The translations under genes were made by a program, and so were the position numbers. Source: Candidatus Eiseniibacteriota bacterium (GTDB taxonomy: Bacteria > Eisenbacteria > RBG-16-71-46). Taken from it: a stretch of 35,482 bases of DNA. Where the stretch lies: NCBI GenBank assembly GCA_041184705.1, contig JBEGJG010000021.1, forward strand, positions 1 through 35,482, given 5' to 3'. The notes under the pieces were generated by a model. That model was not told the DNA's origin and made no database searches. It saw nothing but the letters and a program-made list of their open reading frames with translations. Of the stretch, positions 1 through 35,482 are shown piece by piece; the first letter of the stretch is position 1; the number at the start of each line of letters is the position of its first letter.

Positions 1-217
1 GAGGGACTCGATCGCGAGCGTTCGCGAGTCGGGATGCGACCGCTCACCCCTCCGCGTCGTGCAGGACGGCGCGATCGCACGCCACACCATGGTCGGGCCT
101 TCGCGCACGACCCGCGACGCGATCGGGACGGCTCGTTGCGATGGGACGGGGGGCACCCGCAGGCGACGCGACGCGCGACGACACCGCACCCCCGCGCGTC
201 GGGAACGGGACGGCTCA

Positions 218-239
218 CGCACCCGGGGGTCCGGGCGCG
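218..239 (-). terminator. candidate stem-loop 5 nt downstream of the response-regulator stop
   Basis: Minus-strand RNA reads CGCGCCCGG-ACCC-CCGGGUGCG: a 9-bp stem (one G.U) with a 4-nt loop. Only a weak U content follows, so function is uncertain. Confidence 0.3.
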
Positions 240-244
240 AGGCG

Positions 245-1645
245 TCAGGCGCGCTCGACCACCCGCTCCGCCGTGTCCTCGATCCGCAGACGACGCAGCT
301 TCTCGATGAGGCCCTGGCGCGAGATGCCCAGGATGCGCGCCGCCCGACTCTTGTTGCCCGAGGTGAGGCGCAGCACCTCGTTGATGTGGTCCATCTCGAT
401 CTGCGCCAGCGTGGGCAGGTCGAGGGCGTCCCTCACCACGGCGGCCGCGGCCGGAGCGGCTGCGGTGCGGCGCCCGAGGATCTCGGGCGGCAGGTGCTCG
501 GCGTCCAGCTGCTCCCCCTCCTCGAGCAGCACCACGCGCTCCACGATGTTCCGCAGCTCGCGCACGTTGCCCGGCCAGGGGTAGGACTCGAGCAGGCGCA
601 CCGCGTCGGGGGTCAGGTCGGCGAACCCCTTCTGGAACTTGCGGGAGAACTCACGCGTGAAGTGCCGGGCCAGCAGCGCCACGTCCCCCGGACGGGTGCG
701 CAGCGGCGGCAGCATGATGCTCACCACCTTGAGGCGGAAGTAGAGGTCGCTGCGGAACCGCCCGAGCCGCACCTCCTCCTCGAGGTTCTTGTTGGTGGCC
801 GCCACGATGCGGATGTCCACCGAGATGTCGGCCGCGCCACCGACCCGCTTGAAGTTGCGGTGGTCGATGAACCTCAGCAGCTTGGCCTGCGTGGGCAGGG
901 GCATGTCGGCCAACTCGTCGAGGAACAGGGTGCCGCCGTCGCACAGCTCGACCAGACCCTTCTTGGTGTCGGTCGCGTCGGTGTAGGCGCCCTTCTCGTG
1001 GCCGAACAGCTCGTTCTCGAGCAGCGCCTCCTGGAACGACGAGCAGTTCACCTCCATGAGAGGGGCCTGCGCGCGATCGCTGCGGTAGTGGATGGCGCGG
1101 GCGACCAATTCCTTACCGGTCCCGCTCTCCCCCGTGATGAGCACGCTGGTGGCCTTGCTGCGCACCAGCTTGTCGATGAGCCCGCGGACCTGCTGCATGG
1201 GGGCGGACTGACCGATGATCTCCTCGCCCGAGTAGTGCTCCCAGGCCTGCCGCCGGCGCAGGTCGAGCTCGCTCGCCTGCCGGAAGGTGCGCGCCGCGGA
1301 CTCGACCGCGAGCACGATGTCCTCCATCTCGTACGGCTTGCGCAGGAAGTCGCAGGCCCCGAGCTTCATGGCCTCGACCGCGGCCTGCACGTCGCCGTAG
1401 GCGGTGATGATGATGACCTGCAGGAGCGGGTCGAGCGAGCGCGCCTTGCGCAGCACGCTGAGCCCGTCGGTGTCGGGCAGGCGCATGTCGAGGATCATGA
1501 CCTGCGGCCGCAGCGCCCCCACCTTCTCCAACCCCTCGGCCCCGGTGCTCGCCACGTCCACGGTGTAGCTGTGGGAGCGCAGCACCTTGCCCAGGGACTT
1601 CCGGATCAGGAGCTCGTCGTCCACCACCAGCACGGAGGTGCGCAC
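245..1645 (-). CDS. sigma54-dependent response regulator (NtrC family: REC + AAA+ + Fis-type HTH)
   Basis: Track ORF 245..1717. REC domain (VLVVDDE ... DMRLPDTDG ... K in LRKP). AAA+ sigma54-interaction domain with Walker A GESGTGKE and a GAFTGA-type loop (ELFGHEKGAYTDA). C-terminal HTH (SGNKSRAARILGISRQGL). Start moved to in-frame GTG 1645, in the context GGAGGAG-TGA-CCCC-GTG, so the SD lies inside the end of the kinase gene. Confidence 0.9.
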   Translation of the reverse strand: MRTSVLVVDDELLIRKSLGKVLRSHSYTVDVASTGAEGLEKVGALRPQVMILDMRLPDTDGLSVLRKARSLDPLLQVIIITAYGDVQAAVEAMKLGACDFLRKPYEMEDIVLAVESAARTFRQASELDLRRRQAWEHYSGEEIIGQSAPMQQVRGLIDKLVRSKATSVLITGESGTGKELVARAIHYRSDRAQAPLMEVNCSSFQEALLENELFGHEKGAYTDATDTKKGLVELCDGGTLFLDELADMPLPTQAKLLRFIDHRNFKRVGGAADISVDIRIVAATNKNLEEEVRLGRFRSDLYFRLKVVSIMLPPLRTRPGDVALLARHFTREFSRKFQKGFADLTPDAVRLLESYPWPGNVRELRNIVERVVLLEEGEQLDAEHLPPEILGRRTAAAPAAAAVVRDALDLPTLAQIEMDHINEVLRLTSGNKSRAARILGISRQGLIEKLRRLRIEDTAERVVERA

Positions 1646-1649
1646 GGGG

Positions 1650-2819
1650 TCACTCCTCCGGTCGGCCCGGCGGCTCGGCCGGGACGGGCAGGGAGACGCG
1701 CAGCGTGGCACCACCACCGGCGTTGTTCTTGGCGGTGATCACCCCGCCCGCGTCGCGCACGATCTGGACCGAGATGGGCAGGCCGAGCCCGGTACCCATG
1801 CTGCGGGTGGTGAAGAACGGGTCGAAGATGCGCGCCATGAGGTCGCGCGGGATCCCCACGCCGCTGTCGGTGACGCTCACGTCCACCAGCGAGCGGCGGG
1901 TGCGGTAGCGCCGCACCCCGGTCGTGATGGCGAGCTCGCCACCCTCGGGCATGGCCTGGATGGCGTTCAGGCACAGGTTGAGGAACACCTGCTGGAGCAG
2001 GTCGGGGTCGGCGATGACGAGCGGCAGCTCGGGCTCGAACTCGCGCGTGACGCGCACCTGCGCGTCGCGCAGCTGGATGTCGAGCAGGTCGAGCGTGCGG
2101 GCGAGCACCTGGTGCAGGTCGCACGGCTGCGAGCGTGCCTGCGGCGGGCGCGCGAACATGAGCAGGCCGGTGATGATCTGCTCGATGCGGTCGAGCTCGC
2201 GGATGACGTCGTCGAGGTCCTCGCGGCGCGCATCGGCCGGCTTGAACTTGGAGGCCACGAACTGGATGGTGGTGCGGATGCCGGTGAGCGGGTTGCGGAT
2301 CTCGTGCGCCACGTAGGCCGACAGCTCACCCAGCGACACCAGACGGTCGATCTTCTTCTGGAACTCGCCGTCCTCGGTCTCGGAGATGGCCTCGGCCACG
2401 ATGACCGAGCCGGCCACCTCGCCGTCCTCGTCGCGCATCGGCACCGACTCGCCGCGCAGCGTGAGGTCGCGGTCGCCGCTCTCGATGCGGAAGTCGCGCG
2501 ACTCGCGCGAGGCCCCCTTGAGCCAGCGGGCGTCGGCCCCCGGGAACACGCGGTTGCCCGGCATGGACAGCAGCGCGCCGGACTCGACGCCGAGCAGCTC
2601 CTCGATGCGCCGGTTCGCGTACGTCACGCGCCGCTCGCGATCGAGCGCCACGACGCCCATCTCGAGCGTGTCGAGCACGAGCGAGGACAACGCCCCGGGG
2701 GGCGCGGTGACCTCGGCGTCGGCTGGACGTGGGGCGATCTCGGTGCGCACGGTGCGGTCCCTCGCGGAGGTTCGGCCGGACCGCGCTCGCGGCACCCCCG
2801 GGGGGCGCGCGACGGCCAT
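1650..2819 (-). CDS. soluble PAS-domain sensor histidine kinase (HisKA + HATPase_c)
   Basis: Track ORF 1650..2888. PAS-like region (LDTLEMGVVALDRERRVTYANRRIEELLG). H-box YVAHEIRNPLTGI, N-box NLCLNAIQA, G-boxes DSGVGIP and GTGLGL. No TM segment seen. Start placed at ATG 2819; the longer start at 2888 is possible. Confidence 0.85.
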   Translation of the reverse strand: MAVARPPGVPRARSGRTSARDRTVRTEIAPRPADAEVTAPPGALSSLVLDTLEMGVVALDRERRVTYANRRIEELLGVESGALLSMPGNRVFPGADARWLKGASRESRDFRIESGDRDLTLRGESVPMRDEDGEVAGSVIVAEAISETEDGEFQKKIDRLVSLGELSAYVAHEIRNPLTGIRTTIQFVASKFKPADARREDLDDVIRELDRIEQIITGLLMFARPPQARSQPCDLHQVLARTLDLLDIQLRDAQVRVTREFEPELPLVIADPDLLQQVFLNLCLNAIQAMPEGGELAITTGVRRYRTRRSLVDVSVTDSGVGIPRDLMARIFDPFFTTRSMGTGLGLPISVQIVRDAGGVITAKNNAGGGATLRVSLPVPAEPPGRPEE

Positions 2820-2931
2820 GGCCTCGTTCCTGCATGGGTAGCACACGCGCACGTGTACCCGCAATGCCCGAGTGCGTTCGAGGCGCATCCTGACGCGCGC
2901 TGCGAAGCCCTTCCCACGCGCGGCGCCGCGG

Positions 2932-2961
2932 TTGTGCCGGTGCGCGAGCCGCTGCTAGACT
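2932..2961 (+). promoter_or_regulatory. putative sigma70-type promoter of the ppiD-like gene
   Basis: TTGTGC (2932-2937), 18-nt spacer, TAGACT (2956-2961), about 55 nt upstream of ATG 3017. The same TAGACT -10 hexamer recurs at the folB-operon promoter candidate. Confidence 0.3.
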
Positions 2962-3016
2962 CGTCCCCCATTCCGCATCCCTCGTCACCCGATCAACCGC
3001 ACACCCGGGAGTCCCG

Positions 3017-4876
3017 ATGCTCGGTTACCTGCGGTCCGGCAACAAGCGGACCAAGACCATCTGGTGGGCGCTCATCGTGCTCACCGTCGCCTCGTTCGTC
3101 GGCGGGTTCATCTTCCTCGCCGGGGTGGGCAGCGACGCCCCCTCTCGTGCGCGCCTGCAGGGCGACGTCGGCAGCGTCAACGGCGAGGTCGTGTCCGTCG
3201 AGCAGTGGCAGATGGCGCTCGCCGACCAGCGCATGGCCTACCGCCAGCGCTTCGGCACCGAGCCCCAGGATCGCGACCTCAAGGCGGTCGAGCAGCAGGC
3301 GTGGCGCTCGCTCATCAACGAGCGCATGGTCGCCCAGCAGGCCGCGGCCGCGGGACTCGAGGCCACGGACAGCGAGGTGCTCATCGGGATGCGCACCAAC
3401 CCGCCGGCCATCCTGCTCGCGCAGCCCAGCTTCCAGACCGACGGTCAGTTCGACGTGACCAAGTACCAGCAGGCGCTCGCCAGCCCGAGCCCCGAGCTGG
3501 CGCCGTTCTGGGCCCAGTTCGAGGCCCAGCTGCGCAAGCAGATCCCGGTGCGCAAGTACCAGGAGCGCCTCATGGCGTCGCTCAAGCTCTCCGAGCCCGA
3601 GCTCAAGCAGGAGTTCCACCAGCGCTACGACCGCGCCGCGGCGACGCTGGTCGTCGTGCCGCCCGCCGACACGGGCAGCTCGGCCGGGGACGAGGCCACG
3701 CTCAAGCGCATCTACGAGGACTACCGCACGCGCATGGCCGCCGGCGCGCGCACGCAGCTCGAGGTGCTGGTGCTCCCCAAGAAGTACGGCCCCGAGGAGA
3801 CGCAGGCCGCCATGGACCTGGCGCGCAGCCTGTTCGAGCGCGCGCAGCGCGGTGAGGACTTCGCGCAGCTCGCCCGCGACCACTCCGAGGGCCCGAACGC
3901 CGAGAAGGGTGGCGTGATCGACCGCTGGGTGATGCCGTCCGAACTCGGCAGCATGATCGGGGCCGCGCTCGCGGTGAAGAAGCCCGGCGAGGTCATCGAG
4001 CCCGTGCAGGAGGGCAGCCGCGTGCTGCTCATCAAGCGCCTCGACCCCGCCGCCGACACGTCGGCCGCCAAGACCCCGCCCCCGGGCCCCGGCGCCGTGC
4101 GCCTGGCCCAGATCGTCATCAAGGTGCGCCCGTCGGCCGAGGCCATGCAGGCGCAGGCCAAGGACGCCGAGGCGCTCATGAAGCGCGCGCGCGCCCTCAA
4201 GAGCCTGTCGAAGGCGGCGACCGAGAAGGGTCTCTCCACCTTCAAGACCGGCTTCTACGACCAGAACAACGCCCCGCCGCAGCTGTTCGCGATGCCCGAG
4301 GCCGCGGACTGGGGTCTCTCGGCCAAGCAGGACGAGGTCGGCCCGGTGTTCGAGAGCGGCGACGAGTACGCGCTCGCGCAGTGCGTGCTGCAGCACAAGG
4401 CCGGCCCCCCGACGCGCGCCGAGATGGGCGAGCAGCTCAAGATGATCGCCGACGCCGAGGCTCGCGTGGACGCCACCAAGGCGCGCGCCGACGCGCTCGT
4501 GACCGCCCTCAAGGGTGGCCAGTCGCTCGAGGCCGCCGCGACCGCCGCGGGTCTGCAGGTGTTCCCGATCCAGACCACGCGCGCCCAGCCCGACCCGCGC
4601 CTCGCGGGCTCGCCGGAGCTGCTCGGCATGCTGTACTCGGCCCCCGCGGGCAAGGTGATCGGTCCCATCCGCACCACGCAGGGCTGGCTGTTCGCCCGCG
4701 CGGAGGGCGTGACCGCCGCCTCGGACAGCACGCTCAACGACGCGCTCAAGGGGCAGATCACGCAGGAGGTGCTGAGCCGCCGTCAGCGTGGCGTGTTCGA
4801 GCGCATGCTCGAGAAGATGCGCGGGACGTCGCGCATCTCGGACCTCCGCAGTTCGATGGGCGTCTCGGGGCTCTGA
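3017..4876 (+). CDS. ppiD: periplasmic chaperone / peptidyl-prolyl isomerase, PpiD-like (signal anchor + SurA_N-like + parvulin-like)
   Basis: 619-aa ORF. N-terminal membrane anchor IWWALIVLTVASFVGGFIFLAGV, a long helical chaperone region, and one parvulin-like segment (EDFAQLARDHSEGPNAEKGGVIDRWV ... PGEVIEPVQEGSRVLLIKR). GGGAG sits 5 nt upstream of the ATG. Confidence 0.75.
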   Translation: MLGYLRSGNKRTKTIWWALIVLTVASFVGGFIFLAGVGSDAPSRARLQGDVGSVNGEVVSVEQWQMALADQRMAYRQRFGTEPQDRDLKAVEQQAWRSLINERMVAQQAAAAGLEATDSEVLIGMRTNPPAILLAQPSFQTDGQFDVTKYQQALASPSPELAPFWAQFEAQLRKQIPVRKYQERLMASLKLSEPELKQEFHQRYDRAAATLVVVPPADTGSSAGDEATLKRIYEDYRTRMAAGARTQLEVLVLPKKYGPEETQAAMDLARSLFERAQRGEDFAQLARDHSEGPNAEKGGVIDRWVMPSELGSMIGAALAVKKPGEVIEPVQEGSRVLLIKRLDPAADTSAAKTPPPGPGAVRLAQIVIKVRPSAEAMQAQAKDAEALMKRARALKSLSKAATEKGLSTFKTGFYDQNNAPPQLFAMPEAADWGLSAKQDEVGPVFESGDEYALAQCVLQHKAGPPTRAEMGEQLKMIADAEARVDATKARADALVTALKGGQSLEAAATAAGLQVFPIQTTRAQPDPRLAGSPELLGMLYSAPAGKVIGPIRTTQGWLFARAEGVTAASDSTLNDALKGQITQEVLSRRQRGVFERMLEKMRGTSRISDLRSSMGVSGL

Positions 4877-4891
4877 CCCGAAGGAACGAAC

Positions 4892-4927
4892 GAGGCCCCC
4901 GGCGAGTGACCACTCGCCGGGGGCCTC
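4892..4927. terminator. strong bidirectional stem-loop between convergent ppiD-like and tatA
   Basis: GAGGCCCCCGGCGAGTG-AC-CACTCGCCGGGGGCCTC: a perfect 17-nt inverted repeat starting 16 nt after the ppiD-like stop. On the minus strand it is followed by GTTCGTTCCTT. Confidence 0.6.
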
Positions 4928-4978
4928 TCGCATATCCCCCTTCCCGCACCGCGCAAACGGAACGAGGGACCAAGCCAG

Positions 4979-5006
4979 CGGGGCGGCCCCGTGAGGGACC
5001 GCCCCG
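4979..5006 (-). terminator. second hairpin directly downstream of tatA
   Basis: CGGGGCGG - 12 nt - CCGCCCCG: an 8-bp perfect stem, 22 nt from the tatA stop codon. No clear U-tract. Confidence 0.3.
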
Positions 5007-5028
5007 TGGAGGTTCGGAACGCCGACCG

Positions 5029-5229
5029 TCACTCGGCCGACGACTTGTCCTTGTTCTTGGACGACGCGTGCGCCTCGTGCTCGAGCTCGTCGCCGATCTC
5101 GCGCTGCGCCTTCTTGAACTCGCGGATGGCCTGGCCGAAACCGCGCGCCATCTTGGGGATCTGGCTCGGACCGAAGAGCAACAGGATCACCAGCACGATG
5201 AGCATCACTTCCGTTCCGCCGAAATTCAC
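5029..5229 (-). CDS. tatA: twin-arginine translocase subunit TatA/E
   Basis: 66 aa. One TM helix followed by an amphipathic helix, with the hallmark LLLFGPSQIPKMARGFG. GTG start at 5229 preceded by GGAGGAA at 5-nt spacing. Confidence 0.9.
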   Translation of the reverse strand: MNFGGTEVMLIVLVILLLFGPSQIPKMARGFGQAIREFKKAQREIGDELEHEAHASSKNKDKSSAE

Positions 5230-5259
5230 GAGCTTCCTCCGAGTTTGAGGGCCCCGTCG

Positions 5260-5715
5260 TCAGGGGTCCAGCCGAAGCCGACTACGATCGCTTCCCACCA
5301 GTACCGAGACATCGGCCAATCCCGACGTCCACTCCTGACGCACGAGGGGGGCACCTCCCAGATAGTGCGACACTTCCCTCGCGAACGAAAGGTCGGACCG
5401 TCGCGCCACGATGAACGTTGCGAAATGATCGTTGCGATCCGCATTACGGACGTCCGTGACCTGGAATCCGCCCTCCCGCAGGTAGGCCGCGACGCGTGTT
5501 CCCACACCCGCCTCGCCCGACCCGTTCAGCACCTGCACGCGCACCACGCGACGGCCGCTGCGCCGCGCGCCGGGATCGCGCGCACCCACGAACGACCACA
5601 CCAGCGACACGGCGAGTGCTCCCACCGCGACGGCCAGCACCACGAACCCGACCCGGGCCAGCTTCCCGCCCTTAGCCACGACGGGTCCCCTTGCGGGTCG
5701 TGCGGCGGCGGGCAC
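5260..5715 (-). CDS. membrane-anchored LytR_C (LytR/CpsA/Psr C-terminal) domain protein
   Basis: N-terminal TM (VGFVVLAVAVGALAVSLVW), then VQVLNGSGEAGVGTRVAAYLREGGFQVTDVRNAD ... VSVLVGSD, the pattern I associate with LytR_C domains. Start is uncertain: GTG 5715 overlaps the HIT gene by 44 nt, and in-frame GTG 5679 overlaps it by 8 nt. Confidence 0.6.
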   Translation of the reverse strand: MPAAARPARGPVVAKGGKLARVGFVVLAVAVGALAVSLVWSFVGARDPGARRSGRRVVRVQVLNGSGEAGVGTRVAAYLREGGFQVTDVRNADRNDHFATFIVARRSDLSFAREVSHYLGGAPLVRQEWTSGLADVSVLVGSDRSRLRLDP

Positions 5716-6190
5716 GGCTCGCCTCCCCGCGCTCGAGTCGCGCGAGCGCGGTGCGCAGACGCGTCCACGTGTCGGCGAGCGACTCGGGCAGCACGCGGGT
5801 GTTCGCCACCGCGGGCATGAAGTTGGTGTCGCCGTTCCAGCGCGGCACGAGGTGCAGGTGCAGGTGCCCGGGGAAACCGGCGCCCGCCACCTTACCCACG
5901 TTGAGACCGTAGTTCACACCGTGCGGGGCGTACTCGGCCTCGAGCAGGTGCTCGGCCACCGCGGTCAGTTCGAGCAGGTCGGCGCGCTCCTCGGGCGACA
6001 GGTCGCGGAACTGCGCGGCGTGCCGGCGCACAGCCACCATGAGATGGGCGCTCGCGTAGGGGTAGCGGTTCAGCATGAGCACGGCGTGCGGACGACGCGC
6101 GAGCACGAGGTCCCGGCGATCGGCGGCGGCCGCCCCCACCCGGCAGAACAGGCAGCCCTGCGGGGCGTCGGCGCGCTTGAGCCAGCTCAT
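5672..6190 (-). CDS. HIT-family nucleotide hydrolase/transferase
   Basis: Track ORF 5672..6391. Histidine triad GHLHLHLVPRW, an upstream CLFC zinc-type motif, and NRYPY. Start set at ATG 6190 (MSWLKRAD...); the longer N-terminus is Arg/Ala-rich shadow sequence. Confidence 0.85.
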   Translation of the reverse strand: MSWLKRADAPQGCLFCRVGAAAADRRDLVLARRPHAVLMLNRYPYASAHLMVAVRRHAAQFRDLSPEERADLLELTAVAEHLLEAEYAPHGVNYGLNVGKVAGAGFPGHLHLHLVPRWNGDTNFMPAVANTRVLPESLADTWTRLRTALARLERGEASRARRRTTRKGTRRG

Positions 6191-6285
6191 GCGCCACGGC
6201 GCCCAGAGACGTGCCGGGCCCGAGGGCGTGGACGCGGTCGCGACCGCTCGGCGCGGACGACGCGCGGTCGTGCGACGAGCCGCGC

Positions 6286-7053
6286 TCAAGCCCCGTCCCC
6301 CGCCCGCATCGAGCGCCACACGCGCTCGGCCTCGGCCAACTGCTCGGGCGTGTTGATGCCCAGCAATTCCCGCGCATCCTCGGCGCACCACACCGCGGCC
6401 CGCGCCCCGCGCTCCTGCAGCAGCGACACGGTGTCGGTGAGGTAGTACTCGCCCTGCGAGTTGTTGGCGGTCAGCGACGACAGGATGCCCGAGAGCGCGG
6501 CGTGGTCGAACGCGTAGATGCCACTGTTGACCTCGTCGATCGCGCGCACCTCAGCGTCGGCGTCCTTCTCCTCGACGATGCGCTCGATGCCCTGCCCGTC
6601 GGCGGTGCGCACGATGCGCCCGTAGCCCTTGGGGTCGGCGAGCCGCATGGAGAGCACGGTGACCTGCGCGCCGGCGGCGGCGTGACGTTGGAGCAGCGCG
6701 TTCAACGTGACCGGCGAGAGCAGCGGCGTGTCGCCGCACACCACCAGCACGGTGCCGGTGAACCCGGCGATCGCGGGCTCGGCCATCATGCAGGCGTGGC
6801 CCGTCCCGCGCTGCTCGGCCTGCACCGCCCACTCCAAGGGACGATCGGCGAACGCCGCGCGCACGGCATCGCGCTGGTGGCCGACCACGACCACGGTGCG
6901 CGCCACGCCGAGCGTGTCGAGCGTGTCGAGAACGTGCCCGAGCAGCGGCTTGCCCGCCATGGGGTGCAGCACCTTGGCGAGGTCGCTGTTCATGCGCTTG
7001 CCCATACCGGCGGCGAGCACCACGGCGGCGGTATCGGGATGATGGAAGCTCAC
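6286..7053 (-). CDS. GlmU-like sugar-1-phosphate nucleotidyltransferase, N-terminal pyrophosphorylase domain only
   Basis: C-terminal 255 aa of track ORF 6286..7629. LAAGMGKRM nucleotide-binding signature, GDTPLL, EYYLTD. The protein ends after the Rossmann-like domain with no left-handed beta-helix acetyltransferase part. GTG start 7053 overlaps the panC stop as GTGA. Confidence 0.75.
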   Translation of the reverse strand: MSFHHPDTAAVVLAAGMGKRMNSDLAKVLHPMAGKPLLGHVLDTLDTLGVARTVVVVGHQRDAVRAAFADRPLEWAVQAEQRGTGHACMMAEPAIAGFTGTVLVVCGDTPLLSPVTLNALLQRHAAAGAQVTVLSMRLADPKGYGRIVRTADGQGIERIVEEKDADAEVRAIDEVNSGIYAFDHAALSGILSSLTANNSQGEYYLTDTVSLLQERGARAAVWCAEDARELLGINTPEQLAEAERVWRSMRAGDGA

Positions 7054-7934
7054 CGGCCCCTCCACGGCAGGTTGTCGATCAGGCGCGCCGGGCCCACACG
7101 GGCCGCGACCGCCACCAGGGCGGCCCCGCGCACGGTCCGCAGCGGGACGAGCGTGTCGGGGTCCACCACCACGATGTAATCCTCGTGCACGAGCGGGTAG
7201 CCCGCCCATTCGCGCCGGATCGCCGCCACCAGGCGCGACGAGCGCCGCTCGCCCTGACGCAGCAGCACGCGCGCGGCCGAGAGGCCCTGCGAAAGCGCGA
7301 CCGCCTGCTGGCGCTCGCTCGGTGACAGGTAGGCGTTGCGGCTCGACATGGCGAGCCCGTCGGGTTCGCGCACGGTGTCGCCGCGCAGGATGCGCACCGG
7401 CACCAGCAGATCGGCCGCCATGCGCTCCAGCACGAGCGCCTGCTGGGCGTCCTTCTGCCCCAACCACAGGTCGTCGGGCTGCACGGCGTTGAGCAGACGC
7501 ATGACCACGGTGCACACGCCGGTGTAGTGCCCGGGACGCGAGGCCCCCTCGAGCACGTCCGACAGCCCCGCCACGCTCACCCGCGTGCGATCGCCCGCCG
7601 GGTAGATGTCCTCGACGCGCGGCTCCCACAGCAGGTCCACACCTTCACGCGCCAGCAGGGCGCGGTCGCGCGAGGCGGGCCGCGGGTACTTGGTGAAGTC
7701 CTCCTTCGGCCCGAACTGCAGCGGGTTCACGAAGATGCTCACCACCACACGGTCGGCACGGCGACGTGCCGAGCGCACCAGCGACAGGTGCCCGTCGTGC
7801 AGCGCCCCCATGGTGGGCACGAACGCGACGCGTTCGCCGCGCGCACGCATGCGCTCCAGCGCGGAACGCAACTGCGGGACGGTGCGCACTCGGGCAAGGC
7901 GCTTCCGTGCGCTCGGGACCCGGCGTGCGGCCAT
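7050..7934 (-). CDS. panC: pantoate--beta-alanine ligase
   Basis: PTMGALHDGHLSLV (HIGH-like) and VSIFVNPLQFGPKEDF motifs. ATG 7934 overlaps the panB stop as TGATG; a TTG one codon upstream is also possible. Confidence 0.92.
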   Translation of the reverse strand: MAARRVPSARKRLARVRTVPQLRSALERMRARGERVAFVPTMGALHDGHLSLVRSARRRADRVVVSIFVNPLQFGPKEDFTKYPRPASRDRALLAREGVDLLWEPRVEDIYPAGDRTRVSVAGLSDVLEGASRPGHYTGVCTVVMRLLNAVQPDDLWLGQKDAQQALVLERMAADLLVPVRILRGDTVREPDGLAMSSRNAYLSPSERQQAVALSQGLSAARVLLRQGERRSSRLVAAIRREWAGYPLVHEDYIVVVDPDTLVPLRTVRGAALVAVAARVGPARLIDNLPWRGR

Positions 7935-8770
7935 CAATAACTCTCCGCGTCCGACGGGAACCGGCGCTCCTTCACGTCGGCGACGTAGCGCGCGTAGGCG
8001 TCGCGCATGACGTCCCCGACCTCGGCGTACCGCCGCACGAACTTCGGCGTACGACCGTGGAACAGCCCCATGAGGTCGTGCGAGACGAGCACCTGCCCGT
8101 CGCAGTGCACCCCGGCCCCGATGCCGATCGTGGGCACGTGCAGCTCGCGCGAGACCACGCCGCCGAGCTTGGCAGGGATCCCCTCGAGCACGATGGCGAA
8201 GCAGCCCGCGGCCTCGAGGGCGCGGGCGTCGGCGATGAGGCGCTCCTGATCGGCCTCGCCGCGGGCCTGCACCTTGTAGCCCCCGAACGCCAGCACCGAC
8301 TGGGGCGTGAGTCCGAGGTGGCCCATCACCGGGATGCCGGCCTCGACGATGCGTCGCGCGGCCTCGACCACGCGCGCCCCCCCTTCGAGCTTCACGGCGT
8401 CGGCGCCACCCTCCTGCACGAGACGACCGGCGTTGGTCACGGCCTGCTCGGGGCTCACCTGATAGCTCATGAACGGCATGTCGCCCACCACCATGGCCGA
8501 CGTGCGCGCACGCGCCACCGCCTTGGTGTGGTGCAGCATGTCGTCCATGGTGACCGGCAGCGTGCTGTCGTAGCCGAGCATCACGGTTCCGACCGAATCC
8601 CCGACCAGCAGGATCTCGACTCCGGCCTGGTCGGCGAGGCGCGCGGTCGGGAAGTCGTACGCGGTGACGACCGTGATCGGCTCACCCTTGCGCTTCAGCG
8701 CCACGACCGCCGGAGCGGTCACGCGGGCGCGCGCCCCCGTCGTGGAGGCCAGCTTGGGGTCGCTGTTCAC
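7934..8770 (-). CDS. panB: 3-methyl-2-oxobutanoate hydroxymethyltransferase
   Basis: C-terminal 278 aa of track ORF 7934..9082. TAYDFPTARL, LLVGDSVGTVMLGY, GDMPFMSY, GIGAG. GTG 8770 overlaps the upstream stop as GTGA. Confidence 0.92.
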   Translation of the reverse strand: MNSDPKLASTTGARARVTAPAVVALKRKGEPITVVTAYDFPTARLADQAGVEILLVGDSVGTVMLGYDSTLPVTMDDMLHHTKAVARARTSAMVVGDMPFMSYQVSPEQAVTNAGRLVQEGGADAVKLEGGARVVEAARRIVEAGIPVMGHLGLTPQSVLAFGGYKVQARGEADQERLIADARALEAAGCFAIVLEGIPAKLGGVVSRELHVPTIGIGAGVHCDGQVLVSHDLMGLFHGRTPKFVRRYAEVGDVMRDAYARYVADVKERRFPSDAESY

Positions 8771-9423
8771 GCGGGACCGCCTTTCTCGAGGGGCGTGTAG
8801 TAGAGCGTGCCCTGACGGTGCGACAGGATGCGCTTGAGCAGGTCCTCGAAGTCGTCGGGCTGGTGCACGAAGTCGATGTTGTTCGTGTTCACGACCAGCA
8901 GCGGCGAATCGTGGTAGTGGAAGAAGTAGTGGTTGTAGGCCTGGTTCAGACGCTCGATGTACTCGCGCTCCATGTCGCGCTCGAACGACCGGTTGCGATG
9001 ATGGATGCGCTCGAGCAGCGTGTCGGTGCTGGCCTGCAGGTACACGACCACGTCGGGCTTCACCACATCCAGTTCGAGCCAACCCACGAGTCGCTCGTAG
9101 AGCGCCATCTCCTGATCCTCGAGGTTGAGGCTCGCGAAGATGCGGTCCTTCTGGAACAGGTAGTCCGCGACCAGCTTGTCGCTGAAGAGGTCGGTCTGTC
9201 GCAGACCGCGCTGCTGCTGGTAGCGGCTGAACAGGAAGTGCATCTGGGTCTGGAACGCGTAGCGCGTGCGGTCGCGGTAGAAGTCCTTGAGGAACGGGTT
9301 CTCCTCGACCTCCTCGAGCACCAGTCGCGCCGAGAGACGCTCCGAGAGCAGGCGCGACAGGCTGGTCTTGCCCGCGCCGATCACGCCCTCGATGGCGAGG
9401 TAGCGGTTCTCGCCGACGCTCAC
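8767..9423 (-). CDS. deoxynucleoside kinase (dNK/dAK-dGK family)
   Basis: 218 aa. P-loop IEGVIGAGKTS, ENPFLKDFYRD ... AFQTQMHFL, and the LID-like HHRNRSFERD. GTG start. Confidence 0.8.
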   Translation of the reverse strand: MSVGENRYLAIEGVIGAGKTSLSRLLSERLSARLVLEEVEENPFLKDFYRDRTRYAFQTQMHFLFSRYQQQRGLRQTDLFSDKLVADYLFQKDRIFASLNLEDQEMALYERLVGWLELDVVKPDVVVYLQASTDTLLERIHHRNRSFERDMEREYIERLNQAYNHYFFHYHDSPLLVVNTNNIDFVHQPDDFEDLLKRILSHRQGTLYYTPLEKGGPA

Positions 9424-9483
9424 GCTCGCCCCCTCACCGCCGTCCCGTACCGTCCGTCCATGGACGCCATCCTCAGGGCCGCG

Positions 9484-9978
9484 TCAGTTCCAGAGCCGCG
9501 AACCGTGCTTCACGAGCGGACTCGCGCCGAGCCGCTGCAGCAGGCCCAGCATGGTCTCGCCCGCGACCGGGTGCACGAGCATCGGGTCCAGTTCGACGAG
9601 CGGCACCAGCACGAACGAGCGCTTGGTCATCTCGGGGTGCGGCAGCTGCAGCTCGGGATCGTCCGAGACCAGGTCCTCGTAGAGGAGCAGGTCGAGGTCG
9701 AGGGTGCGCGGGCCCCAACGGTTCGTGCGCACGCGGCCGAGGCGCTTCTCGATCAGCATGAGGTTCCACAGCAACTGGCGCGGCGTGAGCTGCGTCTCGA
9801 GCAGCGCGACCGCGTTGAGGAAGTTGGGCTGGTCGGCGACACCCATGGGCTCGGTGTCGTAGAGCGACGAGGCGCGCACCACGGTGGTGTCGGGCGTGCG
9901 CGCGAGATGCTCGAGCGCCTGGCGCACGTGCGCCTCGCGGTCGCCGAGGTTCGAGCCCAGTCCGATGTACGCCTTCAT
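9484..9978 (-). CDS. folK: 2-amino-4-hydroxy-6-hydroxymethyldihydropteridine diphosphokinase (HPPK)
   Basis: IGLGSNLGD ... NRWGPRTLDLDLLLY ... LPHPEM signatures. ATG 9978 overlaps the folB stop as ATGA. Confidence 0.92.
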   Translation of the reverse strand: MKAYIGLGSNLGDREAHVRQALEHLARTPDTTVVRASSLYDTEPMGVADQPNFLNAVALLETQLTPRQLLWNLMLIEKRLGRVRTNRWGPRTLDLDLLLYEDLVSDDPELQLPHPEMTKRSFVLVPLVELDPMLVHPVAGETMLGLLQRLGASPLVKHGSRLWN

Positions 9979-10364
9979 GAGGTCCGTTCCCGGACCACCT
10001 CGATGACCGCGCGGCCACCGGTGGTCCATCCGAGGTTCTGCTTGGCGATGCGGACCCTCACGCGTCGGATGGGGTGGCGCTCGAGGATGACGGCGGCCAC
10101 ACGGGCGGCCAGAGCCTCGAGCAGGTGGAAGCTCTCCCCCTCCACCACCTCACGCACGATCCGGTACAGCATGTCGTAATCCACGGCGTCGGTGAGCTTG
10201 TCGCTGACCTCGGCCCGGTCGTCGGTGGGCTCGAGTTCGAGGTCCACCTCGAGGCGCTGCCCCGCTTCCTTCTCGTAGGGGCGGGCGCCGTGGTGCCCGA
10301 ACACGGACAACCCTTCCAACCGGATGATGGCCAACTCGTTGCCTCCGAACGCGAACGGCCGCAA
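9975..10364 (-). CDS. folB: dihydroneopterin aldolase
   Basis: LEGLSVFGHHGARPYEKEAGQRLEVDLELE ... DYDMLY pattern. The track start is TTG 10364. An in-frame TTG at 10334 has a better SD (GGAGG, 7-nt spacing). Confidence 0.85.
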   Translation of the reverse strand: MRPFAFGGNELAIIRLEGLSVFGHHGARPYEKEAGQRLEVDLELEPTDDRAEVSDKLTDAVDYDMLYRIVREVVEGESFHLLEALAARVAAVILERHPIRRVRVRIAKQNLGWTTGGRAVIEVVRERTS

Positions 10365-10395
10365 GCCTCATGCCGGCGACCCTCGTGGTGAGCGG

Positions 10396-10424
10396 AGTCT
10401 AGGACCGCCCCCCGGGGGGGTCAA
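10396..10424 (-). promoter_or_regulatory. putative sigma70-type promoter of the folB-...-tatA operon
   Basis: Minus strand: TTGACC (10424-10419), 17-nt spacer, TAGACT (10401-10396), about 30 nt upstream of the folB start. This is the best-fitting -35/-10 pair in the window. Confidence 0.45.
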
Positions 10425-10464
10425 GGAATCGTGCCGCGAACCCCTTGGGACAATCGGATTCGTG

Positions 10465-10504
10465 CAGTGTGGGCCATCCCCCGTGCTGCCGGGTACCCAC
10501 ACTG
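10465..10504 (-). terminator. stem-loop between dapD and the folB promoter
   Basis: CAGTGTGGG (10465-10473) and CCCACACTG (10496-10504): a 9-bp perfect inverted repeat with a 22-nt loop, 57 nt downstream of the dapD stop. No U-tract. Confidence 0.3.
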
Positions 10505-10560
10505 AACCCATTCGCACGGTGGTCCCGCCCCGAGGCGACACCGCACGCCCGAAGCGGTCC

Positions 10561-11415
10561 CTAGACGGCGACCCCGAACTCGCGCAGCGCGTCGTTGAGG
10601 CTGGTCTTGGTGTCGGTGCTCGCCTTGCGACGACCGATGACGAGCGCGCACGGCACGCCGAACTCACCCGCCGGGAAGCGCTTGGGGCGAGTGCCGGGGA
10701 TGACCACGCTGTCGGGCGGCACGTAGCCGCGGCTCTCGACCGGCGTCGGACCCGTCACGTCCACGATGACCGTGCTGGCGGTGAGCACCACGCCCGCCCC
10801 GAGCACCGCGCGAGCACCCACGCGCACACCCTCGACCACGATCGCGCGCGAACCGATGAACGCGTCGTCCTCGATGATGACCGGCGCGGCCTGCGGCGGC
10901 TCGAGCACGCCCCCGATCCCCACACCACCCGAGAGGTGCACACGGCGCCCGACCTGCGCGCACGAGCCCACCGTGGCCCACGTGTCCACCATGGTGCCCT
11001 CGCCCACGCGCGCGCCGATGTTGACGTAGCCCGGCATGAGGATGACGCCCTTCTCGAGGAAGCTGCCGTAGCGCGCCACACCGGGCGGCACCACGCGCAC
11101 GCCCGCGGCCTCGAGGTTCGCCTTGGGCGGCACCTTGTCGAAGAACGACAGGTCGCCCGCGACCATCGTGCGACTCACGTGCATGCGGAAGTAGAGCAGG
11201 ATGGCCTGCTTGAGCCACGCGTGCGTGACCCACTCCCCGCCTTCGGCCGCAGGCGGCGAGCACACGCGCAGGTCCCCGGCGTCGAGTGCGGCGACCGCAC
11301 CCTCGACCGCGCCGCGCAGCTCCGCGTCGTCGAGCCCCCGCGTGCCCGCGAAGCCCTCGCCGATCGTGCGCTCCCAACGCTCCAGCGGATAGGTGTCGGG
11401 GGTCGTGCCGCTCAT
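10561..11415 (-). CDS. dapD: 2,3,4,5-tetrahydropyridine-2,6-dicarboxylate N-succinyltransferase
   Basis: C-terminal 284 aa of track ORF 10561..12666. Hexapeptide-repeat (LbH) core (GYVNIGARVGEGTMVDTWATVGSCAQVG ... GGVGIGGVLEP). Sits next to dapC and dapE. ATG 11415 overlaps the dapC stop as ATGA. Confidence 0.88.
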   Translation of the reverse strand: MSGTTPDTYPLERWERTIGEGFAGTRGLDDAELRGAVEGAVAALDAGDLRVCSPPAAEGGEWVTHAWLKQAILLYFRMHVSRTMVAGDLSFFDKVPPKANLEAAGVRVVPPGVARYGSFLEKGVILMPGYVNIGARVGEGTMVDTWATVGSCAQVGRRVHLSGGVGIGGVLEPPQAAPVIIEDDAFIGSRAIVVEGVRVGARAVLGAGVVLTASTVIVDVTGPTPVESRGYVPPDSVVIPGTRPKRFPAGEFGVPCALVIGRRKASTDTKTSLNDALREFGVAV

Positions 11416-12587
11416 GCGTGCACCTCCGCGAGACGAGTTAGACGCGCGATCGCCTCCTCGCACTGCGCCTGCGTGGGCACGAGCGCCCAACGCACGAACC
11501 CCTCGCCCCCGGGCCCGAGGAACGAACCCGGCGTGGTCACGATGCCGAGCCGTAGCAGCGACTCGACGAACGCCACGTCGTCGCCGCCCGGGGCGCGCAT
11601 CCACAGGTAGAACGTGGCCTGCGAGGCCTCCACGGTCCATCCCCGACGCGCGAACTCGGCCATGAACAGCCGCCGCTTGGCGCCGTACACCTCGCGCGTC
11701 GCGGGTGTGTGCGCGTCGTCGTTCCACGCCGCGATGGCGGCGTCCTGGATGAAGTCCGGGGTGGCGTTGCCCAGGCTGGGGCGGAACTTCTTGAGCGCAT
11801 CCATGAGGCGCGGGTCGCCCGCCATGAACCCCGAGCGATAGCCCGTCATGGCCGATCGCTTGGAGAGCGTCCACATGCCGATGAGGTTCTCGAGCCCGTG
11901 CACGAGCAGCGTGCCGGGCCGCTCGCCCTCGAACCACAGGTCGCTGTACGCCTCGTCGCTCGCGATCCAGAAGCCCTGCTCGCGCGCCATGCGCACGAGC
12001 CGCTCGCCGGTCGCGGCGTCGAGCACCGAGCCCGTGGGGTTGTGCGGCGAGTTGAGCCACAGCAACGCGGTGCGCGCCCAGACGTCGGCGGGCACGCGAT
12101 CGGGGTTGAAGCACCAGCCGTCCTCGCTGCGCAGCGGGACGAAGTACGGCGTCGCACCCGCGAAGCGCGCCCCGCTCTCGTACACGGGGTACGCGGGCGT
12201 GGGGATGATCACCACGTCGCGCTTCGCGCCGGGGCCGATCAACGCGAACGCGAGCGAGTACACCGCCTCCTTGGTGCCGTTGGCGGGCAGCACGTGGCGC
12301 TCGGGGTCCACGGTGAGGCCGTAGCGGCGCTGCAACCACGCGGCGCACGCGGCGCGCAGTTCGGGCTTGCCGTTGGTGGCCGGGTAGCTCGAGACCGCGG
12401 GCACCGCGGCCTTGAGCCTGTCGCGGATGAACGCCGGCGTCTCCTCGCGCGGGTCCCCCATGCCGAAGTTGATCGGCGCGAGGTCGGGCGGCGCCAACTC
12501 GCGGCGGCGGCGTTCGAGCTTCACGAACGGGTACTCCTCGTTCGTGGTGAGCAGCGGGTGCAACGGCCCCGGCACGAAGGCGGTCAT
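11412..12587 (-). CDS. dapC: succinyldiaminopimelate aminotransferase (class I/II PLP aminotransferase)
   Basis: C-terminal 391 aa of track ORF 11412..13727. NSPHNPTG, SDEAYSDL, and the PLP lysine in LSKRSAMTGYRSG. Operon context between dapE and dapD. ATG 12587 overlaps the dapE stop as ATGA. Confidence 0.8.
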   Translation of the reverse strand: MTAFVPGPLHPLLTTNEEYPFVKLERRRRELAPPDLAPINFGMGDPREETPAFIRDRLKAAVPAVSSYPATNGKPELRAACAAWLQRRYGLTVDPERHVLPANGTKEAVYSLAFALIGPGAKRDVVIIPTPAYPVYESGARFAGATPYFVPLRSEDGWCFNPDRVPADVWARTALLWLNSPHNPTGSVLDAATGERLVRMAREQGFWIASDEAYSDLWFEGERPGTLLVHGLENLIGMWTLSKRSAMTGYRSGFMAGDPRLMDALKKFRPSLGNATPDFIQDAAIAAWNDDAHTPATREVYGAKRRLFMAEFARRGWTVEASQATFYLWMRAPGGDDVAFVESLLRLGIVTTPGSFLGPGGEGFVRWALVPTQAQCEEAIARLTRLAEVHA

Positions 12588-13657
12588 GCGGACTCCCGGG
12601 TGAGGAACGTGGACAGGTGGTCGTACACCGACTTGAGGTTCGGGATCGGGCAGTACTCGTCGGCACGATGGCAGAGGTCGGGGATGCCGGGCCCGAAGTT
12701 GAACGCCGGGATGCCCGCCTCGGTGAAACGCGCGACGTCGGTCCAGCCCTGCTTGCCCGCGACCGAGGCGCCGGTCTGGCGCAGGAAGCGCTGCACGATG
12801 GCGTCGTCCATGCACAGCCGTCCCGGCGGCGCCTGGTCCACCACCTCGAACCCGAACCCCTCGGGCACGAGCGCGCGCACGCGGGCGATGGCCTCGTCGG
12901 TGGTGCGGTCCGGCGGGAAACGATGGTTGAGGTTCACGACCATCTCGGCGGGCACCACGTTGCGTGCGGTTCCTGCCGAGAGCTTCGTGACCTGCAGCGT
13001 CTCGCGGAACTCCATGCCGTGGAGCACGTGAGTGAGGGTCTCGAAGCGCGTGATGTCCCCGAGCCATGCCGCGCCCTCGGCCACCGCGTTGCGCCCCTTC
13101 CACGGCCGTGCGGCGTGCGCCGCCACGCCGGGCACGCGCACCTCGACGTTCAGGATGCCGTTGCAGCCCATCTCGACCGCGCCGTCGGTGGGCTCGAGCA
13201 GAATGGCGAGTGCGGCGTCGCGCAACCACGGCGACTCGCGCAGCACTCGCTTGAGCCCGTTGCGCTCGGCCGGCCCCTCCTCGGCGTCGTAGAACACGCA
13301 CGCGACGTCGAACGGCATGGCGTCGAGGTCGAGGTGCGAGGCGAGCGCCAGCATGACCGCGTCGCCCGCCTTCATGTCGGTGGTGCCGAGCCCGTAGAGG
13401 CGGTCGCCCTCGCGGCGCGCGCGGGCGTTGTCCTGCGGCGGCACGGTGTCGGTGTGCCCGGCCAGCACCACGAGGGGGCGGCCCTTGCGCGGCGCGCGCC
13501 AGACCACGGACAAGCCGTGGCGGATGACCTCGCCGCGGCTCTCCGAGGCGAGTCGGCGGGTGACGAGGTCGGCGATCGCCTGCTCGTCGCCCGTCACGCT
13601 GGGCGTGTCCACCAGTTGCACGAGCAGCTCGACGAGCGTTTCGGAGGTGACGGGCAT
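12584..13657 (-). CDS. dapE: succinyl-diaminopimelate desuccinylase (M20 peptidase family)
   Basis: 357 aa. LVDTPSVTGDE, LAGHTDTVP, and YDAEEG metal-ligand motifs. First gene of the dapE-dapC-dapD string. Confidence 0.85.
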   Translation of the reverse strand: MPVTSETLVELLVQLVDTPSVTGDEQAIADLVTRRLASESRGEVIRHGLSVVWRAPRKGRPLVVLAGHTDTVPPQDNARARREGDRLYGLGTTDMKAGDAVMLALASHLDLDAMPFDVACVFYDAEEGPAERNGLKRVLRESPWLRDAALAILLEPTDGAVEMGCNGILNVEVRVPGVAAHAARPWKGRNAVAEGAAWLGDITRFETLTHVLHGMEFRETLQVTKLSAGTARNVVPAEMVVNLNHRFPPDRTTDEAIARVRALVPEGFGFEVVDQAPPGRLCMDDAIVQRFLRQTGASVAGKQGWTDVARFTEAGIPAFNFGPGIPDLCHRADEYCPIPNLKSVYDHLSTFLTRESA

Positions 13658-13711
13658 CGGGGTTCCCCAGGGACTCGAAGTCGGCGACCGAACCTAGCAC
13701 CGGGCCGCAGG

Positions 13712-13740
13712 TTGCGCCACGCCGCACACCCCCCTAGCCT
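13712..13740 (+). promoter_or_regulatory. putative promoter placing the ygfZ ATG at the transcription start (leaderless)
   Basis: TTGCGC (13712-13717), 17-nt spacer, TAGCCT (13735-13740). Only 7 nt (GCCGCGC) separate the -10 from ATG 13748, and there is no SD. Confidence 0.3.
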
Positions 13741-13747
13741 GCCGCGC

Positions 13748-14548
13748 ATGACGCCCACCTCGACCGCGCTCCGGCTCACCGGACGCGACGCCCTGCCGCT
13801 GCTGCACCGCACCACCAGTCAGGTGCTCGCCGACCTCGCCCCCGGCGGCGCGCGCGCGACCCTGTTCTGCGACTTCCGCGGCCGACTGCTGCACCGTGCG
13901 GTGGTGGCGGTGGCCTCCGACGGCGCCGTGTGGCTGCTGCGCGCCGACGCCCCGGGGCCCGAGTTGGCCGCCGCCGTGGACCGCATGGTGTTCCGCGACG
14001 ACGTCACGATCGAGGACCGCTCCGCCGAGCTGCCGTTCGTGTTCGCGCCTGCGCCCGCCGACGCGGTCGGCGTGCTCGAGGAACGCGACGGCGCCCCGCT
14101 CGTGGTGGCCGTGGGCGACGGCACGCTGCTCGCGCGCGACGGACGCCCCGCGCTGACCGAGACGGAACGCATCGCGCGACTGCTGCCCCAGCACGGCCTC
14201 GAGATCCGCGAGGCGTTCCATCCGTACGAGGTCGGGCTCGGCCCCGACGTGCATCTGGCCAAGGGCTGCTTCACGGGACAGGAGGCGCTGCAGCGCCTCA
14301 TCACCTACGCGAGCGTGCGGCGTCGGCTCGCGCGCGTGGCCGTGGCGGCCGCGGTGCCGACCCTGCCGGTCGAGGTGCGACAGGGCGAGGAACGCGTCGG
14401 GGTGCTCACGAGCGTGGCGGGCGGCGAAGGGCTCGCGGTGCTCGCGCACGCGGCGGCGGCACCCGGCACGCGACTCGTCACCGACGAGGGCGCCCCGATC
14501 GAGGTGATCGAGGCCCCGGAGCCGGCCCGCCCGATCGGACGCGACTGA
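13748..14548 (+). CDS. ygfZ: YgfZ/GcvT-like folate-binding protein
   Basis: In-frame ATG inside track ORF 12617..14548 (266 aa). Contains the YgfZ signature KGCFTGQE, in a GcvT-like fold context. Confidence 0.8.
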   Translation: MTPTSTALRLTGRDALPLLHRTTSQVLADLAPGGARATLFCDFRGRLLHRAVVAVASDGAVWLLRADAPGPELAAAVDRMVFRDDVTIEDRSAELPFVFAPAPADAVGVLEERDGAPLVVAVGDGTLLARDGRPALTETERIARLLPQHGLEIREAFHPYEVGLGPDVHLAKGCFTGQEALQRLITYASVRRRLARVAVAAAVPTLPVEVRQGEERVGVLTSVAGGEGLAVLAHAAAAPGTRLVTDEGAPIEVIEAPEPARPIGRD

Positions 14549-14557
14549 CGCCGGGAC

Positions 14558-16143
14558 TCAGGCCGCCGGCTTCTCGCCGTCGTCCACCACCAGCGCGTCG
14601 GTGGTGAGCACCACGCTCGCGAGCGAACCCGCGTGCAGCAGCGCGCAGCGCACCACCTTGGCGGGATCCACGATCCCGGCGCGGTCCAGTTCCACCAGCC
14701 CGCCCGAGAGCGCGTCGAACCCCGTCCACTCCCCACCCGCGCGCACGCGTTGCAGCACGCTCGCGGCGTCGGCGCCCGCGTTGGCCGCGATCCACCACGC
14801 CGGTGCGGCGAGCGCGGCGGCGACCGCGTCGCGGCCGGGACGGTCGAGCGGTCGAACGTCGAGCGCGGAGACCGCATCCACCAGACGCAGCAATCCCGCG
14901 CCACCGCCGGGCACCAGGCCCTCCTCGAGGGCCGCCTGCGTGGCCCCGAGCGCGTCCTCGACCTGCGCACGGCGCGCCTCGCGCTCGGGCCCCGCGGGCC
15001 CGCCCACGCGCAGCACCGCGACGCGACCCGCCAGTCGAGCGCGACGATCGTCGTCGCAATCGGCGAGCGCGGCCCGCACCTGCTCGGTGCGTCCACCGCC
15101 GCCGGTCACCGTGGTGACTTCAGCGTTCGCGCACGCGCGCACGGCACGACCGAGGTGCGCGGACGTGACCGCGGTGGGAGCGATCCCCGTGCCGTAGCCG
15201 AGCAGCGTGGCGCCGGTGACGAGGGCCAGATCCTCGAGCCACGCGCGGCGCTCGGTCGGCGTGCCGGGCATGCGCACGGCGAGCCCCGGCGCGGTGCCGC
15301 GCAGACGGTTCACCACCAGCACCGCGAGCGCATCGGTGGACAGGTCCTCGCACACGCCAGCACCGCGAGCGCATCGGTGGACAGGTCCTCGCACACGCAC
15401 AGCAACGGACGGTTCTGACGCGCGGCGATCTCGAGCGCGGGCACGATCTCGGCGGGACGCGTGAGCACGCCGTCCACCACCAGCACGAGCGGGCGGTCGA
15501 GGGCCACCTCCATGTCCTCGTCGGCATCGTTGACGAAGTAGGGCGAGGCGTAGCCCGAGGGCAGGCGCAGCCCGTCCACCACCTCGAGCACGAGCCCGTG
15601 ACCCGAACCCTCCTCCACGGTCACCACGCCGTCGGGACCGACCTCGGCGATGGCGCGCGCGATCGCGTCGCCCACCTCGGCGTCGCCGCTCGTGAGCGTG
15701 GCGACGTGCGCCAGGTCGCGCTCGTCCTCGACCGGACGCGCGAGCCGCGCGAGCTCCTGCAACGCCGCGGCGACCGCGGTCTCGACGCCGCGCCGCACCG
15801 CGACCGGGTTGCCGCCCGCGCGCACCGCCGCGAAGCCGTCCCCCACGATGCGATGCGCGATCACGGTGGCGGTGGTGGTGCCGTCGCCGGCTTCCGCACC
15901 GGTGCGCTGCGCGACCTCGCGCAGCATGTGCACGCCCATGTTCTCGAACGGATCGGGCAGCTCGAGTTCCTGCGCGACCGCGATGCCGTCGCGCGTGATG
16001 GTGGGCAGGTGGCCCTGCGCTCGATCCAGCACCACGCTGCGGCCACGCGGCCCGAGCGTGATGCGCACGGCGCTCGCCAACTGGTCGATCCCCCGCCACA
16101 ACGACTGGCGGGCGTCCTCGTCGAACCGGACGCGCTTGCCCAT
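14558..16143 (-). pseudogene. groEL: divergent GroEL/Cpn60 paralogue, reading frame broken by a 41-bp tandem duplication
   Basis: The N-terminal part lies in track ORF 15310..16224: MGKRVRFDEDAR ... ITRDGIAVAQELEL ... AGDGTTTATV ... PLLCVCEDLSTDALAVL. The C-terminal part lies in another frame, ORF 14558..16198: VVNRLRG ... VPGGGAGLL ... DPAKVVRCALLHAGSLASVVLTTDALVV. ATG 16143 is preceded by GGGAGG. Deleting one 41-bp repeat copy joins the two halves into a 514-aa ORF. Confidence 0.85.
15316..15398. repeat. perfect 41-bp tandem duplication (2 copies plus 1 nt)
   Basis: ccagcaccgcgagcgcatcggtggacaggtcctcgcacacg occurs at 15316-15356 and again at 15357-15397. The match extends to c15398. 41 is not a multiple of 3. 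Confidence 0.97.
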
Positions 16144-16267
16144 GTGGACGTGCCTCCCTGCGCGCCCACGATGCGCACCGTCCGGCCGGACCGGGCACCG
16201 CGGGGTCCCGAGGGGTATCGGCACCCCGGGGCGCGCGGTTCAGCGGTTCGCGGCGGGCCGCCCCGAC

Positions 16268-18028
16268 TCAGCGCGGGGCGCGGCGGGACGGCTCGGGGCG
16301 GGCACGATCGCGGCGGGCGCGGTCCATCTCGCGCACCGCGCGCACGACCTCGCTCGGGGCCCCCGGGCGGCGTGCCGCCTCGCGCAGCCACTGCACGCCC
16401 GCGCTCGAGTCGCCCGCCTGCAGGAACGCGGTCGCGGCGTCGAACGCGTAGCCGGAGCTCTCGGGGAACGCGATCGCGAGCCGACGGAACTCGGCCGCCG
16501 CCCCGCGCCAGTCCCGACCGGCCGCGAGCGTGTGCGCGAGCGACAGTCGGTCGCGCTGCCAGCGCGGATCGGTGGGACGCGTCGCGTCGTCGGCGCGCGC
16601 GGACGTGGCGGTCTCCCCCGTCGCGTCGCGCTCGACCTCCTGGAACCGCCCGGCCTCGTCCATGCGGAAGAACCGATCGGGCCCCTGCGGCTCGTTCTCA
16701 CCGCGCGCGCGGTACGCGCTGTAGTAACCCGCCCGCAACGTGCGGTCGCGGTACCACACGCGCACCACCGGGCCGTCGCCCGCGAGGAACCCGACGTTGT
16801 TGGGGATGCGCACGAACCACAGGCGCGCGTTGGGCTCCATGGTGGGGTACGCCCCGAGCAGCTTGGCCTTGATGTCCGACACGAACGCGCCGGCACGACG
16901 CTGGTAGGACGCCTCGCCCCAGTCCTCGGACGGCGTCGCGGCACGCCCCGCGCCCACGAACGCGAGTGCGCCCACGAGCAGCATGGCCACCACGCGCTGG
17001 CGTCCGATCGCGACCCCGACGAGCAACCACAACCCGAGCCCGGCGAAGTGCGCGTAGTACGCGTGCCAGCCCAGACCGGGCAGCAGCAGCGGCAGCGTAC
17101 CCAGCCCCCACCACGCGAGCGCGAACGGCTCCACGCCGCGCACCGCGCGACCACGCCCGGCCCCGAGCACGTCGGAGGGACGCGCGTCGGGACGCGCGAG
17201 CAGCTCCACGAACAGCACCACCAGCAGCACGCCGCGCACGCCGTCGAACAGCACCGCGCGCCAACCGTTCTCGGGCGCGGGCCACAGATCGAGCGAGAAC
17301 GCGGCGAGGAAGCTCTTCCACACGGCCACCCACGGCGCGACCGCCGCAGGCGAGGGCGGCGCGTCGGCGGGAGCCCCCGCCCACAGACGACCGAGCACCA
17401 TGGGGTGCGCGATCGCCCACACCAGCGCGAGGCCCGCCGCGGGTGCGACGCGCAACCCGATCGCGGCCCAGTCGCGACGCCCCACCCAGCGGTCGTGGAG
17501 CGCGAACAGCAGCACGAGCGGCGCCGCGGTCTCCTTGCTCGCCAGGGCGAGCGCGTACGCCAGCGTGGCCGGTGCGATGCGGCCCGTGTGCCATGCGAGC
17601 AGGGCGAGCAGCGACCACAGCATCATCCACAGGTCCTGCGCGCCCGCGGACCACAGCATCAGCAGGCCCCAGCCCGGCAGCGTGGCTGCGCCCACCACCG
17701 CGACGGCGGCCGCGGCCGCACCGACCAACCGACGCGCGAGCGCCCAGTAGGCGGCCAGCACACCGCACGACAACACGAGGCTGGCGAGGTGGAACGGCCA
17801 TTCGACGGGCCCGAACGCGCGCTGCAACCACCAGTAGTGGAGCTCGCGCGACCACGGGCGCCACCAGTTGAAGGCGAGGTCGCGGAACCCCCACAGGTCG
17901 CCGAACCCCTTCCCTCCCACGTGGTCGAGGAACACGTAGTCGTCGTTGAGGAACGGCAGGCGGAACGCGTCGCCGAAGCGCGCGAACAGGAACAGCGCGA
18001 GCAGCCCCACGCCGAGGGCGCGTCCCAT
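16268..18028 (-). CDS. polytopic membrane protein, GT-C-fold glycosyltransferase-like (ArnT/PMT-like), with a C-terminal soluble TPR-like tail
   Basis: C-terminal 586 aa of track ORF 16268..19099. Many TM segments. Acidic first-loop motif FLNDDYVFLD and LASKETAAPLVLLF, as I recall for GT39/GT83-type enzymes. The tail (AAEFRRLAIAFPESSGYAFDAATAFLQAGD) looks TPR-like. Family assignment is from memory only. Confidence 0.5.
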   Translation of the reverse strand: MGRALGVGLLALFLFARFGDAFRLPFLNDDYVFLDHVGGKGFGDLWGFRDLAFNWWRPWSRELHYWWLQRAFGPVEWPFHLASLVLSCGVLAAYWALARRLVGAAAAAVAVVGAATLPGWGLLMLWSAGAQDLWMMLWSLLALLAWHTGRIAPATLAYALALASKETAAPLVLLFALHDRWVGRRDWAAIGLRVAPAAGLALVWAIAHPMVLGRLWAGAPADAPPSPAAVAPWVAVWKSFLAAFSLDLWPAPENGWRAVLFDGVRGVLLVVLFVELLARPDARPSDVLGAGRGRAVRGVEPFALAWWGLGTLPLLLPGLGWHAYYAHFAGLGLWLLVGVAIGRQRVVAMLLVGALAFVGAGRAATPSEDWGEASYQRRAGAFVSDIKAKLLGAYPTMEPNARLWFVRIPNNVGFLAGDGPVVRVWYRDRTLRAGYYSAYRARGENEPQGPDRFFRMDEAGRFQEVERDATGETATSARADDATRPTDPRWQRDRLSLAHTLAAGRDWRGAAAEFRRLAIAFPESSGYAFDAATAFLQAGDSSAGVQWLREAARRPGAPSEVVRAVREMDRARRDRARPEPSRRAPR

Positions 18029-18063
18029 GGGGACGGCCGGACGCGAACGGCCCGCCGCGGAGC

Positions 18064-19146
<1,083 letters not shown>

Positions 19147-19148
19147 GA

Positions 19149-21002
19149 TCAGGGCCTCCGACCGAGCGTGGCGACGAGGTCGAGCTCGTGCCCCGCCCGC
19201 TTCACGGTGATCCGCACGTCCTGCCCGGGGCGCCGGGTGCGCAGGGCGAACGTGTAGTCGTAGATGTTGTCCACGCGCACGCCGTCGAACCGGACGATCG
19301 AGTCGCCGGACTGCAGACCCGCCTTCTGCGCGGGACTGTTGTCGCGCACGCCCGAGAGCAGCACACCGCCCTCGGTCTGCATGTAATCGGGGATGGTGCC
19401 GAGGTACGCGCCGTAGCCGCCGCCGCCCGCGATGCGCCCGGGCGAGGGATCGGCCTTGGCCTTGGTGAACGTCGGGCGCGGGCCGGCGTCGAGCGAGTCG
19501 AGCAGGGCCTCGGCGAAGCGCGACACGCGCACCAGGCCGGCGGCGTGCACCTTGTCCCACGTGTCGCTGGGCTTGTGGTAGTCGGCGTGCGCGCCCGTGA
19601 ACAGCATGAGCACCGGGATGTCGCGCTTGTAGAACGACTGGTGGTCCGACGGCCCGTAACCGTCCTCGCTCAACCGCAGGTCGAATCCCGCGAGCGGCAG
19701 CGCACGGTTGGTGCGCTCGACCAGCCCGGGGAAACCGGGCGAGCTGCCCACCCCCATGACCTGCAGCTTGTCGTCGCGCAGACGGCCCACCATGTCGAGG
19801 TTCACCATGGCGGCCACGGTGGCGAGCGGTCGCGGCGGGGTCTCGGTGAAGCGCGCCGAGCCCACGAGCCCGATCTCCTCGGCGCTGAACGCCACCGCGA
19901 CGAGGTCGTGGCGCGGTCCGCGACCGCGACGGGCGCGCTCGCCCATGCGCTCGGCGACCGTCAGCAACGCCGAGACGCCCGAGGCGTTGTCGTCGCCGCC
20001 CACGTGCGGGGCACGCGAGTCGGGTGCGAGCGACGACGAGCCACCCATGCCGAGGTGGTCGTAGTGCGCCCCGATGACGTGCGTGCGCGTGGTGTCGGCG
20101 CCGCGCAGCAGGCCGACCACGTTGCTCGTGCGGGCACGCGTGCGACGCACGTTCACGGTGAGCGACACGCTGTCGGTGAGCGCGAACGACCGCGGCTGCA
20201 TGAGCGAGTCGAGCGCGGCCTGCGCGCGCGCGAGGTCGGTGCCCATCGGGGCGAGCAGCGCGTCGGCGGCCTCCTGCGAGATCCAGGCCGCGAGCAGCCC
20301 ACTGCTCATGTAGCCCTCGCCGTCGCGGGACGGGGCGCGCACGGGCTCGCCGGCGTGGTAGCGAGGTCCGTTCACGACGAGCAGACCCAGCGCACCGTGC
20401 TCGCGCGCGTTGATGGCCTTGGTGCGCAGGTCGGCGAACGGCGTGTTGAGATCGCCGTCGAACCGGCTGGTGCTGTCCATCTCGCCCGGCTCGTGCGTGA
20501 GCACCAGCACGAGCGCGTCGCGCACGTCGAGCCCGGCGTAGTCATCCCACTGGTAGCCGGGCGCGGTGATGCCGTAGCCCGCGAACACCACGCGCGTGCG
20601 CGCGGTGCCGTTGTTGGAGAACCCGAGCGGCTGCAGCGCATCGCCCAGTTCGAACCGGCGCTCTCCCACCTGAAGCACGCACGGCGCCTCGGCGACCACG
20701 CCGGTGGTGACCTCGAACGACTGGAACCAACCGCCGTCGTCGCCCGCCGGGGCGAAGCCCGCCGCGGCGAGCCGGCCCGCGATCCAATGGGACGCCGAGT
20801 CGATACCGGCGGTCCCGAGTCCACGTCCCTCCCAGCGCGGGTCGGCCAGCGTGCGCACCTTGAGTCGCATGGCGAGCGAGTCGCGGGCGGACACGCGCGC
20901 GCGGGCGGCCGCAGGCGTCCTGCCCGACGCGGGTGCGGCCTGCGAGGCGCAGGGCACCACGACGAGCAGGGCGATCACGAGCAGGACGATGCGCGGAGTC
21001 AT
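19149..21002 (-). CDS. secreted M28-family aminopeptidase with PA domain and C-terminal PDZ domain
   Basis: C-terminal 617 aa of track ORF 19149..21671. Signal peptide MTPRIVLLVIALLVVVPCASQA. M28 zinc ligand motifs (GAHYDHLG, GGDDNASG, SAEEIGLVGS, NLDMVG, GPSDH). PDZ-like tail (GVLLSGVRDNSPAQKAGLQSGDSIVRFDG). ATG 21002 overlaps the coaX stop as ATGA. Confidence 0.8.
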   Translation of the reverse strand: MTPRIVLLVIALLVVVPCASQAAPASGRTPAAARARVSARDSLAMRLKVRTLADPRWEGRGLGTAGIDSASHWIAGRLAAAGFAPAGDDGGWFQSFEVTTGVVAEAPCVLQVGERRFELGDALQPLGFSNNGTARTRVVFAGYGITAPGYQWDDYAGLDVRDALVLVLTHEPGEMDSTSRFDGDLNTPFADLRTKAINAREHGALGLLVVNGPRYHAGEPVRAPSRDGEGYMSSGLLAAWISQEAADALLAPMGTDLARAQAALDSLMQPRSFALTDSVSLTVNVRRTRARTSNVVGLLRGADTTRTHVIGAHYDHLGMGGSSSLAPDSRAPHVGGDDNASGVSALLTVAERMGERARRGRGPRHDLVAVAFSAEEIGLVGSARFTETPPRPLATVAAMVNLDMVGRLRDDKLQVMGVGSSPGFPGLVERTNRALPLAGFDLRLSEDGYGPSDHQSFYKRDIPVLMLFTGAHADYHKPSDTWDKVHAAGLVRVSRFAEALLDSLDAGPRPTFTKAKADPSPGRIAGGGGYGAYLGTIPDYMQTEGGVLLSGVRDNSPAQKAGLQSGDSIVRFDGVRVDNIYDYTFALRTRRPGQDVRITVKRAGHELDLVATLGRRP

Positions 21003-21784
21003 CGCATGGCCTCCCAGTAGAGGTGCAGGCCCTTCAGCGTGAGACCGTCGTCCACCAGGTCCACGGTCTCGCACTCGGGCGCGATGAGACGCGCGAGCCC
21101 ACCGGTGGCCACCACCTTGGCGCGGCCGCCGAGTTCGGAGCGCATGCGGCGCACGAGCGCGTCCACGAGGCCCGCGTAGCCCCACAACACGCCCACGCGC
21201 AGGTTCTCGGCGGTGGTGCGCGCCACGGCGCGTTCGGGCCGACGCAGTTCGACGTTGGACAGTCGCGCGGCGCGACGCACGAGCTCGTCGGACGCGGTGA
21301 CGAGGCCGGGCGAGATCGCCCCGCCCACGAACGCACCCCGGCGCGAGACGCAGTCGAACGTGGTGGCGGTGCCGAGGTCGATCACGATGCACGGCGAGCC
21401 GTGCAGCACCTTGCCGGCGAGCGCGTTGGCGATGCGGTCGGGGCCGACCGAGTCGGGCTCGGTGACCTGCAGCGCGATCGGCGAGGTCGTGGCCTTCACC
21501 TCGACCGGGTCGCGCCCGGTGAGCGCGTGCAGCGCCTCGGTCCACGCGCGCGTCTGCGACGGCACGACCGAGCACAGCACGCTGGGGCAGCCGGCCGCGC
21601 CGGTGCGCAGCATCTGCTCGAGCCGCAGGCGGATCTCGTCGGTGGTGCTGCGTCCGCTCGTGACGCGCCACGACTCCTCGAGCACGCCGCCGACGAAGCG
21701 GCCGACCGAGGTCTCGGTGTTGCCCACATCCACGGTGACGAGCGGCCCGCTGGACGGGGCCGGACGACGACGGGCCGCACTCAC
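20999..21784 (-). CDS. coaX: type III pantothenate kinase
   Basis: C-terminal 261 aa of track ORF 20999..22768. VTVDVGNTET, IVIDLGTATTFD, VVATGGLA. GTG 21784 overlaps the tatC stop as GTGA. Confidence 0.88.
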   Translation of the reverse strand: MSAARRRPAPSSGPLVTVDVGNTETSVGRFVGGVLEESWRVTSGRSTTDEIRLRLEQMLRTGAAGCPSVLCSVVPSQTRAWTEALHALTGRDPVEVKATTSPIALQVTEPDSVGPDRIANALAGKVLHGSPCIVIDLGTATTFDCVSRRGAFVGGAISPGLVTASDELVRRAARLSNVELRRPERAVARTTAENLRVGVLWGYAGLVDALVRRMRSELGGRAKVVATGGLARLIAPECETVDLVDDGLTLKGLHLYWEAMR

Positions 21785-22611
21785 GAGTCGCCCTCCATGC
21801 GGTCGGACCGCTCGCGGCGCCGCGCCACGAGGAACGACAGCCCGACGCTGATGAAGTAGAGCAGCACCATGGGAACGCCCATCACGACCTGCGCGCTCAC
21901 GAGGTCGCCGGGGGTGATGAGCGCCGTGACGATGAAGATGAACACCAGCGCCATGCGCCACTGCCGCAGCAGGAACATGGGCTGCACGAGCCCGATCCCG
22001 GTGAGCAGCATGGCCACGATGGGCATCTGCATGAGGATGCCGCACGCGAGCGCGAGGTTGTAGGTGAACTCGAGCAGGAACGTGAGTCGGATCTGCGAGA
22101 CCACGCCGGCCACGAGGAACGACTCGAGCATGTGCAGGATGAGCGGCACGAGGTAGGCGTACGCCACCCACGCCCCCGCGCCGAACAGCGCCATGGAGCT
22201 GAGCACCAGCATGGGCACCCAGGTGCGCTCGCGCTTGAGCAGCCCCGGCACGACGAAGCTCCAGACCTGCCAGAACACCACCGGCAGCGCGATCGACAGC
22301 CCCAGGATGAACGACAGCTTGAAGCGCTCGTTGAACGCCTCGAACGGCGACAGCACCACGGCCTCCTTGACCGTGCGCATCACCAGGTCCTCGAGCACGA
22401 GCGGGGCGAGCGTCCAGCCGCCGAGCATGCCGATGGCGATGGCGAGCGAGGACTTCCACAGCGCCTTGCGCAGGTCCTCGAGGTGCTGCAGGAACGGCAT
22501 CGCGCCGCCGCCTTCGGCGGCCTCGGACTCGACCTCGGCGTCGTAGGACCCGGCGTCGTCGGGACGCGGTTCCTGCTCCTGCTCCTCGATCGGCAGGTGG
22601 GGATTGTTCAT
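21781..22611 (-). CDS. tatC: twin-arginine translocase subunit TatC
   Basis: Six predicted TM segments; LQHLEDLRKALWKS near the N-terminus. ATG 22611 overlaps the birA stop as ATGA and gives an acidic 37-aa extension. An internal ATG at 22500 (MPFLQHLEDLRK) is the alternative start. Confidence 0.88.
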   Translation of the reverse strand: MNNPHLPIEEQEQEPRPDDAGSYDAEVESEAAEGGGAMPFLQHLEDLRKALWKSSLAIAIGMLGGWTLAPLVLEDLVMRTVKEAVVLSPFEAFNERFKLSFILGLSIALPVVFWQVWSFVVPGLLKRERTWVPMLVLSSMALFGAGAWVAYAYLVPLILHMLESFLVAGVVSQIRLTFLLEFTYNLALACGILMQMPIVAMLLTGIGLVQPMFLLRQWRMALVFIFIVTALITPGDLVSAQVVMGVPMVLLYFISVGLSFLVARRRERSDRMEGDS

Positions 22612-23414
22612 GCGGCGTCGGATCCTTCCGTGGACGGCGACAGGTCGCCTGCGAGCACGATGCGTTCGGGGCCTTCGGCGGTGCGTAGCACGAGTCCGCC
22701 CTCGTCGTCGAGGCGCAGGGCCGTGCCCGAGACCGGACCTGCCGGGGTCCGGACCGTGACCCATTCACCCCAGTGTGCCCCCCAACGGGTCCATTCGGCC
22801 AGTACGCGGGTGCGGTCCCCCTCCTGCAGGGCGTCCCACAGGGGCTCGAACCGGTTGGCGACCTCGGCCGCCGCGTCGGCGAGCGTGGCGGCCGAACCCT
22901 GCAGGGCGAGCGAGGTGGCGGTGGCGCGCAGTTCGGGCGGCAGATCGTCGGCGGTGTGCGCGACGTTGAGCCCGATGCCGATCGCGACCGCGTCGCCGCC
23001 CCCCGGCACGCGCCGCGCCTCGCACAGCACCCCCGCGAGCTTCGCTCCTGTCACGAGCACGTCGTTGGGCCACTTGAGTCGAGCCGAGGTCGCCCCCAGC
23101 GCGTGCACGGCCTGCAGCACCGCGAGCCCGGCCGCGAGCGGCACGAGCCCCAGCGCGCGACGGTCGCAGCCGAGGTGCAGCGCGAACGAGTACGCGAGAC
23201 CGCGCCCGGGCACCTGGTTCCACGACCGACCGGCGCGACCGCGGCCGGCGGTCTGCTCGAGCGCGAGCACCGCGGCCCCGTCGCCCAGCACGCCGAGCGC
23301 CTCCCAGACGTCGTCGTTGGTGGAGCCGGTGCGCTCGCGCACGACGAGCGCGCGCGCGAGCCGCCGGGTGGCGAGCCGGGACTCGAAGCGCGGGCGGTCG
23401 AAGGCGTCAGCCAA
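22608..23414 (-). CDS. birA: biotin--[acetyl-CoA-carboxylase] ligase (no N-terminal HTH)
   Basis: 268 aa. TGSTNDD, EQTAGRGRAGRSW, KWPNDVL. TTG start overlapping nadC by 8 nt. Confidence 0.88.
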   Translation of the reverse strand: MADAFDRPRFESRLATRRLARALVVRERTGSTNDDVWEALGVLGDGAAVLALEQTAGRGRAGRSWNQVPGRGLAYSFALHLGCDRRALGLVPLAAGLAVLQAVHALGATSARLKWPNDVLVTGAKLAGVLCEARRVPGGGDAVAIGIGLNVAHTADDLPPELRATATSLALQGSAATLADAAAEVANRFEPLWDALQEGDRTRVLAEWTRWGAHWGEWVTVRTPAGPVSGTALRLDDEGGLVLRTAEGPERIVLAGDLSPSTEGSDAA

Positions 23415-24297
23415 CTTCCTCGATCTCCAGGCTCAGGTCGAGCGCCGGTGCGGAGTGCGTGATGGCGCCCACCGACAGGTAGTCGGCCCCGGTCTCGGCG
23501 TAGGCGCGAACGGTGTCGAGGTGGATGCCCCCCGAGACCTCGACCTCGGGCCAGCGCCGCGCATCGGCGCGCGCGCGCGGGTGGTCGGGCGGGTGCTGCG
23601 CGTGCCAGCGGTCCACCTCGGCGACCCACGCGCGCACGGTGTCGGGCGTCTGGTTGTCGATGAGGATGCGGTCCACCTCGGGGCGCAGCGCCTCGTGCAA
23701 CTGGTCGAGCGTCTCGACCTCGACCTCGAGCAGCAGGTCGCCGCTGCGTGTGCGCTGGATGCGGTCGATGGCGTTGGTGAGACCGCGCGCCGCACGGATG
23801 TGGTTGTCCTTCACGAGGTACATGTCCCAGAGCGCGAGGCGGTGGTTCATGCCCCCGCCGCACAGGACGGCGTACTTCTCGAGGATGCGCAGCCCCGGCG
23901 TGGTCTTGCGCGTGTCGAGGATGCGCGCCCCGGTGCCCTCGATGGCGTCCACGTAACGTCGGGTCATGGTGGCCACGCCGCACAAGCGCATCATGAAGTT
24001 GAGCGCGGTGCGCTCGGCGATCATGAGACTGGCGGCCGAGCCCGACACGGTGGCGAGCGGCGTGCCCGCCTCGACGCGCGCACCGTCCTTGGCGAGCTTC
24101 TTGAAGCGCACCTCGGGATCCACCTCGCGGAACGTCATGCCCGCGATGTCGAGACCCGAGACGACGCCGGGCGCCTTGGCGAGGAGGGTGGCGCGCGCCC
24201 CGACGTTGGCGGGCACCGCGTTGAGCGTGGTGACGTCGCCCGTGCCCACGTCCTCGGAGAGCGCGAACTTCACCAGCGGCAGGAAACTCTCGTGCAC
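23407..24297 (-). CDS. nadC: nicotinate-nucleotide diphosphorylase (quinolinate phosphoribosyltransferase)
   Basis: C-terminal 296 aa of track ORF 23407..24534. LSEDVGTGDVTT, ILDTRKTTPGLR, LVKDNHI, SVGAITHS. Start put at GTG 24297 (VHESFLPLV). Confidence 0.88.
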   Translation of the reverse strand: MHESFLPLVKFALSEDVGTGDVTTLNAVPANVGARATLLAKAPGVVSGLDIAGMTFREVDPEVRFKKLAKDGARVEAGTPLATVSGSAASLMIAERTALNFMMRLCGVATMTRRYVDAIEGTGARILDTRKTTPGLRILEKYAVLCGGGMNHRLALWDMYLVKDNHIRAARGLTNAIDRIQRTRSGDLLLEVEVETLDQLHEALRPEVDRILIDNQTPDTVRAWVAEVDRWHAQHPPDHPRARADARRWPEVEVSGGIHLDTVRAYAETGADYLSVGAITHSAPALDLSLEIEEVG

Positions 24298-24563
24298 GGT
24301 GTGCGGTCCCCCGGATGACGGCCGACCGGCCCCGACCCACGCGGGGCCCTCAGGAATGCGCCAGCATAGCCCCCGCCGCGGGTCCGCGCACCTGAACTCC
24401 CCGCCCCCGCTGTGTGGTCCCCGCGGAAGCGCAAACCGACCGCGCTGCACGCATTCGGGGGGACCGGCCCCCGCCTTGGAGGACACCCGCCGACCGTGCG
24501 CACCGTGGCCGGGGCCACGCCCCGCGACAGCCATACCCGCTCACGACCCGGGATGGCGCGGGA

Positions 24564-24890
24564 CTAGGCGGAGGGCTTGCCGTACGCGCGTTCGACGCGC
24601 GCGATGCGCAGGCGGTAGTCCGCGTACCACGTGCTGCGCCCGGTCTCCTGCGCGACGCGGTGCTCGGCGTGCGATCGCCACGCGGCGATGGCGTCCTCGC
24701 TCGTCCAGTACGAGACCGTGATCCCGAGCCCGTCGGCCCCGCGCGCGCTCTCGACCCCGAGGAACCCCGGCTGCTCCGCCGCCAGTTCCATCATGCGCTC
24801 GGCCATGCGCGCGTAGCCCTGATCCCCATCCGTGCGAAGCGAGGTGAAGACGACGGCGTAATAAGGGGGCTCTGGGGTGCGGGCGAGCAT
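24564..24890 (-). CDS. antibiotic-biosynthesis-monooxygenase (ABM/Dabb) domain protein
   Basis: About 108 aa. YYAVVFTS ... GFLGVES ... ITVSYWTSEDAIAAWRSHAEH pattern. ATG 24890 preceded by GAGGTGG. High GC, so host-like. Confidence 0.7.
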   Translation of the reverse strand: MLARTPEPPYYAVVFTSLRTDGDQGYARMAERMMELAAEQPGFLGVESARGADGLGITVSYWTSEDAIAAWRSHAEHRVAQETGRSTWYADYRLRIARVERAYGKPSA

Positions 24891-25064
24891 GACTAGCGCC
24901 ACCTCTCTTCGCGAGCACAACAGCCTGCAAGCTCAACAACAGCTAGGGGCACGCACCTGCGGCAATTCATCAGCATGCCAGACACGCGGCAAGCAACTTA
25001 ACTTAGGCCGCATCCACGCGCAATTACAGCCAATCAACCGCACTGCCTCGCGAATACGAAGCAC

Positions 25065-25982
25065 CTAGCGCTTGCGAAGCGATTCAACCAGCAGCTCCCT
25101 ATCAATCAATCCGTCGTACATCTCTCGCCGCACTTCACGACTTTTCATATCCATCCTAATGCGCCGAAGAAATGCACAAAAATCAGGGTTTACACTTGCC
25201 AACTTATTTACGGCCTCCCAGTCAACAACCTCTCTTGCCTTAGCCGGATAAACGATCTCGCTGGAATCAGGGTCGCCTATGTCAATGCGAATGACCCCGA
25301 TGCCAAACGACGCCGACAGGCGATTGAGTTCGCCCCTGAATTCTTCATCCACGTCAATGTCAACGGCCGCAAGATATCCTTCATTAGCCCATGAAGAATT
25401 GGATACGGCCTGAAAGAAGGCCTCTCGCAGATTGCCAATCGACAACTCACGCTTTAGCTCAAAGGAGTAGAGCTTGATGGCGGGATTGCCCATCACTGAA
25501 CTGACCTCAACAACTTCGTCTTCCCAATCATCAAACGGGAAATAGCATCCCACAAGATCCGGGTGCACCCACTCACCAAATCGCTTCTTCTCAGACTTGT
25601 GATGTCGAATCGTCTTTAGGTGTGCCCTAAGGTAGTAGAATCCAAAGTAGACAAGAAACGGATGAATGTCTTTTTCGAGATAACCAGCTACTTTTTCAGT
25701 CGCTGGCGACTGAATGTCCAGAATCCCTTTGTCTTGATCAAGAAGCTCACGCAACACAAACCTCTTTGGGGCTTTCCCTGTTGATACAAAGTCGGACATG
25801 GGATTATCACGAACATCCACATACAGCATCGCACCAAGGGTGGCCCACGGCGTCTTGCCCTTGGTCGCAAGGTCTTTTTCATAGCCCTTAGCTTGGGCCA
25901 TTCCCCAGATTTCGGGAGCAGACAAAGGGCGCTTTTCTTCCTTAAGCACCTTGTGAGCTAACTGCAGAAACATGCTTGGCAT
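25065..25982 (-). CDS. HARE-HTH + PD-(D/E)xK nuclease-fold protein (orphan restriction-endonuclease-like)
   Basis: 305-aa intact ORF. Residues about 5-80 match the HARE-HTH pattern (LAHKVLKEEKRPLSAPEIWGMA ... KTPWATLGAMLYVDVRD ... KRFVLREL). The C-terminal half has the ordered nuclease motifs E103 (YLEKD), P141-D142 (WVHPDLVG), E175-x-K177 (LYSFELK) and Q191 (FFQAVSN). A/T-rich codon usage. Confidence 0.75.
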   Translation of the reverse strand: MPSMFLQLAHKVLKEEKRPLSAPEIWGMAQAKGYEKDLATKGKTPWATLGAMLYVDVRDNPMSDFVSTGKAPKRFVLRELLDQDKGILDIQSPATEKVAGYLEKDIHPFLVYFGFYYLRAHLKTIRHHKSEKKRFGEWVHPDLVGCYFPFDDWEDEVVEVSSVMGNPAIKLYSFELKRELSIGNLREAFFQAVSNSSWANEGYLAAVDIDVDEEFRGELNRLSASFGIGVIRIDIGDPDSSEIVYPAKAREVVDWEAVNKLASVNPDFCAFLRRIRMDMKSREVRREMYDGLIDRELLVESLRKR

Positions 25983-26068
25983 TAGACTTGGCCTCGGGAA
26001 GGTTTAAGGTTACAGGTGACTATATGAAGTTTGACGAGTGAGGCGCACAGACGCAAGCGTATCTTCAT
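25982..26068 (-). CDS. hypothetical 28-aa upstream ORF whose stop overlaps the nuclease start (TAATG)
   Basis: ATG 26068 ... TAA 25984-25982, encoding MKIRLRLCASLVKLHIVTCNLKPSRGQV. No convincing SD, too short for composition tests, and may be spurious. Confidence 0.15.
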   Translation of the reverse strand: MKIRLRLCASLVKLHIVTCNLKPSRGQV

Positions 26069-26288
26069 GATGACGAGTGCCGCTCAGTCGCAAGACGACA
26101 CAAATCTATCTCCGCATGTCATTCACTGATCTTCATGACAGGCCCATAGACCGATGGCGCTATCTTCTTACGAAACACGCCTCTCAGAAGTGTGGGGCTA
26201 AGAGCCAACCCACGCCTGATGCTATGCGCCCCCACCCTTTCCAAACCTCCGCTTGACCTTGCGAGGCTCTCGTCCCGGTGAGACTCGG

Positions 26289-28361
<2,073 letters not shown>

Positions 28362-28427
28362 GGGACCCGAAACTACCACGCCACCCCGCGGGCGCGGGCG
28401 GGCGGATCCCTCCCCCGCTAGACCGAA

Positions 28428-28464
28428 CCGCCCGCCGTCGGGCACGGGGCGGGACGGCGGGCGG
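28428..28464 (-). terminator. stem-loop downstream of the DUF4139-like gene, upstream of uvrB
   Basis: CCGCCCGCCGTC (28428-28439) and GACGGCGGGCGG (28453-28464): a 12-bp perfect inverted repeat with a 13-nt loop. On the minus strand it is followed by TTCGGTCT. Confidence 0.45.
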
Positions 28465-28494
28465 CGGTACGGACTCGACGGTGCGCGCGTGGAC

Positions 28495-29838
28495 CTACCA
28501 GCGCTGGCGTGCCGTGTAGCTCACCACCACCTCGCGCCCGGCGGGCACGACGAGGGTGAACCGCAGCACGTTGGCCTCGTCGCGCGTCACCGGGTGCGAG
28601 GACTTGAGCACCTCGATGTCGCCCCCGGCGGGCTCCTCGATGACGATCGTGGCGTCCACCGTCTTGCGGTTGCGCAGCTTGAACTCCACCCCGTACTCGC
28701 GCTCGCGGTCGCTCACGCGGCGATCCGACACCGACTTGCGCTCGGCGGCCAGGTCGAACGCGTAGCCGAGGTCGAGCGTCATGCGCTCGTCCACGGCGGT
28801 GTGCTTCACGCGCGTCTCGCCGGTGAGCTGCAGGTCGCGGTCGGCGTCGGGCGCGTAGCAGCGCACGCGGCCCGCCGGCACCGGCACGGCGAGCCCGGCC
28901 TTGGCCGAGTTCACCAGCTCCAGCTGCGACCGCACGCCGCTCGGATCCCCACCACGGTAGAGGTAGCGCGGCGTCACGGTGACCGTGCGCGGCTCGATGA
29001 GCGGCAGCGTCTGGCTCTCGCGGTCGCGCAGCGTCACGCTGCCCGGCAGCGTGTAGAGATGGTAGTCCGAGAACGACTGCTGCTCGGGCTCGCCACCCAC
29101 GGCGTCGGCGGCCATGGCCGAGACGCGCATCATCATGGCCTTGGGCATGACGGGAGCGGACTCCTCGCGCGCCACGTCGCCCGCGATCAGCTTGACGGTC
29201 GCGTCCTCGTAGGCGCGCCCGGTGGTGTTCTCCACGCGCACCACGGCCGACCACTGCGCGGTGGTCTCGCCCGTGCGCACCAGCGTGTGCTCGGCCGACC
29301 ACGACAACCCGCCGGTGAGGTACTGCAGGCGCACGTCCCCCGCCCCCTTGCGTGCACCGTCCACCACGGCCTCGATCGCGGGGCGCAGCGACAAGCCCGA
29401 CTCGGGGCGCGCCAGACGCACCTCGTGCGTCGAGGAGCGCGCCAACGTCACGAGCGCGCCGTCGTCGGTGCGCACCACCAGCCACGCGCCGTCGGCCGAC
29501 AGCAACGCGCCCTCGGTGACGCGATCGGTGCCGCTCACCAGCCGCACGCGCTGCCCCACCGAACGCTCCAGCAGGCCGTCGCCGGTCGCCACGTCCCAGC
29601 GGTACGCCAGCCGCGCCAGCCGACCCGAGCCCGGCTCGATCCGCAGCGACGACGCGTCGAGTCGGTTCGAGACGCCCTCGAGTCGCAGCGTGTCGCGCCC
29701 ACCGCGCATCTCCACGCGCCGGGTCTCCTTCACGAGCCCGAGGTCCGAGGTGTACAGCGTGAGCGCGGGCCCGGCCAGGGCCGGGAACGCGACGAGGGCG
29801 GTGGCGAGAACGGCGAGCGTCGGGGTGCGGCGGTTCAT
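28495..29838 (-). CDS. secreted conserved hypothetical protein, DUF4139-like
   Basis: C-terminal 447 aa of track ORF 28495..29967. ATG 29838 with GGAGG at 7-nt spacing. Signal peptide [22 protein letters not shown]. All-beta-looking sequence. The DUF4139 (MuiA-like) assignment is from memory of that family and is unverified. Confidence 0.45.
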
Positions 29839-30014
29839 GGGACGGCCTCCGTGGGAAAGGGTGCGCGGGGGATACGCCGCGCCGCGGCAGTCTATTCCCG
29901 GGGGCGGACGGGCGCGAGCCGTGGTCCCGAAGGTGACCTTGCCCGGGCCCGCGCCGCGGGCGTCCACTCGGTGCCGTCGCCGCGCCCTCGCACGCGGCCG
30001 CCGGAGGACCCGCC

Positions 30015-31259
30015 ATGCACTTCGATCCCGCCGCCCGAATCCAGGACCTGCTCGTCTTCGGCGAGCACGGCGACGTGAACCCGAGCATCACGGACTCGTC
30101 CACCTACACGTTCCTCGACCCGGCGCGCATGGAGGAGGCGTTCCGCCACCCCATCGAGGGCTGCTTCCTGTACTCGCGCCACGTCAACCCCACCGACCAG
30201 CACCTCGCCGACGCGCTCGCGCGCATGGAGGACGCCGAGGCCGGTCAGGTGATGGCGTCGGGCATGGCGGCGATCGCCACCACGTTGCTGGCACTCACGG
30301 GCGCGGGCTCCGAGATCGTGGCCGGCCGCGCGCTGTACGGCGGCACGTGGGCGCTGCTGCACAACCTGCTGCCGCGCTTCGGCGTCACCACGCGGTTCGT
30401 GGACCTGGGCGACCCGGGTGCGGTGCGCGCCGCCATGGGGCCGCGCACGCGCGTGCTGTTCTGCGAGAGCCTCAGCAACCCGCTGCTCGAGGTGAGCGAC
30501 CTGCCCATGCTGTCGGCGATCGCACGCGAGCACGGCGCCATGCTGGTCGTGGACAACACGTTCACGCCCATGATGCTGTCGCCGCTGCGACACGGGGCCG
30601 ACGTGGTCGTGCACAGCCTCACCAAGTACGTGAACGGCACCAGCGACGGCATGGCCGGCGTGGTCGTGGGTCGGCGCGCGTTCGTGGATCGGCTCAACGA
30701 CCTGCACGACGGTCCGTGCATGCTGCTGGGTCCGGTGCTCGACGCCACGCGCGCGGCCAGCATCCTGAAGAACCTGCACAGCCTGCACATCCGCATGCGG
30801 CAGCACGGCGCCAACGCGCTGTTCCTGGCGCGCCACCTCGAGGCGCGCGGGCACCGCGTGCACTACCCCGGACTCGAGACGCATCCGCGCCACGCGCTGC
30901 TGGGACGCCTGCTCAACCCCGGCTACGGCTGGGGCGGCATGATGACGCTCGACGCGGGCACGGCCGACCGCGCCCAGCGCCTCATGGTGGCGATGCAACG
31001 CGAGAAGGTGGGCTACCTCGCGGTGAGTCTGGGCTACTTCCGCACGTTGTTCAGCGCGCCCGGCGGCAGCACGTCGTCGGAGATCCCGGCCGAGGAGCGC
31101 GAGGCCATGGGGCTCTCGCCCGGGCTGGTGCGGTTCTCGATCGGGCTCGACGAGGACATCGCGGGCACGCTGCAGCGCATCGAGCGCTGTCTCACCGAGG
31201 TCGGCGTGGCGCCGCGCGGCCGTCGGCCCGACGCGCACGAGGTGGTCGCGAGCGGGTAG
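30015..31259 (+). CDS. Cys/Met-metabolism PLP-dependent enzyme (methionine gamma-lyase / cystathionine gamma-synthase family)
   Basis: 414 aa. YSRHVNPT, VVDNTF, and the Schiff-base lysine in HSLTKYVNG. GGAGGA 6 nt upstream of the ATG. Confidence 0.8.
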   Translation: MHFDPAARIQDLLVFGEHGDVNPSITDSSTYTFLDPARMEEAFRHPIEGCFLYSRHVNPTDQHLADALARMEDAEAGQVMASGMAAIATTLLALTGAGSEIVAGRALYGGTWALLHNLLPRFGVTTRFVDLGDPGAVRAAMGPRTRVLFCESLSNPLLEVSDLPMLSAIAREHGAMLVVDNTFTPMMLSPLRHGADVVVHSLTKYVNGTSDGMAGVVVGRRAFVDRLNDLHDGPCMLLGPVLDATRAASILKNLHSLHIRMRQHGANALFLARHLEARGHRVHYPGLETHPRHALLGRLLNPGYGWGGMMTLDAGTADRAQRLMVAMQREKVGYLAVSLGYFRTLFSAPGGSTSSEIPAEEREAMGLSPGLVRFSIGLDEDIAGTLQRIERCLTEVGVAPRGRRPDAHEVVASG

Positions 31260-31265
31260 CGCGCC

Positions 31266-32516
31266 TCAGCGCGGGAGCACGTCGTCGAGCGCGGTGAGGA
31301 GCCGCTCGATCTCGGCGGGCGTGTTGTAGTGCGCCAGGCTCACGCGCACCACCCCGCCCTGCTCGTGCAGACCCAGCGCGGTCATGGCGCGGTGCGCGTA
31401 GAAATGACCCCAGCGCGTGGCGAGCCGGTGCGCGTCGAGCGCCTCGGCCACCGTGCTCGCGTGCCGCCCGGCCACGGTGAACGCGACCGTGGCGACGCGT
31501 CTGGACACATCGGCCGACGGCTCGCCCAGCAACGTCACGCCGCGGCGCGCGCGCAGGAACGCGAGCAGCGGCTCGAGCAGCGCGGCCTCGTGCGCGGCGA
31601 TCGCGTCGAACGCGCGCGCGAGCCGCGTGCGCGTCTCCCCCGTGCCGCCGCCCGTGGCCGCGTCGAGTTCGAGCAGGTGCTCGACGATCCCGGGCAGCGC
31701 GCTCGCCAGCTCGTGCGGCACGCCGCCGGGCTCGAGCTTGTCGGGGATCTCGTGCGCGCCCTTGAAGAAGTGGTTCTGCCCCTGCACGCGCTCGAGCAGC
31801 TCGCGCCGCCCGTAGAGCATGCCCAGATGCGGCCCGAACACCTTGTAGAGCGAGACCGCGTACAGGTCGGCGCCGAGCGCCTGGACGTCCACCGCGCGGT
31901 GCGGCGCGTACGCCACGCCGTCCACGCAGGCGAGCGCGCCCGCGGCGTGCACGCGCTCGACGATCGCGCGCGCGTCGTGGATCGTGCCGACCACGTTGGC
32001 GCAGTGCGTGAACGCCACCAGTCGCGTGCGCGCATCGAGCAACGGTTCCAGATCGTCCACGTGCAGCGCCTGCGTGTCGGGGCGCAGCCGCCACTCGCGC
32101 ACCTCGACACCGCGCGACTCGAGGGTGCGCCACGCGCCGATGTTGGACTCGTGGTCGAGGTCGGTCACCACGATCGCGTCGCCACGCGACAGCGTGGCGC
32201 CGAACGCGTGCGCCATGGTGCGCAGGTTGGCGGTCGTGGAGCTGCCGAGGATCACCTCGCCGGGCTCGGCGTTGAGCAGCGCCTCGGCCGCGCGATGCCC
32301 CGCGACGACGCGCGCGGTGGCCTCGACCGAGAGCGCGTGGCTCGCGCCCAACTGCACTCCGAGGCGGCTCATGTGATCGTGCACGCGCTCGATCACGCCG
32401 GCCACGGGCACGCTGCCGCCGGCGTTGTCGAACAGCGCCCACTCGGTGGCGAGCGCCGGGAAACGCGCACGCACCCCCGCCAGGACGTCGGGCGGGAGTG
32501 CGCGCGGAGCGATCAT
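31266..32516 (-). CDS. class V aminotransferase-fold protein (cysteine desulfurase-like family)
   Basis: 416 aa. FDNAGGS, HESN, FTHCANVVG, and the PLP lysine in VSLYKVFGPH. Starts 14 nt after the valS stop, so probably co-transcribed. Confidence 0.75.
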   Translation of the reverse strand: MIAPRALPPDVLAGVRARFPALATEWALFDNAGGSVPVAGVIERVHDHMSRLGVQLGASHALSVEATARVVAGHRAAEALLNAEPGEVILGSSTTANLRTMAHAFGATLSRGDAIVVTDLDHESNIGAWRTLESRGVEVREWRLRPDTQALHVDDLEPLLDARTRLVAFTHCANVVGTIHDARAIVERVHAAGALACVDGVAYAPHRAVDVQALGADLYAVSLYKVFGPHLGMLYGRRELLERVQGQNHFFKGAHEIPDKLEPGGVPHELASALPGIVEHLLELDAATGGGTGETRTRLARAFDAIAAHEAALLEPLLAFLRARRGVTLLGEPSADVSRRVATVAFTVAGRHASTVAEALDAHRLATRWGHFYAHRAMTALGLHEQGGVVRVSLAHYNTPAEIERLLTALDDVLPR

Positions 32517-32530
32517 GGACGTGGGGCCGT

Positions 32531-35218
32531 TCAGCCGCGGAACGAGCTCAGGCTCTGCTCGGCGCGACGCAGCTTCTCGAGCGTCTCCTCGAGCTGCGCC
32601 AGTCGCTCGTTCTCCTTGGCCACGATCTCCGGCTTGGCCTTGGCGAGGAAGTCCTGGTTGCGCAGCTTGCGCTTCACGCCCTCGAGGTCGGTGAGCAGCT
32701 TCTCCGCCTCGCGCGCGAGTCGCGCCCGCTCCTCGTCCACGTCGATCAGGCCCTCGAGCGGCAGGAACACCTCGGCGCCCTCGACGACCGCGGAAGCGGC
32801 CACGCCCGGACGTGAGCCGTCCCGCGCCAGCGTGAGCGTCTCGATGCGCGCGAGCGGCTTGAGCTGCGACTCGAGCTTCTCGATGAGCTCCAGCTGCGCC
32901 GCGTCACCACGGATGACGACCGGCACGAGCTTGCCCGGCGCGATCTTGGACTCGACGCGCAGGTTGCGCACCGCGGTCACGACCGCCTGCAGGAACGCCA
33001 CCTCGCGCTCGGCCTGCGGGTCGTTCCACGCCTTCTTGGACTTGGGCCACGCCGCGTGCGCCAGCGTCTCGCCGTCGTGCGGGATGGCCTGCCACAGCTC
33101 CTCGGAGACGAACGGCATGAACGGGTGCAGCAGGCGCAGCACGCCGTCGAGCACCTTCCAGCTCACCCAGCGCGCCGTGCGCAGGTCCACGCGCTGCTCG
33201 GGCGTCATCGCGTCGCCCAGATCGGCCAGCGCCCAGCGCGGCTTGGCCATCTCGAGGTACCAGTCGCAGTACTCGTTCCACGCGAAGTGGTACACGGCCT
33301 GCGCGGCTTCGGCGAAGCGGTAGGTCTTGAGGTTGCGCGTGACGTCCTTGGCCGCGTTCTGGAAGCGCGACAGGATCCAGCGGTCGGCCAGCGTGAGCCG
33401 CAGCTGCGACTCCTTGACCGGGCCCATGTCCTCGCCGCCCAGACGCATCGTGACGAGCTTGGTGGCGTTCCACAGCTTGTTCGCGAAGAACTTGCCCGTC
33501 TCGAGCGCCTTCTCGTCGAACTTGAGGTCCTGCCCCGTCGGCGTCTGGACCATGCAGAAGCGCACGCTGTCGGCGCCGTACCTCTCCATCATGGCGAGCG
33601 GGTCGGGCGAGTTGCCCAACGACTTGCTCATCTTGCGGCCCTGCGCGTCGCGCACGATGCTCGTGAAGTACACGTGCGCGAACGGCGCCTCGCCCATGAA
33701 GTGGTAACCGGCCATGATCATGCGCGCGACCCAGAAGAAGATGATGTCGCTGCCCGTGACCATGAGGCTGTTCGGGTAGTAGCGCTTGAGGTCCTCGGTC
33801 TCGTCGGGCCAGCCGAGCGTGGCGAACGGCCACAGCCACGAGCTGAACCACGTGTCGAGCACGTCCTCGTCCTGGCGCCAGCCCTCGCCTTCCGGCTGCT
33901 CGAGCGACACGACCATCTCGTCGCCGCGGTACCAGACCGGGATGCGATGCCCCCACCACAGCTGCCGCGAGATGCACCAGTCGCGGATGTTCTCGAGCCA
34001 GTGGAGGTACACCTTCTTCCACCGCGCCGGGTACATCTTGACGTGGCCCTTCTTGGCGGCCTCCAGCGCGGGCGCCGCCAGGGGCGCCATCCGTACGAAC
34101 CACTGCCAGCTCAGGTACGGCTCGATGACCGTGTTGCAGCGCGAGCAGTGCCCGACGCTGTTGTGGTGGTCGTCGATGCGCTCGAGGTAGCCCGCGTCCT
34201 GCAGCGCGGCCACGATGCGCTGGCGCGCCTCGAAGCGGTCGAGTCCGCGGAAGTCGCCCGCCGCGTCGTTCATCCTCCCGTCCTCGTCCATGACGACGAT
34301 CTCGGGCAGGTTGTGACGACGACCGGTCTGGAAGTCGTTCGGGTCGTGCGCGGGCGTGACCTTGACGCAGCCGGTGCCGAACTTCGCGTCCACCATGTCG
34401 TCGGCGACGATGGGGATCTCGCGACGCACGAGCGGCAGCACGACCTTGCGACCCACGAGCTTGGTGTAGCGCGGGTCCTTGGGGTTCACCGCGACGGCGG
34501 TGTCGCCCAGCATGGTCTCGGGGCGCGTCGTGGCGACGACGAGCGAACCGCTACCGTCGGCGAGCGGGTAGCGCAGGTGCCAGAGGTGGCCGTCCTTCTC
34601 GACCATGTCCACTTCCTCGTCGGACAGGGCCGTGCGGCAGCGCGGGCACCAGTTGACGATGTAGCGGCCACGGTAGACGAGGCCCTCGTCGTAGAGCTTC
34701 TTGAACACGGTGAGCACCGCGCGCGAGTAGCCCTCGTCGAGCGTGAAGCGCTCGCGCGACCAGTCGGGCGTGGTGCCCAGACGGCGCTCCTGCTGGAAGA
34801 TGAGCCCGCCGTACTGCTCCTTCCACGCCCACACCGACTCGAGGAACCTGTCGCGACCGAGATCGTGGCGCGACTTCTTCTCGGCGCGCAGCTTCTTCTC
34901 GACCACGTTCTGCGTGGCGATGCCCGCGTGGTCCATGCCCGGGATGTACAGGGTCTCGCGCCCCTCCATGCGCTGCCAGCGCACGATGGTGTCGCGGATG
35001 GACTCGCCCAGCACGTGTCCCATGGTGAGCGACCCCGTCACGTTGGGCGGCGGGATGGCGATCACGAACGGCGCCTTGGCGCCGGTGCCCTTGGGCTGGG
35101 CGGCGAGGTCGGCGCGCGGCTGGAAGACGCCCTGCTGCTCCCACCAGGTGTAACGGGTGGGTTCGATGCGGCTGGGGTCGTAGGGCTGGGACAGCGCCTC
35201 GGGATTGCCGGGACGCAT
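32531..35218 (-). CDS. valS: valine--tRNA ligase
   Basis: Track ORF 32531..35236. PPPNVTGSLTMGH (HIGH), KMSKSLGN, editing-domain and C-terminal coiled-coil regions. Start preferred at the second ATG, 35218, preceded by GAGAGGAG at 6-nt spacing; the first ATG (35236) lies inside that SD region. Confidence 0.95.
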   Translation of the reverse strand: MRPGNPEALSQPYDPSRIEPTRYTWWEQQGVFQPRADLAAQPKGTGAKAPFVIAIPPPNVTGSLTMGHVLGESIRDTIVRWQRMEGRETLYIPGMDHAGIATQNVVEKKLRAEKKSRHDLGRDRFLESVWAWKEQYGGLIFQQERRLGTTPDWSRERFTLDEGYSRAVLTVFKKLYDEGLVYRGRYIVNWCPRCRTALSDEEVDMVEKDGHLWHLRYPLADGSGSLVVATTRPETMLGDTAVAVNPKDPRYTKLVGRKVVLPLVRREIPIVADDMVDAKFGTGCVKVTPAHDPNDFQTGRRHNLPEIVVMDEDGRMNDAAGDFRGLDRFEARQRIVAALQDAGYLERIDDHHNSVGHCSRCNTVIEPYLSWQWFVRMAPLAAPALEAAKKGHVKMYPARWKKVYLHWLENIRDWCISRQLWWGHRIPVWYRGDEMVVSLEQPEGEGWRQDEDVLDTWFSSWLWPFATLGWPDETEDLKRYYPNSLMVTGSDIIFFWVARMIMAGYHFMGEAPFAHVYFTSIVRDAQGRKMSKSLGNSPDPLAMMERYGADSVRFCMVQTPTGQDLKFDEKALETGKFFANKLWNATKLVTMRLGGEDMGPVKESQLRLTLADRWILSRFQNAAKDVTRNLKTYRFAEAAQAVYHFAWNEYCDWYLEMAKPRWALADLGDAMTPEQRVDLRTARWVSWKVLDGVLRLLHPFMPFVSEELWQAIPHDGETLAHAAWPKSKKAWNDPQAEREVAFLQAVVTAVRNLRVESKIAPGKLVPVVIRGDAAQLELIEKLESQLKPLARIETLTLARDGSRPGVAASAVVEGAEVFLPLEGLIDVDEERARLAREAEKLLTDLEGVKRKLRNQDFLAKAKPEIVAKENERLAQLEETLEKLRRAEQSLSSFRG

Positions 35219-35235
35219 GGGAGGCTCCTCTCTCA

Positions 35236-35371
35236 TTGTGAGGCGAAGATTGTTGAGACGCCCGACGTCGGACCGGGGAGGACGCTAAGTCGTTGTTCCG
35301 TCGTCCCGGGATCGGCTCCTGGGCCCCTCGAAGGGGCGCTGCGGAGGGCTTCAACAATCTTCGCCGCACAA
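35236..35371 (-). promoter_or_regulatory. long-range inverted repeat forming a large stem in the valS 5' leader
   Basis: 35242-35256 (ggcgaagattgttga) is the exact reverse complement of 35351-35365. After one mismatch the pairing continues 5 more bp (35236-35240 with 35367-35371). The 94-nt interior contains further hairpins (GCCCC-UUCGA-GGGGC, CCGACGUCGG). Confidence 0.5.
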
Positions 35372-35432
35372 GCTAAGGGCTTGCGGCGGTTGAGGGTGGA
35401 CGGCCTCAGGGGCGCCGTGTGCATTCGAGGCG

Positions 35433-35462
35433 ACCGTAGCCCACCCGGCAAAACACGGTCAA
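35433..35462 (-). promoter_or_regulatory. putative valS promoter
   Basis: Minus strand: TTGACC (35462-35457), 18-nt spacer, TACGGT (35438-35433). This would give a leader of about 200 nt. Confidence 0.25.
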
Positions 35463-35482
35463 CCGTCCGAACCCCCGCCGAT

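What the first reader, a model, noticed from the sequence alone, without database searches (positions are those of the whole stretch)
24905..26221. ~1.3 kb low-GC island inserted exactly between the ABM gene start and the uvrB 3' end
- GC falls from about 75% (45/60 at 24601-24660) to 40-52% in hand-counted lines across 25081-26220, then returns to host level inside uvrB.
- The single ORF uses A/T-ending codons (AAA, ATT, TTT, GAT), unlike every other gene in the window.
- I found no integrase, transposase, tRNA/tmRNA target, terminal inverted repeats or flanking direct repeats. The acquisition route is therefore not explained by a recognisable mobile element.
- The island must also supply, or at least separate, the ABM gene promoter region.
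Basis: seen in the sequence. Interest (0 to 1): 0.7.

Follow-up and report, generated by a model that had tools for sequence, protein, structure and literature searches.

The report
Foreign nuclease gene cassette after uvrB
A 1.4-kb low-GC piece of foreign DNA carrying one HrgA-type predicted DNA-cutting gene sits directly after the repair gene uvrB in this uncultured bacterium. Sister strains have nothing there or a restriction-modification gene, so this is an ordinary strain-variable, probably defence-related hotspot.

Summary
GC drops to 0.44-0.53 only at about 25000-26200, against 0.64-0.78 elsewhere. Tetranucleotide distance is z=16.4 and GC3 is 0.53, against 0.92-0.96 in the neighbouring genes.

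The host is a Candidatus Eisenbacteria MAG. A conspecific contig (about 99% identical) shows an empty site, where the uvrB stop codon abuts the ABM start. There, 61 nt stand in place of window 24888-26294 (1407 nt). Another conspecific contig carries a type I hsdM gene immediately after uvrB. Six further contigs from relatives (84-96% UvrB identity) lack the island.

The island replaces the last 24 uvrB codons with a diverged, lower-GC uvrB tail and has no integrase, repeats or tRNA. It therefore most likely moved by homologous recombination of the flanks.

Its single gene (25065-25982, minus strand) belongs to the HrgA/COG2958/DUF511 family: an N-terminal HARE-HTH winged helix plus a PD-(D/E)XK nuclease domain with invariant D142 and E175-x-K177. 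A second allele in another sample gives dN/dS 0.10, so the gene is maintained by selection.

It is probably a solitary restriction-like defence nuclease, but its biochemical function is untested. I rate it a new member of a known kind, of moderate interest.

The parts
24888..26294 (.). The foreign segment: 1407 nt that stand in place of 61 nt in the conspecific empty-site contig L082.
   Evidence: The blastn breakpoints are L082 1-5287 = window 31612-26295 and L082 5349-13339 = window 24887-16897. GC is 0.51 and the tetranucleotide distance is z=16.4.
25065..25982 (-). HrgA/COG2958/DUF511-family gene of 305 aa, including the stop codon. It is the only gene on the island.
   Evidence: Pfam HARE-HTH at E 2.7e-13. 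35% identity and E 2e-47 to H. pylori HrgA. 6293 homologues. dN/dS 0.10 against allele L099.
25746..25967 (-). N-terminal HARE-HTH winged-helix domain (aa 6-79), the predicted DNA-binding or sensor module.
   Evidence: Pfam PF05066. Foldseek matches this region to forkhead, Z-alpha and RpoE winged helices, weakly.
25233..25685 (-). Predicted PD-(D/E)XK nuclease core (aa about 100-250), with E103, P141-D142, E175-x-K177 and Q191.
   Evidence: These residues are invariant in 40 sequences that include Helicobacter HrgA. The AF2 model (pLDDT 82) has an alpha-beta-beta-beta-alpha-beta order. The top Foldseek hits are restriction-fold nucleases, but with E 0.04-0.5.
26222..26294 (-). Imported replacement for the uvrB 3' end: the last 24 codons plus TAG in the native frame. 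GC is 0.62.
   Evidence: It encodes [25 protein letters not shown], where L082 and L083 have PRAAAEPRKVKRRFGRDK*. It resembles the tails of L084 and L087.
25983..26221 (-). 239-nt spacer between the uvrB stop and the hrgA-like start. It presumably carries the cassette's own expression signals, and GAGG lies 9 nt before the ATG.
   Evidence: Read directly from the sequence. There is no sigma-70 consensus match and no Rfam hit. It differs by 5.4% from allele L099.
24891..25064 (-). 174-nt spacer between the hrgA-like stop and the ABM start. No terminator is predicted.
   Evidence: No minus-strand terminator-like site. The RNA fold gives z=-0.04.
24564..24890 (-). ABM monooxygenase gene, a host gene. 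Its true start is the ATG at 24890.
   Evidence: Pfam ABM. Aligned with the ABM starts of L082 and L086.
26289..28364 (-). uvrB as it stands in the window, a host gene. Its C-terminus is frameshifted by the 31-bp duplication.
   Evidence: Pfam UvrB domains are found, but the UVR motif is only partial. P0121 is this protein and lacks PF02151.
26368..26429 (.). Exact 31-bp tandem duplication inside uvrB. It is not part of the island.
   Evidence: Repeat family D1. Removing one copy restores [20 protein letters not shown]... and a stop at 26222-26224. The duplication is absent from L082, L083 and L084.

Best explanation
This is a single-gene cassette in a strain-variable hotspot at the 3' end of uvrB in a Candidatus Eisenbacteria population.

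**How it got there (inferred).** The cassette was brought in by homologous recombination with a diverged donor that already carried it at the same locus. The imported tract starts inside the uvrB tail and ends at, or just inside, the ABM 5' end. That is why no integrase, att repeats or tRNA are present.

**What it encodes.** The cargo is an HrgA/COG2958-family protein: a HARE-HTH winged-helix DNA-binding domain fused to a PD-(D/E)XK nuclease domain.

**What it most likely does (inferred).** It probably acts as a solitary restriction-like defence nuclease with no methyltransferase partner. The winged helix would recognise some feature of foreign DNA, possibly a base modification, and the nuclease would cut it.

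**Shown:** foreign composition, the empty site, alternative R-M cargo, family membership, conserved catalytic residues and purifying selection.
**Inferred:** the recombination route, the nuclease activity and the defence role.
For: **Foreign origin and the hotspot**
- The composition is anomalous.
- L082 is an empty site in a conspecific contig.
- L083, about 99% identical up to the same breakpoint (26295), carries hsdM after uvrB.
- uvrB is followed within 2-150 nt by ABM or nadC in L084, L086, L087, L105 and L107, and within 2 nt by an uncharacterised ORF cut off at the contig end in L106.

**Recombination route**
- The island supplies a homologous but diverged uvrB tail.
- There are 6 mismatches in the first 72 nt of ABM, against about 1.1% further on.
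- There is no integrase, tRNA or repeat.
- In H. pylori, hrgA and hpyIIIR are exchanged by homologous recombination (Ando 2003, as summarised in PMC3045609).

**The gene**
- HARE-HTH domain.
- HrgA homology.
- Invariant E103, PD142, E175-x-K177 and Q191.
- The family has been assigned to the PD-(D/E)XK superfamily in the literature (PMC3045609 and PMC3424549).
- The AF2 core topology fits, and the weak Foldseek hits are almost all restriction-fold nucleases.
- dN/dS is 0.10 between two island alleles.

**Defence association**
- HrgA lies between hsdS and hsdR on Proteus plasmid pZF2-cfr.
- It lies directly before hsdR on a Vibrio plasmid.
- It lies beside two methyltransferases and a restriction endonuclease in C. 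butyricum.
- It lies beside hpyIIIM in H. pylori.
Against: - No activity has ever been shown for any HrgA-family protein.
- PADLOC, PHROGs and NCBIfam give no hit.
- Foldseek E-values never reach 0.001.
- In most genomes examined (L088, L090, L094, L101, L102) the gene sits alone among housekeeping genes, with no defence neighbours.
- The family is unusually conserved, at 60-71% identity across phyla, which is atypical for fast-evolving defence genes.
- SNP clusters as dense as those at the junction occur elsewhere between the window and L082 (23007-23111 and 26466-26512). The co-conversion argument is therefore only suggestive.
- The ultimate low-GC donor, and the event that first placed the gene after uvrB, are unknown. 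The closest other homologue is only 71% identical.
Confidence: 0.6

Rival explanations
1. The segment is the decayed remnant of a site-specific integrative element that targets the 3' end of uvrB and carries a surrogate gene end. The integrase and att sites have since been lost.
For: The island supplies a replacement uvrB tail, as elements that integrate into gene 3' ends do. The same junction holds different cargo in L083.
Against: There is no integrase, transposase, tRNA or flanking repeat. The displaced original uvrB tail is not found at the ABM side, so this is a replacement rather than a duplication. The whole segment is only 1.4 kb and has one intact gene under purifying selection.
Confidence: 0.12
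2. The gene is a selfish, free-standing homing-type endonuclease. It cuts the empty uvrB/ABM junction and is copied in by repair, with co-conversion of the flanks.
For: It is a free-standing nuclease gene placed precisely between two tightly packed conserved genes. Both flanks next to the insertion show raised divergence. There is a presence/absence polymorphism.
Against: Homologues that are 60-70% identical sit at unrelated loci in other phyla, which does not fit a sequence-specific homing site. The same site holds R-M cargo in L083. Comparable SNP clusters occur away from the junction.
Confidence: 0.07
3. The protein is a DNA-binding regulator or nucleoid or RNA-polymerase accessory factor, as its database annotation 'HTH domain-containing protein, regulation of transcription' suggests. 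The nuclease-like domain would be non-catalytic.
For: HARE-HTH also occurs in the RNA polymerase delta subunit (Pfam description; RpoE hit). The family is highly conserved. It often sits in a housekeeping context.
Against: The full PD-(D/E)XK catalytic constellation is invariant across the family. The gene is strain-variable and compositionally foreign. It is repeatedly linked to R-M genes.
Confidence: 0.12
4. The gene is ancestral at this locus and was deleted in the relatives, or the segment is an assembly chimera.
For: Nothing positive. It is considered because MAG contigs can be chimeric.
Against: Two independent Logan contigs span both junctions. GC3 is 0.53 against 0.92-0.96. Tight uvrB-ABM or uvrB-nadC junctions occur in relatives from 84% to 100% UvrB identity.
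Confidence: 0.02

Closest known systems
Helicobacter pylori HrgA (restriction endonuclease-replacing gene A; DUF511/PF04373, COG2958)
   Same: - The architecture and length match: an N-terminal winged helix plus PD-(D/E)XK motifs.
- Identity is 35% over 268 aa, E 2e-47.
- It is a presence/absence allele at a fixed chromosomal site, where the alternative allele is a restriction-modification gene.
- It is exchanged by homologous recombination of the flanks (PMC3045609).
- Its function is unknown.
   Different: - The host here is Candidatus Eisenbacteria (72% GC), and the site is the 3' end of uvrB rather than the hpyIII locus.
- No methyltransferase lies next to it.
- It belongs to a different, very conserved subclade (60-71% identity across Chloroflexota, Cyanobacteriota, Planctomycetota, Acidobacteriota and KSB1), which is recognised by Pfam HARE-HTH.
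- No Pfam domain is on record for the Helicobacter proteins, and the Vibrio plasmid HrgA gets no Pfam hit in a direct scan.
Type IV (modification-dependent) restriction enzymes built from a reader domain plus a PD-(D/E)XK nuclease, for example the winged-helix fusion endonucleases of the DpnI/HhiV4I type (PMC11037411)
   Same: - It is a single polypeptide with a winged-helix-type DNA reader fused to a restriction-fold nuclease.
- It has no cognate methyltransferase.
- It is horizontally mobile.
   Different: - The HARE-HTH has an extra helix, and its ligand is unknown. It has been proposed as a reader of modified cytosine or adenine, but this has not been shown (PMC11037411).
- No cleavage data exist.
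- There is no sequence similarity to characterised type IV enzymes.
Core-gene-flanked defence hotspots, such as the cDHS of Pseudomonas aeruginosa (PMC10250203), and the enterobacterial hsd-mrr 'immigration control region'
   Same: - The flanking genes are conserved.
- Conspecific strains show empty, HrgA and type I R-M states.
- The cargo has lower GC than the host.
- No dedicated mobility genes are present.
   Different: - The hotspot here holds a single 0.9-kb gene.
- The breakpoints lie inside the last codons of uvrB.
- Only four conspecific contigs could be compared.
PrrC-type genes embedded in type I R-M operons
   Same: On Proteus plasmid pZF2-cfr, HrgA lies between hsdS and hsdR. From my own knowledge, this is the position PrrC occupies in the prr locus.
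   Different: The window's copy has no hsd genes beside it. HrgA is a predicted DNase-fold protein, not an anticodon nuclease.

Membership tests
HrgA / COG2958 / DUF511 family | Full-length sequence similarity to H. pylori HrgA | tested here: met
   BLASTP against P0326 gives 35% identity over 268 aa, E 2e-47. tblastn hits are annotated 'HrgA protein' or 'COG2958 family protein'.
HrgA / COG2958 / DUF511 family | About 310-aa protein with an N-terminal winged helix | tested here: met
   305 aa. Pfam HARE-HTH covers aa 6-79 at E 2.7e-13.
HrgA / COG2958 / DUF511 family | The three PD-(D/E)XK motifs described for DUF511 (PMC3045609) | tested here: met
   E103, P141-D142, E175-x-K177 and Q191 are invariant in alignment A2, which includes Helicobacter HrgA.
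PD-(D/E)XK nuclease superfamily | Alpha-beta-beta-beta-alpha-beta core fold | tested here: inconclusive
   The AF2 model (pLDDT 82.4) has the element order H103-117, E120-124, E143-147, E170-180, H185-196, E201-209. The top Foldseek hits are FokI, NucC, EndoMS, PaqCI, Ecl18kI and SgrAI, but all have E 0.04-0.5. No PDB sequence hit was found.
PD-(D/E)XK nuclease superfamily | Metal-dependent phosphodiester cleavage | not testable with these tools
   This needs biochemistry.
Type IV modification-dependent restriction enzyme | No cognate methyltransferase | tested here: met
   The island has one gene, and its flanks are uvrB and ABM. Most homologues are solitary.
Type IV modification-dependent restriction enzyme | Cleaves only modified DNA, with the reader domain binding a modified base | not testable with these tools
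   The HARE-HTH ligand is only hypothesised in the literature (PMC11037411).
Integrase-mediated genomic island or transposable element | Integrase, transposase or recombinase gene | tested here: not met
   The only ORF of 100 aa or more in 24888-26294 is the HARE-HTH protein.
Integrase-mediated genomic island or transposable element | Flanking direct repeats (att or target-site duplication) or terminal inverted repeats | tested here: not met
   Only chance-level 10-15-nt matches were found. The displaced uvrB tail is not duplicated at the other end.
Integrase-mediated genomic island or transposable element | tRNA or tmRNA target | tested here: not met
   ARAGORN finds 0 genes in the window.
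Core-gene-flanked variable (defence) hotspot | Empty site and alternative cargo between the same core genes in conspecific strains | tested here: met
   L082 is empty. L083 carries hsdM. The window, L001 and L099 are occupied by hrgA.
Core-gene-flanked variable (defence) hotspot | The cargo is an experimentally known defence system | tested here: inconclusive
   hsdM in L083 is part of a type I R-M system. The hrgA-like gene has no PADLOC hit.

The most novel reading that the evidence does not exclude
HrgA/COG2958 proteins may be an unrecognised, very widespread family of single-gene restriction-like defence nucleases. The search found about 1100 clusters at 50% identity and more than 6000 at 90%. 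In this reading the HARE-HTH reads a feature of invading DNA, such as a base modification, and the PD-(D/E)XK domain cuts it. The gene would spread as a promoter-bearing cassette by flank recombination into R-M hotspots. It replaces R genes in Helicobacter, sits between hsdS and hsdR on plasmids, and alternates with type I R-M after uvrB here.
Probability: 0.35. Interest if true: 0.55.

Novelty: new member of a known kind. Interest (0 to 1): 0.4.

Why it matters
HrgA has been known since 2002 only as the gene that replaces a restriction enzyme in H. pylori, and it still has no assigned function. The same family appears here in an unrelated, uncultured phylum. It again behaves as a presence/absence allele that alternates with restriction-modification genes, and it is under purifying selection. 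This strengthens the case that HrgA is a mobile restriction-like function and gives a compact, well-delimited candidate (305 aa with its own upstream region) for defence screens. It also documents how a high-GC genome acquires and keeps a low-GC gene without any mobile-element machinery.

Tried and rejected
- **Genome-contig scan with UvrB.** None carries ABM or the island.
- **Metagenome-contig scan with a 29-nt uvrB-tail pattern.** It returned one chance match in an unrelated regulator gene (L085).
- **Exact look-up of the ABM protein.** It is not on record.
- **First AF2 model, from 60-70%-identical homologues only.** pLDDT was 69, the PD region was disordered, and the Foldseek result was uninformative. 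Adding Helicobacter HrgA sequences fixed this.
- **Library searches.** PADLOC, PHROGs, NCBIfam and PDB sequence searches gave no useful hit. The phage collection gave no match.
- **E. coli genomes.** They hold only 97-nt remnants of the plasmid hrgA.
- **Signals in the island's spacers.** Rfam, the terminator and promoter scans and the RNA fold found nothing.
- **Donor search by DNA.** Only the coding sequence aligns, at 66-70%, to other loci. No donor was identified.
- **Papers not held.** Aravind & Iyer 2012 and Ando 2003 could not be read. Their content is cited only through papers that summarise them.

Full report
**1.

In 200-nt windows, GC is 0.66-0.80 up to about 24900 and falls to 0.44-0.53 between about 25000 and 26200. 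It is back at 0.70 or above by 26200-26400. No other 500-nt window of the 35,482-nt contig is below 0.636.

I compared segment 24888-26294 with 90 other 1.4-kb windows:
- GC is 0.512 (z=-9.3).
- Tetranucleotide L1 distance is 0.87, against 0.25±0.04 for the other windows (z=16.4).
- The segment remains an outlier after normalising for base composition (z=7.1).

The one long ORF (25065-25982, minus strand, 305 aa) has GC3 0.53. The neighbouring uvrB has GC3 0.96 and ABM has 0.92.

There is no tRNA or tmRNA, no integrase or transposase ORF, and only chance-level short repeats.

**2. It is not an assembly artefact**

- The window is a whole contig of a MAG labelled Candidatus Eisenbacteria. Its UvrB is protein P0121 from a 35,482-nt NCBI contig.
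- A Logan contig from run SRR30127161 (L001, 1493 nt) is 100% identical to window 24807-26299, so it crosses both junctions.
- A Logan contig from another run (L099, SRR31724231) is 95.8% identical over 24831-26320 and again spans both junctions.

**3. Empty site, alternative cargo and relatives**

I used UvrB as an anchor and fetched contigs of close relatives.

| Locus | Relation to the window | What follows uvrB |
|---|---|---|
| L082 (ENA) | 98.6-98.9% nt identity | ABM directly: TAG then TTG, no spacer |
| L083 (JGI) | 98.9% nt identity up to 26295 | type I hsdM, GC 0.52-0.67 |
| L084 | UvrB 96% | nadC |
| L086 | UvrB 88% | ABM after 4 nt |
| L087 | UvrB 85% | nadC |
| L105, L107 | UvrB 84% | nadC after 2 nt |
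| L106 | UvrB 84% | ORF after 2 nt, cut off at the contig end, no Pfam data |

- In L082, 61 nt stand where the window has 24888-26294 (1407 nt).
- L083 diverges from the window at exactly the same breakpoint. The gene after its uvrB has HsdM_N and N6_Mtase domains.
- The tight uvrB-(ABM)-nadC-birA-tatC-coaX arrangement is therefore ancestral. The island is a gain, and the 3' end of uvrB is a site with at least three states in one species-level population.

**4. How it probably arrived**

The window's uvrB tail differs from the tail in the conspecific contigs:
- Window: ...[25 protein letters not shown] (GC 0.62).
- L082 and L083: ...PRAAAEPRKVKRRFGRDK* or ...RER*.

The window's tail is nevertheless clearly a uvrB tail. 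L084 has PRPDRVAPGREPRQVKRRFGKDR* and L087 has a similar sequence. L099 carries the same type of tail. The old tail is not found at the ABM end, so this is a replacement and not an insertion that duplicated its target.

On the ABM side the start changes from TTG-GAC-GGA to ATG. Six mismatches fall in the first 72 nt, against about 1.1% afterwards.

Together with the absence of mobility genes, this points to import by homologous recombination from a diverged relative that already had the cassette at this locus. This matches what was reported for hrgA and hpyIIIR in H. pylori (summarised in PMC3045609).

Two caveats apply:
- Similar SNP clusters occur elsewhere between the window and L082 (23007-23111 and 26466-26512).
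- The primary event that put a low-GC gene after uvrB, and the original donor, remain unknown. The best other homologue is 71% identical, and only the coding sequence aligns to other loci.

**5. What the gene is**

- Pfam finds only HARE-HTH, at aa 6-79.
- The protein has 6293 homologues. Most are 300-315 aa long and 60-71% identical across KSB1, Chloroflexota, Planctomycetota, Cyanobacteriota and Acidobacteriota. One is named 'COG2958 family protein'.
- tblastn against plasmids returns genes annotated 'HrgA protein' or 'COG2958 family protein'.
- BLASTP against H. pylori HrgA gives 35% identity over 268 aa, E 2e-47.
- In an alignment of both clades, E103, H107, P141-D142, S173-F-E175-x-K177, R186-E187, Q191 and SNSSWA194-199 are invariant. 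This is the PD-(D/E)XK signature that Laganeckas et al. 2010 (PMC3045609) and Steczkiewicz et al. 2012 (PMC3424549) assigned to DUF511/COG2958.
- An AF2 model built on the mixed alignment (pLDDT 82.4) shows the expected alpha-beta-beta-beta-alpha-beta order, with D142 and E175/K177 on adjacent strands.
- Foldseek's best PDB matches are FokI, NucC, EndoMS/NucS, PaqCI, Ecl18kI, SgrAI and AspBHI, but all have E 0.04-0.5. The fold evidence is consistent, not decisive.
- A search with the C-terminal 206 aa finds 1130 representative clusters, almost all with the same architecture.
- Between the window allele and L099, the gene has 17.5 synonymous and 6.5 non-synonymous differences (dS 0.091, dN/dS 0.10). 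The spacers differ by 5-9%. The gene is therefore maintained by selection in this lineage.

**6. What it probably does**

No HrgA-family protein has a demonstrated activity.

Contexts that point to restriction or defence:
- *H. pylori*: the gene replaces the R gene next to hpyIIIM.
- *Proteus plasmid pZF2-cfr*: the order is hsdM-hsdS-HrgA-hsdR with abutting genes.
- *A Vibrio conjugative plasmid*: HrgA is followed 17 nt later by hsdR.
- *The C. butyricum megaplasmid*: it precedes two methyltransferases and a restriction endonuclease.
- *This population*: it alternates with hsdM at one site.

Evidence against a defence role:
- Many homologues are solitary among housekeeping genes.
- PADLOC has no model for the family.
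- The family is unusually conserved.

My best reading (confidence about 0.6 for the package, lower for the biochemical role alone) is a solitary, methylase-independent restriction-like nuclease whose HARE-HTH selects the target. The literature has proposed HARE-HTH as a reader of modified bases, but this is unproven (PMC11037411). I rate a regulator role, a homing-type selfish nuclease and a decayed integrative element as less likely.

**7. Consequences for the neighbours**

In the empty-site strain ABM starts directly after the uvrB stop, so it has no promoter region of its own there. In the window the cassette lies in the same orientation, and no terminator-like structure is predicted on the minus strand. 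ABM and the downstream nadC-birA-tatC-coaX genes could be read through from uvrB or hrgA, or from signals within the cassette. This is inference only.

**8. Verdict**

This is a real, well-delimited horizontally acquired cassette at a strain-variable hotspot. It carries a member of a known but functionally uncharacterised nuclease family. I rate it a new member of a known kind and of moderate interest, mainly as a clean candidate for testing what HrgA proteins do.

Noticed in passing
window 26368-26429 (inside uvrB): An exact 31-bp tandem duplication frameshifts the UvrB C-terminus, so the UVR (UvrC-interaction) motif is cut short and the ORF ends at 26289. Removing one copy restores [20 protein letters not shown]... 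and the stop at 26222-26224. L082, L083 and L084 lack the duplication. It is either an assembly error or a real uvrB lesion in this strain.
   Followed up: partly
L082, L086 versus L084, L087, L105, L107 (downstream of uvrB): The ABM monooxygenase gene is itself variably present among Eisenbacteria relatives. It lies between uvrB and nadC in the window, L082 and L086. It is absent in L084, L087, L105 and L107, where nadC follows uvrB. The junction therefore varied even before the hrgA cassette arrived.
   Followed up: partly
L103 1719-8877 (Proteus terrae plasmid pZF2-cfr); L098 5704-9877 (Vibrio plasmid): HrgA is embedded in a type I R-M operon in the order hsdM-hsdS-HrgA-hsdR, with abutting genes. 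This is the position PrrC-like accessory genes occupy. The identical HrgA protein (WP_048626758.1) is on both plasmids.
   Followed up: partly
window 23007-23111 and 26466-26512: Between the window and the conspecific contig L082 there are clusters of 8 SNPs in 105 nt and 6 SNPs in 47 nt, against a background of about 1%. This suggests frequent short recombination imports across this region.
   Followed up: no
L088 762-2572: An AAA_15/AAA_21 ATPase plus DUF4276 gene pair, an AbiL-like defence pair by my recollection, lies about 5.5 kb upstream of the closest (71%) HrgA homologue.
   Followed up: no
L098 5704-6630; window 25065-25685: The nuclease domain of the HrgA family is not covered by any model in the Pfam-A, NCBIfam, PADLOC or PHROGs copies used. 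The Vibrio plasmid HrgA gets no Pfam hit at all, although the literature cites DUF511/PF04373 for it.
   Followed up: no
L088, L094 versus L090 (HrgA homologues in other phyla): HrgA homologues are also lower in GC than their surroundings in two of three other genomes checked: 0.455 against 0.58 and 0.41 against 0.485. In Dolichospermum the values are equal. This suggests repeated recent transfer from low-GC sources.
   Followed up: partly

What the first reader, a model, noticed from the sequence alone, without database searches (positions are those of the whole stretch)
25065..25982. Orphan HARE-HTH + PD-(D/E)xK nuclease: candidate single-gene, modification-sensing restriction/defence module
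**Seen in sequence**
- An intact 305-aa ORF with foreign composition.
- The N-terminal ~80 aa fit the HARE-HTH (HB1/ASXL/restriction-endonuclease HTH) pattern: LAHKVLKEEKRPLSAPEIWGMA ... KTPWATLGAMLYVDVRD ... KRFVLREL.
- The C-terminal half carries nuclease core motifs in canonical order: E103, P141-D142, E175-x-K177, Q191.

**Established knowledge**
- PD-(D/E)xK is the classical restriction-endonuclease catalytic fold.
- HARE-HTH domains fused to endonuclease domains have been proposed, from comparative genomics, to read modified DNA.

**Inference**
- No cognate methyltransferase, specificity subunit, ATPase or helicase lies within the island or next to it.
- The protein would therefore have to act alone. 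It could be a type IV-like (modification-dependent) enzyme or a self-contained anti-phage effector.
- I vaguely associate this architecture with poorly characterised HrgA/COG2958-type proteins but cannot verify that here.
- To my knowledge no experimentally defined activity exists for this fusion.
Basis: partly seen in the sequence, partly recalled or inferred. Interest (0 to 1): 0.85.

Follow-up and report, generated by a model that had tools for sequence, protein, structure and literature searches.

The report
Solo HrgA-family HARE-HTH nuclease gene
A single foreign gene inserted between housekeeping genes encodes a DNA-reader domain fused to a restriction-type nuclease; it belongs to the large, long-described HrgA/COG2958 family, whose activity nobody has measured, so it is a correct call but not a new kind of system.

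Summary
ORF 25065-25982 (-) is intact, 305 aa, and is the only gene in a ~1.35 kb insert of 49% G+C in a 72% G+C genome.

- **Domains:** Residues 6-79 match Pfam HARE-HTH (E 2.7e-13). E103, D142, E175, K177 and Q191 are invariant in 64 diverse homologues. In a confident AlphaFold model (pLDDT 91.7) they sit on the canonical PD-(D/E)xK elements.
- **Family:** It belongs to HrgA/COG2958 (formerly DUF511). That family was predicted in 2010-2012 to be winged-helix + PD-(D/E)xK.
- **Spread:** The family is huge: 6,293 clusters at 90% identity and at least 593 species, including Archaea. It is patchily distributed, usually lower in G+C than its host, and has no conserved neighbour.
- **Defence catalogues:** It matches no PADLOC model and shows no detectable relation to Mrr.
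- **Selection:** A ~96%-identical relative carries the same insert at the same site, with gene dN/dS ~0.1, so the gene is being maintained.
- **Activity:** I found no report of a measured activity.

Most likely it is a stand-alone restriction nuclease resembling type IV (modification-dependent) enzymes. That mechanism is inferred, not shown. Verdict: a new member of a known but uncharacterised family; moderate interest.

The parts
24900..26260 (.). Low-G+C insert of about 1.35 kb, with approximate boundaries. It carries one gene and lies between a native ABM-monooxygenase-like gene (24564-24920, -) and uvrB (26289-28445, -).
   Evidence: G+C in 100-nt windows drops from 0.67-0.78 to 0.40-0.57 and back. 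Gene GC3 is 0.53 against 0.90-0.96 in the neighbours. The same insert at the same site is present in a 95.8%-identical contig, L173. No tRNA, Rfam match or convincing terminal repeats were found.
25065..25982 (-). Intact 305-aa ORF: a HrgA/COG2958-family protein (HARE-HTH + PD-(D/E)xK nuclease). The stop codon is 25065-25067.
   Evidence: dN/dS is about 0.10 against the orthologue in L173.
25992..25995 (-). Possible Shine-Dalgarno sequence GAGG, 9 nt upstream of the ATG.
   Evidence: Read directly from the sequence; inference only. No sigma-70-like promoter was found by the consensus scan.
25746..25967 (-). HARE-HTH domain, residues 6-79: a winged helix with the extra short helix between H2 and H3.
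   Evidence: Pfam PF05066, E 2.7e-13. 64 of 65 family members hit the same model. The AlphaFold model gives H2-16, H22-32, H34-37, H45-59 and hairpin E65-68/E74-77. Foldseek gives weak winged-helix (Z-alpha) matches.
25683..25730 (-). Variable, low-confidence linker, residues about 85-100.
   Evidence: pLDDT is below 50 for residues 88-95. The region is poorly conserved and prone to indels in alignments.
25245..25682 (-). PD-(D/E)xK nuclease core, residues about 101-246. Key codons: E103 (25674-25676), P141-D142 (25557-25562), E175 (25458-25460), K177 (25452-25454), Q191 (25410-25412).
   Evidence: These columns are invariant in 64 diverse homologues and in HrgA. The model order is helix 103-118, strand 121-124, strand 143-147 preceded by D142, strand 170-180 carrying E175-x-K177, helix 185-196 carrying Q191, strand 201-209. 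Foldseek against BFVD gives 5 hits at E 1.3e-5 to 8.4e-4, including an MmcB-like repair nuclease. The top PDB hits are restriction-fold enzymes but are not significant.
25068..25244 (-). C-terminal helical extension, residues 247-305, conserved within the family. Role unknown; possibly dimerisation or DNA contacts.
   Evidence: Helices 255-264, 266-281 and 295-304 at high pLDDT. D254, W255, N259, K260, N265, D267 and F268 are invariant among close homologues, and N265 is nearly invariant family-wide.

Best explanation
**Identity (about 0.95 sure)**
- The gene encodes a member of the HrgA/COG2958 family (formerly Pfam DUF511).
- It was acquired horizontally as a one-gene insert and has been kept under purifying selection.

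**Mechanism (about 0.45 sure; inferred, not shown)**
- It acts alone as a DNA endonuclease that restricts incoming DNA, in the manner of a type IV (modification-dependent) enzyme.
- The N-terminal HARE-HTH winged helix, on a flexible linker, binds duplex DNA and discriminates a base modification or other foreign mark.
- This positions the C-terminal PD-(D/E)xK domain. There E103, D142 and E175 would hold Mg2+ and K177 would activate water to cut the backbone.
- Two active sites are needed for a double-strand break, so the protein probably works as a dimer, perhaps through the conserved C-terminal helices.
- Host DNA escapes because it lacks the recognised mark, so no cognate methyltransferase is needed.
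For: **Shown here**
- HARE-HTH is above the Pfam cut-off.
- The catalytic residues are invariant across the family and sit on the canonical secondary-structure elements of a pLDDT 91.7 model.
- Significant fold matches include an MmcB-like nuclease (E 8.4e-4); a viral protein annotated as a restriction endonuclease matches at E 7.3e-3.
- Homologues are named HrgA or COG2958.
- No partner gene is conserved in 67 loci.
- Gene G+C is lower than the flanks in nearly all of 68 loci, median -0.076.
- At least 593 species across more than 15 bacterial phyla and several archaeal lineages carry it, at 42-66% identity, which implies frequent transfer.
- A minority of loci sit beside type I/IIG/III restriction-modification, HepT or AriA genes. 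The excess over uvrB control loci is weak.
- Longer variants carry a duplicated HARE-HTH.
- dN/dS is about 0.1 in situ.

**From the literature**
- In H. pylori, hrgA and the restriction gene hpyIIIR are mutually exclusive at one locus (PMC3045609).
- HARE-HTH fused to REase domains is predicted to discriminate modified DNA (PMC4738411, PMC10853773).
- Purified ASXL1 HARE-HTH pulled down 6mA-containing DNA (PMC6591016).
Against: - No nuclease activity, phage resistance or modification dependence has been reported for any family member in the literature I could search.
- PADLOC has no hit for the family, and no PADLOC type IV model matches.
- Profile comparison with Mrr is null, probability 0.2.
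- About 90% of the loci examined show no adjacent defence or restriction-modification gene. Close homologues lie among metabolic genes.
- Fold matches to solved restriction enzymes are not significant; the best is E 0.017.
- What HARE-HTH reads is disputed: 6mA or modified cytosine (PMC11037411).
- In RNA polymerase delta the related domain is not known as a modification reader (my own knowledge).
- In H. pylori, HrgA sits next to a GATC methylase (M.HpyIII) that is inactive in only some hrgA strains (PMC3045609). That family member therefore cannot simply be GATC-6mA-dependent.
Confidence: 0.5

Rival explanations
1. A repair, recombination or structure-specific nuclease. In this reading the PD-(D/E)xK domain processes damaged or branched DNA, like MmcB, NucS or RecB-type nucleases. 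The HARE-HTH would merely tether it to DNA or to RNA polymerase.
For: - One of the five significant fold matches is a viral protein annotated as an MmcB-like DNA repair protein; the other four are unannotated. NucS appears among the weak PDB hits.
- The gene lies next to uvrB here.
- Most homologues sit in housekeeping surroundings.
- The HARE-HTH is weakly similar to RNA polymerase delta models.
Against: - Distribution is patchy and driven by transfer, with foreign G+C. That is not the pattern of a core repair gene.
- No repair gene recurs as a neighbour. MutY appears in 3 of 67 loci, 5-6 genes away.
- uvrB adjacency is seen only in this lineage.
Confidence: 0.15
2. An orphan sequence-specific (type II-like) endonuclease or nickase that attacks unmodified sites. 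Protection would come from a methyltransferase encoded elsewhere, or activity would be kept low by tight regulation.
For: - The catalytic core is a restriction-type fold; the weak top PDB matches are type II enzymes (Ecl18kI, FokI, SgrAI).
- A few homologues sit directly beside methyltransferases, for example on the C. butyricum megaplasmid and next to type IIG genes.
- hrgA sits next to hpyIIIM in H. pylori (PMC3045609).
Against: - A methyltransferase is adjacent in at most about 9% of 67 loci, and none lies beside this gene.
- Unprotected type II activity would be lethal after each of the many transfers.
- M.HpyIII is inactive in some hrgA-positive strains (PMC3045609).
Confidence: 0.12
3. 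A selfish mobile nuclease gene (homing-like). The nuclease would cut empty sites and the gene would spread by repair-mediated copying, which would explain one-gene inserts in unrelated places.
For: - The insert carries exactly one gene, with no integrase, transposase or tRNA.
- The family has an extremely wide and patchy distribution at varied sites.
- hrgA exchanges with hpyIIIR by homologous recombination (PMC3045609).
Against: - No conserved target site, terminal repeats or intron/intein context was found.
- Insertion sites differ between lineages.
- dN/dS of about 0.1 after vertical inheritance suggests a benefit to the host, but is also compatible with selfish maintenance.
- No empty-site relative was available for comparison.
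Confidence: 0.08
4. A DNA-binding regulator with a degenerate, non-catalytic nuclease fold. Automatic annotation of homologues implies this (HTH domain-containing protein, GO terms for transcription regulation).
For: Annotation of the C. butyricum homologue. The only Pfam domain recognised is an HTH.
Against: E103, D142, E175, K177 and Q191 are invariant across the whole family. That argues for retained catalysis.
Confidence: 0.03

Closest known systems
HrgA of Helicobacter pylori / Cj1602 of Campylobacter jejuni (COG2958; former Pfam DUF511, PF04373)
   Same: Homologous over the full length: 31% identity, E 7e-38, to a Helicobacter plasmid protein annotated HrgA. All eight family-invariant residues are shared. 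Length is similar (305 against about 310-325 aa). The predicted architecture is the same: winged helix + PD-(D/E)xK (PMC3045609).
   Different: This protein belongs to a much more conserved subgroup, 60-71% identical across Chloroflexota, Planctomycetota, Cyanobacteria and others. That subgroup clearly matches Pfam HARE-HTH, whereas the Helicobacter protein does not reach that model. The gene here is not next to a methyltransferase and does not replace a restriction gene.
EcoKMrr (type IV methyl-directed restriction enzyme)
   Same: It works like this candidate in outline: about 304 aa, an N-terminal winged-helix DNA reader plus a C-terminal PD-(D/E)xK-type catalytic domain, encoded as a solitary gene with no methyltransferase (Pfam domains).
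   Different: No detectable homology: BLASTP E 0.95 and hhalign probability 0.2. No hit to Mrr_N or Mrr_cat. The reader domain is HARE-HTH, not Mrr_N.
DpnI / HhiV4I-type winged-helix fusion endonucleases (6mA-dependent type IV enzymes; PMC11037411)
   Same: A single polypeptide joins a winged-helix modification sensor to a restriction-fold nuclease. It acts without a methyltransferase.
   Different: In those enzymes the winged helix is a classical wH shown to read 6mApT. HARE-HTH has an extra helix, and its ligand is unproven (PMC11037411). I did not test homology of the nuclease domains.
HARE-HTH + REase effectors next to Dnd phosphorothioation and BREX systems (PMC10853773, PMC12839542)
   Same: The same domain combination, and the same predicted role of discriminating modified DNA.
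   Different: Those are embedded in multi-gene systems. No Dnd or BREX model is among the top PADLOC families for immediate neighbours of this family, and this gene is solitary. I did not test whether they belong to the same nuclease family.

Membership tests
HrgA / COG2958 (ex-DUF511) | Full-length sequence homology to proteins named HrgA or COG2958 | tested here: met
   tblastn against Helicobacter plasmid genes annotated HrgA gives 31% identity over residues 1-303, E 7e-38. Proteus, Vibrio and Shewanella HrgA match at 36-38% over the nuclease half. P0113, named 'COG2958 family protein', is 63% identical over 100% of the query.
HrgA / COG2958 (ex-DUF511) | N-terminal winged helix plus a C-terminal domain with all three PD-(D/E)xK motifs, about 310-320 aa (PMC3045609) | tested here: met
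   The protein is 305 aa.
HrgA / COG2958 (ex-DUF511) | Match to Pfam PF04373 | not testable with these tools
   Neither this protein nor the Helicobacter HrgA hits any such model in the Pfam copy at hand. The model appears to have been retired.
HARE-HTH (PF05066) | Score above the Pfam gathering cut-off | tested here: met
   50.5 bits against 25.9, covering residues 6-79 and profile positions 4-70 of 71.
PD-(D/E)xK nuclease superfamily | Conserved E ... PD ... (D/E)xK ... Q placed on an alpha-beta-beta-beta-alpha-beta core | tested here: met
   The residues are invariant. The model places E103 on helix 103-118, D142 at the start of strand 143-147, E175-x-K177 on strand 170-180 and Q191 on helix 185-196.
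PD-(D/E)xK nuclease superfamily | Significant structural similarity to known members | tested here: inconclusive
   PDB: the top hits are Ecl18kI, NucC, FokI, NucS and SgrAI, but the best E is 0.017 and TM is 0.3 or less for the whole two-domain model. BFVD: 5 hits at E 1.3e-5 to 8.4e-4 with probability 1.0, including an MmcB-like protein, but these are predicted structures annotated by name only.
PD-(D/E)xK nuclease superfamily | Metal-dependent phosphodiester cleavage | not testable with these tools
   Needs biochemistry.
Type IV (modification-dependent) restriction enzymes | No cognate methyltransferase required or encoded alongside | tested here: met
   None in or beside the insert. An adjacent methyltransferase is found in at most about 9% of 67 homologous loci.
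Type IV (modification-dependent) restriction enzymes | Cleaves only modified DNA | not testable with these tools
   Needs in-vitro or in-vivo assays.
Type IV (modification-dependent) restriction enzymes | Homology to an established type IV family (Mrr, or the PADLOC mREase_IV models) | tested here: not met
   PADLOC gives no hit. Comparison with Mrr gives hhalign probability 0.2.
Catalogued anti-phage defence systems (PADLOC-DB 2.0) | Match to any defence-protein model | tested here: not met
   No hits for the protein. Only 4 stray weak hits (E 0.002 or worse) among 65 family members.
Catalogued anti-phage defence systems (PADLOC-DB 2.0) | Enrichment in defence islands | tested here: inconclusive
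   Restriction-modification components lie within 5 kb in 6 of 69 loci against 0 of 54 uvrB control loci, Fisher p about 0.03; the control is not matched for taxonomy. Immediate neighbours hit 211 PADLOC models against 64 for genes 4.5-7 kb away, but the count is inflated by redundant models. Most loci look like housekeeping regions.

The most novel reading that the evidence does not exclude
The HrgA/COG2958 family as a whole may be an uncatalogued, very widespread single-gene immune nuclease. It comprises thousands of clusters in at least 593 species, from Bacteria to Asgard and ANME archaea. Its HARE-HTH would read a DNA modification and license cutting by the PD-(D/E)xK domain. If so, it would be a new type IV restriction family. 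It would also give the first direct biochemical handle on what the HARE-HTH domain, shared with human ASXL1-3, actually recognises.
Probability: 0.4. Interest if true: 0.6.

Novelty: new member of a known kind. Interest (0 to 1): 0.35.

Why it matters
The family is large, strongly conserved, horizontally mobile and still has no measured activity more than 20 years after hrgA was named.

A clean, compact, single-gene member such as this one is a practical entry point for two questions:
- Is HrgA/COG2958 a restriction or defence nuclease that current defence catalogues miss?
- What DNA feature does a HARE-HTH domain read? That question also bears on the human ASXL proteins.

For this genome alone, the finding is an ordinary horizontally acquired accessory gene.

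Tried and rejected
1. **Sequence searches of solved structures.** Neither the protein nor the 64-sequence profile gave a hit at E <= 10.
2. **First AlphaFold run.** With 25 close homologues the model was poor: pLDDT 65, with residues 122-169 unresolved. It was replaced by the 64-sequence run.
3. **Foldseek against the PDB.** Only non-significant restriction-fold hits.
4. **NCBIfam and PADLOC.** No family model. Pfam has no model for the nuclease half.
5. **E. coli genomes and phage records.** No homologue.
6. **Relation to Mrr.** Rejected.
7. **A bioRxiv hit for 'DUF511'.** It turned out to be DUF5112.
8. **Search for an empty ABM-uvrB site.**
   - The two closest uvrB relatives (82% and 80% identity) end inside uvrB.
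   - The rest are 63% identical or less and are not syntenic.
   - The insert boundaries therefore remain approximate.
9. **Terminal repeats, tRNA, Rfam, promoter scan.**
   - Nothing convincing was found.
   - The 15-nt imperfect inverted repeat (24894-24908 / 26148-26162) is at chance level for a region of this size.
10. **Conserved neighbour search.** The only recurrent neighbour clusters are generic: PAS kinases, response regulators, HepT, HsdR, MutY, PBP and sigma factors.
11. **Papers not available.** The original HARE-HTH paper (PMC3272235) and the hrgA evolution paper (PMC141823) are not held. Their content is cited only through papers that quote them.
Full report
**1. The observation**

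The window holds an intact ATG-initiated ORF of 305 aa at 25065..25982 on the minus strand. It lies in the only strongly deviant stretch of the 35 kb window.
- In 100-nt windows, G+C falls from 0.67-0.78 to 0.40-0.57 between about 24900 and 26260, then returns.
- Gene G+C is 0.49 against 0.72 for the rest of the window.
- GC3 is 0.53, against 0.90, 0.95 and 0.96 for the neighbouring ABM-like gene, nadC and uvrB.

The insert contains this one gene plus about 165 nt downstream and about 280 nt upstream. It has no tRNA, no Rfam match and no convincing terminal repeats. A GAGG lies 9 nt before the ATG. The consensus scan found no sigma-70-like promoter.

The neighbours are native housekeeping genes:
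- On one side: an ABM monooxygenase-like gene, nadC, birA and tatC.
- On the other: uvrB and a DUF4139/DUF4140 gene.

**2. Domains**

*HARE-HTH.* Pfam HARE-HTH (PF05066) matches residues 6-79 at E 2.7e-13, well above the gathering score. No Pfam, NCBIfam or PADLOC model covers the C-terminal two-thirds. Sequence searches of the PDB find nothing.

*Conserved residues.* An alignment of 64 homologues with members down to 32% identity has only eight invariant columns: E103, W138, D142, E175, K177, Q191, W198 and L222. P141 and the S194-N195-S196-S197 run are at least 90% conserved.

*Structure model.* A model built on that alignment is confident: mean pLDDT 91.7, pTM 0.70.
- The N-terminus is a winged helix with the short extra helix typical of HARE-HTH: H2-16, H22-32, H34-37, H45-59 and hairpin 65-68/74-77.
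- A disordered linker covers residues 88-95.
- The core then runs helix 103-118 (E103), strand 121-124, strand 143-147 (preceded by P141-D142), strand 170-180 (E175-x-K177), helix 185-196 (Q191) and strand 201-209. This is the canonical PD-(D/E)xK order.
- Three conserved helices (255-304) follow.

*Fold searches.*
- Against the PDB, Foldseek gives only non-significant hits. The top ones are restriction-fold enzymes: Ecl18kI at E 0.017, then NucC, FokI, NucS and SgrAI.
- Against predicted viral structures there are five significant hits (E 1.3e-5 to 8.4e-4, 158-226 aligned columns). One is annotated MmcB-like DNA repair protein. A protein annotated as a restriction endonuclease follows at E 7.3e-3.

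I therefore regard the nuclease fold as well supported by motif, topology and literature, and only moderately supported by structure search.

**3. Family**

- The protein has 6,293 homologous clusters at 90% identity and 1,502 representatives at 50% identity. Almost all have the same length and architecture.
- Source names include 'COG2958 family protein' (P0113, 63% identical) and 'HTH domain-containing protein'.
- In plasmid records, the Helicobacter, Proteus, Vibrio and Shewanella homologues are annotated 'HrgA protein'. A Helicobacter one aligns over residues 1-303 at 31% identity, E 7e-38, and keeps all eight invariant residues.
- Laganeckas et al. 2010 (PMC3045609) already described DUF511/HrgA as an N-terminal winged helix plus a PD-(D/E)xK domain with all three motifs, typically 310-320 aa.
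- Steczkiewicz et al. 2012 (PMC3424549) list DUF511/PF04373/COG2958 in the PD-(D/E)XK superfamily, function unknown.
- The Pfam copy at hand no longer has that model.

**4. Distribution and context**

The best 80 span more than 15 bacterial phyla. They also include Archaea (an Asgard Atabeyarchaeia chromosome, ANME-1/Methanophagaceae, Archaeoglobaceae, Halobacteriota) at 42-66% identity to this protein.

*Composition.* In nearly all of 68 loci longer than 6 kb the gene is lower in G+C than its flanks; the median difference is -0.076.

*Neighbours.*
- No neighbour is conserved. Clustering 774 flanking ORFs from 67 loci gives only generic recurrent families: PAS kinases, response regulators, HepT (4 loci), HsdR (3 loci), MutY, PBP and sigma factors.
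- Among 108 immediate neighbours, the commonest PADLOC and Pfam hits are type IIG enzymes (4), ResIII (4), mad8 (3), type III, AriA, YhcG, HepT and Eco57I (2 each), and EcoRV (1).
- Genes 4.5-7 kb away also hit some type I and type IV models.
- Using E. coli and Clostridium restriction-modification proteins as phmmer queries, 6 of 69 family loci have a hit within 5 kb against 0 of 54 uvrB-centred control loci. Fisher p is about 0.03, and the control is not matched for taxonomy.
- Four close homologues that I inspected with precomputed Pfam annotation sit among metabolic or housekeeping genes.
- A 51%-identical copy on a Clostridium butyricum megaplasmid lies directly beside two methyltransferases, a restriction endonuclease, and WYL and AAA genes.

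*Other points.* The family is absent from the phage collection and from E. coli genomes. Longer variants carry two HARE-HTH copies.

**5. This copy is maintained**

- A Logan contig from another run (L173) is 95.8% identical to window 24831-26320. It covers both junctions, so a related strain has the same insert at the same site.
- Within the gene there are 24 nucleotide differences, 18 of them at third positions, and 6 amino-acid changes. dN/dS is about 0.10.
- A second contig (L003) is identical to 24807-26299.
- I could not find an empty site. The closest uvrB relatives in the metagenome collection end inside uvrB.

**6. Mechanism**

*What is shown:* a reader-type winged helix tethered to a nuclease core whose catalytic residues are invariant; stand-alone genetics; mobile, patchy distribution; purifying selection.

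*What is inferred:* the protein cuts DNA, the HARE-HTH selects the substrate, and host DNA is spared because it lacks the recognised mark (type IV logic).

Literature support is indirect:
- HARE-HTH is repeatedly fused to REase and N6-adenine methylase domains and is predicted to discriminate modified bases (PMC4738411; PMC3417536; PMC10853773; PMC12839542).
- The ASXL1 HARE-HTH pulled down 6mA DNA in one study (PMC6591016).
- Others consider cytosine modifications more likely (PMC11037411).
- In H. pylori, hrgA and hpyIIIR are mutually exclusive at the hpyIII locus. The adjacent GATC methylase is inactive in some hrgA strains, which argued against HrgA being a simple replacement GATC enzyme (PMC3045609).

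I found no paper reporting an activity or phenotype beyond clinical association studies.

The functionally closest characterised enzyme is Mrr: about 304 aa, a winged helix plus a PD-(D/E)xK-type domain, and solitary. There is no detectable homology to it.

**7. Rivals**

The alternatives are a repair or structure-specific nuclease, an orphan type II-like enzyme, a selfish homing-like gene, and a non-catalytic regulator. They are weighed in the rival-explanations section. None fits the combination of invariant catalytic residues, solitary genetics and rampant transfer as well as the main explanation. None is excluded without biochemistry.

**8. Verdict**

This is a new member of a known, uncharacterised family. 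Interest is moderate (0.35). It would not surprise a specialist, but it offers a tractable single-gene route to two open questions: the function of HrgA/COG2958 and the ligand of HARE-HTH.

Noticed in passing
window 26368-26429 (inside the 3' end of uvrB, 26289-28445 -): An exact 31-nt tandem duplication shifts the frame inside the UVR motif. As assembled, the protein ends '...[22 protein letters not shown]...'. With one copy removed it reads the canonical '...[22 protein letters not shown]...' and stops at 26222-26224, inside the low-G+C insert. The length of 31 nt looks like a de Bruijn k-mer size, so this is probably an assembly artefact. If real, uvrB's C-terminal domain is disrupted.
   Followed up: partly
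window 15316-15397: A second exact tandem duplication, 41 nt, lies inside long ORFs at 14558-16198 (-) and 15310-16224 (-). Together with the 31-nt case it suggests stitching artefacts in the assembly.
   Followed up: no
L173 (Logan SRR31724231) against window 24831-26320; L003 (Logan SRR30127161) against window 24807-26299: Short-read contigs from two other runs carry the same insert. One is identical and one is 95.8% identical with both junctions. Both contigs break close to the G+C transitions.
   Followed up: yes
L021 (CP147779.1, Atabeyarchaeia chromosome), L040, L052 (ANME-1), L034 (Archaeoglobaceae), L024 (Halobacteriota): Archaeal genomes, including an Asgard chromosome, encode family members 50-55% identical to this bacterial protein. 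This implies inter-domain transfer.
   Followed up: no
P0146, P0164, P0205, P0208, P0217 (family variants of 391-549 aa): Longer family members carry two tandem HARE-HTH copies ahead of the nuclease domain. P0167 and P0168 have unannotated C-terminal extensions of about 130 aa.
   Followed up: partly
L002 (C. butyricum megaplasmid NZ_CP033248.1) 1-12879: A 51%-identical homologue sits in what looks like a defence island. It has WYL and AAA ATPase genes upstream, and two DNA methyltransferases and a restriction endonuclease downstream.
   Followed up: no
L004 762-2572 (MAG CAYSIV010000012.1): An AAA_15/AAA_21 ATPase gene followed by a DUF4276 gene, a candidate two-gene defence-like pair, lies about 5.5 kb upstream of the 71%-identical homologue P0002.
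   Followed up: no
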